Positions 1 to 64,000 of a stretch of DNA of 64,000 bases are shown piece after piece. The stretch's first letter is position 1. Each line of letters starts with the position of its first letter. Under the pieces are notes generated by a model. That model was not told where the DNA came from, ran no database searches, and saw only the letters and a program-made list of their open reading frames with translations. The DNA lies in contig OZ244744.1 in NCBI GenBank assembly GCA_965219455.1, forward strand, positions 4,896,001 to 4,960,000, given 5' to 3'. This DNA comes from Candidatus Latescibacterota bacterium (GTDB lineage: Bacteria; Latescibacterota; UBA2968; GCA-2709665). The position numbers were made by a program, and so were the translations under genes.

Positions 1-1
1 T

Positions 2-274
2 GAAGATCGGATTACCCGCGGGATTCAGGATTTCAAGATGCATTCGGAGCAGTATTATATGCACGTGGATCCATCCAACCGGGTGTTGGCGACGACCACG
101 TTCCAGACCGCGGTTGCGCCCTGGGTGAACGGGTGCGTGATGCCGGTCGTCTGGAAGCGGATGTGGGGTGGGGGACGGGTGTTCTACTCGTCGTTGGGGC
201 ATGTAGCCCGGGATTTCGACGTGCCGGAAGCACGCGAGATTCAGCGGCGGGGGATGGTATGGGCGAGCCGGTAA
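2..274 (+). CDS. ThuA-like (class I glutamine amidotransferase-like) domain protein, 5' partial
   Basis: Frame is open from the window edge; [10 protein letters not shown] and [21 protein letters not shown] are typical ThuA C-terminal motifs. Confidence 0.8.
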
Positions 275-309
275 CCGGGACGGAATTTCCGCGAAGTTGT
301 GCGAGAGGC

Positions 310-338
310 TTGACAAGGGCGCGCAGGTATTGTATTTT
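310..338 (+). promoter_or_regulatory. sigma70-type promoter of tRNA-Cys
   Basis: TTGACA (310-315), 17 bp, TATTTT (333-338), 15 bp before the tRNA. Confidence 0.7.
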
Positions 339-353
339 CAGATCATAGAGCGA

Positions 354-428
354 GGCGGCGTGGCCAAGCGGTAAGGCAAGGGCCTGCAAAGCCCCGATTC
401 GGCGGTTCGAATCCGCCCGCCGCCTCCA
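354..428 (+). tRNA. tRNA-Cys (GCA)
   Basis: Acceptor GGCGGCG/CGCCGCC, anticodon arm GGGC-CTGCAAA-GCCC, GGTTCGAATCC T-arm, encoded CCA. Confidence 0.97.
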
Positions 429-506
429 TTTGAAGGGTGGTTACACGACTGTCTTCTAGAGATTAGTCGTTGTTTTTTTGGAAGTAGGATGAACGGATAA
501 TCCCGC

Positions 507-535
507 TTGACAATATACGGACCGTTAGCTATTTT
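507..535 (+). promoter_or_regulatory. sigma70-type promoter of tRNA-Leu
   Basis: TTGACA (507-512), 17 bp, TATTTT (530-535); same hexamers as the tRNA-Cys promoter. Confidence 0.7.
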
Positions 536-545
536 CGTACCCGGT

Positions 546-631
546 GCCGGAGTGATGGAATTGGTAGACATAGGGGACTTAAAATCCCCCGGGCCGATAA
601 GCCCGTGCCGGTTCGAGTCCGGCCTCCGGCA
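546..631 (+). tRNA. tRNA-Leu (TAA)
   Basis: Acceptor GCCGGAG/CTCCGGC, anticodon arm GGGGA-CTTAAAA-TCCCC, long variable arm, GGTTCGAGTCC; CCA not encoded. Confidence 0.96.
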
Positions 632-664
632 CTCTCACGATACCGAATCCAAGAGGGCTGTCCT

Positions 665-1069
665 ATGAAAATGGGAGATAAACAACTGATTATTGTGGGG
701 GATAGGGTCCTGGTCAAACAGGAGGAACTCCAGGAGCGTACCGATGTGGGCCTGTATCTGCCGCAGACGGTTGTTGAAAAGGAGGAGGTTCAGGGCGGGC
801 GTATTATACTGACGGGTCCGGGGATGCCGCTGCCGCAGCCCCACGACGTCGACGACGTGCCCTGGCAGAGCGTACCCGACCAACCCAAGTACCTTCCGAT
901 GCAGGCCCAGGTTGGCGACTACGCCTTATTCCTGAAAAAGATGGCGATGGAGATCAAATTCGAGGGTGAGAAGTACCTGATTATTCCGCACAACTCCATA
1001 CTGGCGCTGGTTCGGGAAGACGGGGACGGCCTGGAGGGGTTAGAGGACATGGATGATTTCGAAACCTGA
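665..1069 (+). CDS. groES: Stand-alone GroES/Cpn10-family co-chaperone
   Basis: VGDRVLVK...GLYLP...VGDYALF...EIKFEGEKYLII; start moved to ATG 665 because the longer ORF overlaps the tRNA; no adjacent groEL. Confidence 0.85.
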   Translation: MKMGDKQLIIVGDRVLVKQEELQERTDVGLYLPQTVVEKEEVQGGRIILTGPGMPLPQPHDVDDVPWQSVPDQPKYLPMQAQVGDYALFLKKMAMEIKFEGEKYLIIPHNSILALVREDGDGLEGLEDMDDFET

Positions 1070-1102
1070 CGAGCCCGTCCGAAGATCCGCGCATGCGCCT
1101 TC

Positions 1103-1138
1103 GCGCCGGTTCGATACCCGAACCGGCGCTTCTTTTCT
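1103..1138 (+). terminator. Intrinsic terminator after groES
   Basis: Stem GCGCCGGTTCG/CGAACCGGCGC followed by TTCTTTTCT. Confidence 0.75.
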
Positions 1139-1847
1139 ATGTGGGTGCCTGGTCGGATCCTCCGGCAACCGTAGGCAGGTTTGAAAGCGGACTTGCCGGC
1201 TTATCTGAGGGCGTGGATTTCAGCGCATCCGGAATGACAACTCCGGCCGAGACGATCATCTGCAACGCTTCTTCAACCGTGAGAGAAACGTTCCGCACCT
1301 TTTCCGGCGGAAATACGACCGTCCAGCCGGTGGCGGGATTCGGTGAGGTCGGAATAAACACGCAACAACCAATCTGGCCTTCCTCGCCCATCGGAATGTC
1401 TCCGGTCGCGAAACCCAGAATCCACAGCCCGTCGGTAGGATATTCGGCGAGTACAACCCGGTTGAAGCCCCTTTCTTCGCCCGGTGAAACGACCGATTCC
1501 ATGAACTGTTTTATCGGGCCGTAAATGCTGCCGATCACCGGAAGACGTTTCACCAGGTCGTCTCCCTTGCCGATAAGGCGTTTGCCAAATACGTTGCCGG
1601 CCAGTAAGCCAGCCAGCCAGATCAGGATAAGCGTCAGGATCAGGCCCAGCCCGAAAACATCGTCTTTTGTCTGGAAAATGCGTTTCACCAACGGCTGAGC
1701 CAGCCCGTCGAGCCACTGAAAGACGATCTGCAGAACGATAAAGGTAACCGCTACCGGAACCAGGATCGCAATCCCGGCAAACAAGGTGCCGCGAAAACTC
1801 ATCCGCGCGCGTTTGCCCAAACTCGAAAAATGATCTTGCTGGCCCAT
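1137..1847 (-). CDS. DUF502-family membrane protein
   Basis: Two N-terminal TM segments, RLPVIGSIY, VLAEYP, VFIPTSPNPATG, VEEALQMIVSAG. Confidence 0.88.
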   Translation of the reverse strand: MGQQDHFSSLGKRARMSFRGTLFAGIAILVPVAVTFIVLQIVFQWLDGLAQPLVKRIFQTKDDVFGLGLILTLILIWLAGLLAGNVFGKRLIGKGDDLVKRLPVIGSIYGPIKQFMESVVSPGEERGFNRVVLAEYPTDGLWILGFATGDIPMGEEGQIGCCVFIPTSPNPATGWTVVFPPEKVRNVSLTVEEALQMIVSAGVVIPDALKSTPSDKPASPLSNLPTVAGGSDQAPT

Positions 1848-1933
1848 CGATCCTCTGCTCCGGAGGCGCTGCAGCGTTCGACTGGATGTTTCCCGTTCCG
1901 AATTATACGGTCTTCTCGAATGAAAAGCAAGGT

Positions 1934-2971
1934 TCAGGGCGTCGAATCCACCTGTTTGAAAGTCCGGGCCATGAGGTCGATCTGCCGAAGATAGGGTTCT
2001 TTGCGCTTATTTGGCGAATAAACCCCGCAGTCGATGTAGAAAAACCGATTGGTTTCGACATCCACGAACGCGTAACTCTTGAATGGGCCCCCGGCCCATT
2101 TTTTTTTGTTTTCCCAAAGGCCCTGCAATACAAAAGCCAGGTTCCCCGCGAACTCGGCCTGGCCAATTTCCAGGTGATCCTGTACAATGCGGTCGCGATC
2201 GAAAAACCTCTGCGTGATCGTGTCGCGTTTTCGGATGCACCATTCCTCTGAGAGTTCGTCGGGGGACGTACCGTCCTCCCAGTAGACAAACAACCACCGG
2301 TTGGGTTCCTCCTTGGTCAACACCACAAATCCGCTGTCGGGATAGGCCTCCAGGATCCGGTATCCGAAGGCGACACGCACCTGCCAACCGAATTCGCGCC
2401 CAAGGCGGTCCGTAACGTCCGTCCGTTCGCCATATCGGTAGATCAAACTGCGAATCCCCTTGTTGCGTGCGTCTTCGATCCGTTCGTAAAGCCGGTCCGC
2501 TTCCATCCGGAGGTTTTCCACGAGGCCGGCGCTATCGTTGCCCGACACCGCCATAAGAAGTTGTTCTTTCGCCCAGACGTCCTCTTTCCAGAATACGGCG
2601 GACCGCTTCCGCCGCACGGCGTTTTGCGCGTTGGGACTCAGGATGTTCCTCAGGAAGTCCGCGGCGGGATGTGGGGCGTCCAGTTCGGCGACAACCAGGA
2701 TGTTTTTGCGCCTCTTGTTCTCGTACCTTTCGAAATCGGCCACATTGCCGAACTGCAACCGGAAGATTTTCTCTTCCTGGGGCGTATAGAGAATTCTCTC
2801 AAATACCTCTTTCAAGTGCGGTTCCAGGTACTCCCGGTCGGCCGGGTCAATCAGGACCAGAATCTCCTGTGCCGGTCCGACAGATTCGGGCAGCCGGGGT
2901 CCGCATCCGGCCAACGTGACCAAACCGAGTGCGGCCACGAATATCCAGTGATGTTTTCGGATTTTCGCCAT
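1934..2971 (-). CDS. DUF4837-like lipoprotein
   Basis: Lipobox LAGC; YTPQEE, DVWAKEQL, QGLWE...GGPFKSY, VYSPNKRK. Confidence 0.75.
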   Translation of the reverse strand: MAKIRKHHWIFVAALGLVTLAGCGPRLPESVGPAQEILVLIDPADREYLEPHLKEVFERILYTPQEEKIFRLQFGNVADFERYENKRRKNILVVAELDAPHPAADFLRNILSPNAQNAVRRKRSAVFWKEDVWAKEQLLMAVSGNDSAGLVENLRMEADRLYERIEDARNKGIRSLIYRYGERTDVTDRLGREFGWQVRVAFGYRILEAYPDSGFVVLTKEEPNRWLFVYWEDGTSPDELSEEWCIRKRDTITQRFFDRDRIVQDHLEIGQAEFAGNLAFVLQGLWENKKKWAGGPFKSYAFVDVETNRFFYIDCGVYSPNKRKEPYLRQIDLMARTFKQVDSTP

Positions 2972-3440
2972 GGTGTCTTGATCGTCGGTCTCGAGGGAAG
3001 TGAAATTGCCGGCGGGCGGACATGCGTCGCTGCCGGCAATTGGTTTCTGACGTTACGCGTCAGAATATGACGTGCCCGCCGATCGCAAGAAACAACGATG
3101 GCGCGCGCCGCGCACGTCCGTCGTTGGCGGATCCGTAAACCACGAAAACCAGGAAAGCGTGAGGATGAGTTCCACCGGAACGCTCAACCCAGGGCCGGCG
3201 TGCCCATCTTAACCGCAGCCAGCGCCGCGGCGGGAAGCGCCTTCGAAATAAAATAAACGCGACGAGTCGGTGGGGAAAATAACGAATAAATCGAACATCA
3301 GAAAGGAAAAAAGCGGCGCTCGGTTTCAATGGCCGTAGACCATCGGGGAACATGTGAAACGGGGTCGGCGTTAGCCCGACTCGAGATCTCGAAAACCTGG
3401 TGGGTTGGCCGGCGTGCGCCCGGGGCCACGCCTGAAGGTG

Positions 3441-5303
3441 TTATTTGGCCGTACCCAGTTCCAATTGCATGGACCAGGTGTTCGACAGACCGCTCTGGGT
3501 GGTTTTTACCGCGTATCGCGCGGAAACGCGGAGGCGCCGCCCGGCGCAGGTGAGCCGGAAGCCGGCCGTACGGCCTCTGCCGGACAGGAGTTGCAGGCGG
3601 CTGCCTCCCCATACATCGGGCTCGAACGTATAGATGCGGGAATCGAAGTGCATAACGTTGAATAGAGCCAGCCAGGCGTCGGCCCGAAGGCGCGTCTTTC
3701 GCTGGAGGCGAAGGTCGATACCTGCGGCGCTGCCGCCACTCTTGCGGACCGGGGAGCGGGCGCCGGTGCTTTCCAGCCAGAGGTTGAGCCGCGCGGCGGA
3801 CCGCGGAATCGTGATACGGAGTCGGGCGCGTCTCTGGCGTCTAACGCCCGAGGATCCCGAAATCGTAGCCGTCTGCCGCCGCGTGCCCAGCACGAGCCGT
3901 ATGGTGGCGTATTTAAGGCGTTGTCTCAATTTGAGGGAGAATCGTTCTCCCCGCGCGGGTAGTATTAGATTGCCCGCAGGCGCGAGGCGGCCGTGACGGT
4001 CCAGGGTGGCCTGAACCCGGGTTCGCCGGCCGGGCCGCCAGGAGGCGCCTGTGAAAAGACCCCACTCGTTTCCGCCGCTGTACGCGGAGAAGGGGCCGCC
4101 GTGCAGGCTCGAAAATCCGGCCTGGTACCGGCGGGTAAGCATCACAAGGGTGAGGCGACCGAACCCGTGCCGCGCGCCGGCCAGCCAGGCGGTGGCGTTT
4201 CTGCCGGAAGCCGCGAATTCGCCGAAGACGTTCAGACGGCTCGAACGCAGGTCCCAATCCATACCGGCTGAATGCTGGCGCCGAACGTGCCCATGCGGAG
4301 GCGAGAATGTGGTTCGGACGAGGGTGGCTGCGACCCGGCCGACCGGCAGGTCGACGTGCGGTCGAAGCGCGGCCAGATTTTCCAGCAACTTGCCTCTGCG
4401 TTCCCGCTGGGTCCGGGTGACATGCAGGTCGGCGGTACGGATTGCGGCAACCCCCGCGCTGTCTATGGCGGCATCCCAGTGGTTTCGGGCAAACATGGCC
4501 GTCCACGTGATCCGGCCGGACCGGCCTTCCGCAAAGACGCCGCGGAGGGCACCGTCTTCAATCGCGGAGCGATTGCCCACGCGGCGGGCGTTGGCCGGTC
4601 TGGCCCACTCGAGCCCGGTCGAGGATCGGTTGTGCCTGCTGAAAAGGAGTCCCTGTCCGTATCCCGGGCGGAAGTCGCCCACGAGCAGACGCTGTAAGCC
4701 GGGAACGGCGGAGACCCTCAGGTATCCGCTGAGAAAGTCCGCGAGTCGTCCTTCCAGGGGGTCGCGTTCCGTGAGGAAAACGCCTTCCGCGTGCCGTGTG
4801 GCGATCTCGGACCGCTGGTAGAGCCTCAGGGTTGGCCAGGCGGTTGGATGGTTCGACGGACGCGTGATCCGGAGACGCGTCCGGACACGCGGACCTCGTC
4901 GGGAAGATACCGAAAGATATGGGCGAATTGCGGCGAGGACATCCGATGTGACGCCGGGCACCCTTCGAAGGTCGTTAAGGTTCCGGAACGGGCCGAATCG
5001 CCTTCGGTAGGTGATGACCCCGCGCGCGACTTCCGGAGATAGCCATGGCAGGGTCTGAAGGTCCTGCATACTTGCCTTGTTGACGTCGATGACCTGCCCT
5101 TCCAGATCCCGCAGCACCGCGAGGTACGATTCTGCGGTTTCAGGGTTTATCGATTCCTGCGCACGGGGGGTGGCAACGTGCAACGTGAACGGAAGCAGCA
5201 CGATGAACGCGATTTTCGGTCTGTGCCGGGCGGATTGAAAGAAATCGCATATCACGGACTGTTTCCCCCGACATGGATATTGCACATAAAATATTGGTAA
5301 CAA
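3441..5303 (-). CDS. ComEA-like helix-hairpin-helix domain protein with large beta-rich C-terminus
   Basis: IDVNKASMQDLQTLPWL...YRRRFGPFRNLNDLRRVPGV HhH motif; GDFRPGYGQGL; start uncertain. Confidence 0.75.
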   Translation of the reverse strand: MLPIFYVQYPCRGKQSVICDFFQSARHRPKIAFIVLLPFTLHVATPRAQESINPETAESYLAVLRDLEGQVIDVNKASMQDLQTLPWLSPEVARGVITYRRRFGPFRNLNDLRRVPGVTSDVLAAIRPYLSVSSRRGPRVRTRLRITRPSNHPTAWPTLRLYQRSEIATRHAEGVFLTERDPLEGRLADFLSGYLRVSAVPGLQRLLVGDFRPGYGQGLLFSRHNRSSTGLEWARPANARRVGNRSAIEDGALRGVFAEGRSGRITWTAMFARNHWDAAIDSAGVAAIRTADLHVTRTQRERRGKLLENLAALRPHVDLPVGRVAATLVRTTFSPPHGHVRRQHSAGMDWDLRSSRLNVFGEFAASGRNATAWLAGARHGFGRLTLVMLTRRYQAGFSSLHGGPFSAYSGGNEWGLFTGASWRPGRRTRVQATLDRHGRLAPAGNLILPARGERFSLKLRQRLKYATIRLVLGTRRQTATISGSSGVRRQRRARLRITIPRSAARLNLWLESTGARSPVRKSGGSAAGIDLRLQRKTRLRADAWLALFNVMHFDSRIYTFEPDVWGGSRLQLLSGRGRTAGFRLTCAGRRLRVSARYAVKTTQSGLSNTWSMQLELGTAK

Positions 5304-5418
5304 GCGATTTATATGCCGTTGTCGATACGTCTAGCCGTCGCTTGCTGAAACCAATGCAATAGAAATGCCAGGGGGAAGCCGGGAATGGCGTGAGGAGGGA
5401 TTTTTCAGGTAGAGGCAA

Positions 5419-7341
5419 TCAGGGTTCCGACGTGGCTTCGTCCGTGGGGGCGTTTGAGAGGAGCTGGAGCTTTCCGTTGCGGATGGTCAGCATGTACATC
5501 CAGGCATTTTCACGATTGCCTTTGCTGAAGGATATTCTTCCGGTGGCGCCGGGTATTTCGCCCAGATTTTCAAGGGTGTTCTGAAGCCGTTGCCGAGACG
5601 TACCGCCCCTGTCGATAGCGGTCAAAACCGCTGACATGGCGTCGTATCCCAGCGCGGCCGCAATGCCCTGGTCTCGATTGAACCGTTCCCTGAAAGCGCC
5701 CAGGAACTCGTGAACGGAGACCATATTGCTACGTGTGGAGTACTTGGCGACAAAGACCGCGCCGTTCGTATAGGAATCTCTCGCGACCGCATGATGGTTC
5801 CAGCCGTCGCTGCCCAGCAACTGCGCGTGGATGAGGTGAAAGGCGATCTGAGGCGCGATCAGAAGCACATCGTCCTTTCCCCCCGCGATAAGCAGGCCGT
5901 CCAACGTACGCACCGGTTCCGGCTGCACCGTGTCGGGATCGACGATAACCGGGGGCGCTGGCGCCAGGCGAATGCTCCCCAGGAGCAGGGAGTCCATTTC
6001 GTCCGCCAGAATTGCGGGCGGGTGCAGCGCCAGACCGGCGTCCCGGACGCGTTTCAACTGACCCTTGTAGTCGGTTGTACCGGGTTCGTACCATGTCTGG
6101 ACAATGACCTCCGAACCCAGATCTTCCGCGCGGGCACTGAACTCATTGGCGATTCTTTCCCCGTAGGAATCCCGCGATGCCAGTGAAGCCAGCGTACGCA
6201 GGCCCAATTCCCGGACCGCGTAGTCGGCAATTCTGCGGCCCTGAGCGCCGGGCGTGGCGTTGACCTGAAAAACGAAGGGGCTGAGGGAGGCGAGTCCGTC
6301 TTCCGAGGCCGTGGGTGCAATCAGCGGGACCTTATGGGGGCCCGCCAGCGCGGCAATGGGAAGGGTTTCGGCGCTCGTCAGGGCGCCGACAATGGCAATC
6401 ACACCGTGTTCTTCGATGAGGCTCTGAGCGGCCTTGACCGCGCGTACCGGGCTGCCTCCCGAATCTTTGAAGACGAGAGCGACCTGCTTTCCGGATTTGA
6501 GTGGGCGGATTTCTCTGGCAAGCAGAACACCGTCAATCATGTCCTTCCCCAGAGGGCTTGCCAGTGGCGCGATCAGGCCAATCGTGTAGTGCGCATCGGC
6601 CTGGCGTTCTGTGGCGACCGCGCGAGGTGTCGGCTGCGCTTCCGCCGCGGTCGGCGGAGCGGGCCGCGGTTTCGGGGGTTTAATGCGCGCCAGCGCCGCG
6701 AAAATACCGTTGGGATACCGATCCAGAAAAACGGTCATTTCCCTTCCGGAGGGTTCGGCCCCGGCAAGTCTCAACGGCCAGCGAGCCCGGCCGAAGGCGA
6801 CGGCCTCATCGATAATGGCACTTCCGAAGTCGTTTTGAAGACGGGCGACGTCGCCATCCGTGATTCTTCCTGCTCCTGCAAGTTGGCCCAACCGATCCGC
6901 GGCTCTGGCCTTCAAACGGAGGTCGCCCCGTCCCGTCACCACGTGAGCGTACTGGGTTGCAGCGCTGTAGACCTGGCCCCGATGAAATCTGCAGTCGCCG
7001 ATGATCAGGTCGGCTTCAGGGAGATAACGGCTATGGGGGAAGGCGTCGTAGAGTCCGGCTGCAGCGGCGGGAGCCAAGCCGTACTCTTTGAGTTTGTACA
7101 GCGATTTGGCCAGCATCAGCCTGGCGGCCGACGTGCGCTCGTGGGCCGGGTCGGCCTCTACCAACGCCTGGAAGGCCCGTTTCGCCTCGCGATAGCGGCC
7201 GTTAGCGTAGTCGCCAAGCGCCTTTTTGAATTGGGTTTCGACTTCTCTGCGGCCTGGCTGCGGTATCGAAGGTTGTGCAGCTGCAAGATGGGCAACGAAG
7301 ACAAGCCAGATCAGACAGCACGCTGAAGAGATTCGGTTCAC
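5419..7341 (-). CDS. TPR plus periplasmic-binding-protein (LpoA/LivJ-like) domain protein
   Basis: Signal peptide after GTG 7341, TPR helices, IAIVGALTS, IAPTAS, LGSDGW, ALGYDA, GATGRISF; upstream ORF extension runs through repeats and is probably spurious. Confidence 0.75.
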   Translation of the reverse strand: MNRISSACCLIWLVFVAHLAAAQPSIPQPGRREVETQFKKALGDYANGRYREAKRAFQALVEADPAHERTSAARLMLAKSLYKLKEYGLAPAAAAGLYDAFPHSRYLPEADLIIGDCRFHRGQVYSAATQYAHVVTGRGDLRLKARAADRLGQLAGAGRITDGDVARLQNDFGSAIIDEAVAFGRARWPLRLAGAEPSGREMTVFLDRYPNGIFAALARIKPPKPRPAPPTAAEAQPTPRAVATERQADAHYTIGLIAPLASPLGKDMIDGVLLAREIRPLKSGKQVALVFKDSGGSPVRAVKAAQSLIEEHGVIAIVGALTSAETLPIAALAGPHKVPLIAPTASEDGLASLSPFVFQVNATPGAQGRRIADYAVRELGLRTLASLASRDSYGERIANEFSARAEDLGSEVIVQTWYEPGTTDYKGQLKRVRDAGLALHPPAILADEMDSLLLGSIRLAPAPPVIVDPDTVQPEPVRTLDGLLIAGGKDDVLLIAPQIAFHLIHAQLLGSDGWNHHAVARDSYTNGAVFVAKYSTRSNMVSVHEFLGAFRERFNRDQGIAAALGYDAMSAVLTAIDRGGTSRQRLQNTLENLGEIPGATGRISFSKGNRENAWMYMLTIRNGKLQLLSNAPTDEATSEP

Positions 7342-7633
7342 ACCTGTTTCCCCGCGGAAGAGGCACCCCGGAATACCTGGTTTGTCAACCCCGCCGGATA
7401 CGCTGGCGACCGGATTCGAGACCCGGCGGGAGGCTGAGGGCGCAAGGCGTCGTGTTCGCAGGATACCGCGACAATAAGACTCAAATATACGGACAATCCG
7501 CCGGACGGTCGAGAATTTTGTATCCGGACCGGAACAGGTTCCGTAGATTGTTATTGACAAAACCCATGCGAGTATATAGAGTACGAACGAGGCGGCACAC
7601 GGGCAGTTGGAGCCCGGACCAAAGCGCTGAACC

Positions 7634-7736
7634 AATCCTGCGATCCTGTAAATCCTTGAATCCTGATCCAGACGGTGTTTGCGAGTACAGTCACCACGCG
7701 AAAAAATCCTGTAAATCCTGATCCTGAAAGGATTAC
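7634..7736. repeat. Intergenic ATCCTG/AATCCT short-repeat cluster
   Basis: AATCCTGCGATCCTGTAAATCCTTGAATCCTGATCC and AATCCTGTAAATCCTGATCCTG. Confidence 0.7.
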
Positions 7737-7738
7737 CA

Positions 7739-8938
7739 ATGAAAACCGACCAATCGTCCTCCACAAGCGCGGCTGAGCCGGCGGAAACGTCCTACAGGGC
7801 GCCTGCCTTCGCCGACGCTATGCCGGAGTTGTCGGCGCCGGGGGCCACGCCCGAGCGACTGGCTCACCTGGAAGCGCACGGATTCGTCATCATCAACGAC
7901 TTTGTCGACAATCCCTGGATCCCGGTCCTTCGGGAAGCGGGCCGCCGGGTTACCGAGGCGTGCGCGCCATCCAACGGCTATGGCAAGATCGACTGCTCCC
8001 GTGGTTACGTCCACCGGACCGGTGCGGACGAGCCGTGGGCGATTCGCGGTCTGGTACATCCCGCTTTCGATGAGCCGTGTTTCGCGAAGTTTCACGGCGC
8101 TACCGATTTCCTGGACTTTGTCCAATCGTGGTGCGGTGGTCTCCAACCCGAGGATGTCACGTTCGGCGGTTTACTGTTGTGGTGCAACCCCCGCCAGGCG
8201 GAACACGCCCTCGGTTGGCACCGGGACGTCACGTGGTGGGGAACCGGCAAACCCTACTTCGCGCAACGCGAGATCCGGGGCGAGGGACCCGAAGCATACA
8301 CGGAGGAGGTCGAGCGGGAACGCTGGGCGGAGATTCGCGCGAATAACGCCAGGTCGATCGCGAAGAGGAACGGCGTGAGCATGTTCCTGGCGCTGGTCGA
8401 CGACGAGTGTCATGAACTCATACCCGGCAGCCACGATCGTTGGCGCACGCCCTACGAGCACGATGTCCTCCTCCCCAAAGGTATGAAGGAGAAGGGTGTT
8501 CCTTACACACCCAGTTGGAACGGCGTCGACCCGCTGCCGAACCAGGTCGCGGTCCGGCTCAGGGCGGGTGAAGCCCTCATCCGGATCGGCGCGAACATTC
8601 ACACGGGTCACACCGTTCCGGATAGAGAACGGAACACGCTATCCATCGGGTGGTCCAGGTGGTCCGAGCCGTTTACGGGTGAGCCCGCGGTGGCCGACGT
8701 GCGAAGCGCGTGGCAACTCGATCCCGATGTGCGGGAAGCCTTGCCCTACGATTGGATGAAAACGGCGTGGGACCGGTGGGCCGAAACGCAAAAACTCGGT
8801 GATACGCTCGAAGACCGGTACCCCGCCTATGACATCCGCCGGATCAAGGCCGGGGACGTGGTGGGCTGGCGCGGTGAGTTGGAACGCCAGGCAGCCGCGG
8901 CCGGTGAAGCCTGGAAGCCCTTCGAGCGGGCCGGGTGA
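7739..8938 (+). CDS. Phytanoyl-CoA dioxygenase (PhyH)-like Fe(II)/2OG enzyme
   Basis: HGFVII, WHRD (HxD), LIPGSH, distal His in IHTG. Confidence 0.75.
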   Translation: MKTDQSSSTSAAEPAETSYRAPAFADAMPELSAPGATPERLAHLEAHGFVIINDFVDNPWIPVLREAGRRVTEACAPSNGYGKIDCSRGYVHRTGADEPWAIRGLVHPAFDEPCFAKFHGATDFLDFVQSWCGGLQPEDVTFGGLLLWCNPRQAEHALGWHRDVTWWGTGKPYFAQREIRGEGPEAYTEEVERERWAEIRANNARSIAKRNGVSMFLALVDDECHELIPGSHDRWRTPYEHDVLLPKGMKEKGVPYTPSWNGVDPLPNQVAVRLRAGEALIRIGANIHTGHTVPDRERNTLSIGWSRWSEPFTGEPAVADVRSAWQLDPDVREALPYDWMKTAWDRWAETQKLGDTLEDRYPAYDIRRIKAGDVVGWRGELERQAAAAGEAWKPFERAG

Positions 8939-9176
8939 GGCCTCAGCCCCGTTTTCAAACCCCGTGCCGCTCTCCCCGGGTCCGGCGAATTGGCGGCCAT
9001 CGGGAGGATTGTGGATTCCACGCATTCGCGCCCCGATGTGGTCCGACGTATCCGGGCAGGCCGCGGGTATGGGGCTCGCCGGCGGCCGATTCCACACTGG
9101 ACGACGCTTTTTTTGAACAACTGCGCTTGACAAGCGTATATAAAGTAACGTCAATCCTGAAAGACCAACCTTTTGC

Positions 9177-9539
9177 GTGAGGCATGTCGTGATTCGCGCC
9201 CTCTCCATCTCATGTCTGGCCATCGGCTTCGTTCTCTCGGCCATCCAATGCCTGTGCGGGATGTCGGTGCAGGCTGAGGTCTGCCACGTTCAGGCAGCCG
9301 CTGCTGACTGCTGCTGCACCGGGACGGACGGCAGGGTAACCGACGCGCCACCCGACCTGCCTCCCGCCCTGGCGGCCGCGAGTCCCCGGTTTTCGGGTCC
9401 CGATTCCCATACCGCACCGCAAGGGGCCCCATCCCTGGTGGTCCTCTCTTTGCGTTTCCGTCAGGGGGATGCGTCTCATTCCGATTCGACCCATACATTA
9501 CCCCCGCTGTACCTGATGAAGTCTGCTTTTTTGATCTGA
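9177..9539 (+). CDS. Small Cys/His-containing protein upstream of the metal efflux operon
   Basis: Hydrophobic N-terminus, CxC, CH and CCC, C-terminal PPLYLMKSAFLI; position typical of small ORFs preceding cus/czc operons. Confidence 0.6.
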   Translation: MRHVVIRALSISCLAIGFVLSAIQCLCGMSVQAEVCHVQAAAADCCCTGTDGRVTDAPPDLPPALAAASPRFSGPDSHTAPQGAPSLVVLSLRFRQGDASHSDSTHTLPPLYLMKSAFLI

Positions 9540-9697
9540 TTTCCCCCCTCGTCCGCGTCTTCCGCGGCATGTTCGATTTTACCCGTCTTCGTTCTCTGTT
9601 CGGACCGCAATCGCTCGAGGCGAACTCTTGGCTTTGCCATGAGTGTGTGTTTGCGTGATTTTCGTGACCAAATTTCCAGCCAGGGAGGTGACCTGTC

Positions 9698-10960
9698 TTG
9701 AAGGGATTCCCGTTACTCATAGGTTTGTGCCTCGTGCAGGTTCCACGCATCGCCGGCGCGGGAGCGCCGGAACTGGAAGGGCTGATTGACTCCGCGCTCG
9801 TGAACAATACCGGGTTGAAAGTACTTGAACACCGGCTGGCGGCGTTCGAGGCCAGGGTGCCGCGGGCGGGTGCGCTGGAAGATCCGATGCTGCGATTGGA
9901 TCTGATGAACCTGCCGACCAATGGCCTGGATTTCGACAGCACGCCGATGTCCGGTAAGCAGTTGACGATCAGCCAGCGGATTCCCCTTCCGGGCCTGCTC
10001 AGGGCCAGAGAACAGACGGCCGAATACGCGGCCGGGGCGGCCAGGGAGGTGCTCGCGGACAGGGAGGGCGTCATCGTCAATCTGGTGAAGCAGGGATATT
10101 ATGCGCTGGCGTTCCTTGACCGGGCAATCGAAGTGACCGAAAAGAACCGGGTCCTGCTCAAGGATCTGATCCGGATTTCCCGGACAAAGTACATGGTCGG
10201 TCGAGGTCTGCAACAGGATGTGTTGAAGGCGCAGGTGTCGCTTTCGGCGTTGGATGATCGGTTGATCAGGCTGAAAACCGGACGCCGGTTGGCGCAGACA
10301 CGGCTCAACCGGGTGATTAATAGACCCCCGCGGACGTCGGTGGACACACCCGATGAGGTAAGGCCAACGCCACTGGATCTCACGTTGCAGGAAATTCAGC
10401 GGCAGGCCGTGGACCATCGCCCGCTTTTAAAGGAAATTGACCAGAGCATTTCCCGGTGGGCGGCGACCGAACAGGCCGCGCGACGGGAGGGCTGGCCGCA
10501 ATTTACGTTTCTTCTCGGATATCGTCAGCGCGCGCTCGTCGGATCGGATCCGGTAAAGGGAAGCGATTTCCTCTCGCTCGGCGTCGGTCTGAACCTGCCG
10601 ATTTTCAACGGGAGGAAACGGGATTCCCGGATTGCGGAGTCGCGGGCCAACATGCGAATGGGCCAGGCGCAGAAAGAGGATGCAAGCCGAAATATTCAGT
10701 TCCGGGTGGAGGAGATTTGTCTCGAAATTGAACAACATTGGGAAGAGGCGGAGCTCTTTCGTACCGCAATTCTGCCCCAGGCTCAGCAGTCGCTGGAGTC
10801 CGCGATGGCCGGATACCAGGTGGACAAAGTCGACTTTCTGACTCTGTTGAACAACCAGGTCTCCCTCTTCAATTTTGAAATTGAATATTATCGGCATGTC
10901 ATCCAGCGCGAGAAAAAACTGGCCGAACTCGAAGCGGTTGTGGGGAAACGCTTGTTCTAG
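9698..10960 (+). CDS. TolC-family outer membrane protein (CusC-like)
   Basis: RAGALEDPML, ISQRIPLPG, QQDVLKAQV, YQVDKVDFLTLL; first gene of the RND operon. Confidence 0.88.
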   Translation: MKGFPLLIGLCLVQVPRIAGAGAPELEGLIDSALVNNTGLKVLEHRLAAFEARVPRAGALEDPMLRLDLMNLPTNGLDFDSTPMSGKQLTISQRIPLPGLLRAREQTAEYAAGAAREVLADREGVIVNLVKQGYYALAFLDRAIEVTEKNRVLLKDLIRISRTKYMVGRGLQQDVLKAQVSLSALDDRLIRLKTGRRLAQTRLNRVINRPPRTSVDTPDEVRPTPLDLTLQEIQRQAVDHRPLLKEIDQSISRWAATEQAARREGWPQFTFLLGYRQRALVGSDPVKGSDFLSLGVGLNLPIFNGRKRDSRIAESRANMRMGQAQKEDASRNIQFRVEEICLEIEQHWEEAELFRTAILPQAQQSLESAMAGYQVDKVDFLTLLNNQVSLFNFEIEYYRHVIQREKKLAELEAVVGKRLF

Positions 10961-11025
10961 AACCCGTCTGTATTTCGTGCGTGCTCCCAACGACCGCACG
11001 CACGGTGAAGAGGAAAGGTCGTGCT

Positions 11026-12309
11026 ATGTATACGAAAACGATTGTAGCGGTGATTCTCGCTCTGGCCATTGGATTTGTGGTCGGGATATGGTTGGGTGGA
11101 GACGACGGCCCGGAATCACACGACACGGGACCGGGCGTGTACCGGTGTCCGATGCATCCCACGGTGGTGTCGGATAGGCCCGGAAGCTGCCCGGTCTGTG
11201 GAATGGACCTGGTACCGGATCAGCCGGGTCCATCGGCGCACGAAGGCAGCCACGGAGAGGAAGTCGCCGAGGTCCGGATCGATCCGTCAACGGTTCAGAA
11301 TATGGGAGTCAGATTCGCGAGGGTGGAACGGCGGGCGTTGAGCCGGACCGTGCGCGCCCTGGGACGTGTGGATTACGACGAGACCCGGATGACGGACGTG
11401 AACACGAAGGTGACCGGTTGGGTGGAGGGGTTGTTTGTCGATTTTACCGGGCAGGAAGTGAAGAAGGGACAACCGTTGCTGGAAATCTACAGTCCCGAAC
11501 TTGTGGCCGCGCAGGAGGAGTATCTGACGGCGCTGGACTATGTACGGCGACTCGAGGACAGTGCGTCTGCCGAGGCCCTCGAGGGCGCCAGAGCGCTGTT
11601 GGGCGCGTCCCGGCAGCGTTTGATGTACTGGGATATTACGGAAGCGCAGATCCTCGAATTGAAAGCGACACGCCAGACAAAGCGTACGATGACGATCCAT
11701 TCCCCCCAGGAGGGCGTGGTGGTGCATCGAGCAGTCTTCGACGGCGCATACATCAAGGCCGGGGAGCATCTCTACCGAATTGCCGATCTTTCCCGGGTAT
11801 GGGTTTATGCCGATATCTACGAGTACGAGTTGCCGTGGATCCGTAAGGGGCAGGCAGCCGAGGTCGTGCTTTCATACTCGCCCGGGCGCGTGTTCCAGGG
11901 GGTGGTGACCTACATCTACCCGTTTCTGGAATCCAAGACTCGCACCGCGAAAGTGCGGATGATATTTGACAACCCGGAACTGGAACTGAAACCCGAGATG
12001 TTTGCCACGGTGAGGATCCGGTCGGAGGTTGCGAAACAGGCCGTCGTGGTTCCGGCACAGGCCGTGATTCGTTCCGGCGAACGAAACGTGGTGATCCTGG
12101 ATCTGGGCGAGGGCCGTTTCGCGCCTCGTGAGGTGACCCTGGGGGTCGAGACGAGCGACGTCTACGAGGTGACGGAGGGGCTGCGCGGAGACGAGCGGAT
12201 CGTCATTTCGTCGCAGTTCCTGATCGACTCGGAGAGCAATCTGAAGGCGGCGCTGGCGACGATGGGCGGAAATCACGAAGCATCTGCGCCGATGGAACAT
12301 CGGCATTGA
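11026..12309 (+). CDS. cusB: CusB-type RND periplasmic adaptor
   Basis: YRCPMHP...PGSCPVCGMDLVP metal-binding domain, YSPELVAAQEEY, SQFLIDSESNL. Confidence 0.92.
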   Translation: MYTKTIVAVILALAIGFVVGIWLGGDDGPESHDTGPGVYRCPMHPTVVSDRPGSCPVCGMDLVPDQPGPSAHEGSHGEEVAEVRIDPSTVQNMGVRFARVERRALSRTVRALGRVDYDETRMTDVNTKVTGWVEGLFVDFTGQEVKKGQPLLEIYSPELVAAQEEYLTALDYVRRLEDSASAEALEGARALLGASRQRLMYWDITEAQILELKATRQTKRTMTIHSPQEGVVVHRAVFDGAYIKAGEHLYRIADLSRVWVYADIYEYELPWIRKGQAAEVVLSYSPGRVFQGVVTYIYPFLESKTRTAKVRMIFDNPELELKPEMFATVRIRSEVAKQAVVVPAQAVIRSGERNVVILDLGEGRFAPREVTLGVETSDVYEVTEGLRGDERIVISSQFLIDSESNLKAALATMGGNHEASAPMEHRH

Positions 12310-12402
12310 GAATGGGATCCGTAAGCGCGTTCCGGCGCGGAACCCGGGTTGGAGTCTATATCTCATATACCGAACGTTGAACTCCAAACGAAGGTTGATC
12401 GT

Positions 12403-15400
12403 ATGATTGGTCAAATGATAGAACTCAGTCTCCGAAACCGCTTTCTAATCGTGATTGCCGCGGTTTTTGCAATCGCCTGGGGTGTTTACGCGATGTTGAA
12501 CACGCCCCTGGACGCGATTCCGGACCTGTCGGACGTGCAGGTGATCGTGATGACCGATTTTCAGGGACAGGCGCCGCAGGTGGTGGAGGATCAGGTTACC
12601 TACCCCCTCACCTCCGCGATGCTGGCCGTACCCCATGCAAGGGTCGTGCGGGGATACTCCTTCTTCGGGTTGTCGTTCGTTTACGTGATTTTCGAGGATG
12701 GTACGGATATTTACTGGGCCAGGAGCCGGGTTCTGGAGGCGCTCAATACCGTTTCGAATCGGCTGCCGACGGGCGTGGCGCCGCGGCTGGGGCCGGACGC
12801 GACGGGGGTCGGATGGGTGTACGAATACGTTCTGGTTGACAGCACCGGGCGCCGTGATCTTTCGGAACTGCGATCCATCCAGGACTGGTACCTGCGCTAC
12901 GAACTCAGCAGCGTCCCGGGTGTGGCGGAGGTGGCGGCCGTGGGCGGGTACGTGAAGCAGTACCAGGTAACCGTGGATCCGAACCGGTTGCTGGCGTACA
13001 ATATTCCATTGCAAAAGGTACGGACGGCAATCCAGCGGAGCAATAACGACGTGGGCGGTCGAACCGTGGAATTCGGGGAAACGGAGTTTATGGTGCGCGG
13101 GCTGGGCTATATTCGATCGCTGGAGGATATCCGCAATATCGCGTTGGGGGTCGATGCCCGGGGTACGCCCGTCAGGGTTGGAGATATCGCCACTGTACAG
13201 CTGGGTCCGGAGATGCGCCGGGGCCTGGCGGAATGGAACGGCGAGGGGGAGGTCGTGGGCGGGATTGTCGTGATGCGTTACGGCGAAAACGCCCTGGCCG
13301 TGATCGACCGGGTGAAAGAAAAGATCGACTCGCTCAAACCGGGCCTGCCCGAAGGCGTGTCGATAAAGGTTGCCTATGATCGGTCCGCGCTGATACGCAG
13401 CGCCGTCGGCAATCTGCGAACCAAGTTAATCGAGGAAATGGCGGTGGTGGCGCTGGTCTGCGTCGTGTTCCTGTTGCATTTTCGCAGCGCATTCGTGGCG
13501 ATATTCGCGCTGTCAATCGGCGTACTGATCTCGTTCGGCATGATGTTCACACAAGGTATGAATTCCAATATCATGTCGCTCGGGGGGATCGCGGTTGCCA
13601 TCGGCGCGATGGTCGACGCGTCGATCGTGATGATTGAGAACGCCCATAAACACCTTGAGCAGAACAACGGGCAGCGAGGCCATCTCGAGATCATCGCTCG
13701 CGCTTCAAAGGAGGTGGGACCTGCGCTGTTTTATTCGCTTCTGGTGATAACCGTCTCGTTTCTTCCGGTGTTTACGCTTCAGGCCCAGGAGGGCCGTTTG
13801 TTCAAGCCGCTGGCCTATACAAAGACGTTTGCGATGGGCGGCGCGGCGTTGCTCGCCATCACGGTCGTTCCCGTGCTGGTGAGCTTTTTTGTCCGTGGCA
13901 GAATCCGGCCGGAGGCGCGGAACCCCATCAGCAGGTTTTTCATCTGGACCTATCGTCCGGTAATCGAATGGGTTTTGAGAAACAGGCTCGCCACGGTTGT
14001 GCTGGCGGGCGCTGTGATGTTCATTACGCTCTTCCCATTCCGGAGCATCGTGCTCGAGCGGTTTTCGGATGCGCCACGCAGCCTCGCGTATCGGGCGCTT
14101 GTAAGGCTGGACCGCCTGTTCCCGTTGGATAAGATCGGTTCCGAGTTCATGCCGCCCCTCTATGAAGGAGACCTTCTCTACATGCCCACCACACTGCCGG
14201 GAATCTCGGTGACCCGGGCACGTGAATTGCTGCAGCAGACGGACAAGATCATCAAGGCGTTTCCGGAGGTCCGGGACGTATTCGGCAAGATCGGGCGGGC
14301 CGAGACCGCAACGGACCCGGCGCCGCTCGCGATGATCGAAACCACGATAACGTTGAAGCCGGAGAGCGAATGGCGCCCGGGAATGACGCCTGAAAAGTTG
14401 ATCGAGCGGCTGAACCGGGCAATTCAGTTCCCCGGCCTGACCAACTCGTGGACAATGCCGATCAAGACGCGAATCGATATGTTGTCAACGGGGATCAAGA
14501 CGCCGGTGGGTGTCAAGATCGCGGGGGAGGATCTGGAGGTCCTGCAGCGCCTGGGTCAACACATCGAGAGGGTGATTCGCGATCTCCCGGGTACCCTGAG
14601 CGTGTTTGCCGAACGGGTCGTGGGCGGGAACTATCTGGACTTCGATATCGACCGGGAGGAGGCCGCGCGTTATGGGCTCACGGTGGGGGACGTGCAGGAC
14701 GTGATTATGTTTGCCGTCGGGGGGATGAATATAACAACGACCGTTGAGGGTTTGGAACGCTATCCGGTCAATCTGCGTTATGGCAGGGAACTGCGCGACA
14801 ACCTGCCGGCGCTGCGCCGGGTGCTGGTGCCGACGCCCACCGGCGCCCACATTCCCATTCAGCAACTCGCGGACATCCGTATCAGAAAAGGACCGCCGGG
14901 AATCAAGAGTGAGAACGCGCGTCTGAATGCCTGGGTGTACGTGGATATCCAGGGCATCGACGTTGGAACCTACGTGAAACGCGCGCAACAGGCGGTGCTG
15001 GAGAAGGTGTCCATGCCGCCGGGCTATTCGGTATCCTGGAGCGGGCAATACGAGTACATGCAGAGGGCGGAAAAACGATTGAAACTGGTCGTGCCTCTCA
15101 CCCTTGGAATCATCTTCCTGCTGTTGTATCTCAACTTCAGGAATGTACCGGAGAGCCTTATCGTCATGTTGTCCCTGCCCTTTGCGATGGTGGGCGGCAT
15201 CTGGTTGATGTACCTGCTGGATTACGATATGAGCGTTGCAGTTGGCGTCGGGTTCATCGCACTGGGCGGTCTGGCTGCGGAGACGGGCGTGGTCATGCTG
15301 GTCTATCTGGATCAGGCGTACGACCGCATTCGCAAGGCACGGGGAGATGAAATGAACGCCGTGGACCTCAGGAGAGCGGTTGTTGCAGGTGCGGTGGAAC

Positions 15401-15606
15401 GCGTCCGGCCGAAAATGATGACCGTGCTGACGACACTTTTGGGGTTGCTGCCCATCATGTGGGGGCACGGGATCGGGTCAGAGACAATGAAGCGTATTGC
15501 GGCGCCGATGGTCGGCGGCGTCGCTTCGTCCGCACTTCTGACGCTGATTGTGATACCTGTCGTATACGCGTTGTGGAAAGGTCGATCGCTGAAAGATGAG
15601 AGTTGA
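12403..15606 (+). CDS. cusA: CusA/CzcA-family heavy-metal RND permease
   Basis: PLDAIPDLSDVQVI, GSEFMPPLYEGDLLYMP, ERVRPKMMT; CusA-type Met residues suggest Cu(I)/Ag(I). Confidence 0.95.
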   Translation: MIGQMIELSLRNRFLIVIAAVFAIAWGVYAMLNTPLDAIPDLSDVQVIVMTDFQGQAPQVVEDQVTYPLTSAMLAVPHARVVRGYSFFGLSFVYVIFEDGTDIYWARSRVLEALNTVSNRLPTGVAPRLGPDATGVGWVYEYVLVDSTGRRDLSELRSIQDWYLRYELSSVPGVAEVAAVGGYVKQYQVTVDPNRLLAYNIPLQKVRTAIQRSNNDVGGRTVEFGETEFMVRGLGYIRSLEDIRNIALGVDARGTPVRVGDIATVQLGPEMRRGLAEWNGEGEVVGGIVVMRYGENALAVIDRVKEKIDSLKPGLPEGVSIKVAYDRSALIRSAVGNLRTKLIEEMAVVALVCVVFLLHFRSAFVAIFALSIGVLISFGMMFTQGMNSNIMSLGGIAVAIGAMVDASIVMIENAHKHLEQNNGQRGHLEIIARASKEVGPALFYSLLVITVSFLPVFTLQAQEGRLFKPLAYTKTFAMGGAALLAITVVPVLVSFFVRGRIRPEARNPISRFFIWTYRPVIEWVLRNRLATVVLAGAVMFITLFPFRSIVLERFSDAPRSLAYRALVRLDRLFPLDKIGSEFMPPLYEGDLLYMPTTLPGISVTRARELLQQTDKIIKAFPEVRDVFGKIGRAETATDPAPLAMIETTITLKPESEWRPGMTPEKLIERLNRAIQFPGLTNSWTMPIKTRIDMLSTGIKTPVGVKIAGEDLEVLQRLGQHIERVIRDLPGTLSVFAERVVGGNYLDFDIDREEAARYGLTVGDVQDVIMFAVGGMNITTTVEGLERYPVNLRYGRELRDNLPALRRVLVPTPTGAHIPIQQLADIRIRKGPPGIKSENARLNAWVYVDIQGIDVGTYVKRAQQAVLEKVSMPPGYSVSWSGQYEYMQRAEKRLKLVVPLTLGIIFLLLYLNFRNVPESLIVMLSLPFAMVGGIWLMYLLDYDMSVAVGVGFIALGGLAAETGVVMLVYLDQAYDRIRKARGDEMNAVDLRRAVVAGAVERVRPKMMTVLTTLLGLLPIMWGHGIGSETMKRIAAPMVGGVASSALLTLIVIPVVYALWKGRSLKDES

Positions 15607-15696
15607 TTATCGATGATTGTTGTCATATATTCGAAGTTGCAGGCGTCAGGTTTCGGAAAACGCCAAACTTTCCCTTTCGTCAGAGGAGATTGATCC

Positions 15697-16050
15697 ATGC
15701 GCAAGACCACTTCCGTCCTGCTTTCCAACGTACTCGCGTTCTGCTTTCTCGCCGTCACAGCGTGTTCCACGGCGGAAACCCGCACGGCGAAAATCAACGT
15801 GCCCACCGCGCAGTGTATGATGTGCGCAAATAAGATTGACAAGGCCTTGAAAAATGTGGATGGCGTGAAAAAGGTGGACGTTGATATGGACATCAAGGTT
15901 GTCAACGTAACCTACGATGCGGCGCGCACCGACACCGCAAAGTTGGAACAGGCGATTGCGCAGGCGGGTTATCAGGCGAATCAGGCGCCCGCGGACAGCG
16001 TGGCCTACGCGAATTTGCCGGATTGTTGTAAAGTGCCACCGCCTCAATAG
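15697..16050 (+). CDS. Heavy-metal-associated (HMA/CopZ-like) exported protein
   Basis: Signal/lipobox VTAC, QCMMC (CxxC), C-terminal YANLPDCC. Confidence 0.88.
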   Translation: MRKTTSVLLSNVLAFCFLAVTACSTAETRTAKINVPTAQCMMCANKIDKALKNVDGVKKVDVDMDIKVVNVTYDAARTDTAKLEQAIAQAGYQANQAPADSVAYANLPDCCKVPPPQ

Positions 16051-16266
16051 ACCCCGCGGCCGCCGTGGATTGCACATCAGATCGACGTTCCGAAATGGTT
16101 CCGGACTCCCCATTGCAGATTCGGGGCGATGAACGGCCTCCGCAATGGGGCGCAAATGTTCCACTCGCGTTGCCGTACGGTCGCACCTTTGGATTCAACG
16201 GGGGGCAGGTTTCGGCGTTGTGGGTAGTCGGGGATGTCTGCATCCAAAGAACCACAGGAGGCGTTG

Positions 16267-16746
16267 ATGTTTAGCAAGGAAATTCAGTCGGCGCTGAACG
16301 AGCAGATCAACAGTGAATTTCTCGCCTGGTATACCTATCTGGCCATGTCCTCCTATTTCAAATCGATCAGTCTGAACGGATTTGCCAGGTGGATAGAGAA
16401 GCAGGCCCAGCGCGAGATGACGCATGCAATGAAGATCTACGAATTCCTCCACGAGCGGGAGGCGACGGTCGGGTTCAGTTCAATTCATGAACCCCCGTCG
16501 AATTGGCGTTCTCCTCTGGATGCGATTTCGGAGGCGTATCGGCGCGAACAGGAAGCCAGCGGACGGATCAACAATCTGGTCGATCTGGCAATGAGGAACC
16601 GCGCCCATGCGACCAACACGTTCTTGCAGTGGTTCGTCAACGAACAGGTGGAGGAGGAGGCGCGGCTTCGCGCCATTGCGAAAAAGCTGGAGCTTGTGGG
16701 TGATGATCGTTACGGGCTGTTCCTGATCGATCGCGATATGCGCTGA
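16267..16746 (+). CDS. ftn: Non-heme ferritin
   Basis: ALNEQINSE...YLAMS, EMTHAMK, FLQWFVNEQVEEE. Confidence 0.9.
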   Translation: MFSKEIQSALNEQINSEFLAWYTYLAMSSYFKSISLNGFARWIEKQAQREMTHAMKIYEFLHEREATVGFSSIHEPPSNWRSPLDAISEAYRREQEASGRINNLVDLAMRNRAHATNTFLQWFVNEQVEEEARLRAIAKKLELVGDDRYGLFLIDRDMR

Positions 16747-16782
16747 ATCCCGCTGGCGTGAGTCAGGTGGCGATCTGAATTC

Positions 16783-16820
16783 GGCCGCTTCTGGAATGGG
16801 TACGGGGGCGGCCTTTTTCT
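16783..16820 (+). terminator. Possible intrinsic terminator after ferritin
   Basis: GGCCGC...GCGGCC followed by TTTTTCT. Confidence 0.45.
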
Positions 16821-16838
16821 ATCCGGGGATTTACACCG

Positions 16839-17528
16839 ATGGTTTACGTCAAAGACCTGTGGAAAAAATACCCCGCTGCGTGGGCGCTCAGGGGTGTGTC
16901 GCTGACGGTGGCGCGCGGAGGGGTGCTGGGCGTGCTGGGCGAAAACGGAAGCGGTAAGAGTACGTTGTTCCGGATTCTTGCCGGGGTGACGCGGCCCACC
17001 CGGGGAAGGGCGCTGATCGGAAAGATTCCAGCCGGGTTCGCCACAAAGCGAATCGTATCTTATTTACCGGAAATCGATCCGTTTTATTCCTGGATGAGGG
17101 TGGGCGAACAACTGGAATTTCTTTCGAAATTCCGTTCCGGGTGGGATACGGGGCAGGCACTAAAACTCCTCGATTTCATGAACCTGCCCGACGATCGGAA
17201 GGTAGGCGCCCTGTCAAGGGGGCAGCGCGCGAGGCTGAAGGTCGTGTATGCGTTCTCCTGGCCCAGCGACGTGGTACTGATGGATGAACCCCTTGGCGGC
17301 ATCGATCCTCCGTCCCGAAAGCGAATTCTTGACGTCCTCTTCAATGAGTTCCGGCGGGCCGACCAGACGATACTGATTTCGACCCATCTGGTTTCCGAGG
17401 TGGAGCCGTTTATCGAGGATGTGCTGCTTCTGCGAGACGGCGAGATTTGTATTTCGGGCCCGGCGGGTCAGTTGCAACAGGACCACGGGGAGTCTCTATC
17501 TGAAATCTTCGCATTGTATGTGGATTGA
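16839..17528 (+). CDS. ABC transporter ATP-binding protein
   Basis: GENGSGKST Walker A, LSRGQ signature, VLMDEP Walker B, STH switch. Confidence 0.92.
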   Translation: MVYVKDLWKKYPAAWALRGVSLTVARGGVLGVLGENGSGKSTLFRILAGVTRPTRGRALIGKIPAGFATKRIVSYLPEIDPFYSWMRVGEQLEFLSKFRSGWDTGQALKLLDFMNLPDDRKVGALSRGQRARLKVVYAFSWPSDVVLMDEPLGGIDPPSRKRILDVLFNEFRRADQTILISTHLVSEVEPFIEDVLLLRDGEICISGPAGQLQQDHGESLSEIFALYVD

Positions 17529-17548
17529 GGAGATAGAGGTAATCTGCA

Positions 17549-18244
17549 ATGAGGATGTTTATTGCACTGTACATCAAAGAGATAAAGGACGTCAGGGGTG
17601 TGTTCTGTATCCTCGGGATCGGCACTCTGGTGTTGCAGGGCTGGGTCTTGCTGGCCGTTGAGACCCAGATGATCGCCCTGTTTCTTTCGGGTCTTCCCCT
17701 CTGGGCAATCATGTTTGCCTTGCCATTCCTGCTGGCTTCTTCGTTCAACGGGGAATGGCGCGGCAATACGAACCATCTGCTGTTTGCGCTTCCCATCCGG
17801 GCCGGTGTTATGGGTCTGTGCAAATTCGCCGCGATTCTGAGTATCGGCCTCCTGCTGTTCGCGATCGCGGGTACAGGCGTATACTTCGTCGTTTCGCGCG
17901 CCCCCCAGGAAGCCGTTTCCCAGATTCTGAGCACTTTCGGCGTCACGCCAGCGGCGGTTTCCGGATACGCCGCGGGATTCTTCGCTTCCTTTGTGCTCCT
18001 GTCGCTTGGCGTCGTGACAGCCATGGAGGGCGTCAAGTACACGGCCTCGCGTCTCAGAGGTTTGGCCGCGGCGGCTTCATTTGTTTCGTGCGCTGTCATT
18101 TATCTGACGATGGCGGGTTACTTCGTCGTCGCAATGCGGGAATATCTGTCAACTGGCGAGGCATTAATGGCCTACACGGTTCTCGCAGGCCTGGTCTTTC
18201 TGCTGATCGGGCTGTTCCTGTTTGAAAAATTCGTGGAGATCTAG
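17549..18244 (+). CDS. ABC-2-type permease
   Basis: About six TM segments, EWRGNTNHLLFALP motif, directly after the ATPase. Confidence 0.75.
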   Translation: MRMFIALYIKEIKDVRGVFCILGIGTLVLQGWVLLAVETQMIALFLSGLPLWAIMFALPFLLASSFNGEWRGNTNHLLFALPIRAGVMGLCKFAAILSIGLLLFAIAGTGVYFVVSRAPQEAVSQILSTFGVTPAAVSGYAAGFFASFVLLSLGVVTAMEGVKYTASRLRGLAAAASFVSCAVIYLTMAGYFVVAMREYLSTGEALMAYTVLAGLVFLLIGLFLFEKFVEI

Positions 18245-18485
18245 TATCCCGTCCCAGAATTGTGTCACCATTCATCCGCCTGTCTGCGTGCGTGAGACAG
18301 CACGCACAGGCAGGCCGGTTCATCCCGTCTCGCTGCGTTGCTTGCGCTACCTGTGCTGAGCCTGTCGAAGCAAGCTTGTCGAAGTGCCTTCACTGGCCGA
18401 CCTTGCGCCTGTCTGCGTGCGTGAGACGGCACGCACAGGCAGGCAGGTCGGCTTGCTCAGGCGCCGGTTCCTGAGCCTGTCGAAG
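18241..18485. repeat. Composite intergenic repeat (REP/MITE-like)
   Basis: Two copies of the hairpin CGCCTGTCTGCGTGCGTGAGAC(A/G)GCACGCACAGGCAGGC (18277-18315, 18406-18444), two CTGAGCCTGTCGAAG, and a CTAGTATCCCGTCCC end. Confidence 0.8.
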
Positions 18486-18531
18486 ATCCGGCGCGCCCAT
18501 GGAAAAATGTTGAATACGAAAGGACGAGCCC

Positions 18532-21500
18532 ATGTCGGACAGGAAAGAGTCCCTTCGGAAGCTGAAACAGCCGAAGAAATCATACCCGGACACGATGCTG
18601 GTTAAACACGGAACGGCCGTGTCGGCGATCGTCTGTCCGGATGATGCGCGCTACCGTGAACTGGCTGCAGAATTGCAGGGCAGAATTCGGGATCTTTCCG
18701 GCGCGAACCTTTCCGTGGTAACGGATACGGACGCGACGACGCCTCCGGACCGGCATCTTCTCCTGCTGGGGAACGTGAATACGAACCGCGTGGTATTTCG
18801 TCTCTACGGATACAATTATACCCCTGCGGATGACGTGTATCCGGGGCAAGGGGGGTATCTTGTTCAGACCATCCACGACCCGTGGGGGAACGGAAAGAAC
18901 GCCGTGGGGCTGTTCGGCAGCGACCTGGAAGGGGTCTGGACGGCGGTCGGCCGGTTCACGGAGGCGCTGGATGGTGAAAAGACGCTCTCGACGGGGCCGC
19001 TTTTCGAGGTCCGGTTCGGCCCGGAAGCTTTGCGGATTCCGAAGCTTGAAGACGAGCCCGACGTCGATTCGGAGATGGAGGCCGCGGAGGAGGCGCTGCG
19101 CCGCGGCGAACATACCGGCCTTTGGGGTCGGATTGGAGAGCGGGGGTTGTTGTACGGGCTGACGGGCAAAGACGTCTACGCCGAGCTTTACAAACGCCTC
19201 GTCGATCGAATGTACCGGCACGCGATGTCCGACCCCGACAACTACGGCGGCATCTGGGGGTTCGACGCGGATTTCGCCCTTTACAAGGTGATGCCGGGGT
19301 GGGATCTCGTGGAGGAAAGCCCTGTAATTTCGGAGGACGACCGGCTGCGGATTACCCGGATCCTGTTTGAATTCATCAACGATTGCGTGCCTCACGTGGG
19401 CAATATGAAGATACCCCACGTGCGGCACAACCATACCACGTTCGCCGCGTTGGGGCTGCATTACGCGGGCACTTACTATCGGAAGTATTACGGGTTGCCG
19501 GAGGCGGATGCCTGGCTGGCGCTGTCCGACGAGTGTTTCCGGCTCCAGGCGCAGGCGTTCAAGCCCCACGAAGATTGCAGCGGGTACCAATGGCTGACCC
19601 ACTATCATCTGACCAGGTATTCGCTTTCCTGTGGAGATATGACGTTCTTCGAGAATGGGTGTGCCCGGAAAGCCGCGGACTATTCCATTCTGACAACGGA
19701 CAATCTGGGCTATGCGCTTCCTTATGGAGACAACGCGTCGCCGTTCGGCTGGTGGAGCGAACTGCCCTATCTGAGGGCGGCGGTTTTTGTGCTGGGGGAT
19801 GGGCGCTATCAGTGGATGCTGGACAAGAAGACGGCCGTTGAACCTCAATTTGCCGCGTATGAATATCACAGACGGGTAACCCCTGTGGAACCGGCGGATC
19901 TGGACGGGACGCAGGTGTTCCCGGTGGATCCGCTGTATTACGAGTCGAACCTTGGAGAAGACCATCTTCCGTTGAAGAAATCCTTCGATAAGGTGGTGTT
20001 TCGAGACGGGTACGACCCGATGTCGCAGTATCTGTTTCTGGACGGGCTCTCCAACGGCGGTCACAAACATTACGACGGGAATTCGATATCCCGGATAACG
20101 CAGAGGCGGCGGATCTGGCTGGCCGACTGTGACTATATCAAGTCTCTGCCCAAGTTTCACAACGGCGTGCTGATTTTCAGAAATGGACAGTCCGCCGAGA
20201 TCCCGCCGTTTGTCGAACTCGAGCGTGCGGCGAATTTCGACAGGTCGGGATTTTCCGAGACGACACTGCGCAACTACAGCGGGGTGGACTGGCACCGGAA
20301 CATTCTCTGGAATCGGGGGCTGTTTTTTCTAGTCATCGACGAGATGGAGGCTCTCAGGGAGGACGACTACAGTTTCAGGGCGATATGGCAGACGCTGGGC
20401 AATGTGTCCGTGCGCGGCGGCGGGCTGGCGGTGGAGCAGGATGGGGAGCGGTTTTTTATCCAGGGATTGAAGGGACCGTCTCTGAAACTGGAGGATGACG
20501 AGGAAACGGGGAAGAACTGGGTGGGCTATCCGCATGCGGACCCGGTCGTGCGGATTCTGCAGCAGATCGTGGACGTGCATTTGAAGGCTCGTGAGACGTA
20601 TCGGTTCTTCAATCTGCTTTATTGCGGCGGCGAACCGGCGACGCGGAATTTGAAGCTGACGCAACTGACCGATGGGGCTGTCCGGGTCGACGGAGGTGAC
20701 GAGGTCGTCTTCGCCGGCGTGGGGGAAACCGATGTTCTGAGCGAAATTTCAGACGGTCCGGCCGTGGCCGCGGCGCAGTTTCTGGTGTCTCCGTCCCGGC
20801 TGGCGATCGTGGACGGCACCCGGGTCCGGTGGGGCGACCTGGAACTGACGTCGGAGCAGCCGGTGTCTTTAGAATACGATCTGGTGCGGGGTGAAGGTCG
20901 GACGATGGCCAGGAACGCCACGCGGCTGTGTCTGTGGACGGATGGTCGTTCGGTCGTCACCGTGGATGGAAAACCGGTGGACGCGTCGGTTTCCGGCGGC
21001 GTGGTCGCGTTTACGTTGCCGAAGGGCGAACATCGATTCTGCCTGGTGCCGGACTCCGTGATGAGCTTGCGCCGGGCCGCATCCCGTACGGTGCGCCCGA
21101 AGGCGACGCAACCGGCGTTGATCCGACCCAGGCGGGGTCGTGTCGGTCAGTTGAAGGCGATGTGGACGTTTCCGGAGGAGGGGCCATTCCTTTCCTTGTA
21201 CGGTGCCGATCTGCTGCGGGATGGGTCGGATGTTGTGGTGGCTGGCGGCCGGGGTGCATCGGTTTGCGCGCTGCACGACGGTGAGGCGCTCTGGCGGTTC
21301 CGGACAGGAGGTGAGGTCCGCTCCGTGTGGGCGGCGGACCTGGCGCGTGACGGCAGGACGCAAGTGATTGCCGGGTCTGCCGATACGAAGGTCTACGTAC
21401 TGAACGCAACGGGACATAAGGTATGGGACTATGAAATTCCACTGTATTATCGTACGCCGATGTTGAAAACGGTGTTCGCCGGCGATATCGATGGGGACGG

Positions 21501-22230
21501 CAAGCTGGAGGTGATCGCCGGAGCGGAGTCGTGGCGTTACTATGCGTTCACCCACGAAGGCAGGCTCTTGTGGTATCAGATGACGGTGCACTCATCCACC
21601 CATGGCTGCGCGGCGGACGTCGACGGGGATGGCAGGGACGAGGTGATTGCCGGAACAGAATATCACCGCTGGCACTGTATCGACGGCAGTGGAGAGATTC
21701 GTTGGTCCTACCATCCGAGGACGGGCCCCCGGACAAATTCCACCGCAGCGGGCGATCTGGATGGCGATGGAATGAAAGAAGTGGTCTTCGCCGGGGCCGA
21801 TACGCATATCCACACCCTGAACGCAGAGGGTAAGCTCCTCTGGCAGTTCAACACCGGAGATGAGGTCACGCAGGTCGTGACGGCCGATATGGATGGAGAC
21901 GGGTTGGACGAGGTCGTGGCATCATCGATGAGTTTCAACGTGTACGTGATAAAGGGCGACGGACGTACACAGATCTGGCGCGCGGATCTCGGGGAGGTCG
22001 TGCGATGTATTTCGGTGGGTGATTTTGACGGCGACGGCAAACCCGAAGTGGCCGCCGGAACCGAGGACGGTGTGGTGCACCTGCTTGCCAACGGAGATGG
22101 CCGGACGGTGGCGCGTTTCAAGACCGGTGGCCCGCTGTTGACAATGACCGCCGCGGACGTGGACGGCGACGGTATTCCGGAGATTGCCGCGGCGTCCGAA
22201 GATGGCGTGCTGTATGTGTTGAAGCCCTAG
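18532..22230 (+). CDS. Large heparinase II/III-like (polysaccharide lyase-like) protein with C-terminal FG-GAP beta-propeller
   Basis: RHNH in a helical domain, GHKHYDGNSI, FFLVIDEM; repeated DxDGDG motifs over about the last 330 aa. Confidence 0.6.
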   Translation: MSDRKESLRKLKQPKKSYPDTMLVKHGTAVSAIVCPDDARYRELAAELQGRIRDLSGANLSVVTDTDATTPPDRHLLLLGNVNTNRVVFRLYGYNYTPADDVYPGQGGYLVQTIHDPWGNGKNAVGLFGSDLEGVWTAVGRFTEALDGEKTLSTGPLFEVRFGPEALRIPKLEDEPDVDSEMEAAEEALRRGEHTGLWGRIGERGLLYGLTGKDVYAELYKRLVDRMYRHAMSDPDNYGGIWGFDADFALYKVMPGWDLVEESPVISEDDRLRITRILFEFINDCVPHVGNMKIPHVRHNHTTFAALGLHYAGTYYRKYYGLPEADAWLALSDECFRLQAQAFKPHEDCSGYQWLTHYHLTRYSLSCGDMTFFENGCARKAADYSILTTDNLGYALPYGDNASPFGWWSELPYLRAAVFVLGDGRYQWMLDKKTAVEPQFAAYEYHRRVTPVEPADLDGTQVFPVDPLYYESNLGEDHLPLKKSFDKVVFRDGYDPMSQYLFLDGLSNGGHKHYDGNSISRITQRRRIWLADCDYIKSLPKFHNGVLIFRNGQSAEIPPFVELERAANFDRSGFSETTLRNYSGVDWHRNILWNRGLFFLVIDEMEALREDDYSFRAIWQTLGNVSVRGGGLAVEQDGERFFIQGLKGPSLKLEDDEETGKNWVGYPHADPVVRILQQIVDVHLKARETYRFFNLLYCGGEPATRNLKLTQLTDGAVRVDGGDEVVFAGVGETDVLSEISDGPAVAAAQFLVSPSRLAIVDGTRVRWGDLELTSEQPVSLEYDLVRGEGRTMARNATRLCLWTDGRSVVTVDGKPVDASVSGGVVAFTLPKGEHRFCLVPDSVMSLRRAASRTVRPKATQPALIRPRRGRVGQLKAMWTFPEEGPFLSLYGADLLRDGSDVVVAGGRGASVCALHDGEALWRFRTGGEVRSVWAADLARDGRTQVIAGSADTKVYVLNATGHKVWDYEIPLYYRTPMLKTVFAGDIDGDGKLEVIAGAESWRYYAFTHEGRLLWYQMTVHSSTHGCAADVDGDGRDEVIAGTEYHRWHCIDGSGEIRWSYHPRTGPRTNSTAAGDLDGDGMKEVVFAGADTHIHTLNAEGKLLWQFNTGDEVTQVVTADMDGDGLDEVVASSMSFNVYVIKGDGRTQIWRADLGEVVRCISVGDFDGDGKPEVAAGTEDGVVHLLANGDGRTVARFKTGGPLLTMTAADVDGDGIPEIAAASEDGVLYVLKP

Positions 22231-22272
22231 TGTCCCGTCTCCCGGCAATCTATTGCCGGGACGGGACACTAG
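22227..22272. repeat. CTAG-bounded near-perfect palindrome (MITE remnant or terminator)
   Basis: CTAGTGTCCCGTCTCCCGGCAAT-CT-ATTGCCGGGACGGGACACTAG between convergent genes. Confidence 0.75.
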
Positions 22273-22354
22273 GGGAGGCGTACGCGATTTCTATCCGGCG
22301 CCGAGATGCTCTGCTCCGCCCGCACAAAGACCGCAGGGGGTTTTAAGACAGCTT

Positions 22355-22915
22355 CTAAAGGCCAAGTTCCCGCGCGATGCCGGCCATTGCATCCCGCACG
22401 AATGCAATGTGTTCGTCCAGGTCCACCCCGAGTTCCGATGCCCCGGTGCGGATGTCCTCCCGGTTGACGGCCCGCGCGAATCCTTTCTGTTTCAACTTCC
22501 TGCGTACGGACGAAATTTTCAGGTCTGCCAACCTCCTGGAAGGTTGCATGAGGGTAACGGCCACGATGAACCCTGTAAGTTCATCCGCGGCGAACAGGGC
22601 TTTGTCGAGCAGGCTGTCTCTCGGCACGCCCAGATAAGTGGCGTGGGACTTGATGGCGTGGATGACGTCAGGGGGATATCCTTTTTCCGTGAGGATGCGA
22701 ACGCCGACCATCGGGTGCTCCTCGGGATCGGGGTGCTTTTCGTAGTCGAAGTCGTGCAGCAGCCCCGTGATGCCCCACAAATCCTCGTTCTGCCCGAATC
22801 TGCGCGCGTAGGCCCGCATTGCCGCTTCGACAGCCAGCATGTGCTTGATAAGATTCGGATTCCTGGTGTGGTCGCACAACAGTTGAAAGGCTTCATCCCG
22901 GCTGGGTAGTGACAT
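22355..22915 (-). CDS. HD/HDIG-domain metal-dependent phosphohydrolase
   Basis: KHMLAVEA, GLLHDFDYE, AIKSH, AADELTG, FARAVNREDI. Confidence 0.9.
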   Translation of the reverse strand: MSLPSRDEAFQLLCDHTRNPNLIKHMLAVEAAMRAYARRFGQNEDLWGITGLLHDFDYEKHPDPEEHPMVGVRILTEKGYPPDVIHAIKSHATYLGVPRDSLLDKALFAADELTGFIVAVTLMQPSRRLADLKISSVRRKLKQKGFARAVNREDIRTGASELGVDLDEHIAFVRDAMAGIARELGL

Positions 22916-22929
22916 ACAGGCTCCTCGTG

Positions 22930-23544
22930 CTATGCCATGTGGCCGTTACCGCGGGTTCTCCGCTTGACTTCGAGAACGGTCTTCAGGGCGTCTTCCAGGG
23001 TGTCCGATACGGACCGCAGGCGTCGGTTCACGGAGGTCGTTTCCAGAAATTCCTGTTTCTCGGAGAGTGTCAGGTTGAGGCTGGCGGCAATGGCATAAGA
23101 AAGCTCCGATGGAGGACAGTTCGACTCCCGTCTCCAGTCCAGCCAGCCAAGCGAGAGTTTGACCGCGTCCTGGTAGAGTTCGAGGGCGCGGTTGGCGAGC
23201 TCAGGGTCCGCGGGTTCCCGTGCATCTTCGACTTCCTCCACGATTCCTGATATATAGGGGTGGACATCCAGGCGTTTTAACACCCGGAAACGCCTGGTGC
23301 CCCGAACCACAATATTCATGCGCCCGTCCGGAAACCGGGTGACCAGCTTTGAAACGGTCGCGCCGCACCCGGTATCGTGAAAGTTGTCGTCTGTGCCGAA
23401 CACGAGCCCGAATTCCGCCTTCGTATCCATACATCGCTTGATCATTTGCCGGTATCGATCTTCAAAGATATGAAGTGGAATCTGCTGGAAGGGAAAGAGG
23501 ACCAGTTCCAGCGGAAAAAGAGGCAATTCAAATGGCTCACTCAT
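22930..23544 (-). CDS. LON peptidase substrate-binding domain protein
   Basis: LPLFPL..VLFP...PLHIFEDRYRQMI, DGRMNI. Confidence 0.9.
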   Translation of the reverse strand: MSEPFELPLFPLELVLFPFQQIPLHIFEDRYRQMIKRCMDTKAEFGLVFGTDDNFHDTGCGATVSKLVTRFPDGRMNIVVRGTRRFRVLKRLDVHPYISGIVEEVEDAREPADPELANRALELYQDAVKLSLGWLDWRRESNCPPSELSYAIAASLNLTLSEKQEFLETTSVNRRLRSVSDTLEDALKTVLEVKRRTRGNGHMA

Positions 23545-23616
23545 GTCGAGCCTCTTCTACCGGAGGGGGTGACTGAAGTGTGAGGTCTCCGAATCGGCCG
23601 GCGTCTTTGCGGCGGC

Positions 23617-24501
23617 TTACGGATTGTTGCGGGTGAGCGTTTCGAACAATTTCCGTGTGGCCATCGAAAAACTGCGCCCTTTGCGTTGCAGGACGCCCAG
23701 CGGGCGTATCAATGGCTTGCCGCGAAGCGGAAGCGCCTTGATGGTGTCTTTGAATCTTCCCTGTTTCAATGCCGATGAAGGCACGAGTGAAATTCCGATG
23801 CCGACTTCGACGGCGTGGATCAGCGTCGCAATGTGGTCCAGTTCCATGACCGATCGGAGGGTCACGCCGTGTTTCCGGAAATAACCGTCGATGGCCGTCC
23901 GCGTGGGAGCTTCAGGTGTGAACAGGATAAGCGGATGTTCGCCCAGTTCACCGGGACTGACGGTCGATTGCGTGCTGAGCGGGTCGGATACAGAGCAGAT
24001 CACGACCATCGGGTCTTGCGCGAACGGGACCGCGTCCACATTTCGTTGAGAGCGGGGAAAGGCAACAACCCCGAGGTCGATCTGGCCACTTTCGACGTCG
24101 TCGTAGATATTTTTTGCCTGTGTATACGACAATCGCAGATCGACTCCGGGATGGGACTTGATATAAGTTTTCAGAAACGGGGCCAGTTCCGTCATGCCCA
24201 CGCTGTAGATGGCGGAAAGTCGAACGGTTCCGGAAACCTCGCCGCTCAATGCCTGAATGCGATGTTGCATGTCGTCGAAGCGGCTGACGATCTCCCGTGC
24301 GTAGCCGTAGAAGATTTCACCTTCCGCGGTGAGGGAAAGCCGTCTTTTCTCCCGCTGTACCAGCTGACGCCCCTGTCGTTTTTCGATGCTCTTGAGTTGC
24401 TGGCTGACAGCAGATTGGCTGACGTTATTGAGCAGGGCGGTTTTGGAAAAGCTCTGGGTTTCCATGAGGTCGCAAAAGACCTTCAAGCTTTCTGTAAGCA
24501 C
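23617..24501 (-). CDS. LysR-family transcriptional regulator
   Basis: SFSKTA..NNVSQSAVSQQLKSIE HTH plus substrate-binding domain; start placed at GTG 24501. Confidence 0.9.
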   Translation of the reverse strand: MLTESLKVFCDLMETQSFSKTALLNNVSQSAVSQQLKSIEKRQGRQLVQREKRRLSLTAEGEIFYGYAREIVSRFDDMQHRIQALSGEVSGTVRLSAIYSVGMTELAPFLKTYIKSHPGVDLRLSYTQAKNIYDDVESGQIDLGVVAFPRSQRNVDAVPFAQDPMVVICSVSDPLSTQSTVSPGELGEHPLILFTPEAPTRTAIDGYFRKHGVTLRSVMELDHIATLIHAVEVGIGISLVPSSALKQGRFKDTIKALPLRGKPLIRPLGVLQRKGRSFSMATRKLFETLTRNNP

Positions 24502-24850
24502 GAAAAGGTTTCCAATTCGGTGTGAATGCCTTTTTCCGGATGCGAAGGCGATAGGAAGGCGCCCCCGGACGGCATGCGCCCGCATGGGGATTCACATATT
24601 CGGATTGCTTGTTCCATGAACGGGGACGACTCGATTTCGATCGCCCGTAACGGTGTCCGCGTTATCGGAATTCGACGCGCGGCAACGCACGGACATTCAG
24701 CCACGTCAATCAGTGGATCACGCAAGGAAAACTATAAGATTTACGAAAGCAAGTCAATAGAAAACCTATATGTCCGGGCGACGAGCGCGGGGAAGGAAAC
24801 GCAAGCCCGTGCGGCGGGCCAGTCTAACTGCTTGCGAACTATTAATTTTC

Positions 24851-24879
24851 TTGTCTTAAACTGCCCCTGGGGGTATATT
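24851..24879 (+). promoter_or_regulatory. Putative sigma70 promoter of accD
   Basis: TTGTCT, 17 bp, TATATT. Confidence 0.5.
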
Positions 24880-24952
24880 TTGCGTTCCGCCCAAGCCGGT
24901 TCCGGAGGCGCGGAAACGTGGGAATGCAAGGGGTCTGAAAGGAAAAAAGATC

Positions 24953-25846
24953 GTGAATTGGTTTGATCGGTTGAAGTCCGGCATTCAAACGCTGGTCCGG
25001 CGGACAATGCCCGACAATCTATGGATCAAGTGCGAACGTTGCCATCAGACGCTTTACAGCAAACAACTGCGGCAGGAGTTCGGGATATGTCCCCATTGCG
25101 GCGCGCATTTCAGGATCGGCTATAAAGAGTATCTGGATCATATCCTGGAGGCAGGCTCTTTCGAAGAAATGGCCAGCGAGGTGAAATCCGCCGATCCGCT
25201 GCAATTCGAAGATCGCAAGCGATATGCCGACAGGATCCGGGAGGGCCGCAAAGCCACCGGGCTGGATGCGGCGGTTTGTGTCGGCATCGGTAAGATCGAT
25301 GGTTGGCGCGTCGGCGTGGGTATCCACGAACCGGCGTTCATCATGGGTACGCTGTCTTCGGCGGAGGGCGAGCGGTTTTGCCGCCTGATCGATCGCTGTA
25401 TCAGGGAGCGCCTGCCGCTCATCCTGATCTGCCGCTCGGGTGGAGCCCGGATGCAGGAGAGCGCGCTCTCCCTGATGCAACTGGCAAAAATCAACGCCAG
25501 GCTGGCGCGGTTTGCAGACGCGGGGCTATTGTTCATTTCCATACTGACCGATCCCACGACGGCCGGTGTGTCGGCCAGCTATGCCCTTATCGGCGATATC
25601 AATATTGCGGAGCCCAATGCGTTGATCGGTTTTACGGGAGAGCGGATTACCGGGAGCTCGGTGGGCGAGGAGGAATTGGAGGCGCTCCGTCGGGCCCAGC
25701 GCGCCGAAAAGGTCCTGGAGAACGGATTCGTCGATATGATCGTGCCGCGCAACGAAATGCAGCAGACGCTGGCCAGTCTGTTTTCACTATTATTGAACTC
25801 GCAATCCGACGAGGATGTGCGGGTAATGACCACGGATCCGGCCTGA
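24953..25846 (+). CDS. accD: Acetyl-CoA carboxylase carboxyltransferase beta subunit
   Basis: LWIKCERC...CPHC zinc ribbon, SGGARMQE, LTDPTTAGVSASYA. Confidence 0.95.
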   Translation: MNWFDRLKSGIQTLVRRTMPDNLWIKCERCHQTLYSKQLRQEFGICPHCGAHFRIGYKEYLDHILEAGSFEEMASEVKSADPLQFEDRKRYADRIREGRKATGLDAAVCVGIGKIDGWRVGVGIHEPAFIMGTLSSAEGERFCRLIDRCIRERLPLILICRSGGARMQESALSLMQLAKINARLARFADAGLLFISILTDPTTAGVSASYALIGDINIAEPNALIGFTGERITGSSVGEEELEALRRAQRAEKVLENGFVDMIVPRNEMQQTLASLFSLLLNSQSDEDVRVMTTDPA

Positions 25847-25925
25847 GTTCGGCGCGTGACCGAGGATCCTGACGCCCCGCCTTCTGCATTCCGATTCCCG
25901 GACGGCAATCTCGCGAGAGGCAGAC

Positions 25926-26459
25926 ATGGGTGCGGGTCTCAACGTCTATGTGGCGGTTTTTCTGTTTCGGAAAAACCGTGTTTTATTACTTGAGCGCGCG
26001 CCTCACAAGGGGTTTGCGCCGGGCCGATGGACAGGGGTCGGGGGCCGGGTGGAACCGGACGAGATGTCCAATCTGGAAGCGGCGGCACTCCGGGAGGTGG
26101 CAGAGGAAGCCGGAATCGAAGCGGAGGACGTCGAAGATCTCGACATCCGGGTCGTGTTGACCCGGCCTGAAGACGGCGACGTCACAACCGTGGTGTTTTT
26201 CACGGGGTATACCGATCGCGAGGGGTTGCCGCCCTGTAGCGAAGGCCGGCTGCACTGGGTCGCGATGGATCGCGTCGACGACCTGGATCTGGTAGAAAAC
26301 GCCGGATATGCTCTGAATCTGGCCATTCAGGCGGAGGAATCCGGATTATCGGGCGTTTATTTCGCGGTGGAAGACGCGACGGGCAGTGGCGCCATCAGCG
26401 CCGTGAGGGTCAATCGCTCGGCATTGGGGCATTTGCCAGGACAACGGGAAATACAATGA
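25926..26459 (+). CDS. NUDIX hydrolase
   Basis: GGRVEPDE...AALREVAEEAG Nudix box. Confidence 0.88.
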   Translation: MGAGLNVYVAVFLFRKNRVLLLERAPHKGFAPGRWTGVGGRVEPDEMSNLEAAALREVAEEAGIEAEDVEDLDIRVVLTRPEDGDVTTVVFFTGYTDREGLPPCSEGRLHWVAMDRVDDLDLVENAGYALNLAIQAEESGLSGVYFAVEDATGSGAISAVRVNRSALGHLPGQREIQ

Positions 26460-27529
26460 AATTCGTGATTCGGGCCGGCGGCGTCGGCACCCGCCTGTGG
26501 CCCTTCAGCCGGACGACGCGGCCCAAGCAGTTCCACAGGATGGTCGGCGAACGCACCATGCTGCAGGAGGCCGTGCACCGGATCCGGCCGCTGGTCGGCG
26601 TCCGCGATCTCCACGTTTCAACGGGCAACGAACTGGTCCCGCTTGTCCGGGAGCAGCTTCCCGAACTGCCCGAGGCTGGCCTCATTGTGGAACCGGCGTT
26701 GCGCAATACCGGCCCGGCCGTTGGGCTCGAATGCGTGCTGCTCGAGAGCCGGTACCCCGGCTGTACCGTGGCCAGCCTGGGCTCGGACCATCATATAGGA
26801 AAGCCTGACGAGTTCGGCCGTCTGCTCCGGGTGGCGGAAGAAGCCGCGGAGGAGGATCCCGAAACGCTGTTTACGCTGGGGGTGAAGCCCACCCGCGTGG
26901 AAACGGGATACGGTTATATTCAGAAAGGCGCGGTCGCCAGGCGGGTAAACGGAGAGCAGGTTTACCGTGTGGAGAGGTTCAGGGAGAAACCCGATGAACA
27001 AACGGCAATGCGATTCGCGGAGAGTGGCGATTATCTCTGGAACAGCAACATGTTCGTCTGGAAGGCGCGTACGGTCCTGGCGCTATTCGAGCAATTCGAG
27101 CCGGAACTCCACCGTATTCTGATGCGCATTCGGGCCGCTGTGGGTACAGGGGCGGAACGGACTGTGATCGAGCGGGAATATCCCCGTATGAACGAGGTGG
27201 CCATCGACAATGCCATCATTGAACAAGCCCCGAAGGTGGCCACCCTGGAGGCGGATATCGACTGGAGCGATATCGGCAGTTGGGGCGCGTTGACGGAAGT
27301 CCTTCCCGTCGACACCGAGGGCAATCTGATCTCCGGTGAGGTATTGAGTCTGAATTCTCGGGATATCACCGCCTATGGTGTAGAGGGCAAGCTGATCGCC
27401 CTTGTAGACGTGGAGGGTCTGGTCGTCGTGGATACGCCCGACGCGCTGCTGATCTGTCGGCGCGACCGGACGCAGCGCGTCAGAGACGTTGTCGCAGCCC
27501 TGCGAGAGGGCCGCGCCGGGTATATATAG
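26456..27529 (+). CDS. Mannose-1-phosphate guanylyltransferase
   Basis: AGGVGTRLWPFSR..PKQF, RNTGPA, SDH, ETGYGYI, FREKP, WSDIGSW. Confidence 0.92.
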   Translation: MKFVIRAGGVGTRLWPFSRTTRPKQFHRMVGERTMLQEAVHRIRPLVGVRDLHVSTGNELVPLVREQLPELPEAGLIVEPALRNTGPAVGLECVLLESRYPGCTVASLGSDHHIGKPDEFGRLLRVAEEAAEEDPETLFTLGVKPTRVETGYGYIQKGAVARRVNGEQVYRVERFREKPDEQTAMRFAESGDYLWNSNMFVWKARTVLALFEQFEPELHRILMRIRAAVGTGAERTVIEREYPRMNEVAIDNAIIEQAPKVATLEADIDWSDIGSWGALTEVLPVDTEGNLISGEVLSLNSRDITAYGVEGKLIALVDVEGLVVVDTPDALLICRRDRTQRVRDVVAALREGRAGYI

Positions 27530-27655
27530 TAAAGGGAACGGGACCTCCGATCACTGGCGCGGTTTACGGTTCGGAAGGCGTCTTGAACGCTTTGCGTGGA
27601 ATAGTGAGCGAACGCGATATCGCGGCGTCTCGGATTTGACAACGGAGAAGCCGAC

Positions 27656-28096
27656 GTGAAAATACTTGTGCTCCAGGGACCGAATCTGAATATGCTGGGC
27701 AAACGGAAGGCGGCTCATTATGGTCTCGTCACGCTGGACGAGATCCACTCCCGGCTCGAGGAACGGGCGGGTGCGATGGGCTGCCAGTTGGAGTTCCTGC
27801 AGTCCAACCACGAGGGCGCCCTTGTCGACAAGGTTCAGGCTGATCGGGATCGTGTCCAGGGGATCATTCTCAATCCGGCGGGGCTTACCGGGTACGGCTA
27901 TTCACTGCGGGATGCGATCGAAGACAGCGGGCTCCCGGCGGTGGAGGTGCATCTGTCCAATATCCACGCGAGGGAAGCGTTCCGAAGGCATTCCTGCTTT
28001 TCGGCCATCGTGGTGGGGCAGGTTGCAGGATTCAAATGGCGGGGTTATATCGCGGCGCTGGAGATGCTGGTGGAGATGCTGAGAGAAGAAGGATAA
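27656..28096 (+). CDS. aroQ: Type II 3-dehydroquinate dehydratase
   Basis: GPNLNMLGKR...YG, QSNHEG, NPAG, EVHLSNIHAREAFR. Confidence 0.96.
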   Translation: MKILVLQGPNLNMLGKRKAAHYGLVTLDEIHSRLEERAGAMGCQLEFLQSNHEGALVDKVQADRDRVQGIILNPAGLTGYGYSLRDAIEDSGLPAVEVHLSNIHAREAFRRHSCFSAIVVGQVAGFKWRGYIAALEMLVEMLREEG

Positions 28097-28117
28097 ACAA
28101 AGGCAGGGTCAATTCAC

Positions 28118-28155
28118 AAAAAATACGCCCCGGAGAGATCCCCGGGGCATCTTTG
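28118..28155. terminator. Probable bidirectional terminator
   Basis: AAAAAA, stem GCCCCGG/CCGGGGC, then ATCTTTG; between convergent genes. Confidence 0.6.
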
Positions 28156-28187
28156 TTCGTTCTCCGATTTTCCGGAACCGCGCGCGG

Positions 28188-28880
28188 TCAGTTTCGCCTC
28201 GCCTTCACCTCATATCGCATGGCTTCGGCGACAATGCTGGCGGCGCCGTCGATTCCGGTCTGGCAGGTATTGAGCGTCAGGTGATAATTATCCGCGGCGT
28301 TCCAGGCAATCCCGTAGTGTCTCTTGATATAGCGTTTCCGGTAATCGTCCATTTTTCGGATGCGTTTGGCGGCATCGTCGGACTCCAGTTCGTCCCGATC
28401 CATGACCACCTGAATTCGATAGTCGATCGGGGCGACCACCCGCAGATGCAACGTGCCGGATCGGTCTCTCAGCAGGGCCTGTCCGCCCCGGCCAACCAGG
28501 ACCACGTTGTCCCGCTCGGCCAGACGCGAGATGACTTCGCGCGTGATGGAGACGAAAGCCTCTTCGTCCGGTAGAGGAAGACCGGAATCGGCTTGGCCGG
28601 TCAGTTCGGGCACAGTGGCGGTTGCCCACCATTCGTACTCCGAGAGGCCCGTAATGGCCTCCGGATGCCCGGGCGTGAGAAATTTTCGAATCACGCGCAT
28701 GGCGGGATGTTCAGGGCGTTCGTCAAACCGTTCGGCTTCGGAGACCGGAACCTGGGCTTCGTTGGCCACTTCCACGAGCAGGTCTTTGTTCATGCAAAGA
28801 TAACCCAACAGATCGGCTGCTCTCTGAGCGACCGTTCGTCCGTCGCTGCCGTATTCTCTTGAGACGGTAATCACACCCAT
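28188..28880 (-). CDS. Cytidylate kinase-like family protein
   Basis: VITVSREYGSDG, VVLVGRGG, D..RKRY, YHLTLNT. Confidence 0.88.
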   Translation of the reverse strand: MGVITVSREYGSDGRTVAQRAADLLGYLCMNKDLLVEVANEAQVPVSEAERFDERPEHPAMRVIRKFLTPGHPEAITGLSEYEWWATATVPELTGQADSGLPLPDEEAFVSITREVISRLAERDNVVLVGRGGQALLRDRSGTLHLRVVAPIDYRIQVVMDRDELESDDAAKRIRKMDDYRKRYIKRHYGIAWNAADNYHLTLNTCQTGIDGAASIVAEAMRYEVKARRN

Positions 28881-29079
28881 ATTGAGCCTCGCTGATGTGA
28901 GATGCCGCTTTCGGATTCAGCATTGAGCGGAAGGTGACAAAATCCGGATAATGGCATAAACTAGCCGGTATTTTCAATTTGTCAATGGGTTTGCAGGCCG
29001 GGGTGTCCTGCGGACGGCCACGCTGATCGTTCCTGAAAAGGGGGTTCGGCGGATGCCGCTGCTAACGAGGGGGCAATCG

Positions 29080-31188
29080 ATGAAAGACCAGGTGTGGATG
29101 TACAGGCACGACGAGATTCAGACCGGAAGGCCGTTTGGGATCGACGTGGACAGCGCGGATTGGCTTTGGGAGGGATGCGGACACAACCGATTGACGGGTC
29201 ATAATTTACGTACGGCGGAGACGGTTCAGATTCCCGTACCTGAGATGGCGGGTCGATCGGTCGTCCAGGTCATTGCCTGGCAGGAAAAGCTGGTGCTCAC
29301 CCTGGGGGACGCGCCGTACTACCTGGTTTATGACCCCGTGCGGCGAGCTTGCGAAAGGCGGGAAATCCCCGGCGACCGGCCTATCGTGTGGTACGGGGTT
29401 AAGACCCCGTGTGGGAAGGTGTTGCTCTTCGAGCGCTCGGAATCCAGGGTTCTGGTTCTGGAGGGTCCGCTGGCGGAGCCGCGTGTTGTGGTCTGTCCGT
29501 TTGACGGGCAGCTGGCAAGCGGATGGTGCGTTGACGGGATGGTCTATTCGCCAATGTGTGAACCTTCCCGGATCATCAGGTTCGATCCCCGCACGGAACA
29601 ATTCGTCGACGAGCGCCCTGGCCCCTACCCGGATGCCGCGTTGGCTGGGTACCTCGAACATCGCGGCGTGCTCTATGTCTGGGATACGGCAAAGGGCCGG
29701 ATCTTTCCGATGGAACCGGGTCGGGGCCGGTGGGAGGAAGGGATTCCGACTTCGGATCACGGACAGATTTACGGTTTCATGGGCGGAGGGTTCGGGTTCA
29801 AGGGCCGTGCGTATATTTGCTTGAGCACCTATATGCATCCGAGCCGGCTGGATCCGAAAACGGGTCGGATCGTGATCCCGGACGGCCCGTTGACGGTTGA
29901 CGGCATGCCGCCGAGATTTCTGGACCGATTTCTGATATTCGATCCGGATGCCATGGCGTTCGACTACCTGGCGGCCCCGGAACAACCGGACGGGGTCTCG
30001 CTTCTTTGTTATCACTGGACGGACGGCGAGCGGTTCGTCATTACGGGCACGACGATACCGTACACGCAACCGGGGAAACTCGGAGAGATTTTCGGGTCAT
30101 GGATCGTCATGCAGAGCGAACCGGCCGCGCAGGAGCCGGGTTTCGGCTTGCCGGACGCGGCGTTCGACAGGCGGGCGCATCTGGGACGGTACCGTCGCAC
30201 GTACGGTGCAGAACGGTCGCTCTATCTGCCGCACACGCCGTGGACGCCGCCTGTTGTGAATATGGAGGGTCCGGCAACGGATTACCCGCCGGGGATGGAG
30301 GCCGAGTTGATCCGCCGTGCGTCCAGGACCGATAAGGCGGAGTACCTCGGGCATCTTGCCGAGACCATTACCGGCGGAGCGTCTTCGGACGCGGATGCGG
30401 TCAGGCGGGTTGCGGGCTACGTGAATCGGGCGCTGTATTACAATCCGATCCAGATTCCTGAAACACGGGATCCGGTGGCCATTCTGGAAGGACACGATGC
30501 ACGGTGCGGGCAGGGCGTTACGGTCACGGTGGCTATTCTGGAGGCGCTCGGCATTGGGGTACGGTCCGTGGGTCTTTCCCACCACGTGGTCGCGGAGGCG
30601 ACGTATGACGGGAGCGATCATATCGTGGACGCGCTGTTTTTCGGCGCCAATCAGCCGCAGAAAGCCGGAAGGGTGTTGTCCGTGGCCGAACTGAAGTCGG
30701 ATATTTATTTCGCCGATGGCTTTGCGCAAGAATGTTTCGCGTACGATCCCGAGTTGCTCGAGAGCGAAGACCGGTTCTGGATTCTGGGTTACGTCTTCGG
30801 CATCTGGGGGTCTGAGCCGTATTACTCGTACTATCTGGGTGCCGAGAAAGCCCATCCGCCTACGTTCCCCCTGCCATTGCCGGCGCAGCGAACGGGCCGT
30901 CAGGAGGTCCGGTTAAATTGGGCGCGGTCGATTAAGATGGGTGGCGGCAGGATAGAGTACGACGTACGCGTTTTCTCTGATCGAGCGTGCCGGGAGGAAG
31001 TGATGACGGAAACAACGGGGAACACGTCGATTGTCTGGGAGGTGCCGGAGGCCAATCGGATGTATTTTGTGGAGGTACGCGCCGTGGACGATCATCGGGC
31101 CGGGAATCCGGATACCTGGTATCCCGCAGCACGGACGAATTTCGTGCTGGTTCCCGAAGATCAGTATGGCTGGTACGGCATGATGTGA
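29080..31188 (+). CDS. Hypothetical protein: beta-propeller-like N-terminus, transglutaminase-like core, Fn3-like C-terminus
   Basis: ARCGQ...ILEALGIGVR...HVVAE...IVD Cys-His-Asp pattern; LNW...YDV...YFVEVRAVD. Confidence 0.6.
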   Translation: MKDQVWMYRHDEIQTGRPFGIDVDSADWLWEGCGHNRLTGHNLRTAETVQIPVPEMAGRSVVQVIAWQEKLVLTLGDAPYYLVYDPVRRACERREIPGDRPIVWYGVKTPCGKVLLFERSESRVLVLEGPLAEPRVVVCPFDGQLASGWCVDGMVYSPMCEPSRIIRFDPRTEQFVDERPGPYPDAALAGYLEHRGVLYVWDTAKGRIFPMEPGRGRWEEGIPTSDHGQIYGFMGGGFGFKGRAYICLSTYMHPSRLDPKTGRIVIPDGPLTVDGMPPRFLDRFLIFDPDAMAFDYLAAPEQPDGVSLLCYHWTDGERFVITGTTIPYTQPGKLGEIFGSWIVMQSEPAAQEPGFGLPDAAFDRRAHLGRYRRTYGAERSLYLPHTPWTPPVVNMEGPATDYPPGMEAELIRRASRTDKAEYLGHLAETITGGASSDADAVRRVAGYVNRALYYNPIQIPETRDPVAILEGHDARCGQGVTVTVAILEALGIGVRSVGLSHHVVAEATYDGSDHIVDALFFGANQPQKAGRVLSVAELKSDIYFADGFAQECFAYDPELLESEDRFWILGYVFGIWGSEPYYSYYLGAEKAHPPTFPLPLPAQRTGRQEVRLNWARSIKMGGGRIEYDVRVFSDRACREEVMTETTGNTSIVWEVPEANRMYFVEVRAVDDHRAGNPDTWYPAARTNFVLVPEDQYGWYGMM

Positions 31189-31204
31189 ATGCGAATGCCG
31201 GCGC

Positions 31205-32836
31205 CTATTCGTCGGTGGGACTGCTCCGGGAGACTGGCACGTGAATGAGCGTGGGCAGCCCTGCGCACAGGCCGTCCCGCAGGGCGGGAAGGATCTGCCC
31301 GGCATGTTCAATGCGAATTCCCCGGGCGCCAAAGGCTTCCGCCATCCCCGCGTAGTCGATGGGACCCAATTCGGAGGTTATCCCGCGGCCGTAACGCGCC
31401 TCGTGCCCCGTCAGTGTGATGCCCCAGGCTTCGTCGTCGGCGAGAAGGACGACAAAGGGCAGATTCTGGCGGGCGGCGGTCTCGAGTTCGGCAACGGTGA
31501 ATGTGAGCGCGCCATCGCCCGATATGAGGATAACGGGTCGGTCCGGGTAGAGCAGGCGGGCGCCCATCGCTCCCGGAATACCGTAGCCCACAACGCCGCT
31601 GGCGCCGCAAGTGAGCCAGTGCCCGGGATATCGGTCGCAGAGGACCTGGTGCGCCCACTGCCCGATGTTGCCGCCGTCGATGACGATAACGGTATCGTCG
31701 GTCAGGACGGACTGTACGGCGTGCATGATGTCGAGCGCGTGCATGCCGTTCCCTTTGCGGACGTCCAGAAACTGCCGGCGAAACGCGTTTCGGCGTCTGG
31801 CGGCTTCCTTGAGCCAGGCCGTCTTGGGCGCGATTTTCTTTGTATGCGCGGCTTCGGTCAACCGGGAGAGCGCGGAACCCGGATCGGCCGCCACGCGCAG
31901 GTGGGCGCCGGTTCCCTGATTGAGGTGGAAGGCATCCGGGTGGATGCGCACAATGGTTGCCTCGGGGTGCACCGCGGGCGGCTGAAGGTAGCCGACCCGG
32001 TAATCGCAGGTCGCGGCCGCCAGCAGAACCAGGTCCGCATCCGGCAGGAGCCGGGGGCCGCCGCTCGCGGCGCCGACAACGCCCATAAACGTCTCAATGG
32101 GCTTCGAGATGGCGCCCCGGTCCCAGATCGGCACCATCACCGGGACGGCCAGGGCGCGGGTGAACTCAACCAGCGCCGCGTTGCCGTCCGCATAATGCGT
32201 GCCGCTGCCGGCCACCAGGATGGGGCGGTCGGACCCTGCAAGCAAGTCGGCGATCCGGTCGATTTCTCCTGGATGCCCCGATGCCATGGTGGGGGTGGGA
32301 TGGCTGGCGTCGTGAACGCGCAGGATGGCGTCGGCGTGAACTTCGGCGCTCAGGACGTTCTGCGGAACGGTCAGGTGTACGGGTCCGGGCCTGCCGGAAA
32401 TGGCGGCATCGAAGGCCTCGTGCAGAATCTGCGGGATACGCTCCGGATGGTGGATGGTTTCCGCGTATTTGCACAAGGGCGCCGCGATGGCAACCTGGTT
32501 CAGATCCTGAAAGTGCCCGAGACCGGCGGTGCCGGCGGGTCCGCTTCCGGTGATCAGCAGCATCGGGGCGCCGTCGAAATGGGCGTTGCAGACACCGGTG
32601 AGCGCGTTGACGTGCGCCACGCCGCTGCTGACGGCGCAGACGCCCACGGTGCGACTGAGGCGTCCGACGGCTTCGGCGATATATCCTGCGGCCTGTTCGT
32701 TGCGCACGTCGACAAGCCGCATTCCCGCCCGGTCGCAGGCGTCGTCCAGGTCGTCCAGCCCGTGGCCGCAGAGGGTTGCGATAAAGGCGACGCCTTTTTT
32801 TTGAAGTTCCGCCACCAGCAGATCCGCACCGTTCAT
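31205..32836 (-). CDS. Thiamine pyrophosphate-binding enzyme (acetolactate synthase-like)
   Basis: VRNEQAAGYIAE, SGRPGPVHL, SGDGA TPP motif. Confidence 0.9.
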   Translation of the reverse strand: MNGADLLVAELQKKGVAFIATLCGHGLDDLDDACDRAGMRLVDVRNEQAAGYIAEAVGRLSRTVGVCAVSSGVAHVNALTGVCNAHFDGAPMLLITGSGPAGTAGLGHFQDLNQVAIAAPLCKYAETIHHPERIPQILHEAFDAAISGRPGPVHLTVPQNVLSAEVHADAILRVHDASHPTPTMASGHPGEIDRIADLLAGSDRPILVAGSGTHYADGNAALVEFTRALAVPVMVPIWDRGAISKPIETFMGVVGAASGGPRLLPDADLVLLAAATCDYRVGYLQPPAVHPEATIVRIHPDAFHLNQGTGAHLRVAADPGSALSRLTEAAHTKKIAPKTAWLKEAARRRNAFRRQFLDVRKGNGMHALDIMHAVQSVLTDDTVIVIDGGNIGQWAHQVLCDRYPGHWLTCGASGVVGYGIPGAMGARLLYPDRPVILISGDGALTFTVAELETAARQNLPFVVLLADDEAWGITLTGHEARYGRGITSELGPIDYAGMAEAFGARGIRIEHAGQILPALRDGLCAGLPTLIHVPVSRSSPTDE

Positions 32837-32954
32837 GTACGTTCCTCCCGTCAAACTTTGTAGGGGTGTCCGGTAAAGAGCGAACCGGGCCTTATTGCCG
32901 AAGGAAGAGGCGCCGGCAGCCGTTCGGCGGCCCTCTGTTGCGCCCGTTAACCCG

Positions 32955-33692
32955 TCAAGCCCGATACAGGTTCATCGCATCGATGGCGTCTGCGATGCGG
33001 GACGGTACCAGGTGAGCGATTGCCGCGCCTTTATTCTTAAGCGCCCGGACTTCCGTGGAGGATATCTGCGATTGGACGCCGCCCAGCCGGATGAAGTGGA
33101 TTCTGGCGGAAAATGCCGCATATGCAGGGCTGCTCATCAGCGTTCGCATGGCTTCCGGGTCGATATTGTCGCGGTTCGCGGCGACGATGTGGGCGACGTC
33201 GAAGAGTACGGACAGTTCATCCGGAAGGCTGGTATAGTACCGGGGGTCGAACAGCCGCAACAGGGTGTCGTATCCGACCACGAAGAACAGTCCGGTCGAT
33301 TCCGGGTAGAGCGGGCGAAGGGCGCGGGCTTTGTCGACGAATCTGGCGTGGCTGCAACCGGCAACGGAGATGTTTCGATAGGGTCTTGCGTAATGGTCCA
33401 GCATGGCAAGGCGCTGCGCCAGAGATGCCCCATAGATGGTCTTGTCGACATTCGCGTGAGATAGCAATAACAGGGCTTCGCCGGCCCGACACGTTTCCAA
33501 CGCTCGTTTCAGCATGGTTTCGTGAGCAACGGTCATCGGATTAAAGGAGGCATCCATCACGACCAGGTTGCCGCCGGGCTTGTTGAGTCCTTTCACCGCC
33601 CTTTGGAAAAAGCCCGCCCGCGGTGGACCGCAGGGTTCCAGCGCGTCCATGAAGCTGTGCAGTTCCTGGAGTTTTCGCGGGGTGATCTGCAT
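32955..33692 (-). CDS. Nicotinate/nicotinamide-nucleotide adenylyltransferase-like protein
   Basis: ASFNPMTVAH, NVDK, FVDKA, VGYDTLLRLFDPRYY, ISSTEVR. Confidence 0.82.
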   Translation of the reverse strand: MQITPRKLQELHSFMDALEPCGPPRAGFFQRAVKGLNKPGGNLVVMDASFNPMTVAHETMLKRALETCRAGEALLLLSHANVDKTIYGASLAQRLAMLDHYARPYRNISVAGCSHARFVDKARALRPLYPESTGLFFVVGYDTLLRLFDPRYYTSLPDELSVLFDVAHIVAANRDNIDPEAMRTLMSSPAYAAFSARIHFIRLGGVQSQISSTEVRALKNKGAAIAHLVPSRIADAIDAMNLYRA

Positions 33693-33787
33693 TTGGCAAC
33701 GCGGGAAGAGGGGTTCACGCCTGTTGATTGGATATGGTAGGTTGGGGTCCGGGGTAAGTCAATCGAAATATCGCGGGGATTTTCCGC

Positions 33788-33815
33788 TTGACATCTGTTG
33801 TCTCCGCCTTACCAT
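33788..33815 (+). promoter_or_regulatory. Putative sigma70 promoter
   Basis: TTGACA, 16 bp, TACCAT upstream of the DHDPS-like gene. Confidence 0.45.
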
Positions 33816-33868
33816 TGGATGGGGGGTTGGGTTGGGTTGAACGTTAATCGCGAACGAAAGGGAGATGA

Positions 33869-34774
33869 ATGGCGGTGCCGCCGTTTCGGGGGGTATTTGT
33901 CATCCTTGCAACGCCGTTTTCGGACGATGGTTCGCTGGACGAAGACGGGTTGAAGGCCGAGGTGGAGTTTTCAATCGCGGCGGGAGCGCACGGTTTGGTC
34001 TCCCCGGTGAATGCGAGTGAATTCAGCGCGTTGTCCGACCCGGAACGGCTGCGGGTGATCGAGGTCGTGGGCCAGACGGTGCGGGATCGGCTGCCGTTCG
34101 TCGCCGGTGTGTCCGGAGTGAGCGCCCATGTGGCTGTGTGGATCGCGGGACGTGCCGAGGAAGCGGGGGCCAACGCCGTGATTGCAATGCCGCCGTATAT
34201 ATCCAAACCCCCGGCGGATGGCGTGAGGGCGTATTACGAGGCGCTTTCCAGGGCGACGGAACTGCCGATTTTCATCCAGAACTATCCGCTGCCAATCGGG
34301 GTGCCGATGTCACCCGCGTTGTTGAGTCGGCTTGCTCGCCAGATTGAACGCGTGCTTTACATCAAGGAGGAAGTCCCCCCGGTCACACATTCCATTTCGG
34401 CGGATATTGCTGCTTGCGGGGATTCGGTGGAGGGCGTGTTCGGGGGTGCGGCCGGTCGGTTCATGATGGACGAGATGCGGCGGGGCGCCGCCGGGACGAT
34501 GCCGGCCTGCGACGCAACCGACGTCCATGCCGCGGTTTGGAATGCCTATCAGGCGGGTGATGTGTCCGGCGCCCGTGAGGTATTCAACCGTCTGTTGCCA
34601 CTGTTGAATTTCGAGATGCTGCACAGTGTGCGCGCATACAAGGAAGTGCTGCGTCGCCGTGGGGTGATCCGCTCGGCTTACGTGCGGGCGCCGATGACCG
34701 GACCGCTGGATGCGCAGGACCACGTCGAACTGGATGCGATACTTTCCGATATCCGGGACCTGTGGACGGTTTAG
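33869..34774 (+). CDS. Dihydrodipicolinate synthase/aldolase family protein
   Basis: TPFSDDGSLDE, NASEF, AMPPY, IFIQN, YIKEE Schiff-base Lys. Confidence 0.9.
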   Translation: MAVPPFRGVFVILATPFSDDGSLDEDGLKAEVEFSIAAGAHGLVSPVNASEFSALSDPERLRVIEVVGQTVRDRLPFVAGVSGVSAHVAVWIAGRAEEAGANAVIAMPPYISKPPADGVRAYYEALSRATELPIFIQNYPLPIGVPMSPALLSRLARQIERVLYIKEEVPPVTHSISADIAACGDSVEGVFGGAAGRFMMDEMRRGAAGTMPACDATDVHAAVWNAYQAGDVSGAREVFNRLLPLLNFEMLHSVRAYKEVLRRRGVIRSAYVRAPMTGPLDAQDHVELDAILSDIRDLWTV

Positions 34775-34982
34775 TACAGCGTCCCGCATCGGACGGAACC
34801 TGGGAGTCAGGTCGGTCGTTCCTGTACATCGGACACGTCCGATGGATTTTCTACGTGCGCCAGCTTCGCAATGGCTCGGCTGAGGCGCCAGGGTAGGGCC
34901 GCGAAAGCGCTCCCATGGGTTTAGAGGCGCGCTTGGCGCGCCGCAGCCGGTCGGCTAACTCACGTTTTTCACGGAGGGTGTT

Positions 34983-35846
34983 ATGCACGTTGGGATGCGG
35001 ATTCCACCGATGGGAAGGGAATTGGGTCTCGAGGGTGTGGTGGCCTGGGCCGGCGAATGCGGTTTCGGATCTGTGGATGTACCGGAAGTCGACGCGAGGA
35101 TTCGGAGGATTTTCGATAAAGCGGAATTGGCGATCGGTTCCGTCGATTGGGGTGTGGGAGGCGCTCTGTTGAGCAAAGACGCTCAGGTACGACGCGGGGC
35201 GGTTTCGGCGGTGAAGCGGCGCATTCGCGCAACGGGCACCCACGGTTCCGGCGTGGTGTTTCTGTGCCTGGCGCCGGACGACCGCATGCAATCCCGATCC
35301 GAGAGTTTCGAGATTTTTAAAGAGGTCTATCCCGGCGTGGTGGATTACGCGGAACAGCAGGATGTGTTTCTTGCCATCGAACCCTACCCCGGTGGAGCCC
35401 CCACCTATGGCAATCTGGGATGTACACCCGAGACGCTTCGGGCCATATTTGAGGTTGTGCCCTCGCCTCATCTGGGGATCTGCTATGATCCGTCACATTT
35501 CATCCGGATCGGTGTGGATTATCAGCGCCTGTTGATGGAATTCGGCAACCGCGTTCGGCACGTGCATGCCAAGGATACGGAACTGCTGGCCGACGGCCTG
35601 TACCTTTACGGAAGCCTCGGCCAGAGTTTCGGCAGGAGATATGGACACGGGGAAGGCTGGTGGCGGTACTGTATTCCAGGATGGGGCGACGCCGACTGGG
35701 TGTGGATTGTGGCGCGGCTCGAAGAATTCGGCTACGATGGCCCCCTGGCAATTGAACTTGAAGACGATCGTTATATGGGCAACACCGCGTTGAATCAGGA
35801 TGGGCTGCTGGCGGCGAAGGCGTATCTGGAGGGTATTATCCGGTAG
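34983..35846 (+). CDS. Sugar phosphate isomerase/epimerase (TIM barrel)
   Basis: LAIEP, YDPSH, HVHAKD, PGWGDADW, GYDGPLAIELED. Confidence 0.88.
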   Translation: MHVGMRIPPMGRELGLEGVVAWAGECGFGSVDVPEVDARIRRIFDKAELAIGSVDWGVGGALLSKDAQVRRGAVSAVKRRIRATGTHGSGVVFLCLAPDDRMQSRSESFEIFKEVYPGVVDYAEQQDVFLAIEPYPGGAPTYGNLGCTPETLRAIFEVVPSPHLGICYDPSHFIRIGVDYQRLLMEFGNRVRHVHAKDTELLADGLYLYGSLGQSFGRRYGHGEGWWRYCIPGWGDADWVWIVARLEEFGYDGPLAIELEDDRYMGNTALNQDGLLAAKAYLEGIIR

Positions 35847-35891
35847 GGGCTCCAGATTCGCGGCACACGATCCGGTTCCGGAGGATCGCGA

Positions 35892-36293
35892 ATGAGAACG
35901 TTTGTGGGAATTTCGTTTGTACTGGCGCTGCTTTCGGTGGCGTGCGGAGAAGACAATCCGCTGAACTACGATACGCTGGCAGGCACCTATACGCTGAGAG
36001 AGATTCGAGTGACCAATGCATCGGGCCTCGTTACACTAGGTCCACCCGATGCAACCGGAACGCTTGTTCTGACCACCACGGGCGCCTTCACGCTGAGCGT
36101 CAGTGTACCTACGCTCGGGCTCAACGATACGTACTCGGCTGGAGTGTACGCTGTGGAAGGAACAAGCCTCGTGTTCGAAGACCAGGAATCATTGGGCGTT
36201 ACCGGCGCCGATGCATCGGTGAGCGGGAACGAGCTGACATTGACGTCTGCAATCGGCAACCAGGCCGTCACGATGATCTTCGGGAAGGTCTGA
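35892..36293 (+). CDS. Small lipocalin-like lipoprotein
   Basis: Lipobox SVAC, LAGTYTL, beta-rich. Confidence 0.65.
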   Translation: MRTFVGISFVLALLSVACGEDNPLNYDTLAGTYTLREIRVTNASGLVTLGPPDATGTLVLTTTGAFTLSVSVPTLGLNDTYSAGVYAVEGTSLVFEDQESLGVTGADASVSGNELTLTSAIGNQAVTMIFGKV

Positions 36294-36486
36294 CCGGTTT
36301 CGCCAACGGATTGAACCAGGGTCAGAGAAAGCAGGCGTTCCCGGCCCTCAACCCGAAGGCGGGCTGAGGGCCGTCGCTAAAGGGCACCTCCAACGTGAGA
36401 ATTTTGTAAGACGCGACGGCTGATTATGCTGCCGGAGAATAAGCGGTTGCGACGGGATTCGATTCGCTGTCGAGGGAGGGAAATTG

Positions 36487-37656
36487 ATGTTAAAAGTGGC
36501 AGATGCCGTGGTGATCGGCGGCGGGATTATGGGAGCCGGCATAGCCCATTTTCTGGCAAAGAAGGGGCTTGGCGCCGTCGTGCTTCTGGAAAAGCGGACG
36601 CTGGCCGCCGTGAGCACGGGGCATTCGGCTGCGGTGATCCGCACCTTTTACTCGAATGACCTGACCATCCAATTGTCCATGAAGGCGTTGGAGATGTTTG
36701 CGAATGGGGAGGAGGCGCTGGGGGGAGACGGTGACTTTCGCAATACAGGTTATATCTGTCTTCTGGGTGAGCAAACTGTCGCCGCGGGCCGGGCGGTGCT
36801 TGCGGCGGAGCAGCGGAACCACACTCGAGCCGTTGAGGTGGGTACGGATGAGATCAGGGAACTCGTCCCCGGTGTGAATACCGAAGGGATCGTCGCGGGC
36901 ATCTATGAACCCGCGTCGGGTTACGCGGACCCCGTCAAGACGGTCCGGAACCTGGTAACGCGGGCGAAAGACTGGGGACTGGTGTGTTACGAGGGCGTGG
37001 GAGCAACGAAGATTCGCCTCTCCGGCAACCGTGTGACCGGGGTGGAGACCGACGCGGGCGAAGTCCATACGGATATGGTGATCAACGCCGCAGGTCCCTG
37101 GGGCCGCGAGATGGGATTGTCCACGGGGTTGAATTATTCGGTGCGATGGAGCCGGGAGAGCGATCTGGTATTGCGATTGCCGGAGGGATTCGGGCGGTTT
37201 CCCGTGGTTTCCGATCCCAACCTGCGGGTCTATTTTCGTCCGGACGGCGACGACGGACTGCTGGCGGGCCTGAGTTTTCCCAAAGAGGTGGAGCCGATGG
37301 ACGTCGACGCGTACGATCCCGTCCTCGATGAACCTACTCGCCGGCGCATCGAGACGGGGACCTTTGAACGGGTGCCGGCGTTCAGGCAGGGCGAATTCGT
37401 AAAGGGCTGGGCGTCGGTCTATACGATTACGGACGACTGGCATCCCCTGGTCGGATCCGAGCCGGGGCTGGAGGGTTACCATGCGTTTTTCGGCGGGAGT
37501 GGGCACGGGTTCAAGCTGGGACCGCCCATTGCCGATTCGCTGAGCGACGTGATCCTCGGCCGGACGCCGGCGTTTGATCTGCATCCGTTCCGCCCCAGCC
37601 GGTTTCTGGAGGGGGAACAGTTCTCGTCCGCATGGGGGGGAGGGAATAGGGGGTGA
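36487..37656 (+). CDS. FAD-dependent oxidoreductase (DAO/sarcosine oxidase family)
   Basis: VIGGGIMG, STGHSAA, VINAAGPW, GGSGHGFKLGP. Confidence 0.92.
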   Translation: MLKVADAVVIGGGIMGAGIAHFLAKKGLGAVVLLEKRTLAAVSTGHSAAVIRTFYSNDLTIQLSMKALEMFANGEEALGGDGDFRNTGYICLLGEQTVAAGRAVLAAEQRNHTRAVEVGTDEIRELVPGVNTEGIVAGIYEPASGYADPVKTVRNLVTRAKDWGLVCYEGVGATKIRLSGNRVTGVETDAGEVHTDMVINAAGPWGREMGLSTGLNYSVRWSRESDLVLRLPEGFGRFPVVSDPNLRVYFRPDGDDGLLAGLSFPKEVEPMDVDAYDPVLDEPTRRRIETGTFERVPAFRQGEFVKGWASVYTITDDWHPLVGSEPGLEGYHAFFGGSGHGFKLGPPIADSLSDVILGRTPAFDLHPFRPSRFLEGEQFSSAWGGGNRG

Positions 37657-37756
37657 GGTCATATTCGAGGTGACCGAAGCGATCGAAGGCGGCGCCCCAG
37701 GGGTGATTCGCCTTCATCTCGTTAGAGAAGAGGCCAACCAGGTGTTTTGATCACCC

Positions 37757-37784
37757 GTAGGGGCGACCGGCCGGTCGCCCCTAC
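37757..37784. repeat. GTAG-type REP palindrome, copy 1
   Basis: Perfect 28-bp palindrome GTAGGGGCGACCGGCCGGTCGCCCCTAC, 11 bp before the hsdM ATG. Confidence 0.9.
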
Positions 37785-37795
37785 AAGGAATCCCG

Positions 37796-38208
37796 ATGAC
37801 AAGCAACGCCAACCTTAACTGGATCGCAAACTACATATGGGGAATCGCAGACGACGTGCTGCGCGATCTGTACGGGCAAGGTGCAGTTGATCGACGCCAC
37901 AGCCTGGCACCGGCCGCTACGCAAGAACCTGGGCAAGAAGAACTGCGAGCTCGGCGAAGAGGACATTCAGCGCATCTGCGACACCTTCCTCGCCTTTGAG
38001 GTGAGCGAGCAGAGCAAGATCTTCGACAATGACGCCTTTGGCTACTGGAAGGCGACTGTCGATCGGCCGCTGCGGCTCAATGGGATTGACCCCAATCGCG
38101 CCTACAAGGCCGCCGAGATCAAAAAGATGAAGGAGAGTTGCGGACGCAGCGAAACCGCGCCCGCCCGTCATCAGGAAGATCCACAGAAGAGGTACGGAGG
38201 CCGACCCC
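37796..38208 (+). pseudogene. hsdM: hsdM remnant (N-terminus joined to an internal fragment)
   Basis: 37796-37874 matches 45988-46066; about 37875-38208 matches about 47305-47636; catalytic region deleted. Confidence 0.9.
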
Positions 38209-38485
38209 ATGCTGGAAGCATTGGCTGCGCGGATACGCAAATCGACGCAGGACAGGCCAACAGATCGTCGCGACGGCTGAGCCGAAGGGAAACTAAAGCG
38301 CAAGGGCGAGCGATGCCCTGCATATCGCTGCGGCGACCGTGGCCGGGGTCGATGTTTTGGCAAGGCGGTATGCCAGCGCAATGACTACGAACACGTCATC
38401 CGGAATGAATCCGCGCTGGACCGGATTCGGCAATACATCGCGGATAACCCGGCCAGGTGGTCGAAAGACCCGGAGAATCCTGCCG
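38209..38485 (+). pseudogene. Mosaic of antitoxin 3' end, PIN fragment and RAYT 3' end
   Basis: Matches about 48950-49065, then DALHIAAATVAGVDVLA, then matches about 49462-49580. Confidence 0.75.
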
Positions 38486-38519
38486 CTAAGGGCGGCCAGG
38501 ACACACGGAGGATAAGTAG

Positions 38520-38732
38520 ATGAGACCGAGCGAGATCATCTTCGAGGTAACCGAAGCGGCTGAAGGCGGATACGACGCCAGAGCGCTCGGGCACAGCATC
38601 TTCACGCAGGGAGAAGACTGGAACGACCTCAAGGCGATGGTGCGAGACGCGGTGCTCTGTCATTTCGACGACGAGAACATGCCACGAGTGATTAGACTGC
38701 ATCTCGTCAGAGTCGAGGCCATCGCGGTATGA
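38520..38732 (+). CDS. HicB-like antitoxin
   Basis: EIIFEVTEAAEGGYDARALGHSIFTQGE...VRDAVLCHF; stop overlaps the hicA ATG. Confidence 0.8.
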   Translation: MRPSEIIFEVTEAAEGGYDARALGHSIFTQGEDWNDLKAMVRDAVLCHFDDENMPRVIRLHLVRVEAIAV

Positions 38733-38934
38733 AACTGCCCCGCGACCTCGCAGGAAACGAGGTTTCCAGGCTGCTGACCCGTCACTATGGCTACCGCGTG
38801 ACGCGAACCAAAGGCAAGCACGTGACTATGAACTTGACAATCGACGGCAACCGGCACAGCGTGACCGTACCGAGGCCGTAGCGGAGTTTCTTGGTCTGTC
38901 CAAACGCGAAGTACGAGAAACTCTTTTTGGTTGA
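38729..38934 (+). pseudogene. HicA-like toxin with internal deletion
   Basis: MKLPRDLAG...GYRVTRTKGKH...HSVTVP then stop at 38881; C-terminal VAEFLGLSKREVRETLFG lies in another frame. Confidence 0.75.
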
Positions 38935-38938
38935 CTCC

Positions 38939-39181
38939 ATGATCCCCGGCCTGAAGCCTTATCCCGCAAAGAACGACTCTGGCGCATCAGGGCCTGCAAC
39001 GAGGTCAATTGTCATAATGGACGCCCGCGCCCGCATTACCGCCGAAACCGCCGACATGACCATTGAGGAACAGGCAGAGTGGTTCAATTCCAGGCGGTAT
39101 TCCGACCCCGCGCTGGAAGCATTGGCTGCGCGGATACGCAAATCGACGCAGGACAGGCCAACAGATCGTCGCGACGGCTGA
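38939..39181 (+). pseudogene. hsdS 5' stub fused to an antitoxin-like fragment
   Basis: MIPGLKPYPAKNDSG resembles an HsdS N-terminus; 39023-39181 is homologous to 48866-49024. Confidence 0.65.
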
Positions 39182-39290
39182 GCCGAAGGGAAACTAAAGC
39201 GCAAGGGCGAGCGATGCCCTGACCCAGGTTCTTCTTTGCTGTCGGCGAAGAACAAGAGGGCCCCGTGACGGGCGCCGAACTCCGGAGGAG

Positions 39291-39620
39291 ATGGAAATGA
39301 CAACGGAAACCCTGAATCAACATATTGAGATCACTCCGGGCATTTCAGGCGGCAAACCGCGCATTGCCGGTCGTCGAATTACCGTGGAGAATATCGTCAT
39401 CTGGCACGAACGCCTGGGCAAGAGCGCCGACGAAATCGCCAGTGATTACGACATTTCCCTGGCGGATGTGTACGCGGCACTGGCTTACTATTTCGATCAT
39501 CAGAATGAGATTGACCACTCGCTTGAGGAGAGTCGAGCATTTGTAGATTCCTTACGTCAGAAGTTTTCTTCGAAGATTTCCCAAAAGATTCAAGACCCGA
39601 CCCAACATGGCAACGATTAA
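39291..39620 (+). CDS. DUF433-family antitoxin
   Basis: IEITPGISGGKPRIAGRRITV...DVYAALAYYFDH. Confidence 0.9.
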   Translation: MEMTTETLNQHIEITPGISGGKPRIAGRRITVENIVIWHERLGKSADEIASDYDISLADVYAALAYYFDHQNEIDHSLEESRAFVDSLRQKFSSKISQKIQDPTQHGND

Positions 39621-39936
39621 GTTTTTAACCGATGAGAATGTCTCCAGAGCAGTTGTAATGGGACTACGTCGGAGAGGCGTGGACGTACTGACTGTTGCCG
39701 AAGCCGGGGACCTTGGAGCGTCTGACGAGGTAATTCTTGGAATTGCCCGGGAAACAGAACGAGTCATCTTCACGCAGGATGATGACTTTCTCCGTCTTGC
39801 AGCAACTGTTTCTGACCACCGAGGTATTGTTTACACGTCTCAAGAAAACACGGTTGGTGAGATTATTCGTGGCTTGATGTTGGTCTATCAGGTCTTAGCA
39901 GCAGAAGAGATGGTTGGACATGTTGAATACCTGTAG
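39607..39936 (+). CDS. DUF5615 PIN-like toxin
   Basis: FLTDENV...LRRRGVDV, SDEVIL, RVIFTQDDDF, HRGIVY; overlaps the DUF433 gene. Confidence 0.88.
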   Translation: MATIKFLTDENVSRAVVMGLRRRGVDVLTVAEAGDLGASDEVILGIARETERVIFTQDDDFLRLAATVSDHRGIVYTSQENTVGEIIRGLMLVYQVLAAEEMVGHVEYL

Positions 39937-39990
39937 AATACAAGGAAGTCATGGATAATTCAGCCCCATTGGTTGCCGACGGCGCGCGGG

Positions 39991-40171
39991 CCTGCCCTCT
40001 GCCGCTGACGCCTGGTACCAGTCGGACAGCGTGAGAATCGGCTACGAGATCAGCTTCACCCGGTACTTCTACAAGCCCCAGCCGATGCGGACTCTGAAGG
40101 AGGTCCGAGCTGTCATTCTTGCGCTGGAGAAAGAAAAAGAAGGGTTGTTGGCGGAGATTATCGTGCTATGA
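39991..40171 (+). pseudogene. hsdM: hsdM 3' fragment with its own stop
   Basis: DAWYQSDSVRIGYEISFTRYFYKPQPMRTLKEV...GLLAEIIVL*, homologous to about 47775-47940. Confidence 0.88.
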
Positions 40172-41058
40172 CATCAGACGTACTCGACCACGCCGATCGG
40201 CGCATCCGGCGCTACATCCGCGCCAGGCAGAAGCTGATTGCGCTGTTGGAGGAGCAGAAGCAGGCCATCATCCACCAGGCCGTCACGGGACAGATCGACG
40301 TCCGAACAGGCCGGCCCTACCCGGCCTACAAGGACTCCGGTGTGGAGTGGCTGGGGGAAGTACCGGAGCATTGGCAGATCGCCGCTTTGCACCACAGATA
40401 TTCGCAGTGTCTTGGTAAAATGCTCGACTCCAAACGAATCACCGGCAACTACTCGCTTCCGTATCTGCGAAATGTTGACGTTCAGTGGGATCAGATCAAC
40501 ACTAAAGACCTTCCAACTATGGACATTGCGCCCGACGAGTATGAGCGCTACACCGTTCAACATGGTGACTTGCTGGTATGCGAAGGAGGAGAGATAGGAC
40601 GCTGCGCGCTTTGGTCAGGAGGACTACCCAGATGCGGATTTCAAAAAGCGCTGCACCGTCTCCGGCCACGGAATGCCCGTCAGGATATGCCACGCTTTAT
40701 GTACTATGCCCTTCGTGCCGCCGCGAAAGCCGACGCTTTTAATGATGGACATCTGAGTACTATCGCTCATTTGACTGGTGAAAAGCTGAGAGTACACCAC
40801 TTTCCATCCCGCCAGTAGCGGAGCAAGAGTTGTTAGTGCGTTTTCTTGATGGCGTTGTTGAGTAGATTGACCATACGGTTTCTCGCGTTCACCGCCAAAT
40901 CGACCTCCTCAACGAATGGCGCACCCGCCTGATCGCGGATGTCGTCACCGGCAAGCTAGATGTGCGCGAGGCGGCGGATGAACTGCCTGAGGACGACGTC
41001 CAGGACGATGCCGACGAATCGGAAGCAGAGTACACAAGCGAGCATCCAACGATGTAGG
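40168..41058 (+). pseudogene. hsdS: Half hsdS (conserved region, TRD, C-terminal conserved region)
   Basis: YKDSGVEWLGEVPEHW, TRD, frameshift near 40810, in-frame TAG near 40863, RLIADVVTGKLDVREAA. Confidence 0.88.
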
Positions 41059-41081
41059 GGCGACCCGCCGGTCGCCCCTAC
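41054..41081. repeat. GTAG-type REP palindrome, copy 2
   Basis: GTAGGGGCGACCCGCCGGTCGCCCCTAC (one mismatch to copy 1). Confidence 0.88.
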
Positions 41082-41160
41082 CGGACCTCCCTCGCCGCCG
41101 CAGGTGTTGCCCATCATAGATGCCTATATTGTGCCACACAAAAACTGTGAAGCTGTGACT

Positions 41161-41523
41161 ATGAGAAATATTACCGTATCCGTCGACGAGCAGACACACC
41201 GGCTCGCACGTATCCGTGCGGCGGAGATGGACACATCGGTATCGGCCCTGGTGCGCGACTACCTGAGAGATCTGGCAGCCGAGCCGAATGCGGGGGGCGA
41301 AGCCAGCGCCGAGTCTAGCGAAACCATCTATCAGCGTCGGTGCAGGCTGCTGCGGGAAGTGCTCGCAGACTTCGATAGGCAGGGTATTGGGCTGCGGATG
41401 TCCGATAACCTGCCCAGGGAGGCGTTGTACGACCGCGTCGCTGCAAGGGCCGAGGCTGTCGCCGAGCGCGAGCGGCAGCGCAACATCTCTGAAGCACTCA
41501 GAGTCTCGCCATGCGATTCGTAG
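41161..41523 (+). CDS. Ribbon-helix-helix-type antitoxin, copy A
   Basis: MRNITVSVDE...AAEMDTSVSALVRDYL...REALYDR; upstream of and overlapping PIN. Confidence 0.82.
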   Translation: MRNITVSVDEQTHRLARIRAAEMDTSVSALVRDYLRDLAAEPNAGGEASAESSETIYQRRCRLLREVLADFDRQGIGLRMSDNLPREALYDRVAARAEAVAERERQRNISEALRVSPCDS

Positions 41524-41936
41524 ATACCAATGTCCTGCTGTATGCTGTCAGCGAGGTCTCGGAGGAGGCCGACAAGCGAGCGCGGGCGCTGGAAGTCCTG
41601 ACGGAACCCGACCTCGCCGCGTCAGTTCAGGTGCTGCAGGAGTTCTATTACCAGGCCACCCGGCCGACACGGATCCGCAGTCTTTCCGGCAATCGAGCTT
41701 TGCAATTCCTGGAGCCGATTCTGCTGTTCCGGATTCAGACCATGACGATGGACGTTTTTCTCGAGGCCATCGCCATCAGCCATCGTTTCCGGCTGTCCTA
41801 TTGGGACGGCGCAATTCTCGCCGCGGCCCGCGCCCTGGGTTGCGATGCCGTGTATTCCGAAAATATGAGTACGGAACAGGACTACGATGGCCTCCGGGTC
41901 ATAAACCCGTTCACGGACCAGCAGGCTTCACGGTGA
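41511..41936 (+). CDS. PIN-domain (VapC) toxin, copy A
   Basis: FVDTNVLLY, SVQVLQEF, SYWDGAI, VYSEN, INPF. Confidence 0.92.
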   Translation: MRFVDTNVLLYAVSEVSEEADKRARALEVLTEPDLAASVQVLQEFYYQATRPTRIRSLSGNRALQFLEPILLFRIQTMTMDVFLEAIAISHRFRLSYWDGAILAAARALGCDAVYSENMSTEQDYDGLRVINPFTDQQASR

Positions 41937-42025
41937 ACGCCGACACTTCCGAACGCCTTTAACATGGTAATTGTGACACGAAGAAGATTCACTAAGTTCA
42001 TAATTTATACGAGGTGTTGTGCCAG

Positions 42026-42451
42026 ATGAGCCACTCGACTCCACACTGGAGGTACAGATTCTCCAACTACAAGCGGGCCTTTACGCTGCTGCGGGAGGCG
42101 ATAGAGACGATGAGTGAGTCCGGACTGAGCCAACTTGAAAAGGAAGGAACCATCCAGAGGTTCGAATACACGATGGAACTTGCGTGGAATGTCATGAAAG
42201 ACTATTTGGAGCACGAGGGCGTCGTCTTTGACCAAACCACCCCGAGGAACGTCATCAGAAAGGCCTTCGAGACCAACCTAACCAGGCACGGGAGGGTATG
42301 GATGGACGCACTCGATGCTCGAAACAAGATGTCCCACACCTACAATTTCCAGCAATTTGAAGAGGTAATAGAGAATATCCGCAGCCGATATCTTGCCGCT
42401 ATGGAAGACCTTCACCTGGTTCTTTTGGAGAAGGAGGCGGACACTGACTGA
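42026..42451 (+). CDS. HEPN / nucleotidyltransferase substrate-binding protein (HI0074 family), copy A
   Basis: IQRFEYTMELAW, RNKMSHTY (R-X4-H). Confidence 0.9.
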   Translation: MSHSTPHWRYRFSNYKRAFTLLREAIETMSESGLSQLEKEGTIQRFEYTMELAWNVMKDYLEHEGVVFDQTTPRNVIRKAFETNLTRHGRVWMDALDARNKMSHTYNFQQFEEVIENIRSRYLAAMEDLHLVLLEKEADTD

Positions 42452-42785
42452 CCACGGACTTTTCGATGAGGAGCTCGAGACGATTCGGGCCGTTTTGGCC
42501 AACTTCGCCGATGAGATCACACAGGTTGACCTGTTCGGATCAAGGGCCACGGGAAACTACCGAGGGAATTCCGATGTTGATCTTGTAGTTCACGGAGATG
42601 TCAAGGATACCACCATCGACAGACTGTGGACTTTGTTCAACGAGAGCAATCTGCCCTTCTCGGTTGATGTTGCCAGCTATGAAAGCATGACACATCGCCC
42701 CCTGAAGGAGCATGTCGACGCTGTTGGGCAATGCCTGTTTTCGGCTCAGGAGATCCGGAAAGGCAAGAAAACGCGGGGCACATAG
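42444..42785 (+). CDS. Minimal nucleotidyltransferase (MNT), copy A
   Basis: LFGSRATGNYRGNSDVDL; RBS AAGGAGG; start is CTG here and TTG in copy B. Confidence 0.85.
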   Translation: MTDHGLFDEELETIRAVLANFADEITQVDLFGSRATGNYRGNSDVDLVVHGDVKDTTIDRLWTLFNESNLPFSVDVASYESMTHRPLKEHVDAVGQCLFSAQEIRKGKKTRGT

Positions 42786-42902
42786 ACGCACCAAAGCGCG
42801 TTCCAGTTACCCTCTTTGGTGCCGATGACTCATGGTTTCCGAGTGCTTGAGATCGGGTATTGACGCAGTCCTGAAGAGTGCCTTCGGCAGGATTGAAGTT
42901 GA

Positions 42903-43475
42903 ATGACCACCACAGACACCACCGAACGCGGGCTTGAACGCCTGATTTGCACCGCCCTGACGGGCCAGGACGGTCCCGCGCGGCGCGGTTTCCTGACCCG
43001 GCTCCAGGGCGAAGTCAGCAAACGCGGAACCATCGACGTACTGCGCAACGGGATCAAGCACCAGGCAATGCAAAAGATCATGCTGGCGGACGAGGATGCC
43101 GAGATCGATCCGGTACCCACGGCCGGCGGGGAGCATCACCCTGAACCGGAATTGGATCGGCTCTCCAACATACTCCGAGTCTTCAACGAATACTTTGGTG
43201 ACATTGAATGGGAAGATGAAGACCGCGTGCGGCAACTCATCATAGAGACGATTCCGGCCCGCGTCGCCGCCGATACAGCGTTCCGGAACGCACGGGAGAA
43301 CTCCGACCGGCAGAATGCCCGGATCGAGCACGACAAGGCGCTTGTGCGGGTGATGACCGGAGTGATGCGTGACGACACCGAACTGTTCAAACTGTACATG
43401 GATAACCCGGGCCTCAATCGCTGGATGGCCGATACCGTGTTCAGCCTTGCCTACGAGCCGACTGTCGCGCCTTAA
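42903..43475 (+). pseudogene. hsdR: Internally deleted hsdR (in-frame N-terminal and C-terminal pieces)
   Basis: Three blocks homologous to about 56690-56755, 56939-57030 and 59290-59690; nuclease and helicase motifs absent. Confidence 0.88.
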
Positions 43476-43759
43476 CTCACGACTGCGTGAACCGAGGCAA
43501 CGACTCGGTGACGTCGGGCGTTAAAGATATCGGAACGTAGAAGTAGTCATTTCCTGTCGATTATTGGAAGTTAAGACCACGTATCGTGCCGAGATACCCC
43601 TTTCGTTCGACCATTCTTAGCTGTGTTCTTCTTGCACTTCGACTTTGGAGCAAGGAACCGATACGGACGTTGATCCCGCTGTCGCAGAAATCGTGAAATG
43701 GTTGTAAGTGGCCAAAACTTCCGAGAATGCGTATAGTATGTAAAACGTAGGGGATTTCA

Positions 43760-43978
43760 ATGCACAGGTTAACAAAGAAGGAACGTCGAGCATACATCCA
43801 TAGACGATGCTATGAACTAGCACGGACCGGGAATTTTACTAAATGGATTGAGATTGAGCTTCATCTTCGTATTGAAGAAGATTTGCCCGAAGCACGTCAA
43901 GAACTTGATAAGCCATACCTACGAAAGCAACTTGACGAGATTTGTGAGGAACACAGGAAAAAGGATCAGGATAAATGA
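43760..43978 (+). CDS. Small hypothetical protein, low GC
   Basis: 72-aa helical ORF with GGGG RBS-like sequence and AT-rich upstream region. Confidence 0.6.
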   Translation: MHRLTKKERRAYIHRRCYELARTGNFTKWIEIELHLRIEEDLPEARQELDKPYLRKQLDEICEEHRKKDQDK

Positions 43979-44113
43979 CCAATTCACATTAGCAAACTGC
44001 CCAGGGTGACAAACCTTTATAAGCCAACAATAAACCACCTGCCTTATATTCTGTATCAGTTCTCCAGATGCCTCCCTCGGTAAGGCTGGAATCTGTACAG
44101 GCGGATAACGTCA

Positions 44114-44570
44114 ATGCCCTTGACTGATGTTGAATTTGCTTCCATCCTGAACGACAATACTAAGCGAATCGCAGATGACGTTATCTGGACCGAGGACGAG
44201 GATCACTCCCCGGCGTTGGAATTCCGCGTAGACGTCACGTCGGAGAGTGGTTGGCCGTTGTTTGTAAAGGGACGTTTTAACTCGGCTGCTCGAACGTTAA
44301 ATTATGCGCTCATTTTGACGACGGAAGGCCGCATATATGGTCTCGACCTTGGAAAGGATCATCACAATCCACAGTGTGATCAGGTCAGGAAAAATACAAG
44401 CATACGTGGTCAGAACGTTACAGCGATAAAGAAGCATATGTGCCCGACGACATAGATGCACCTCTTTTGGATCCGGTGTCAGTTTGGACAGAGTTCTGCG
44501 TTGAAGCAGGCATTCAACATGATGGCATAATGAATGAGCCGCCCGCTATTCAGGTGGAGCTTTGTAATGG
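44114..44570 (+). pseudogene. Frameshifted hypothetical gene (DUF6978-like)
   Basis: HHNP then a frameshift near 44388; KHTWSERYSDKEAYVPDDI...FCVEAGI continues in another frame. Confidence 0.55.
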
Positions 44571-45346
44571 ACAGCGAAGAATTGTGTCGGAACTTGGAGA
44601 CGGAAATCGGAACCTTGTTCACGTGTTCTGAACAAGGTGAGTATCAGCGAATTCGCACTCCTTATCTATATCCGGATGGCGACAATATCGATCTCTTCTG
44701 TAAGGCGGCCGGTGACGTCATGACGGTAACCGACCTTGCGGAGACCACAGGTTGGCTGCGCATGCAGTCGCCATCTCTACGTCGTTCGCCGAAGCAGAGA
44801 CGGCTTATAGAAGATGCCTGTGTGACGCATGGTATCGAGTTTTACCGCGGGATGCTTCAGGCGCGATGTCGTCAGAGTGATCAGTTGGCGAATGTCGTTA
44901 CACGAGTTGCTCAGGCTGCACTTCGGGTATCCGACCTGTGGTTCACTTTCCGAACTCAGTCGGTCCAATCCATCACGGATGAAGTAGCGGATTTTCTCTC
45001 GGAGCGTGAGTTGGGCTTCGAGCGTTCCGAAAGGCTTGCCGGCCGATCAGGACGCGGTTGGACGGTCGATTTCCACGTCAGGGCGAAGTTTAGAAGCTCG
45101 TTGGTACAGGTGCTTAGCACTGGGAATCGCGCGGCAGGGCACAGAGTCTCCGAGCACGTGTTGGCCGCTTGGCATGATCTGAATCACCTTGCGGTGGGAC
45201 CGGAAGCGTTGACTTTCGTCTCCCTGTTCGATGATACCGCGGATGTCTGGGCAGATGAGGATTTTCGGCTCGTCGAGCCGTTATCCCTGGTTTCTCGCTG
45301 GTCGAGGCCGGATGAGTTTGCCACTGTTGTCAGTGGAGCGGCGTGA
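44567..45346 (+). CDS. DUF1828/DUF1829-like protein
   Basis: IRTPYLYPDGDNID, VTDLAET, GRSGRGWTVDF; RBS GGAG. Confidence 0.72.
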   Translation: MDSEELCRNLETEIGTLFTCSEQGEYQRIRTPYLYPDGDNIDLFCKAAGDVMTVTDLAETTGWLRMQSPSLRRSPKQRRLIEDACVTHGIEFYRGMLQARCRQSDQLANVVTRVAQAALRVSDLWFTFRTQSVQSITDEVADFLSERELGFERSERLAGRSGRGWTVDFHVRAKFRSSLVQVLSTGNRAAGHRVSEHVLAAWHDLNHLAVGPEALTFVSLFDDTADVWADEDFRLVEPLSLVSRWSRPDEFATVVSGAA

Positions 45347-45571
45347 GAAATGCCATAACTCCGCGCAAGGGCTTGGAAGCCTAACCCGCAGGGCCCTGTT
45401 AGGCCGTTCGTGTTAGCCACGTAAGATATGCGACGCTTTGCTACACAGTGTATGGTCGCTACAAAAATGCCAGCAACTGTTTAATTTCCTCTTTAATAGG
45501 ATTCGTAGACCGTATTTCCTGGATACCACTAAGTGATGAGACCACTTCCACTACGAGTCTCATGTAAAATA

Positions 45572-45738
45572 TCGGCGGGAGCGGGCGCGGATTCAAGCTG
45601 GGACCGCCTATTGCCGATTCTCTGAGCGACGTGATCCTCGGCCGGACGCCCGCGTTCGATCTGCACCCGTTCCGCCCCAGCCGGTTTCTGGAGGGCGAAC
45701 AGTTCTCGTCCGCGTGGGGGGGAGGTAACCGGGGGTGA
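45572..45738 (+). pseudogene. Duplicated 3' end of the FAD oxidoreductase gene
   Basis: Homologous to 37490-37656, with substitutions. Confidence 0.9.
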
Positions 45739-45917
45739 GGCGAGCGGAGATCATCTTTAAGGTAACCGAGGCGATCGAAGGCGGATACGATGCCAGAGCG
45801 CCTTGCTGTGACATCTTCACCCAGCGGGACGACCTCAAGGCCTACGGTCCAAGATGCGGTGCGATGTTATTTCGACGAAGGCGGCGCCCGAGGGGTGATT
45901 CGCCTTCATCTCGTTAG
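45735..45917 (+). pseudogene. Degenerate hicB-like copy
   Basis: EIIFKVTEAIEGGYDARA then frameshifts; homologous to 38520-38732. Confidence 0.75.
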
Positions 45918-45948
45918 AGAAGAGGCCAACCAGGTGTTTTGATCACCC

Positions 45949-45976
45949 GTAGGGGCGACCGGCCGGTCGCCCCTAC
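45949..45976. repeat. GTAG-type REP palindrome, copy 3
   Basis: Perfect 28-bp palindrome 11 bp before the hsdM ATG. Confidence 0.9.
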
Positions 45977-45987
45977 AAGGAATCCCG

Positions 45988-48432
45988 ATGACAAGCAACG
46001 CCAACCTGAATTGGATCGCGAATTATATTTGGGGAATCGCAGACGACGTGCTGCGCGATCTGTACGTTCGCGGCAAGTACCGCGACGTGATCCTGCCGAT
46101 GACCGTTCTGCGACGGCTCGACGCGGTGCTGGAGGATAGCAAGCAGGCGGTCCTGGACATGCAGGCTTCACTCGACAAAATCGGCTTGGTCGACCAACAC
46201 GAACCCCTGCGTCAGGCGGCGGGACAGGACTTTTACAATACCTCCAGGTTCACGCTGCGCGACCTGCGCGCGCGCGCCAATCGCCAGCAGCTCGAGGCCG
46301 ACTTCCGGGCCTGGCTGGACGGGTTCTCGCCCAACGTCCAGGACATCCTCGAAAACTTCGAGTTCCGCAACCAGGTTTCGCGGTTGTCCAGGGCCGATGC
46401 CCTGGGCACGCTGATCGAAAAACTCACCTCGCCCGACATCAACCTGAGCCCAGCCCCGGTGCGCAACGCCGACGGCTCGGTCAGGCACCCCGGCCTCGAC
46501 AACCACGGTATGGGGACGATCTTCGAAGAGTTGATCCGGCGCTTCAACGAGGAGAACAACGAGGAGGCGGGCGAGCATTGGACCCCGCGCGACGCCGTGA
46601 CCCTGATGGCGAAGCTGGTCTTCCTGCCCGTCGCCGACCGGATCAAGTCCGGCACCTACCTGATCTACGACGGAGCCTGCGGCACCGGCGGCATGTTGAC
46701 CGTGGCCGAGGACGTGCTTCAGTTGCTCGCCGCCGAGCGCGGCAAGCAGGTCTCCACCCACCTCTATGGCCAGGAGATCAATGCGGAGACGTACGCCATC
46801 TGCAAGGCCGACCTGTTGCTGAAGGGTGAAGGGGACGCCGCCGACAACATTGTGGGGGGCCCGGAGCACTCCACCCTGTCCAACGACGCCTTCCCGTCCC
46901 GCGAGTTCGACTTCATGCTCTCCAATCCGCCCTACGGCAAGAGCTGGAAGACCGATCTGGAGCGCATGGGCGGCAAGAAGGAGATGCGGGATCCGCGCTT
47001 TGTGATCGAGCACGCGGGCGATCCCGAATATTCCCTGGTCACCCGCTCCAGCGACGGCCAGATGCTCTTTCTCGCCAACAAGCTCTCCAAGATGAAGGAG
47101 GGCGGGAGCCGCATCGCCGAGGTACACAACGGCAGTTCCTTGTTCACCGGAGACGCCGGCCAGGGCGAGAGCAACATCCGGCGTTGGATCATCGAAAACG
47201 ACTGGCTGGAGGCGATCGTCGCCCTGCCGCTCAACATGTTCTACAACACCGGGATCGCCACTTACGTCTGGGTGCTAACCAACCGCAAGCCAGAGCATCG
47301 CAAGGGCAAGGTGCAGTTGATCGACGCCACCGGGTGGTACCGCCCGCTGCGCAAGAATCTGGGCAAGAAAAATTGCGAGCTCGGCGAAGAGGACAATCAG
47401 CGTATCTGCGACACCTTCCTCGCCTTTGAGGAAAGCGAGCAGAGCAAGATCTTCGACAACGCCGCCTTCGGCTACTGGAAGGTGACGGTCGAGCGTCCGT
47501 TGCGGCTCGAAGGGATTGACCCCAATCGCGCCTACAAGGCCGCCGAAATTAAGAAACTGAAAGAGAGTAGTGAGCGCAACGAAACCGCGCCGCCCGTCAT
47601 CAAGAAGATCCACAAGAAAGGCACCGAGGCTGACCCACTGCGCGGCCGGTTCGAGGTCACTATCAACGGCAGGCCTGCGGTGGTCGAATACGAACCGGAC
47701 ACCGATCTGCGCGACACAGAACAGATTCCGCTCCAGGAAGAGGGCGCCATCGAAGCCTTCCTCCGGCGAGAGGTCCTGCCCTATGCCGCTGACGCGTGGT
47801 ACCAACCGGACAGCGTGAAGATCGGCTACGAGATCAGCTTCACGCGATATTTCTACAAACCTCAGCCTATGCGGACCTTGGAGGAGATCCGGGCGGACAT
47901 CCTGGCGCTGGAACAAGAAACCGTCGGATTGCTCGACGATCTGCCGATGGTGCGCGAACCGTCGGTTGTGTACGGCAAGCCGCGCATCTACGTGGATACC
48001 TCGGTGATCGGCGGGTGTCTGGACGAGGAGTTTCGCGAACCCTCATGCCGGTTGATCGAGAAGTGCGCTCGTGGAGAGATGACGCTGGTGGTGTCGTCGG
48101 TCACGTTGGAGGAACTGGAAGCCGCGCCGCGAGCCGTCCGCAATGTACTGCGGTCCATCCCTCTCGAGAACCTGGAGAGAGTCGAAGTGACGGAAGAAGT
48201 GCAGAATCTGGCGGATCGGTATATTGAGAGCAGCGCGCTCGCGGAGCCGATGCGCACAGATGCCGAGCACATCGCCGCCGCCACCGTGGCCGGCGTGGAC
48301 GTGCTAGCGAGCTGGAACTTCCGGCACATGGTGAACCTGTGGCGAATCAGGATGTACAACGCGGTGAACCGGCGCATGGGATACCCCCCGGTGGACATGC
48401 GCAGCCCAAAGGAGCTTGTAAATGAAGAATAG
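45988..48432 (+). CDS. hsdM: Type I RM methyltransferase HsdM with in-frame C-terminal PIN domain
   Basis: AGEHWTPR, YDGACGTGGML, NPPY, MFYNTGIATY; then IYVDTSV...DAEHIAAA...SWNFRHMVN PIN domain. Confidence 0.93.
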   Translation: MTSNANLNWIANYIWGIADDVLRDLYVRGKYRDVILPMTVLRRLDAVLEDSKQAVLDMQASLDKIGLVDQHEPLRQAAGQDFYNTSRFTLRDLRARANRQQLEADFRAWLDGFSPNVQDILENFEFRNQVSRLSRADALGTLIEKLTSPDINLSPAPVRNADGSVRHPGLDNHGMGTIFEELIRRFNEENNEEAGEHWTPRDAVTLMAKLVFLPVADRIKSGTYLIYDGACGTGGMLTVAEDVLQLLAAERGKQVSTHLYGQEINAETYAICKADLLLKGEGDAADNIVGGPEHSTLSNDAFPSREFDFMLSNPPYGKSWKTDLERMGGKKEMRDPRFVIEHAGDPEYSLVTRSSDGQMLFLANKLSKMKEGGSRIAEVHNGSSLFTGDAGQGESNIRRWIIENDWLEAIVALPLNMFYNTGIATYVWVLTNRKPEHRKGKVQLIDATGWYRPLRKNLGKKNCELGEEDNQRICDTFLAFEESEQSKIFDNAAFGYWKVTVERPLRLEGIDPNRAYKAAEIKKLKESSERNETAPPVIKKIHKKGTEADPLRGRFEVTINGRPAVVEYEPDTDLRDTEQIPLQEEGAIEAFLRREVLPYAADAWYQPDSVKIGYEISFTRYFYKPQPMRTLEEIRADILALEQETVGLLDDLPMVREPSVVYGKPRIYVDTSVIGGCLDEEFREPSCRLIEKCARGEMTLVVSSVTLEELEAAPRAVRNVLRSIPLENLERVEVTEEVQNLADRYIESSALAEPMRTDAEHIAAATVAGVDVLASWNFRHMVNLWRIRMYNAVNRRMGYPPVDMRSPKELVNEE

Positions 48433-48658
48433 TGAGAGCAGCGCAAAGGCTTTCGACTGCGTAAAGTGGACGCGCGAGATCCGGGACCGGATCAACGCGA
48501 AACTGGAGGGGATGTCCCCGGAAGAGCGGCGTCGGCGGCTCAATGCGGCTGTCCGCAAGGATCCCTACTTTGCTCGCATTCCGAAGTCCCGGGTTGTGCG
48601 ACCTTGGCAGGACGATGGGGCAAGCGACGGCGGCCGATCCGGCGCCGAGGGCGATTGA
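48422..48658 (+). CDS. Putative antitoxin of the fused PIN
   Basis: KAFDCVKWTREIRDRI...MSPEE; overlaps the PIN stop, RBS AAGGAG. Confidence 0.68.
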   Translation: MKNSESSAKAFDCVKWTREIRDRINAKLEGMSPEERRRRLNAAVRKDPYFARIPKSRVVRPWQDDGASDGGRSGAEGD

Positions 48659-48692
48659 TGATGAAGATCGGGAAGGGAACGAAGGCTCTCGG

Positions 48693-48816
48693 CGCAAGCT
48701 GGAACTTCAGGCACATGGTGAACTGGCGGCGCATTAGAGTGTACAACGAGGTCAATCGTCAAAATGGATACCCCGCTATTGACATTCGCACGCCGGAGGA
48801 AATCGTCCATGATTGA
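48693..48816 (+). pseudogene. Second PIN C-terminal fragment
   Basis: ASWNFRHMVNWRRIRVYNEVN...YPAIDIRTPEEI, homologous to 48307-48432. Confidence 0.8.
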
Positions 48817-49024
48817 AGACCCCCGCCACAAAAAGAATTTCGACTGTGTAGAATTCATGCGCCTGGCCCGCGCCCGCATTACCGCCGAAACCGCCGACAT
48901 GACTGCTGACGAACGGATAGCGTGGTTCAATTCCAGGCGGTATTCGGACCCCGTGCTGGAAGCATTGGCCGCGCGGATACGCAAATCGACGCAGGACAGG
49001 CCAACAGATCGTCGCGACGGCTGA
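48809..49024 (+). CDS. Second putative antitoxin (FDCV-type)
   Basis: KKNFDCVEFMRLARARI...MTADE; RBS GGAGG. Confidence 0.65.
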   Translation: MIEDPRHKKNFDCVEFMRLARARITAETADMTADERIAWFNSRRYSDPVLEALAARIRKSTQDRPTDRRDG

Positions 49025-49075
49025 CCCGAAGGGAAACTAAAGCGCAAGGGCGAGCGATGCCCTGCAATATGGACG

Positions 49076-49633
49076 GAAGACCCGGAGAATCCTGCCGTCA
49101 GGGACGTCCAGGATCCATACGCTGTAGGGGCGACCGGCCGGTCGCCCGCAGTGGGCCACGACCCGGGTCAGTCTGCGCGATGATGGCCGTATTCAAATCT
49201 GCCGCAACCAAACGGATCAACGCCATGCGCGGCACGCTACGAACACGTTTTCCGGAATGAATCCGTGCTGGATCGGATTCGACAACACATCGCGGATAAC
49301 CCGGCGGGATGGTTTGAAGACCCGGAGAATCCTTCCGTCAGGGACGTCCAGGATCCACTCGGCGCACGGGCGACCGGCCGGTCGCCCCTACATTAGTGAA
49401 TGATGATGACGTCAAACCCTGACCAAACACATTAACGCCATGCGCCGCACGCCCGGTGCGCCGGTATGGCAGCGCAATTACTACGAACACGTTATCCGGA
49501 ACGAATCCGCGCTGGATCGGATTCGGCAATACATCGCACATAACCCGGCCGGATGGTCTGAAGACCCGGAGAATCCTGCCATCAGGGATGTCCAGGAACA
49601 ATTCGGCATAGGGGCGACCGGCCGGTCGCCCGC
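49076..49633 (+). repeat. Three tandem RAYT-3'-end plus REP units
   Basis: GAAGACCCGGAGAATCCT at 49076, 49316 and 49560, each followed by a REP (49124-49147, 49368-49391, 49609-49631); WQRNYYEHVIR...YIAHNP. Confidence 0.85.
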
Positions 49634-49768
49634 ATTGGTATATAATTCGATTACCGTAGATCTCGAATTTTACCCTGGGCCGCTGCACACGCTGGGAGAG
49701 ATTCGGGATGATATTATAGCCCTTGAGAAAGAGCCGGAGGGGTTGTTGGACGAAATTCTGAGGGCATA

Positions 49769-50101
49769 ATGAACGCCTCCTGCGATCCGGAGAAACATCA
49801 CCGTCGGTCAATCCGATTGCGCAACTACGACTATTCACGAGCCGGCGCATACTTTATCACCGTCTGCACAAAGGGCCAGGAATTACTGTTTGGCGAAGTG
49901 AATAATGGTGAGGTGGAGTTGAACGAATTTGGCCGGATGGCCGCAGAGGAATGGCTAAATTCTGCACGGATCCGCATCGAGATCGAACTGGACGCATGGA
50001 TTGTCATGCCGAACCACGTTCATGGCGTCGTCATAATTGTCAACAAACGCTGTAGGGGCGACCGGCCGGTCGCCCCTGGTTTACGGGCCGGGCCAGGCTA
50101 G
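49769..50101 (+). mobile_element. REP-associated tyrosine transposase (RAYT, HUH/Y1), N-terminal half
   Basis: HRRSIRLRNYDYSRAGAYFITVCT, VMPNHVHG (HUH); homology ends at a REP at 50052-50077. Confidence 0.88.
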
Positions 50102-50327
50102 GCCAATGGATAGTCGCGACGCGAGAACGAGGTGACGGTACAGATCTGTAAAAATGATTCACGCCGACATCCACGCGCTGGAACAAGAAGCCGAGGGGAT
50201 GTTGGCGCAGACTATTGGCGACTGCGAAAGGACGTGAGCACATTGCGTTTACAGTGTAGGGGAACGCAAATGCGGGGTCGACTCTAAATGGCTACTTACA
50301 TGTGACCCTCTTTCTTTTGGTGCCAAG

Positions 50328-51155
50328 ATGTCTTTTTCAAAATTACTTAAGAAAAAAGTCCGAGAACGCGCACTCGATCACTGTATCTATTGCCGAAAAA
50401 TATCCGGCAGTTTGCATATACATCATATCATTCAAGAAGGAGACGGCGGGCCAGATACAGAGGATAACGCTGCACCACTTTGCCCTAGCTGTCACGGTGA
50501 TTTTGGGGGTAACCCGGAGAAGCGTTCTCGGATTCGAGAAATGCGAGATCGCTGGTACGATATCTGCGAGAATTGTGTAATTGGATCAAGAAGATATCCT
50601 ATGTCAGGTTCTCTTGAACTAAATCGATATTCATTTGCCAGTGACGAGCTTGTTCATCCTCTGATTGTTCGTGAATTGTTAGGGTGGATTTCCGATTCAT
50701 CAGAGACGGTCGTTGGAGTGGATCTTGAATCGGCTAACAGCAGCAATCGGTTCCACGGAGACTTTGAGATTGATGATCGCGATGGGAGAAAGTGGGTAAC
50801 GTGGTCAGGTTCTGAGAGTCTCGGAAGTGAGTTCTTCACGTACGCTCATATCGTCACTTCTCCGACGGGAGTTGAAATGGTAGAGTGTTACGTTCGTGGT
50901 GGAGGTAGTGGAGTGTTTGGAAGCGTTGGACTCTTTCTTCTGGATCCAGATCGAGCTTTAGACGAATCTTGCTCAGGAAGATTGTCCACGCGGGATCGCC
51001 AAGTCCTTAAGATTCTCGGATCAATTGTTTTAGGCGATAGATACGAAGGTAAATTAACGTATGACGATAAGCTACTTACCATTGGCCGTGATGAAGGCAG
51101 AATCAAATCTCGTGGACGCATTTCAAAGTCTTGCCGCGAGTTTTTCGTTTTATAA
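50328..51155 (+). CDS. HNH endonuclease domain protein
   Basis: CIYC...IHHII...GG...DNAAPLCPSCH; unrecognised C-terminal domain; low GC. Confidence 0.8.
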   Translation: MSFSKLLKKKVRERALDHCIYCRKISGSLHIHHIIQEGDGGPDTEDNAAPLCPSCHGDFGGNPEKRSRIREMRDRWYDICENCVIGSRRYPMSGSLELNRYSFASDELVHPLIVRELLGWISDSSETVVGVDLESANSSNRFHGDFEIDDRDGRKWVTWSGSESLGSEFFTYAHIVTSPTGVEMVECYVRGGGSGVFGSVGLFLLDPDRALDESCSGRLSTRDRQVLKILGSIVLGDRYEGKLTYDDKLLTIGRDEGRIKSRGRISKSCREFFVL

Positions 51156-51373
51156 CGATTTTGCATTGTCTCTACAATCCACATATCCTTCAAGCGGACG
51201 GTACGGAACTACAGAGATGGATCAAACCGGTCGGGGGGAAGTTGACAACCGACACAGCAGAAGCGAGCAATTTCTGGTACGCGAATAACCTTCGACGTAC
51301 TCGAAGACGGAATGTCGTGGATTACATTGCATGCTCGCGTTGGCTCGGACGGAAATGGATGGCAAGGAAGCCG

Positions 51374-52210
51374 ATGAACTGTCCAAAGGGTAGTGAGATT
51401 TCGATCGGGGAATGGCTCGATCAAATCGGGGCTACGAAAAAGTATGTCGGTTGCGATGGAGACGGCCCACCGGACTGGGAAATTCAGTACAAGGGTTCCA
51501 CGATTGGTGTTGAGGTGACTCTCCTTCATAACACGGAAGGGTGGAGGAGGACCAATAGGGGAAGAAGAAGAGAGAAGGCCTTTGAAGGGGAACTCAGGCG
51601 CTTGATCGAAGAGATGTCCAAGGAGGGAGGGCAGGAGTGGCATACATTATGCGAGTACGACCCCAGAGTGCCTCGGCCGCCGAGTGATGATGATTGGAAG
51701 GCGCGCGTCCGTGACGCGCTTCGCGATTCACCCTCAGGTGATGGTATTCAATTGTTAACAGAGGGCGATATACAGAGGCGGGGATTGGGGCGCGGAATAG
51801 TGCTGGAGTTTATCCCGGTGTGTGACGGGGAAGGCTTCACAAGAGTCAGCGTCGACGAAGGCTCCTTGGTTGGCACAACGCTTTCCGAACGGCTTATTGC
51901 CAATGTGGACGAAAAAGCAGATAAGGTCAGAAAGGGCAAGAGATCGAAGGAATACAATCAGTGGTGGCTCGTCTTTGACGATGAGATCCTTATGGTTCCC
52001 TTTTCGAATCTTGTCCCCGAAGAAAGATCTGAGATCGTTGCGAGGGTGCATGAATGTGACGGAAGACACCAGTGGAGCAAAATCGTCATAGTTAGCCGAA
52101 TGCAAACCGGTCCGCCACCGGCGAAGCAGAATAAGTGGTTCTACGCTCCGTGGGAGAATCCCAAGCATCCTTCACTTCCGCCGAGCCCGTATTCGGCTAC
52201 GACTACCTGA
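51374..52210 (+). CDS. Hypothetical protein, possible PD-(D/E)xK-like nuclease fold
   Basis: PPDW...IGVEVT motif, K..K...Y..WWLV; start placed at ATG 51374 after AGGAAG. Confidence 0.55.
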   Translation: MNCPKGSEISIGEWLDQIGATKKYVGCDGDGPPDWEIQYKGSTIGVEVTLLHNTEGWRRTNRGRRREKAFEGELRRLIEEMSKEGGQEWHTLCEYDPRVPRPPSDDDWKARVRDALRDSPSGDGIQLLTEGDIQRRGLGRGIVLEFIPVCDGEGFTRVSVDEGSLVGTTLSERLIANVDEKADKVRKGKRSKEYNQWWLVFDDEILMVPFSNLVPEERSEIVARVHECDGRHQWSKIVIVSRMQTGPPPAKQNKWFYAPWENPKHPSLPPSPYSATTT

Positions 52211-52244
52211 CGGCCGCTGACTCAGCACACAGTCGAAGGATTGT

Positions 52245-52411
52245 TTGAGGGAATCGACTGAAATCAGTTTGGAAGTAGCGGAAGCGTGGGAGGGCGGTTA
52301 CGACGTCAGCGAGCGCCGACAGGGAATCTTCACGCTGATAGACGCCCAGAACGACCTGCGGGCCAAAGGTGTGAGACGCGGTACTCTGCCCACTTCGACG
52401 ACACCATCCCG
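52245..52411 (+). pseudogene. Degenerate hicB-like copy before hsdS
   Basis: TEISLEVAEAWEGGYD...GIFT...NDL, then GTGAGACGCGGTACTCTGCCCACTTCGACGA matching about 38640-38672. Confidence 0.7.
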
Positions 52412-52460
52412 CAGTCCAAGTTGGTTGATTCCTTTTTGTCCACGATGAGATTGTCTTGGT

Positions 52461-53789
52461 ATGAATTCATATATCGCTGGTGAATTAAGGCCTTATCAGG
52501 GAATGAAGGACTCAGGAGTAAAGTGGCTGGGCAAAATCCCTTCGCATTGGAAAGTATTACCTAACCGTACACTCTTTGAGGAGGTTAAGGAACGCGATCA
52601 CCCTGAAGAACAAATGTTATCTGTAACGATCAAGCGTGGTGTCATACGGCAGAATGAGCTTTTGGATGAAAGCTCACAGAAGGACAGTTCGAACTTAGAT
52701 AAGTCGGCATACAAACAGGTCAAGCCTGGAGACATCGCATATAACAAAATGAGAGCATGGCAGGGTGCCATGGGAGTTTCCGAGTACCAAGGCATCGTCA
52801 GTCCTGCCTATGTTGTTGAGCGGCCTCGTAAGGGAGTTAACTCCAACTTTTCCCATTATTTGCTTCGCACACCTGGATTCGCGAAAGAGGCAGAACGGTG
52901 GTCATACGGGATTAATTCGGACATGTGGAGCCTACGGCCTGAACACTTCAAGATGATCTATACTTGCCTTCCTCCCCTCCAGGAACAAGCCGCCATCGTC
53001 CGTTTCCTCGACCACGCCGACCGGCGCATCCAGCGCTACATCCGCGCCAAGCAGAAGCTGATTGCGCTGCTGGAGGAGCAACGAAAGGCTGCTACACAAG
53101 AAGTGATTCAATCACGAAGTGTTACCTCAAATAAAATCGAGGTCGTTGCAGACTTGGTCGAAAGGCCGATTCACCGTGTGGCCACCGACACTTACACCCC
53201 GATTGGTCTTTACAATCGAGGACGTGGCATCTTTAAAAAGGAACCTCGAAACGGCGGTGAATTGGGAGATTCCGATTTCTTTTGGGTCGAAGAAGGTGAC
53301 TTGGTTCTCAGCGGGCAGTTCGCTTGGGAAGGTGCAATCGCTCTGGCAGGTGGCACTGAGTTTGGGTGCGTTGCAAGTCACCGCTATCCGATCCTACAGG
53401 GTAGGCACAATGTCTTGGATTCAGGATTCTTGCTGGCGTTTTTTCAGACGGATTGGGGCCAGCTTCTTCTTGATCACCACTCAAGAGGTGCGGCGGGAAG
53501 GAACAGGCCTCTCAATGCTAGAACACTTTTGAAAGAGAAGATACCGCTGCCACCTCTTCGCAATCAGATGGATATAGTTAAAATGCTGCGACGCGAAAAA
53601 ATGGTGCGCCAACAGGTCGAAGACTCCAAGAGACTGCTGAATGAATACCAGACCCGCCTAATTTCCGATGTCGTCACCGGCAAGCTCGATGTGCGCGAGG
53701 CGGCGGCTGAACTGCCGGAGGAAGACGTTCACCGCGACACCGAGAAATCGGCGGACGAGTACGCAATCGAAACGGACGTTACCGTATGA
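52461..53789 (+). CDS. hsdS: Type I RM specificity subunit
   Basis: MKDSGVKWLGKIPSHW, two TRDs, LPPLQEQAAI, RLISDVVTGKLDVREAA. Confidence 0.93.
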   Translation: MNSYIAGELRPYQGMKDSGVKWLGKIPSHWKVLPNRTLFEEVKERDHPEEQMLSVTIKRGVIRQNELLDESSQKDSSNLDKSAYKQVKPGDIAYNKMRAWQGAMGVSEYQGIVSPAYVVERPRKGVNSNFSHYLLRTPGFAKEAERWSYGINSDMWSLRPEHFKMIYTCLPPLQEQAAIVRFLDHADRRIQRYIRAKQKLIALLEEQRKAATQEVIQSRSVTSNKIEVVADLVERPIHRVATDTYTPIGLYNRGRGIFKKEPRNGGELGDSDFFWVEEGDLVLSGQFAWEGAIALAGGTEFGCVASHRYPILQGRHNVLDSGFLLAFFQTDWGQLLLDHHSRGAAGRNRPLNARTLLKEKIPLPPLRNQMDIVKMLRREKMVRQQVEDSKRLLNEYQTRLISDVVTGKLDVREAAAELPEEDVHRDTEKSADEYAIETDVTV

Positions 53790-54688
53790 AGGACGGCGAC
53801 AACAACGAGCCTCCAGACGGCAAGGGAATAGAGATGCCGAAACAGGCCATCAAGTTCAAAGAGCCTTCTTGGATCCTGACTTGGTTAGATACGGCCTTGA
53901 AGAAGGAGAAAGAGAAATACAGAAAGTCTCCAATACTGCCAGATATGGTTCCGGGCCACGAATCTGCTCAAGGGTGGGGCTTTGTAGTTGTCGGATACTT
54001 CCTGGTTGAGGAAGCATTCAAGGCCCTTCTTCACGTTCGACAGAAAGGCGTCCCAAAGGAGCATGCGTTGTCGATTCTGTTCGGCCTTCTTGATCAAGAG
54101 GATAAGCTGACCCTCCGTGAATATTATAATGACTTCAGGGCAACTGTAGAAGGAGAACTAGGACGATTTCCATGTGACTCCATCGAGGACTTCCTTGAAA
54201 ACCTAGATGGAGATAAAGTCCAACGAGGGAGATTCATTGGCTCCTTCGATTGGCGGTACTTCCTTATCGAGGAAATGCAGAGCGGGAAAATGCCGTTGGT
54301 CAGCGTGGACTACCTGCATGAGGTCACGTATGGGCTTACGCGGATTGTGGAATGGGTCGTTTACGAGCGATTTTGTCCATCTCAACACACCCATAGCTGG
54401 CGATTGAGGTGGAAACGTCAAGAGAAGTATCGTGACTGGTACACCGTCAGGATGAATTCTGAAGAATGGAGTGATCTGGGAGATCGAATAGAAGAACTCT
54501 GGGGACCAGACTATTGTGGACGGTACGACTTGTGTATATTCCGAGGTGACAACAAAAAGTCTGTATTTGGAAAAGTCCCGCCGGCAAATCTGGATTTGCC
54601 GGTTATTGACAAGAGAAAAGAGATTAGGGTTTTCGATGTAGAAGAAGGATTTAGGAGTATCGGCGTAACGCGTCTGCGCCGTAGGTGA
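53786..54688 (+). CDS. Hypothetical protein with HEPN-like N-terminal motif
   Basis: YFLVEEAFKALL...KEHALSILF pattern and FDWRYF; ATGA overlap with the hsdS stop. Confidence 0.55.
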   Translation: MKDGDNNEPPDGKGIEMPKQAIKFKEPSWILTWLDTALKKEKEKYRKSPILPDMVPGHESAQGWGFVVVGYFLVEEAFKALLHVRQKGVPKEHALSILFGLLDQEDKLTLREYYNDFRATVEGELGRFPCDSIEDFLENLDGDKVQRGRFIGSFDWRYFLIEEMQSGKMPLVSVDYLHEVTYGLTRIVEWVVYERFCPSQHTHSWRLRWKRQEKYRDWYTVRMNSEEWSDLGDRIEELWGPDYCGRYDLCIFRGDNKKSVFGKVPPANLDLPVIDKRKEIRVFDVEEGFRSIGVTRLRRR

Positions 54689-54906
54689 CGGAAACCAAAC
54701 TGGTCATTTGGCATCCACGACGGTGCTTACGGACGCGTCCATCACTGCCGCTCGACGCCCCGGCAAGATCCCATAGGTCCGAGTATGTGTACCGTGGCGC
54801 AGGCACGACGCTTGCGGTAGCGTGATAAACCAGCCCTTGATGTAAAACTCTCAGAGTTCGCGCGCTGCCGCTGGAGTTGCCCGTCGGACGATTAAATCTT
54901 AAATTG

Positions 54907-54925
54907 TCACAGACAGAAACTGTGA
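54907..54925 (+). promoter_or_regulatory. Putative TA autoregulatory operator
   Basis: Inverted repeat TCACAG-N7-CTGTGA just before the antitoxin; related CACAC-AAAAA-CTGTGA near 41136. Confidence 0.45.
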
Positions 54926-54935
54926 GGCTGTGATT

Positions 54936-55298
54936 GTGAGAAATATCACCGTATCGGTCGACGAGCAGACACACCGGCTCGCGCGTATCCGTGCGGCGGA
55001 GTTGGATACATCGGTATCGGCGCTGGTGCGGGACTTCCTGAGACATCTGACAGCGGAGCGGGATGCGGGGGGCGAAGCCAGTGCCGAGTCTATTGAATCC
55101 ATCTATCAGCGTCGGTGCAGGCTGCTGCGGGAAGTGCTCGCGGACTTCGATAGACAGGGTATTGGGTTGCGAATGTCCGACAACCTGCCCAGAGAGGCGT
55201 TGTACGACCGCGTCGCGGCAAGGGCCGAGGCTGTCGCCGAGCGCGAGCGGCAGCGCAGCATCTCTGAAGCACTCAGAGTCTCGCCATGCGATTCGTAG
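54936..55298 (+). CDS. Ribbon-helix-helix-type antitoxin, copy B
   Basis: Paralogue of 41161-41523. Confidence 0.82.
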   Translation: MRNITVSVDEQTHRLARIRAAELDTSVSALVRDFLRHLTAERDAGGEASAESIESIYQRRCRLLREVLADFDRQGIGLRMSDNLPREALYDRVAARAEAVAERERQRSISEALRVSPCDS

Positions 55299-55711
55299 AT
55301 ACCAATGTCCTGCTGTACGCTGTCAGCGAGGTCCCGGAGGAGGCCGACAAGCGGGCGCGCGCGCTGGAAGTCCTGACAGAACCCGACCTCGCCGCGTCCG
55401 TTCAGGTGCTGCAGGAGTTCTATCACCAAACCACCCGGCCGACACGGATCCGCAGTCTTTCTGGCAATAGAGCTTTGCAATTCCTGGAGCCGATTCTGCT
55501 GTTCCGGATTCAGACCATGACGATTGACGTTTTTCTCGAGGCCATCGCCATCAGCCAGCGCTTTCGGCTGTCCTATTGGGACGCCGCAATTCTCGCCGCG
55601 GCCCACGCCCTGGGCTGCGATGCCGTGTATTCCGAAGATTTGAGTACAGACCAGGACTACGACGGCCTCCGGGTCATAAACCCGTTCACGGACGAGCAGG
55701 CTTCACGGTGA
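55286..55711 (+). CDS. PIN-domain (VapC) toxin, copy B
   Basis: FVDTNVLLY, SVQVLQEF, SYWDAAI, VYSEDL. Confidence 0.92.
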   Translation: MRFVDTNVLLYAVSEVPEEADKRARALEVLTEPDLAASVQVLQEFYHQTTRPTRIRSLSGNRALQFLEPILLFRIQTMTIDVFLEAIAISQRFRLSYWDAAILAAAHALGCDAVYSEDLSTDQDYDGLRVINPFTDEQASR

Positions 55712-55800
55712 ACACCGACACCACTAAACGCCCCAAACAGAACGAACGTGACACGGGGAATCGTCACGAAATTCCTCATTTACACGAGGTTATGAGAAAT

Positions 55801-56226
55801 ATGAGCCACTCGACTCCACGCTGGAGGTACAGATTCTCCAACTACAAGCGTGCCTTTACGTTGCTGCGGGAAGCGATAGAGACGATGAGTGAGTCCGGAC
55901 TGAGCCAACTTGAAAAGGAAGGAACCATCCGGAGGTTCGAATACACGATGGAACTTGCGTGGAACGTCATGAAGGACTATTTGGAGCACGAGGGCGTCGT
56001 ATTTGAACAGACCACTCCGAGGAACGTCATCAGAAAGGCCTTCGAGACCAACCTGACCGAACACGGGAGGGTATGGATGGACGCACTCGATGCACGAAAC
56101 AAGATGTCCCATACCTACAATTTCGAGCAATTTGAAGAGGTAATAGAGAATATCCGCAGCCGATATCTTGCCGCAATGGAAGACCTTTACCTGGTTCTTT
56201 TGGAGAAGGAGGCGGACATTGACTGA
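55801..56226 (+). CDS. HEPN / HI0074-family protein, copy B
   Basis: FEYTMELAW, RNKMSHTY. Confidence 0.9.
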   Translation: MSHSTPRWRYRFSNYKRAFTLLREAIETMSESGLSQLEKEGTIRRFEYTMELAWNVMKDYLEHEGVVFEQTTPRNVIRKAFETNLTEHGRVWMDALDARNKMSHTYNFEQFEEVIENIRSRYLAAMEDLYLVLLEKEADID

Positions 56227-56560
56227 CCACGGACTTGTCGATGAGGAGCTCGAGACGATTCGGGCAGTTTTGGCCAACTTCGCCGATGAGATCAGACAGG
56301 TTGACCTGTTCGGATCGAGGGCCACGGGAAACTACCGCGGAAATTCCGACGTTGATCTTGTCGTTCACGGAGACGTCAGGGATGCCACGATCGACAGACT
56401 GTGGACTCTGTTCAACGAGAGCAATCTGCCCTTATCGGTTGACGTTGCCAGCTATGAAAGCATGACGTATCGCCCCCTGAAGGCGCATGTCGACGCTGTC
56501 CGGCAATGCCTGTTTTCGGCTCAGGACATCCGGCAGGGCAAGAAAACGCGGGCTACATAG
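56219..56560 (+). CDS. Minimal nucleotidyltransferase (MNT), copy B
   Basis: TTG start after AAGGAGG; LFGSRATGNYRGNSDVDL. Confidence 0.88.
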   Translation: MTDHGLVDEELETIRAVLANFADEIRQVDLFGSRATGNYRGNSDVDLVVHGDVRDATIDRLWTLFNESNLPLSVDVASYESMTYRPLKAHVDAVRQCLFSAQDIRQGKKTRAT

Positions 56561-56689
56561 ACGCCCCAAAACGAGCTCCGGTTACCTTCTATAGTCGCCC
56601 ACTTGTGTGCCGATGATTCATGGCTTAGGAATGCGCGGGATCGGATATTGGCGCAGTCCTGAAGCGTGCCTTCGCAGGATTAAACTTGA

Positions 56690-59600
56690 ATGACCGTCTC
56701 CGACACCACTGAACGCGGGCTTGAACGCCTGATTTGCACCGCCTTGACAGGCCAGGGCTGCGAGGCCCCCGCTGCAGGCACCGTGGGAGAACCGCCCGTG
56801 GGTTATGGCGGTGTCGGCTGGAGTTGCGGCAATCCCCACGACTACGACCGTGAGTACTGCGTCGATCTGGTGCAACTGTCGGCATTCCTGCGCGACACCC
56901 AGCCCGAAGCCGCCGAGGCGTTGACGCTTTCCGAAGAAGGTCCGGTGCGACGTGCGTTTCTGACCCGGCTTCAGGGCGAAATCAGCAAGCGCGGCACCAT
57001 CGACGTGCTTCGCAACGGGATCAAGCACCAATCGTTCCACCTGGATCTGTTCTACGGCACCCCGTCGGCCGGCAACCCGCAGGCACAGGAGTTGTTCGAG
57101 CAGAACCGTTTTACCGTCACGCGGCAGCTTCGCTACAGCCGGGACGAGGCGCAGCGGGCGCTGGACATAGGTCTGTTCATCAATGGTCTGCCGGTGTTCA
57201 CGTTTGAGCTGAAAAACAGCCTCACCAAACAGACGGTGGACGATGCGGTCTGGCAGTACCGAAAGGACCGGAACCCTCGCGAAAAGTTGTTTGAATTCGG
57301 GCGATGCATGGTGCACTTCGCATTGGATGAGCGCGAGGTGCGTTTTTTTTTTGTACACACCTGAAGGGTAAGGCGTCCTGGTTTCTTCCCTTTAACCGCG
57401 GCTGGAACGACGGCGCGGGCAACCCGCCCAACCCGCACGGTCTTTCGGTCTCCTATCTCTGGCGTGAAGTACTCACGCGGGAGAGTCTCACCAACATCCT
57501 CGAGAATTACGCCCAGGTGGTGGCGTCGAAGGACGAAAAGAGCGGCAGGAAGCGGAGTACCCAAATCTGGCCGCGCTTCCATCAGCTCGACGTGGTGCGC
57601 CGTCTGCTGGCCGACGCGGGCGCCCGCGGTGCAGGTCAGCGCTATCTGATCCAGCATTCCGCAGGCAGCGGCAAGAGCAACTCCATCGCCTGGCTCGCCC
57701 ATCAACTGATCCGGCTGGAGAAGGACGATGCTCCCGTTTTCGACTCAATTATCGTCGTAACGGACAGGCTCATCCTGGACCGTCAGATCCGCGACACAAT
57801 CAAACAATACGCCCAGGTGGCGGCAACGGTAGGGCATGCCGACGGCTCGGGCGATCTGCGCCGGTTCATCGAAAGCGGCAAAAAGATTATCATTTCCACC
57901 GTCCAGAAGTTCCCTTTCATTCTGGACGAGATCGGCAACGAGCAGCGTGGGAGGCGCTTCGCCATCATCATCGACGAAGCCCACTCAAGCCAGGGGGGCC
58001 GCACCAGCGCAGCCATGGCGCAGGCGCTGTCGGAAGCCGGCGAAGAAGACGATCTGGATACCTTTGAGGACCGGATCAACCGCCTGATGGAGTCACGAAA
58101 GCTCCTTCCCAACGCCAGTTACTTCGCGTTTACCGCCACGCCCAAAAACAAGACGCTCGAGATCTTTGGCGCCGCGGACCCGCAGCCCGACGGTACGGTG
58201 AGGCATCTCGCCTTCCATAGCTACACGATGAAGCAGGCGGTCCAGGAAGGATTTATCCTCGACGTACTCGCACACTACACGCCGGTGGCGAGTTACTACA
58301 AGCTTGCGAAGACGGTTGAGGAGGATCCCGAATTCGACGTTCGGAAGGCGCAGAAGAAGCTGCGTCGTTTCGTGGAGGGCAGCGATCACGCGATTCGGCT
58401 CAAGGCCGAGATCATGGTCGACCATTTTCATGACCAGGTGCTGAAGCAGGGAAAGATCGGCGGCGCGGCGCGGGCGATGGTTGTCACAAATGGCATCGAG
58501 CGCGCGATCCAGTACTTCCATGCCATCCGCGACTATCTCAGGGAGCGCAAGAGCTCTTACGAGGCTCTGGTCGCCTTCTCCGGCGAGCACGACTACGGTG
58601 GCGCCAGGGTAAGCGAGGCGTCGCTGAACGGTCTGCCTTCCTCCCGGATCGCCAAGCGATTCCAGGAGGATCCATACCGGTTCCTGGTGTGCGCTGACAA
58701 GTTTCAAACCGGCTACGATGAGCCCCTGCTGCACACGATGTACGTGGACAAGACGCTGTCAGGAATAAGGGCCGTGCAGACTCTGTCTCGCCTCAACCGG
58801 GCGCATCCCAGGAAACACGACGTGTTCGTGCTCGACTTTTTCAACGACACCGACACCATTCGCGAAGCGTTCGCGGACTTTTACCGGGCGACGATCCTGG
58901 CCGACGAGACCGACCCCAACAAGCTGCACGACCTGCAGGCGGACCTGGACGGCGCGCAGGTCTATTCCGAGGTGCAGATCGACGAGTTTGTCCGGCGCTA
59001 CCTGGACGGCGAGGAACGCGACCGTCTCGATCCGATCCTGGACGCGTGCGTAGCGGTCTATCGGCGGGAGCTGGACGAAGACGGCCAGGTCGCGTTCAAA
59101 GGTAAGGCCAAAGCCTTCGTGCGAACCTACGCCTTTCTTTCTTCCATCCTACCATACAACGACCCCGCATGGGAAAAGCGTTCGATTTTCCTCAACTTCC
59201 TGGTCCCGAAGTTGCCGGCTCCCGAGGAAGAGGATCTCTCCAAAGGTGTCCTCGATGCGATCGATCTCGACAGCTACCGGGTTGAGAAGCAGGCAATGCA
59301 ACGGATCCTGTTGGCGGACGAGGATGCCGAGATCGATCCGGTACCGGCAGCCGGCGGAGGGCATTACCCGGAGCCGGAATTGGATCGACTCTCCAACATA
59401 CTTCGGGTCTTCAACGAGCATTTTGGCGACATTCAATGGGAAGATGAGGACCGCGTGCAGCAACTCATCTTAGAGACCATACCGGCCCGCGTCGCCGCCG
59501 ACACCGCGTTCCGAAATGCACGCGAAAACTCCGACCGCCAGAATGCCCGGATCGAGCACGACAAGGCGCTGGTTCGGGTGATGACTGGAGTGATGAAAGA

Positions 59601-59700
59601 CGACACCGAACTGTTCAAACTGTACATGGATAACCCGGGCTTCAAGCGCTGGATGGCCGATACCGTTTTCGATCTCGCCTACGAACCGGCAGGTACGTAA
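56690..59700 (+). pseudogene. hsdR: Type I RM restriction subunit HsdR, frameshifted at a T10 tract
   Basis: LDIGLFINGLPVFTFELKN nuclease, HSAGSGKS, IIDEAH, FTATP, TGYDEP, QTLSRLNR; frame changes at 57343-57352. Confidence 0.9.
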
Positions 59701-59780
59701 CGAGCGCGATCAGCCTTCGAGTCCCGCTTGAAATCTGGGAATGTTGCATAAAACAGGGTTTACGCAACACTTAGTTCGAC

Positions 59781-59820
59781 TCCCCCTCTCCTCGCAGGAG
59801 AGGGGGCTGGGGGGAGAGGT
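59781..59820. repeat. CCCCTCTCC...GGAGAGGGG palindromic repeat
   Basis: CCCCCTCTCCT-CGC-AGGAGAGGGGG followed by CTGGGGGGAGAGG, between convergent hsdR and rhaA. Confidence 0.65.
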
Positions 59821-59826
59821 TCTTCT

Positions 59827-61116
59827 TTATCCCCGGCTGAACAGCACCTGATTCTCGTAGGCTTCCATTTCCGGAATCCAGGCGGCGCCGGGCGGCGCGC
59901 CGGTCTTGAGGCAGGTCATGTCCCAGACGGCCGGGAAGGGCATCGTTTTCATCTCTTCCATCAGGGCCAGCTTTTGCGCCAGTTTGCCTTCCCGTTCCAG
60001 TTCCTGCAGTCGTTGCGTGGGATCCAGCAGCGCGTAGAGAATGGCTTTCCGGGTGGCCCGGGTGCCGATCACGTAGGCGCCGATGCGGTTGATGCTGGCG
60101 TCGAAGAAGTCCAGGGCCACGTAGACGCGGTCCAGGGCGTCGCACCGGACAATTTCCAGAAAGACGTTGCGTACGTCGTCGCCAAAAAGCACCACGTGGT
60201 CCGAGTCCCAGCGTATGGGCCGGCTGGTGTGGATGAGCAGCTTGTCATGGAAGGGCAGGTGCGCGGAGATCTTGTCCGCAATGGATTCCGTCGGGTGAAA
60301 GTGGCCCATGTCCAGGCAGAGGACCACGCCGCGGGACAGGGCGTAGTTCGCGTAGAAGTCGTTCGAACCCGCCGTGTAGTCTTCCACGCCCAGGCCGAAG
60401 AGTTTGCCCTCAACGGCATCCACGCATGCCGGTCCGATTTCCAGTGCGGGGTCCAGGACGGCGTCCAGAGAATCCATCAGGCGTTTGCGGGGTCCGACGC
60501 GGTCCGCGGGATGGTCTTTGGCGCCGTCGGGTAGCCAGTGGTTGTTCACGCACTCGTCACCCAGCGCAATGCCGATGGCTTCAGCGATCCGCCGGCTGGC
60601 AATGCCGTGGCGGATCCAGAATTCGCGGGTCTCTTTGTCCGGATGGGCCAGGGTGTACCCGTCATTCGCTTTCGGATGTGCGAAATACGTGGGGTTGAAG
60701 TCCAGCCCGACCCGATTTTCCTTCGCCCAGGACACCCAGCCGGCGAAGTGTTCGGGTTCCAGGCGGTCCCGGTCCACGACTTCACCGCCCGTGTCGCCGT
60801 AGGACGCGTGGACGTTTGCGCGGTGCTGTCCCGGCAACAGGCCGATCACCTGTTTCAGGTCGGCCCGCAGTTCATCCCCGTTTCTCGCCCGGCCCGGATA
60901 GTTTCCGGTGGCCATAATGCCGCCGCCTTCCACGGCTTCATCCTTCGTCTCAAACCCCGCCACGTCGTCGGCCTGCCAGCAGTGAAGCGAGATGGGCACG
61001 TCGGCAGCCTTCTCTACGGCTTCATGCGCGTTTACACCGAGTGCGGCGTACTGTTCGGCGGCGTTCTGGTAGCTGGATTCAATCTGCGAATCCGTCATTG
61101 GGTTGCCATACGTCAT
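59827..61116 (-). CDS. rhaA: L-rhamnose isomerase
   Basis: ISLHCWQADDV, TGNYPGRAR, DFNPT, LDMGHFHPTE, SRPIRWDSDHVV, LDFFDASINRI; start at 61116 or 61098. Confidence 0.95.
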   Translation of the reverse strand: MTYGNPMTDSQIESSYQNAAEQYAALGVNAHEAVEKAADVPISLHCWQADDVAGFETKDEAVEGGGIMATGNYPGRARNGDELRADLKQVIGLLPGQHRANVHASYGDTGGEVVDRDRLEPEHFAGWVSWAKENRVGLDFNPTYFAHPKANDGYTLAHPDKETREFWIRHGIASRRIAEAIGIALGDECVNNHWLPDGAKDHPADRVGPRKRLMDSLDAVLDPALEIGPACVDAVEGKLFGLGVEDYTAGSNDFYANYALSRGVVLCLDMGHFHPTESIADKISAHLPFHDKLLIHTSRPIRWDSDHVVLFGDDVRNVFLEIVRCDALDRVYVALDFFDASINRIGAYVIGTRATRKAILYALLDPTQRLQELEREGKLAQKLALMEEMKTMPFPAVWDMTCLKTGAPPGAAWIPEMEAYENQVLFSRG

Positions 61117-61225
61117 GCATGTTCTCCCGGATGAAAAATTCGTCGTCGCTCGAGTCCCCTTCCGGCCCCAGTCTTCGCCCGATTCCCAGCCGCGATTCCG
61201 GCCCCGTCGTGTCTCCCTGGCCAGG

Positions 61226-62365
61226 TCAGTCATGCCCCACCGGTTCGCCCGACTTCACCGTAGCCAGCGGTTCCCAGGATCCTCCCGGGCGTTCGACGCC
61301 GAGCACGTCGGACAAACGTCCATCGGGATTCCACTGCAAGACGGCCAGATCGGCGCAAGCACCGGGCGCCAGCGTGCCGGCTTCTCCCTCCAGCCCCAGC
61401 AATGCCGCCGGGCGGGCGGTTGCCCGCGCAAGGACTTCGCCTTCGGGCATGCCCGCGGCGATGTATTTTGACATCGTTCCCGGCAGGTGGTGGGGCGGAT
61501 CGGCGCTAACGTGAGCTCTGTACTGGTCGGTAGAAATCGTGTCGGGGTAGAATCCCTCGGCGATGGCCTGTTCGACGTGGGCGAAGCTGAAGGACTGTGC
61601 CCCGTGGCAGCCGTCGAACAGAACCCCCCGGTCTCTAGCCTCCCAGACGGCCCGCCGGACCCTTCCGCCTGCGATGATGTTGTCCGGACGGGGGCTGAAC
61701 GTATACGTGAAGAGGTCTCCCGCCCGAAGGCGCGGCAACTGTTCCTCGAGGGGGAAGTCGACGTTGAAGCGCGGTCCGTAAAGGATGGGGCGGCCGCTGC
61801 GTTCGGCCGCTTCGACGCCCCGGCGCAGGATCTCTCTCGGGTCGTGGGGGAGGGAGGGTTCGAGTAACGTGTTGAACGCGATGCCCCAGATCTCGTCCCC
61901 CGCGCCCGCGATGGTATCGACACAGAGGTCGACGTCCGCGTTCTCGAGTCGTTCGAAACAGTGATCCGGCGGCGATTCGCCGTATTTGGAGAGGTGCAGG
62001 GCGAGCCGCACCCGGGTGCGGCTTCCGTGAATAACCTCGTCCCGATAGGCAGGCCAGTTGAGGGCGCCGGCGTCCCCCTGCGACATACACGTGGTGACCC
62101 CTCGCGGGAGAAAGTGAACGTCGGGATCGACGCCGAACCGCGAACCGCCCCTGGCCGGATGGGCGTGGATATCCACCAGACCCGGCAGGAGCAGGGCGTC
62201 CGGCAAGTCAAGGGTGTGCGACGCGGTCCCTCTTACGTTCGGGCCTGAGGCCACGATGCGGTCACCCCGTACGGCGACGGCGCCCGGTCCGTCCAGGCCG
62301 GTCTCGGCGCAGAAGACGCGGCCGGCTGAAATCAGCAGGTCATATTTGGCGTCAGGTGTGGACAT
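61226..62365 (-). CDS. Amidohydrolase (dihydroorotase/deacetylase-like)
   Basis: PGLVDIHAH, GVTT, HGAQSFSF, PDTISTD, GTLAPGACADLAV. Confidence 0.85.
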   Translation of the reverse strand: MSTPDAKYDLLISAGRVFCAETGLDGPGAVAVRGDRIVASGPNVRGTASHTLDLPDALLLPGLVDIHAHPARGGSRFGVDPDVHFLPRGVTTCMSQGDAGALNWPAYRDEVIHGSRTRVRLALHLSKYGESPPDHCFERLENADVDLCVDTIAGAGDEIWGIAFNTLLEPSLPHDPREILRRGVEAAERSGRPILYGPRFNVDFPLEEQLPRLRAGDLFTYTFSPRPDNIIAGGRVRRAVWEARDRGVLFDGCHGAQSFSFAHVEQAIAEGFYPDTISTDQYRAHVSADPPHHLPGTMSKYIAAGMPEGEVLARATARPAALLGLEGEAGTLAPGACADLAVLQWNPDGRLSDVLGVERPGGSWEPLATVKSGEPVGHD

Positions 62366-62457
62366 CGATCGCTCCCGTTCGGGGCAAATTGCAGATCAAT
62401 GGGAACCAGATTGGACTCGGGCACCCGGGTGGGCCACGGGGATCAGCATTGGAATGA

Positions 62458-63348
62458 TTACCGGGAGTCCCGGGTCCAGTGGTTTTGTCGAACAAGCGGC
62501 GCCCAGCCGAACCGCCCGTAAAACCTCCCGGCTCCCGCTTCTTCGTCATCTCTCGCAACGCTCAACACAATCCGGCTGCACCCGGACAGGCGCAGCCATT
62601 CAACGGCATGGCGCATCACCCATGAACCGAGACCCCGGTTTCGCATCGCTTCGCTTGTCTCCACTTCCGAGAGTTCCGCCCATCCGGAAAGTGCAGGCAA
62701 CTGCCCGCCCTTGGTGAGATCCGCAACACATTCAACGTATGCAACGTCCCGTCCTTCCAACCGCGCCACGAATCGTGTGCTGAATTTCCCCAGGTCGCGA
62801 TGAATCGATACGCCCTCTACGGGGGGTTCGCCTGGAGATGGAATTCCGTCCAGGGTACCGCCGTAGACGGATTCATCGACTTCCGCATTGGATGAATAGC
62901 CGAATTGCCCCAGCATGAGGCCTATGTGTGGCCAGACATGGGGCAAGCCGACACAAACCGGTACCGGCAACGGTCCTGAAATCTGCTGATCCGTTGCCTG
63001 CCAGGCGTTCATCTGGCACAGGCATTCCTTCAGAATCGCCTCGCCGGCGGTACGCTCCCGGGGCCAGAACAGCATCCAGGCGACTTCCGCAGTTCCCTTC
63101 CAGCGCGTATCGTCTCCGTATCGAAGGATATGGGCTGCGGCGCAGACGCGGTCGTTGACGACGCCGACGATGGATTTTCTTTCCGCGACCCATGGATCGG
63201 TTACCCACTCGGCCGGATTCCTCTTCAGGCGCTCCCAGAAGTAGCAGGCCGTCAGGGCCCACCCGGGAACCACGGCGCCAAGATGCGCGTTAACGAGATC
63301 CATAACCTGGGGCAGATGGTCTCTTTCCAGCGTCTCTATTTTCGCCAT
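62458..63348 (-). CDS. GNAT-family acetyltransferase
   Basis: MRNRGLGSWV acetyl-CoA motif, RFYGRFGW. Confidence 0.82.
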   Translation of the reverse strand: MAKIETLERDHLPQVMDLVNAHLGAVVPGWALTACYFWERLKRNPAEWVTDPWVAERKSIVGVVNDRVCAAAHILRYGDDTRWKGTAEVAWMLFWPRERTAGEAILKECLCQMNAWQATDQQISGPLPVPVCVGLPHVWPHIGLMLGQFGYSSNAEVDESVYGGTLDGIPSPGEPPVEGVSIHRDLGKFSTRFVARLEGRDVAYVECVADLTKGGQLPALSGWAELSEVETSEAMRNRGLGSWVMRHAVEWLRLSGCSRIVLSVARDDEEAGAGRFYGRFGWAPLVRQNHWTRDSR

Positions 63349-63515
63349 ATTTCCATCCGGCGGAGGTTAGTTCGCCCGAATCCGACCCAATGTATACCAG
63401 CGCATCAACGGAATTTTGAGGGGTGTCCGTTCACCGTGCGTCTCGGCGGCCGAATTTCGGCAATCCATTTCCGGGGCTGAATACGAGGCGGGCTTCATGT
63501 TCGTGTATCGGGAAT

Positions 63516-63998
63516 TCATTTACACGCGCTCAAACGCATCCCGCCTATCTTTAAAACGCTGCCGCCGGTACGTGCGCACTCGATTGAGACGTTCGCCAGA
63601 GAAGCTTCCGCCGGCACCACGACAGTCGCGCGTTGTTCGGTCCATCCGGGGTTTTCCACGGAAAACGTGAGTTTCTCCATCGTTCCGACTTCGAAGAACC
63701 TGAACGTTGCCTCAATGGTACCCCCCGGCTGCCCGCATGTCCGGACCGAAAAGGTATTTGCGCCCTTTTCCAGACCACCCAATCTATCCACTTTGCAGAT
63801 CGTTCCGGCATTCTGTACCGCAAGAAAAACGCCGTCGCCATCGGGCCCGCCGCCGCTCCGGACCAACTCCGCCGACAATGGATCGTACCCATCGGGAGTA
63901 CCGTCTAAATCCAGATCGACACCCAGTTCGGGAAACACATTCACTTCGGGATCCGGACTCATATGATAGAGAACCTCTGCCCACTCAGTATAGGTCCT
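63516..63998 (-). CDS. Hypothetical protein, 5' partial
   Basis: Frame is open to the window edge (RTYTEWAEVLYHMSPDP...); beta-sandwich-like C-terminus. Confidence 0.65.
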   Translation of the reverse strand, partial: RTYTEWAEVLYHMSPDPEVNVFPELGVDLDLDGTPDGYDPLSAELVRSGGGPDGDGVFLAVQNAGTICKVDRLGGLEKGANTFSVRTCGQPGGTIEATFRFFEVGTMEKLTFSVENPGWTEQRATVVVPAEASLANVSIECARTGGSVLKIGGMRLSACK

Positions 63999-64000
63999 TA

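What the first reader, a model, noticed from the sequence alone, without database searches (positions are those of the whole stretch)
45988..48658. Type I methyltransferase fused in frame to a PIN ribonuclease, with an antitoxin-like gene behind it: candidate RM-guard system
Seen: HsdM runs past its usual end (EIRADILALEQETVGLL) through VREPSVVYG into an apparently complete PIN domain (DTS, EE, DAEH, SWNFRH), overlapped by a small FDCV-type ORF. Other hsdM 3' copies in the window stop just after this motif (40171, 49769), so the fusion looks derived. Known: PrrC is a nuclease held latent by the type I enzyme EcoprrI and released by the phage inhibitor Stp. Inference: a PIN toxin tethered to the MTase could trigger abortive infection when anti-restriction proteins bind, or make the RM locus addictive.
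Basis: partly seen in the sequence, partly recalled or inferred. Interest (0 to 1): 0.8.

Follow-up and report, generated by a model that had tools for sequence, protein, structure and literature searches.

The report
Methyltransferase-tethered PIN toxin with swappable antitoxin
A DNA-methylating subunit of a bacterial restriction system carries a toxin-type nuclease domain fused to its tail, followed by a small protein predicted to plug that nuclease, and this fused design recurs in several bacterial phyla and swaps its toxin-antidote cassette by recombination.

Summary
ORF 45988-48432 (814 aa) is an intact type I HsdM continued in frame, through a variable linker of about 12 residues, into a VapC-like PIN domain. 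A 78-aa ORF (48422-48658) overlaps its stop by 11 nt.

It is not a local accident. 186 database proteins of 447-1425 aa match the PIN part. 54 of the 80 best related genomic loci have an uninterrupted fusion ORF of 814 aa or more. These loci come from Gemmatimonadota, Acidobacteriota, Latescibacterota, Gammaproteobacteria and Rhodothermales.

Putative catalytic residues D670, E709 and D758 and the SWNFRH motif are invariant. The Met at 47947 is not conserved. The small protein follows fused and free-standing PINs in 72 of 80 loci. It is predicted to bind over the active site (ipSAE 0.79, best control 0.01).

New here: the PIN-antitoxin part behaves as an exchangeable cassette. The window's HsdM is Latescibacterota-like and its PIN Gemmatimonadota-like, with a crossover near residue 661-690. 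A displaced PIN 3' remnant with its own antitoxin lies at 48694-49024. Thirteen of 60 fused loci carry such orphan arrays.

Best reading: a toxin-antitoxin module captured by HsdM, serving as addiction or abortive back-up. A PrrC-like guard role is untested, and several features argue against it.

The parts
45988..48432 (+). hsdM-PIN fusion gene (814 aa): type I RM methyltransferase subunit with a C-terminal PIN domain
   Evidence: ORF; Pfam HsdM_N and N6_Mtase; PADLOC MTase_I E 1.5e-237; 186 fused relatives.
46015..47439 (+). HsdM_N (residues 10-146) and N6_Mtase catalytic core (residues 172-484), with DGACGTGG and NPPYG motifs
   Evidence: Pfam; motifs read in the translation; PDB HsdM chains match residues 175-487.
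47878..47934 (+). Last HsdM helix (residues 631-649, EEIRADILALEQETVGLL), where unfused paralogues and orthologues end within a few residues
   Evidence: Helix H631-649 in the full-length model (low overall confidence); paralogue ends.
47935..47982 (+). Linker (residues 650-665, DDLPMVREPSVVYGKP); holds the non-conserved ATG 47947
   Evidence: pLDDT below 50 for residues 652-662; variable in the alignment of 70 sequences and Met not conserved.
47983..48429 (+). VapC-like PIN domain (residues 666-814); D670, E709, D758 and W776-N777-F778/H780 invariant in 60 fused proteins
   Evidence: AF2 pLDDT 92.6; Foldseek hits to VapC and FitB PINs; invariant columns.
47968..48057 (+). Approximate recombination crossover (residues about 661-690). 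Upstream the protein is Latescibacterota-like; downstream it is Gemmatimonadota/Bryobacterales-like
   Evidence: Sliding-window identities; segment identities; PIN tree placement.
48422..48658 (+). Cognate small protein 'antiA' (78 aa, FDCV motif), translationally coupled to the PIN; predicted antitoxin
   Evidence: AAGGAG 7 nt upstream and 11-nt overlap; homologues in 72 of 80 loci; predicted complex ipSAE 0.79 against best control 0.01.
48694..48816 (+). Displaced 3' remnant (last ~40 codons, from SWNFRH onward) of a second, 'B-type' PIN
   Evidence: tblastn 65% over residues 121-160; direct repeat D12; HMM positions 113-152 in L081.
48809..49024 (+). Orphan antitoxin 'antiB' (71 aa from ATG 48809), same type as in Latescibacterota fused loci; no full B-type PIN found in this genome
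   Evidence: ORF; alignment with small ORFs of L020, L031 and others; genome-wide tblastn finds no second close PIN.
49668..49769 (+). Displaced hsdM 3' end fragment of the unfused type (…GLLDEILRA*)
   Evidence: tblastn; HMM hsdM3 positions 27-56 in L081.
52461..53789 (+). hsdS (specificity subunit) of the same locus
   Evidence: Pfam Methylase_S.
56690..59700 (+). hsdR, split into two frames by a frameshift in a T10 run at 57343-57352
   Evidence: Pfam HSDR_N on 56690-57364 and SWI2_SNF2/ResIII/T1R_D3 on 57517-59700; tblastn with an intact HsdR changes frame at about 57346; sequence.

Best explanation
This is a two-gene toxin-antitoxin module whose toxin has been captured as the C-terminal domain of HsdM, the methyltransferase subunit of an otherwise ordinary type I restriction-modification locus (hsdM-PIN, antitoxin, hsdS, hsdR). 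The module is a VapC-type PIN nuclease followed by a small, fast-evolving protein antitoxin.

Shown or strongly indicated:
- The PIN is made only as part of HsdM. There is no conserved internal start.
- It hangs on a flexible linker of about 12 residues after the last HsdM helix.
- It keeps its putative catalytic residues.
- It is followed by a translationally coupled small protein that is predicted to sit across the active site.

Inferred mechanism: while the operon is expressed, each HsdM-PIN is neutralised by freshly made antitoxin. Antitoxin supply can stop through loss or disruption of the locus, or through phage-induced shut-off of host expression. The tethered PIN would then be freed and cleave RNA, arresting or killing the cell. 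That would make the methyltransferase gene addictive and could give the RM system an abortive-infection back-up.

The PIN-antitoxin part evolves as an exchangeable cassette. Recombination occurs at conserved stretches: the hsdM 3' end, the DTSVIGGC motif and the SWNFRH motif. It replaces the resident cassette and leaves displaced PIN fragments, orphan antitoxin genes and old hsdM 3' ends downstream. This resembles the orphan toxin-immunity cassettes of polymorphic toxin loci.
For: Fusion and spread:
- In one search, 186 proteins of 447-1425 aa match residues 640-813 at E <= 1e-3. Of the 120 listed, 119 carry PF02384. Identity over the PIN part is 56-74% for the 117 that are not near-identical to the query.
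- In one search, 54 of 80 loci have an uninterrupted frame of 814 aa or more with a full PIN. L012 and L041 are cut by a contig end. L034, L038 and L057 have the junction in frame but a shorter upstream frame.
- In one search, 8 of 14 same-genus genomes have the fusion. Four have the orthologous hsdM unfused.

Active-looking PIN:
- AF2 model pLDDT 92.6. VapC, FitB and VapC4 are the best structural matches.
- D670, E709, D758, W776, N777, F778 and H780 are invariant in 60 fused proteins.

Antitoxin:
- A small ORF with the FDC[VI] motif overlaps the PIN stop in 72 of 80 loci, fused and free-standing alike.
- Mean pairwise identity is 0.44 for the antitoxin, 0.56-0.59 for the PIN and 0.70 for HsdM.
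- PIN and antitoxin divergence correlate (Spearman 0.73).
- Predicted complex: ipSAE 0.79 in three runs, best of 3 controls 0.01, runs agree in at least 90% of contacts, partner pLDDT at least 71. That mark was reached by 58 of 80 solved complexes and 2 of 110 mismatched pairs. The interface includes PIN residues 17-19, 48-61, 101-107 and 123-124, which are the catalytic positions.

Ordinary RM context:
- hsdS lies downstream in 12 of 14 loci examined.
- HsdR domains lie within the flank in 4 of 14. These are full-length with HSDR_N and SWI2_SNF2 in L003 and L043, an N-terminal 462-aa ORF at the locus end in L046, and a partial ORF in L039.

No separate PIN product: the Met at 47947 is not conserved. 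No purine-rich ribosome-binding site precedes it.

Cassette exchange:
- The window's HsdM segment is 89-91% identical to Latescibacterota loci whose PINs are only 51-58% identical. Its PIN is 69-74% identical to most Gemmatimonadota and Bryobacterales loci (61-68% for L035 and L015), whose HsdM segment is 60-69% identical.
- The crossover lies near residue 661-690.
- A full orphan module, made of the hsdM 3' ~45 codons, linker, whole PIN and antitoxin, follows the main gene in L086 and L040.
- 13 of 60 fused loci carry extra antitoxins, PIN 3' fragments or hsdM 3' fragments. Four fragments start at the SWNFRH motif.
Against: - No experiment shows toxicity, RNase activity, neutralisation or any link to phage or plasmid loss. 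All functional steps are inferred.
- The PIN scores below Pfam's gathering thresholds. The fourth canonical acidic residue could not be assigned with confidence.
- The complex prediction is a model's confidence, not a measurement. VapBC complexes are solved, so some memory effect is possible, although the small protein has no known family.
- The small protein shows no recognisable DNA-binding domain and lies downstream of the toxin, unlike canonical VapB.
- In this genome hsdR is frameshifted. A defence role for the whole locus here is therefore uncertain.
- A fusion conserved across phyla could mean a tighter functional coupling with the RM enzyme than simple addiction.
- The full-length model was poor (pLDDT 57.8). 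Nothing can be said about PIN-HsdM contacts.
- Orphan arrays are concentrated in one lineage (mostly Latescibacterota loci), so the cassette behaviour may not be general.
Confidence: 0.55

Rival explanations
1. RM guard. The tethered PIN reports on the state of the type I enzyme. Binding of phage anti-restriction proteins such as DNA mimics to the M2S1 core, or stalling or disassembly of the complex, displaces the antitoxin or lets the two PINs of an M2S1 complex dimerise. That would trigger abortive infection, analogous to PrrC with EcoprrI.
For: A covalent tether to HsdM is conserved across at least five phyla, rather than mere adjacency. All 59 fused PINs fall in one branch of the PIN tree (SH-aLRT 96, quick tree), so the fused state is stably inherited. 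The PIN is attached directly after the helix that, from solved type I structures (recalled, not tested here), packs against HsdS, so two PINs would sit close together in M2S1. Precedent: PrrC embedded in EcoprrI and activated by T4 Stp (passages of PMC12707154, and of the bioRxiv preprint 10.1101/2024.01.29.577857).
Against: The PIN keeps a dedicated antitoxin, unlike PrrC as recalled. The linker is variable in sequence and predicted disordered. PIN-antitoxin cassettes move between HsdM backgrounds: PIN versus HsdM divergence has Spearman 0.40, against 0.73 for PIN versus antitoxin, and the window itself is a chimera. The same pair exists free-standing in many phyla. No anti-restriction trigger can be tested here.
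Confidence: 0.2
2. Purely selfish hitch-hiker. A toxin-antitoxin cassette landed at the 3' end of hsdM and lost the intervening stop. The fusion persists because it gives the cassette a promoter and linkage to a mobile RM island. It brings no benefit to the RM system or host and has no functional coupling.
For: Free-standing modules are abundant: 569 proteins of 83-266 aa at E <= 1e-3, and 4858 representatives at E <= 1e-3 for the 214-aa junction-plus-PIN query, whose first 53 residues can also match plain HsdM tails. Within the genus the orthologous hsdM occurs both with the PIN (8 of 14) and without it (4 of 14). The window region is crowded with other toxin-antitoxin pairs and repeat elements. 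Degraded copies occur (37501-43475 in the window; L056, L061, L079).
Against: The in-frame junction is maintained over 50-70% sequence divergence and in several phyla, with invariant catalytic residues. That needs selection on the fused form or very effective addiction. This rival overlaps with the addiction half of the best explanation and differs only in denying any benefit.
Confidence: 0.15
3. The PIN is a working part of the restriction or modification enzyme. Examples would be a nuclease acting on DNA or on RNA at MTase-bound sites, or a structural module, with the small protein as a regulator or assembly factor rather than an antitoxin.
For: Matelska et al. 2017 (PMC5499597, section 17 read in full) report operons with a PIN, HsdM and HsdS but no obvious restriction subunit. 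They raise PIN nucleases as possible restriction modules. In this window hsdR is frameshifted.
Against: Fused loci that could be followed far enough carry full-length HsdR with its own HSDR_N nuclease domain (L003 and L043; L046 has the N-terminal part at the locus end). The closest structural relatives are VapC toxins. The same PIN and small protein pair occurs with no RM genes (standalone loci). The small protein is predicted to cover the active site.
Confidence: 0.07
4. Artefact: the fusion in this genome is a sequencing or assembly error that removed a stop codon between hsdM and a separate PIN gene.
For: The genome has at least one homopolymer frameshift nearby (T10 in hsdR). No single listed contig piece spans 47967-47984.
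Against: The same in-frame junction is seen in 54 of 80 independent loci. Proteins 99-100% identical come from other assemblies (P0001, P0003). Contig pieces from three studies are identical on both sides of the junction, with no indel listed.
Confidence: 0.01

Closest known systems
VapBC-type type II toxin-antitoxin modules (PIN toxin VapC with a protein antitoxin)
   Same: PIN fold closest to solved VapC, FitB and VapC4 structures. Conserved acidic residues are present. An adjacent small protein is predicted to occlude the active site. The antitoxin evolves faster than the toxin. Sources annotate free-standing relatives as 'VapC family toxin' or 'PIN domain protein'.
   Different: The toxin is not a free protein but the C-terminal domain of HsdM. 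The antitoxin lies downstream rather than upstream. It has no detectable DNA-binding domain or known family. The PIN scores below Pfam PIN thresholds.
PrrC / EcoprrI (and RloC): anticodon nuclease embedded in a type I RM locus
   Same: A latent RNA-targeting nuclease physically linked to a type I RM enzyme and encoded inside its locus. A possible second line of defence if restriction fails (passages read).
   Different: PrrC is a separate ABC-ATPase-type anticodon nuclease masked by the RM enzyme itself and unmasked by T4 Stp (separate-protein and no-antitoxin status recalled, not from a call). Here the nuclease is a PIN domain, covalently fused to HsdM, with its own antitoxin. No trigger is known.
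Polymorphic toxin loci (CDI cdiA-CT/cdiI, Rhs) with orphan toxin-immunity cassettes
   Same: A conserved N-terminal protein carries a variable C-terminal nuclease domain, with an immunity gene immediately downstream. Displaced C-terminal fragments and orphan immunity genes, some retaining a stretch of the conserved upstream region, are arrayed downstream. Compare the abstract of Zhang et al. 2012, PMC3482391.
   Different: No secretion or delivery domains: HsdM is a cytoplasmic enzyme subunit, so the conflict is intracellular. [quoted passage not shown]
PIN genes transcriptionally linked to type I RM subunits (Matelska et al. 2017, PMC5499597)
   Same: Association of PIN-like toxins with hsdM, hsdS and hsdR operons (section 17 read in full).
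   Different: That paper describes neighbouring genes and says that direct interaction between toxin-antitoxin and RM systems 'has not been shown yet'. No HsdM-PIN fusion is mentioned in the passages found. Its Supplementary Figure S7 could not be seen.

Membership tests
Type I RM methyltransferase subunit (HsdM) | HsdM_N and N6_Mtase domains with SAM-binding and NPPY motifs | tested here: met
   Pfam E 6e-20 and 1.5e-51; PADLOC MTase_I E 1.5e-237; DGACGTGG and SNPPYG read in the translation. The NCBIfam hsdM equivalog scores 92 bits, below its cut-off of 242.75.
Type I RM methyltransferase subunit (HsdM) | Encoded with hsdS and hsdR | tested here: met
   hsdS at 52461-53789; hsdR at 56690-59700 but frameshifted in a T10 run. 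Full-length HsdR in relatives L003 and L043; N-terminal 462-aa ORF at the locus end in L046.
VapC/PIN toxin of a type II TA module | PIN fold | tested here: met
   AF2 pLDDT 92.6; Foldseek best matches are VapC-type PINs, 36 matches at E <= 0.001.
VapC/PIN toxin of a type II TA module | Reaches the Pfam PIN or PIN_3 gathering score | tested here: not met
   21.9 and 22.1 bits against cut-offs of 23.6 and 27. Only 6 of the 120 listed fused relatives carry a precomputed PIN Pfam hit.
VapC/PIN toxin of a type II TA module | Four conserved acidic active-site residues | tested here: inconclusive
   D670, E709 and D758 are invariant in 60 fused proteins. The fourth position lies in the invariant SWNFRH motif (N777 or H780) and could not be assigned without a superposition.
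VapC/PIN toxin of a type II TA module | Cognate protein antitoxin encoded next to it that binds the toxin | tested here: met
   Conserved overlapping small ORF in 72 of 80 loci. Predicted complex ipSAE 0.79 against best control 0.01. This is a prediction only.
VapC/PIN toxin of a type II TA module | Antitoxin upstream with a DNA-binding domain (canonical VapB) | tested here: not met
   The small ORF is downstream. It has no Pfam, NCBIfam or PADLOC family. The Atlas gives only 'hypothetical protein' clusters.
VapC/PIN toxin of a type II TA module | Toxicity through RNA cleavage, relieved by the antitoxin | not testable with these tools
   Needs expression and cleavage assays.
PrrC-type RM-associated guard nuclease | Nuclease encoded within, and physically associated with, a type I RM enzyme | tested here: met
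   Covalent fusion to HsdM.
PrrC-type RM-associated guard nuclease | ABC-ATPase N-domain plus anticodon-nuclease C-domain | tested here: not met
   The added domain is a PIN. No ATPase domain was found in the protein.
PrrC-type RM-associated guard nuclease | Kept latent by the RM enzyme itself and activated by a phage anti-restriction factor | not testable with these tools
   Indirect evidence argues against a specific PIN-HsdM interface: own antitoxin, variable linker and cassette exchange.
Polymorphic toxin system | Variable C-terminal toxin domain on a conserved protein, immunity gene next to it, orphan cassettes downstream | tested here: met
   Window remnants lie at 48694-49024 and 49668-49769.
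Polymorphic toxin system | Secretion or delivery apparatus or trafficking domains for export of the toxin | tested here: not met
   The carrier is HsdM. Pfam finds only HsdM_N, N6_Mtase, a sub-threshold Eco57I methylase hit and the weak PIN. No secretion genes appeared among the neighbours examined.

The most novel reading that the evidence does not exclude
HsdM-PIN loci would be an intracellular counterpart of polymorphic toxin systems. A type I RM core displays an exchangeable nuclease 'warhead' whose antitoxin interface is diversified by cassette displacement. The driver would be phages, or rival RM islands, that carry antitoxin mimics or anti-restriction proteins. In this reading the M2S1 complex is the sensor. 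Inhibition, disassembly or loss of the RM enzyme would unleash the two tethered PINs, and retained orphan antitoxins would protect against superinfecting islands of older types. That would be a new class of RM-coupled abortive-infection or addiction device, distinct from PrrC.
Probability: 0.15. Interest if true: 0.85.

Novelty: new variant of a known kind. Interest (0 to 1): 0.68.

Why it matters
Links between restriction-modification systems and toxin-antitoxin or abortive-infection modules are known mostly as gene neighbourhoods. PrrC/EcoprrI is the one well-studied physical coupling. Here the coupling is covalent and conserved across several phyla. It comes with a natural series of exchanged toxin-antitoxin cassettes.

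If the tethered PIN is active, it offers three things:
- A direct test of whether RM loci recruit toxins to enforce their own maintenance or to back up failed restriction.
- A defined protein (M2S1 with two PINs) for asking how a toxin can be wired to an immune sensor.
- A case of polymorphic-toxin-style cassette displacement acting inside the cell with a PIN domain, which the reference survey of polymorphic toxins did not find.

The PIN is below Pfam thresholds in most members, so catalogues based on domain architecture would miss this family. I found no description of it. Searches returned no paper describing it. Passages were read.

Tried and rejected
- Full-length AlphaFold model: mean pLDDT 57.8, with the MTase core unresolved. 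This is probably because the alignment of 60 sequences is shallow (74-87% identical to the window protein). It was used only for the terminal helix, the linker and PIN confidence, and gives no statement on PIN-HsdM packing.
- Idea that the PIN C-terminal tail after SWNFRHMVN is the antitoxin-specificity determinant: not supported. Antitoxin divergence correlates better with the PIN N-terminal part (Spearman 0.74) than with the tail (0.58). The predicted interface lies mainly in residues 17-124.
- NCBIfam, PADLOC and the Atlas gave no family for the PIN or the small protein.
- The search of earlier findings returned nothing for this place.
- The promoter and terminator scan of 45300-49500 was no better than shuffles.
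- Representative-library search: fused forms collapse into a few 50% clusters. It gives the size of the PIN family but not the number of fusions.
- Other long proteins carrying this PIN (P0286, P0344) had no Pfam domain, so no second fusion partner was identified.
- RNA evidence: one 384-nt contig (47953-48336, 0 differences, depth 2.4) in a run labelled sponge metatranscriptome. Contigs cannot show a transcript's ends or strand, and DNA carry-over is possible, so expression and transcript structure remain open. Parts without listed contig cover, including 47967-47984, are not evidence of anything.
- The careful tree search did not finish in the time allowed. Only the quick IQ-TREE with SH-aLRT support is cited.
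- First Pfam call failed on a wrong frame for the PIN remnant. It was corrected.

Full report
**1. The observation**

The ORF 45988..48432 on the + strand encodes 814 aa. Pfam finds HsdM_N (residues 10-146, E 6e-20) and N6_Mtase (172-484, E 1.5e-51). The last 161 residues, taken alone, hit PIN and PIN_3 at E 2.9e-4 (21.9 and 22.1 bits). That is below the curated cut-offs of 23.6 and 27. PADLOC's type I MTase model matches at E 1.5e-237.

In the same genome, unfused paralogous hsdM genes and fragments end three to six residues after the GLL motif: GLLGEILGE*, GLLAEIIVL* and GLLDEILRA*. In the fusion the frame runs on as GLLDDLPMVREPSVVYGKPRIYVDTSVIGGC. A 78-aa ORF (48422..48658) starts 11 nt before the PIN stop, with AAGGAG 7 nt upstream of its ATG.

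**2. Is the C-terminal part a PIN domain?**

An AlphaFold2 model of residues 654-814, built with an alignment of 67 sequences, has mean pLDDT 92.6. Foldseek against the PDB gives 36 matches at E <= 0.001. Nearly all are PIN domains, mostly of the VapC type. They include Pyrococcus 1y82, Rickettsia VapC2 3zvk, P. horikoshii VapC4 5h4g, Salmonella and Shigella VapC, and FitB. TM-scores are 0.5-0.68.

In 60 fused proteins D670, E709, D758, W776, N777, F778 and H780 are invariant. The same positions are invariant or at least 90% conserved when free-standing relatives are included. I could not assign the fourth canonical acidic residue.

**3. Not an artefact and not local**

- A search of the 5.8-billion-protein collection used residues 640-813 but allowed only proteins of 447-1425 aa. 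It found 186 proteins at E <= 1e-3. Of the 120 listed, 119 carry PF02384. Apart from three near-identical copies (99-100%), they are 56-74% identical over the PIN part.
- Only 6 of the 120 carry a precomputed Pfam PIN hit. That explains why the architecture is easy to miss.
- In one-genome-per-species contigs, 259 stretches encode a relative and the best 80 were kept.
- 54 of those 80 have an uninterrupted open frame of 814 aa or more that includes a full PIN. L012 and L041 are cut by a contig end. L034, L038 and L057 have the junction in frame but a shorter upstream frame. L056 is frameshifted at the junction and L061 inside the PIN.
- The record titles name Gemmatimonadota/Longimicrobiales/Palauibacter, Bryobacterales/Terriglobia, Candidatus Latescibacterota, several Gammaproteobacteria and Rhodothermales.
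- Among 14 other genomes of the window's genus, 8 have the full fusion (open frames 827-835 aa). Four have the orthologous hsdM unfused: G002, G003, G007 and G013, with the last 52 residues 80-90% identical and open frames of 662-738 aa. In the sister family (19 genomes) only free-standing PINs and unfused hsdM were found with this query.
- Logan contigs of runs from three studies carry pieces identical to the window at 47817-47966 and 47985-48726. No insertion or deletion is listed, and no listed piece spans 47967-47984. The best holder may be the source sample.

**4. The junction**

In an alignment of 70 sequences the last HsdM helix is followed by 12-15 variable residues. Examples are PGREPVPVYPKM, LVREPMPAYGKL, MRGESLAEESKL and AESRGRYAVGAL. 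The invariant PIN start R[IV]Y[VA]DTSV[IF]GG follows.

The Met encoded at 47947 is replaced by P, L, T or A in most relatives. No purine-rich ribosome-binding site precedes it. Free-standing relatives start two to four residues before the (I/V/F)Y motif. In the otherwise poor full-length model (pLDDT 57.8), the helix at 631-649 and the PIN at 663-811 are confident, and 652-662 is below 50. So the PIN is most likely made only as a tethered domain on a flexible linker.

**5. The small protein**

- An ORF with an N-terminal K-x-F-D-C-[VI] motif overlaps the PIN stop, typically by 7-10 nt. It does so in 72 of 80 loci, behind fused and free-standing PINs alike.
- It has no Pfam, NCBIfam or PADLOC family. 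Its nearest Atlas clusters are 'hypothetical protein'.
- It is the fastest-evolving part. Mean pairwise identity is 0.44, against 0.56-0.59 for the PIN and 0.70 for a 200-aa HsdM segment.
- Its divergence tracks that of the PIN (Spearman 0.73). It tracks HsdM much less (0.37).
- The complex predictor gives ipSAE 0.79-0.80 in three runs, against 0.01 for the best of three controls. The runs agree in at least 90% of contacts and partner pLDDT is at least 71. That mark was reached by 58 of 80 solved complexes and 2 of 110 mismatched pairs, counts that hold only roughly with my own alignments.
- The contacted PIN residues are 17-19, 22-29, 48-61, 101-107 and 123-124, numbered from M654. These include the conserved D, E and D and the WN of SWNFRH.

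This supports, but does not show, an antitoxin that plugs the active site. Solved VapBC complexes exist, so part of the confidence may come from likeness to them.

**6. Context**

In 14 fused loci examined with Pfam, the usual order is hsdM-PIN, small ORF, hsdS, and where the flank reaches, hsdR.

- Embedded genes sometimes sit between the small ORF and hsdS: GmrSD-like, KAP NTPase, AAA plus S8 peptidase, or a REP-associated transposase.
- A Schlafen/AlbA_2 gene sometimes sits between hsdS and hsdR.
- hsdS was seen in 12 of 14 loci.
- HsdR domains were seen in 4 of 14. L003 and L043 have full-length HsdR with the HSDR_N nuclease and SWI2/SNF2 domains. L046 has these domains on a 462-aa ORF at the locus end. 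L039 has only a partial ORF.

So the PIN does not stand in for the restriction nuclease.

The window holds two tandem paralogous islands. One is a degraded copy (37501-43475). The other is fuller (45583-59700), and its hsdR is split by a frameshift in a T10 run at 57343-57352.

**7. Cassette exchange (new relative to the finding)**

*A displaced remnant in the window.* Directly after antiA lie the last ~40 codons of a different PIN (48694-48816, starting at SWNFRH). Its own intact small ORF, antiB, follows at 48809-49024. Further on lies an hsdM 3' fragment of the unfused type (49668-49769).

*The fusion is a chimera.*
- Its HsdM segment is 89-91% identical to loci titled Latescibacterota, whose PINs are only 51-58% identical to it.
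- Its PIN is 69-74% identical to most Gemmatimonadota and Bryobacterales loci (61-68% for L035 and L015), whose HsdM segment is only 60-69% identical.
- Sliding windows place the switch at about residues 661-690, inside the conserved RIYVDTSVIGGC..EFRE stretch.
- In a quick tree the window's PIN groups with Palauibacter and Longimicrobiales PINs, not with Latescibacterota ones.

*Orphan modules in other loci.*
- In a same-genus genome (L086) and in L040, the main hsdM-PIN-antitoxin is followed by a complete orphan module. It consists of the last ~45 codons of hsdM, the linker, a whole second PIN and its antitoxin.
- An HMM scan used a looser criterion: a full hsdM 3' end directly followed by a full PIN, frame not required. 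By this criterion 60 of the 80 loci are fused.
- 13 of those 60 carry extra downstream antitoxin genes, PIN 3' fragments or hsdM 3' fragments. They are L014, L020, L023-L026, L028, L035, L040, L049, L055, L057 and L058.
- Of the 10 partial PIN fragments, four start at HMM position 113 (the SWNFRH motif), three at 122-127 and three at 94-102.
- Short database relatives also retain hsdM 3' pieces (P0121, P0123, P0130, P0131, P0134). P0149 is an antitoxin fused in frame to the next PIN.

*Origin of the fused state.* All 59 fused PINs fall in one 72-row branch (SH-aLRT 96). With them are six locus PINs scored as standalone, of which at least three are degraded or second copies in fused loci. Five short proteins and two orphan or second PINs complete the branch. 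The careful tree search did not finish. This fits one or few origins of the fusion, followed by spread and cassette swapping.

*Closest known pattern.* The pattern is that of orphan toxin-immunity cassettes in polymorphic toxin loci. Zhang et al. [quoted passage not shown] The same paper, in the passages read, says PIN domains do not appear in such systems.

**8. How it most likely works**

*Shown or strongly indicated:*
- A PIN of VapC type is covalently tethered to HsdM.
- Its putative catalytic residues are conserved.
- A co-evolving, translationally coupled small protein is predicted to cover the active site.
- The locus is otherwise a normal type I RM system.

*Inferred:* the small protein is a labile antitoxin. 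When its synthesis stops, the PIN cleaves RNA and stops growth.

That gives two non-exclusive roles: addiction to the hsdM-bearing island, and abortive infection when a phage shuts down host expression. Cassette turnover with retained orphan antitoxins fits repeated replacement under conflict. I put 0.55 on this package.

Its appeal is the conserved covalent tether. Another point is recalled from solved type I structures and not tested here: the last HsdM helix packs against HsdS, so an M2S1 complex would hold two PINs side by side. Four things argue against it: the dedicated antitoxin, the variable linker, the free-standing homologous modules, and the free exchange of cassettes between HsdM backgrounds.

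A purely selfish hitch-hiker gets 0.15, a working part of the RM enzyme 0.07, and an artefact 0.01.

**9. Novelty**

Matelska et al. 2017 (section 17 read in full) report PIN genes in operons with type I subunits. They state that direct interaction has not been shown.

A 2025 review of RM biology discusses PrrC as the example of sensing restriction inhibition. None of the 12 of 21 matching passages shown mentions a PIN fusion, and the term 'HsdM fus' does not occur in it. Five literature searches returned no paper describing an HsdM-PIN fusion.

I therefore rate it a new variant of a known kind: a toxin-antitoxin or abortive module coupled to type I RM. The covalent coupling and the polymorphic cassette behaviour are the new elements.

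**10. Habitat note**

Two of the four RNA runs that share words with the stretch are labelled 'sponge metagenome'. One of them (X9) yields a 384-nt contig identical to 47953-48336. Many related records have isolate names that I recall as sponge-symbiont bins. That recollection comes from no call.

Noticed in passing
window 37501-43475 versus 45583-59700: Two tandem paralogous copies of the whole RM island (direct repeats 80-96% identical). The first copy is heavily degraded. Its hsdM is reduced to fragments at 37796-38211 and 39980-40171. Its hsdS is partial (40168-40818). Its hsdR is collapsed to a 190-aa N-terminus plus C-terminus remnant (42903-43475).
   Followed up: partly
window 57343-57352: hsdR of the fuller island changes frame in a run of ten T. 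This is either a sequencing error in a homopolymer, a pseudogene, or a phase-variable switch of restriction.
   Followed up: partly
window 44114-45346: Two genes directly upstream of hsdM-PIN match the PADLOC candidate defence system PDC-M24 (PDC-M24A E 1.5e-37; PDC-M24B E 6e-104, which also has Pfam DUF1828). The same DUF1828 gene precedes hsdM-PIN in L025.
   Followed up: no
window 38520-39936, 41160-41936, 42014-42785, 55063-56560: The islands are packed with other toxin-antitoxin pairs. These are a weak HicA-like pair, DUF433 with DUF5615/PIN_10, RHH-like with a classical PIN (two copies), and HEPN-type NTase_sub_bind with a nucleotidyltransferase (two copies).
   Followed up: no
window 49060-49640 and 49769-50101; also 45940-45975: Repeats of about 95 nt end in the palindrome GGGCGACCGGCCGGTCGCCC (three copies in 49060-49638). 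A fragment of a REP-associated tyrosine transposase lies next to them (NCBIfam E 6e-7, below cut-off). These elements sit at the breakpoints of the displaced cassettes.
   Followed up: no
window 50328-52210 and 53786-54688: An HNH-domain protein (275 aa) and a 359-aa protein without family are embedded between the antitoxins and hsdS. A 300-aa protein without family follows hsdS.
   Followed up: no
L042:6635-6931, L048:2979-3275, L051:6632-6901: In three gammaproteobacterial fused loci the small protein is duplicated in tandem within one ORF, giving two FD[CS] motifs.
   Followed up: no
P0149 (232 aa): A protein in which an antitoxin-like N-terminal half is fused in frame to a complete PIN. 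It looks as if two neighbouring cassettes had been joined.
   Followed up: no
G000:C1:2047964-2048413 and 5168612-5169079: The same genome has two free-standing distant paralogues of this PIN (27-29% identical). Each has its own small overlapping downstream ORF.
   Followed up: partly
window residues 488-650 of the fusion (47450-47937): This HsdM subfamily has a beta-rich region of about 160 residues between the MTase core and the last helix. It is confidently modelled (pLDDT about 90 for residues 500-610) and has no counterpart in the solved HsdM chains found by sequence.
   Followed up: no
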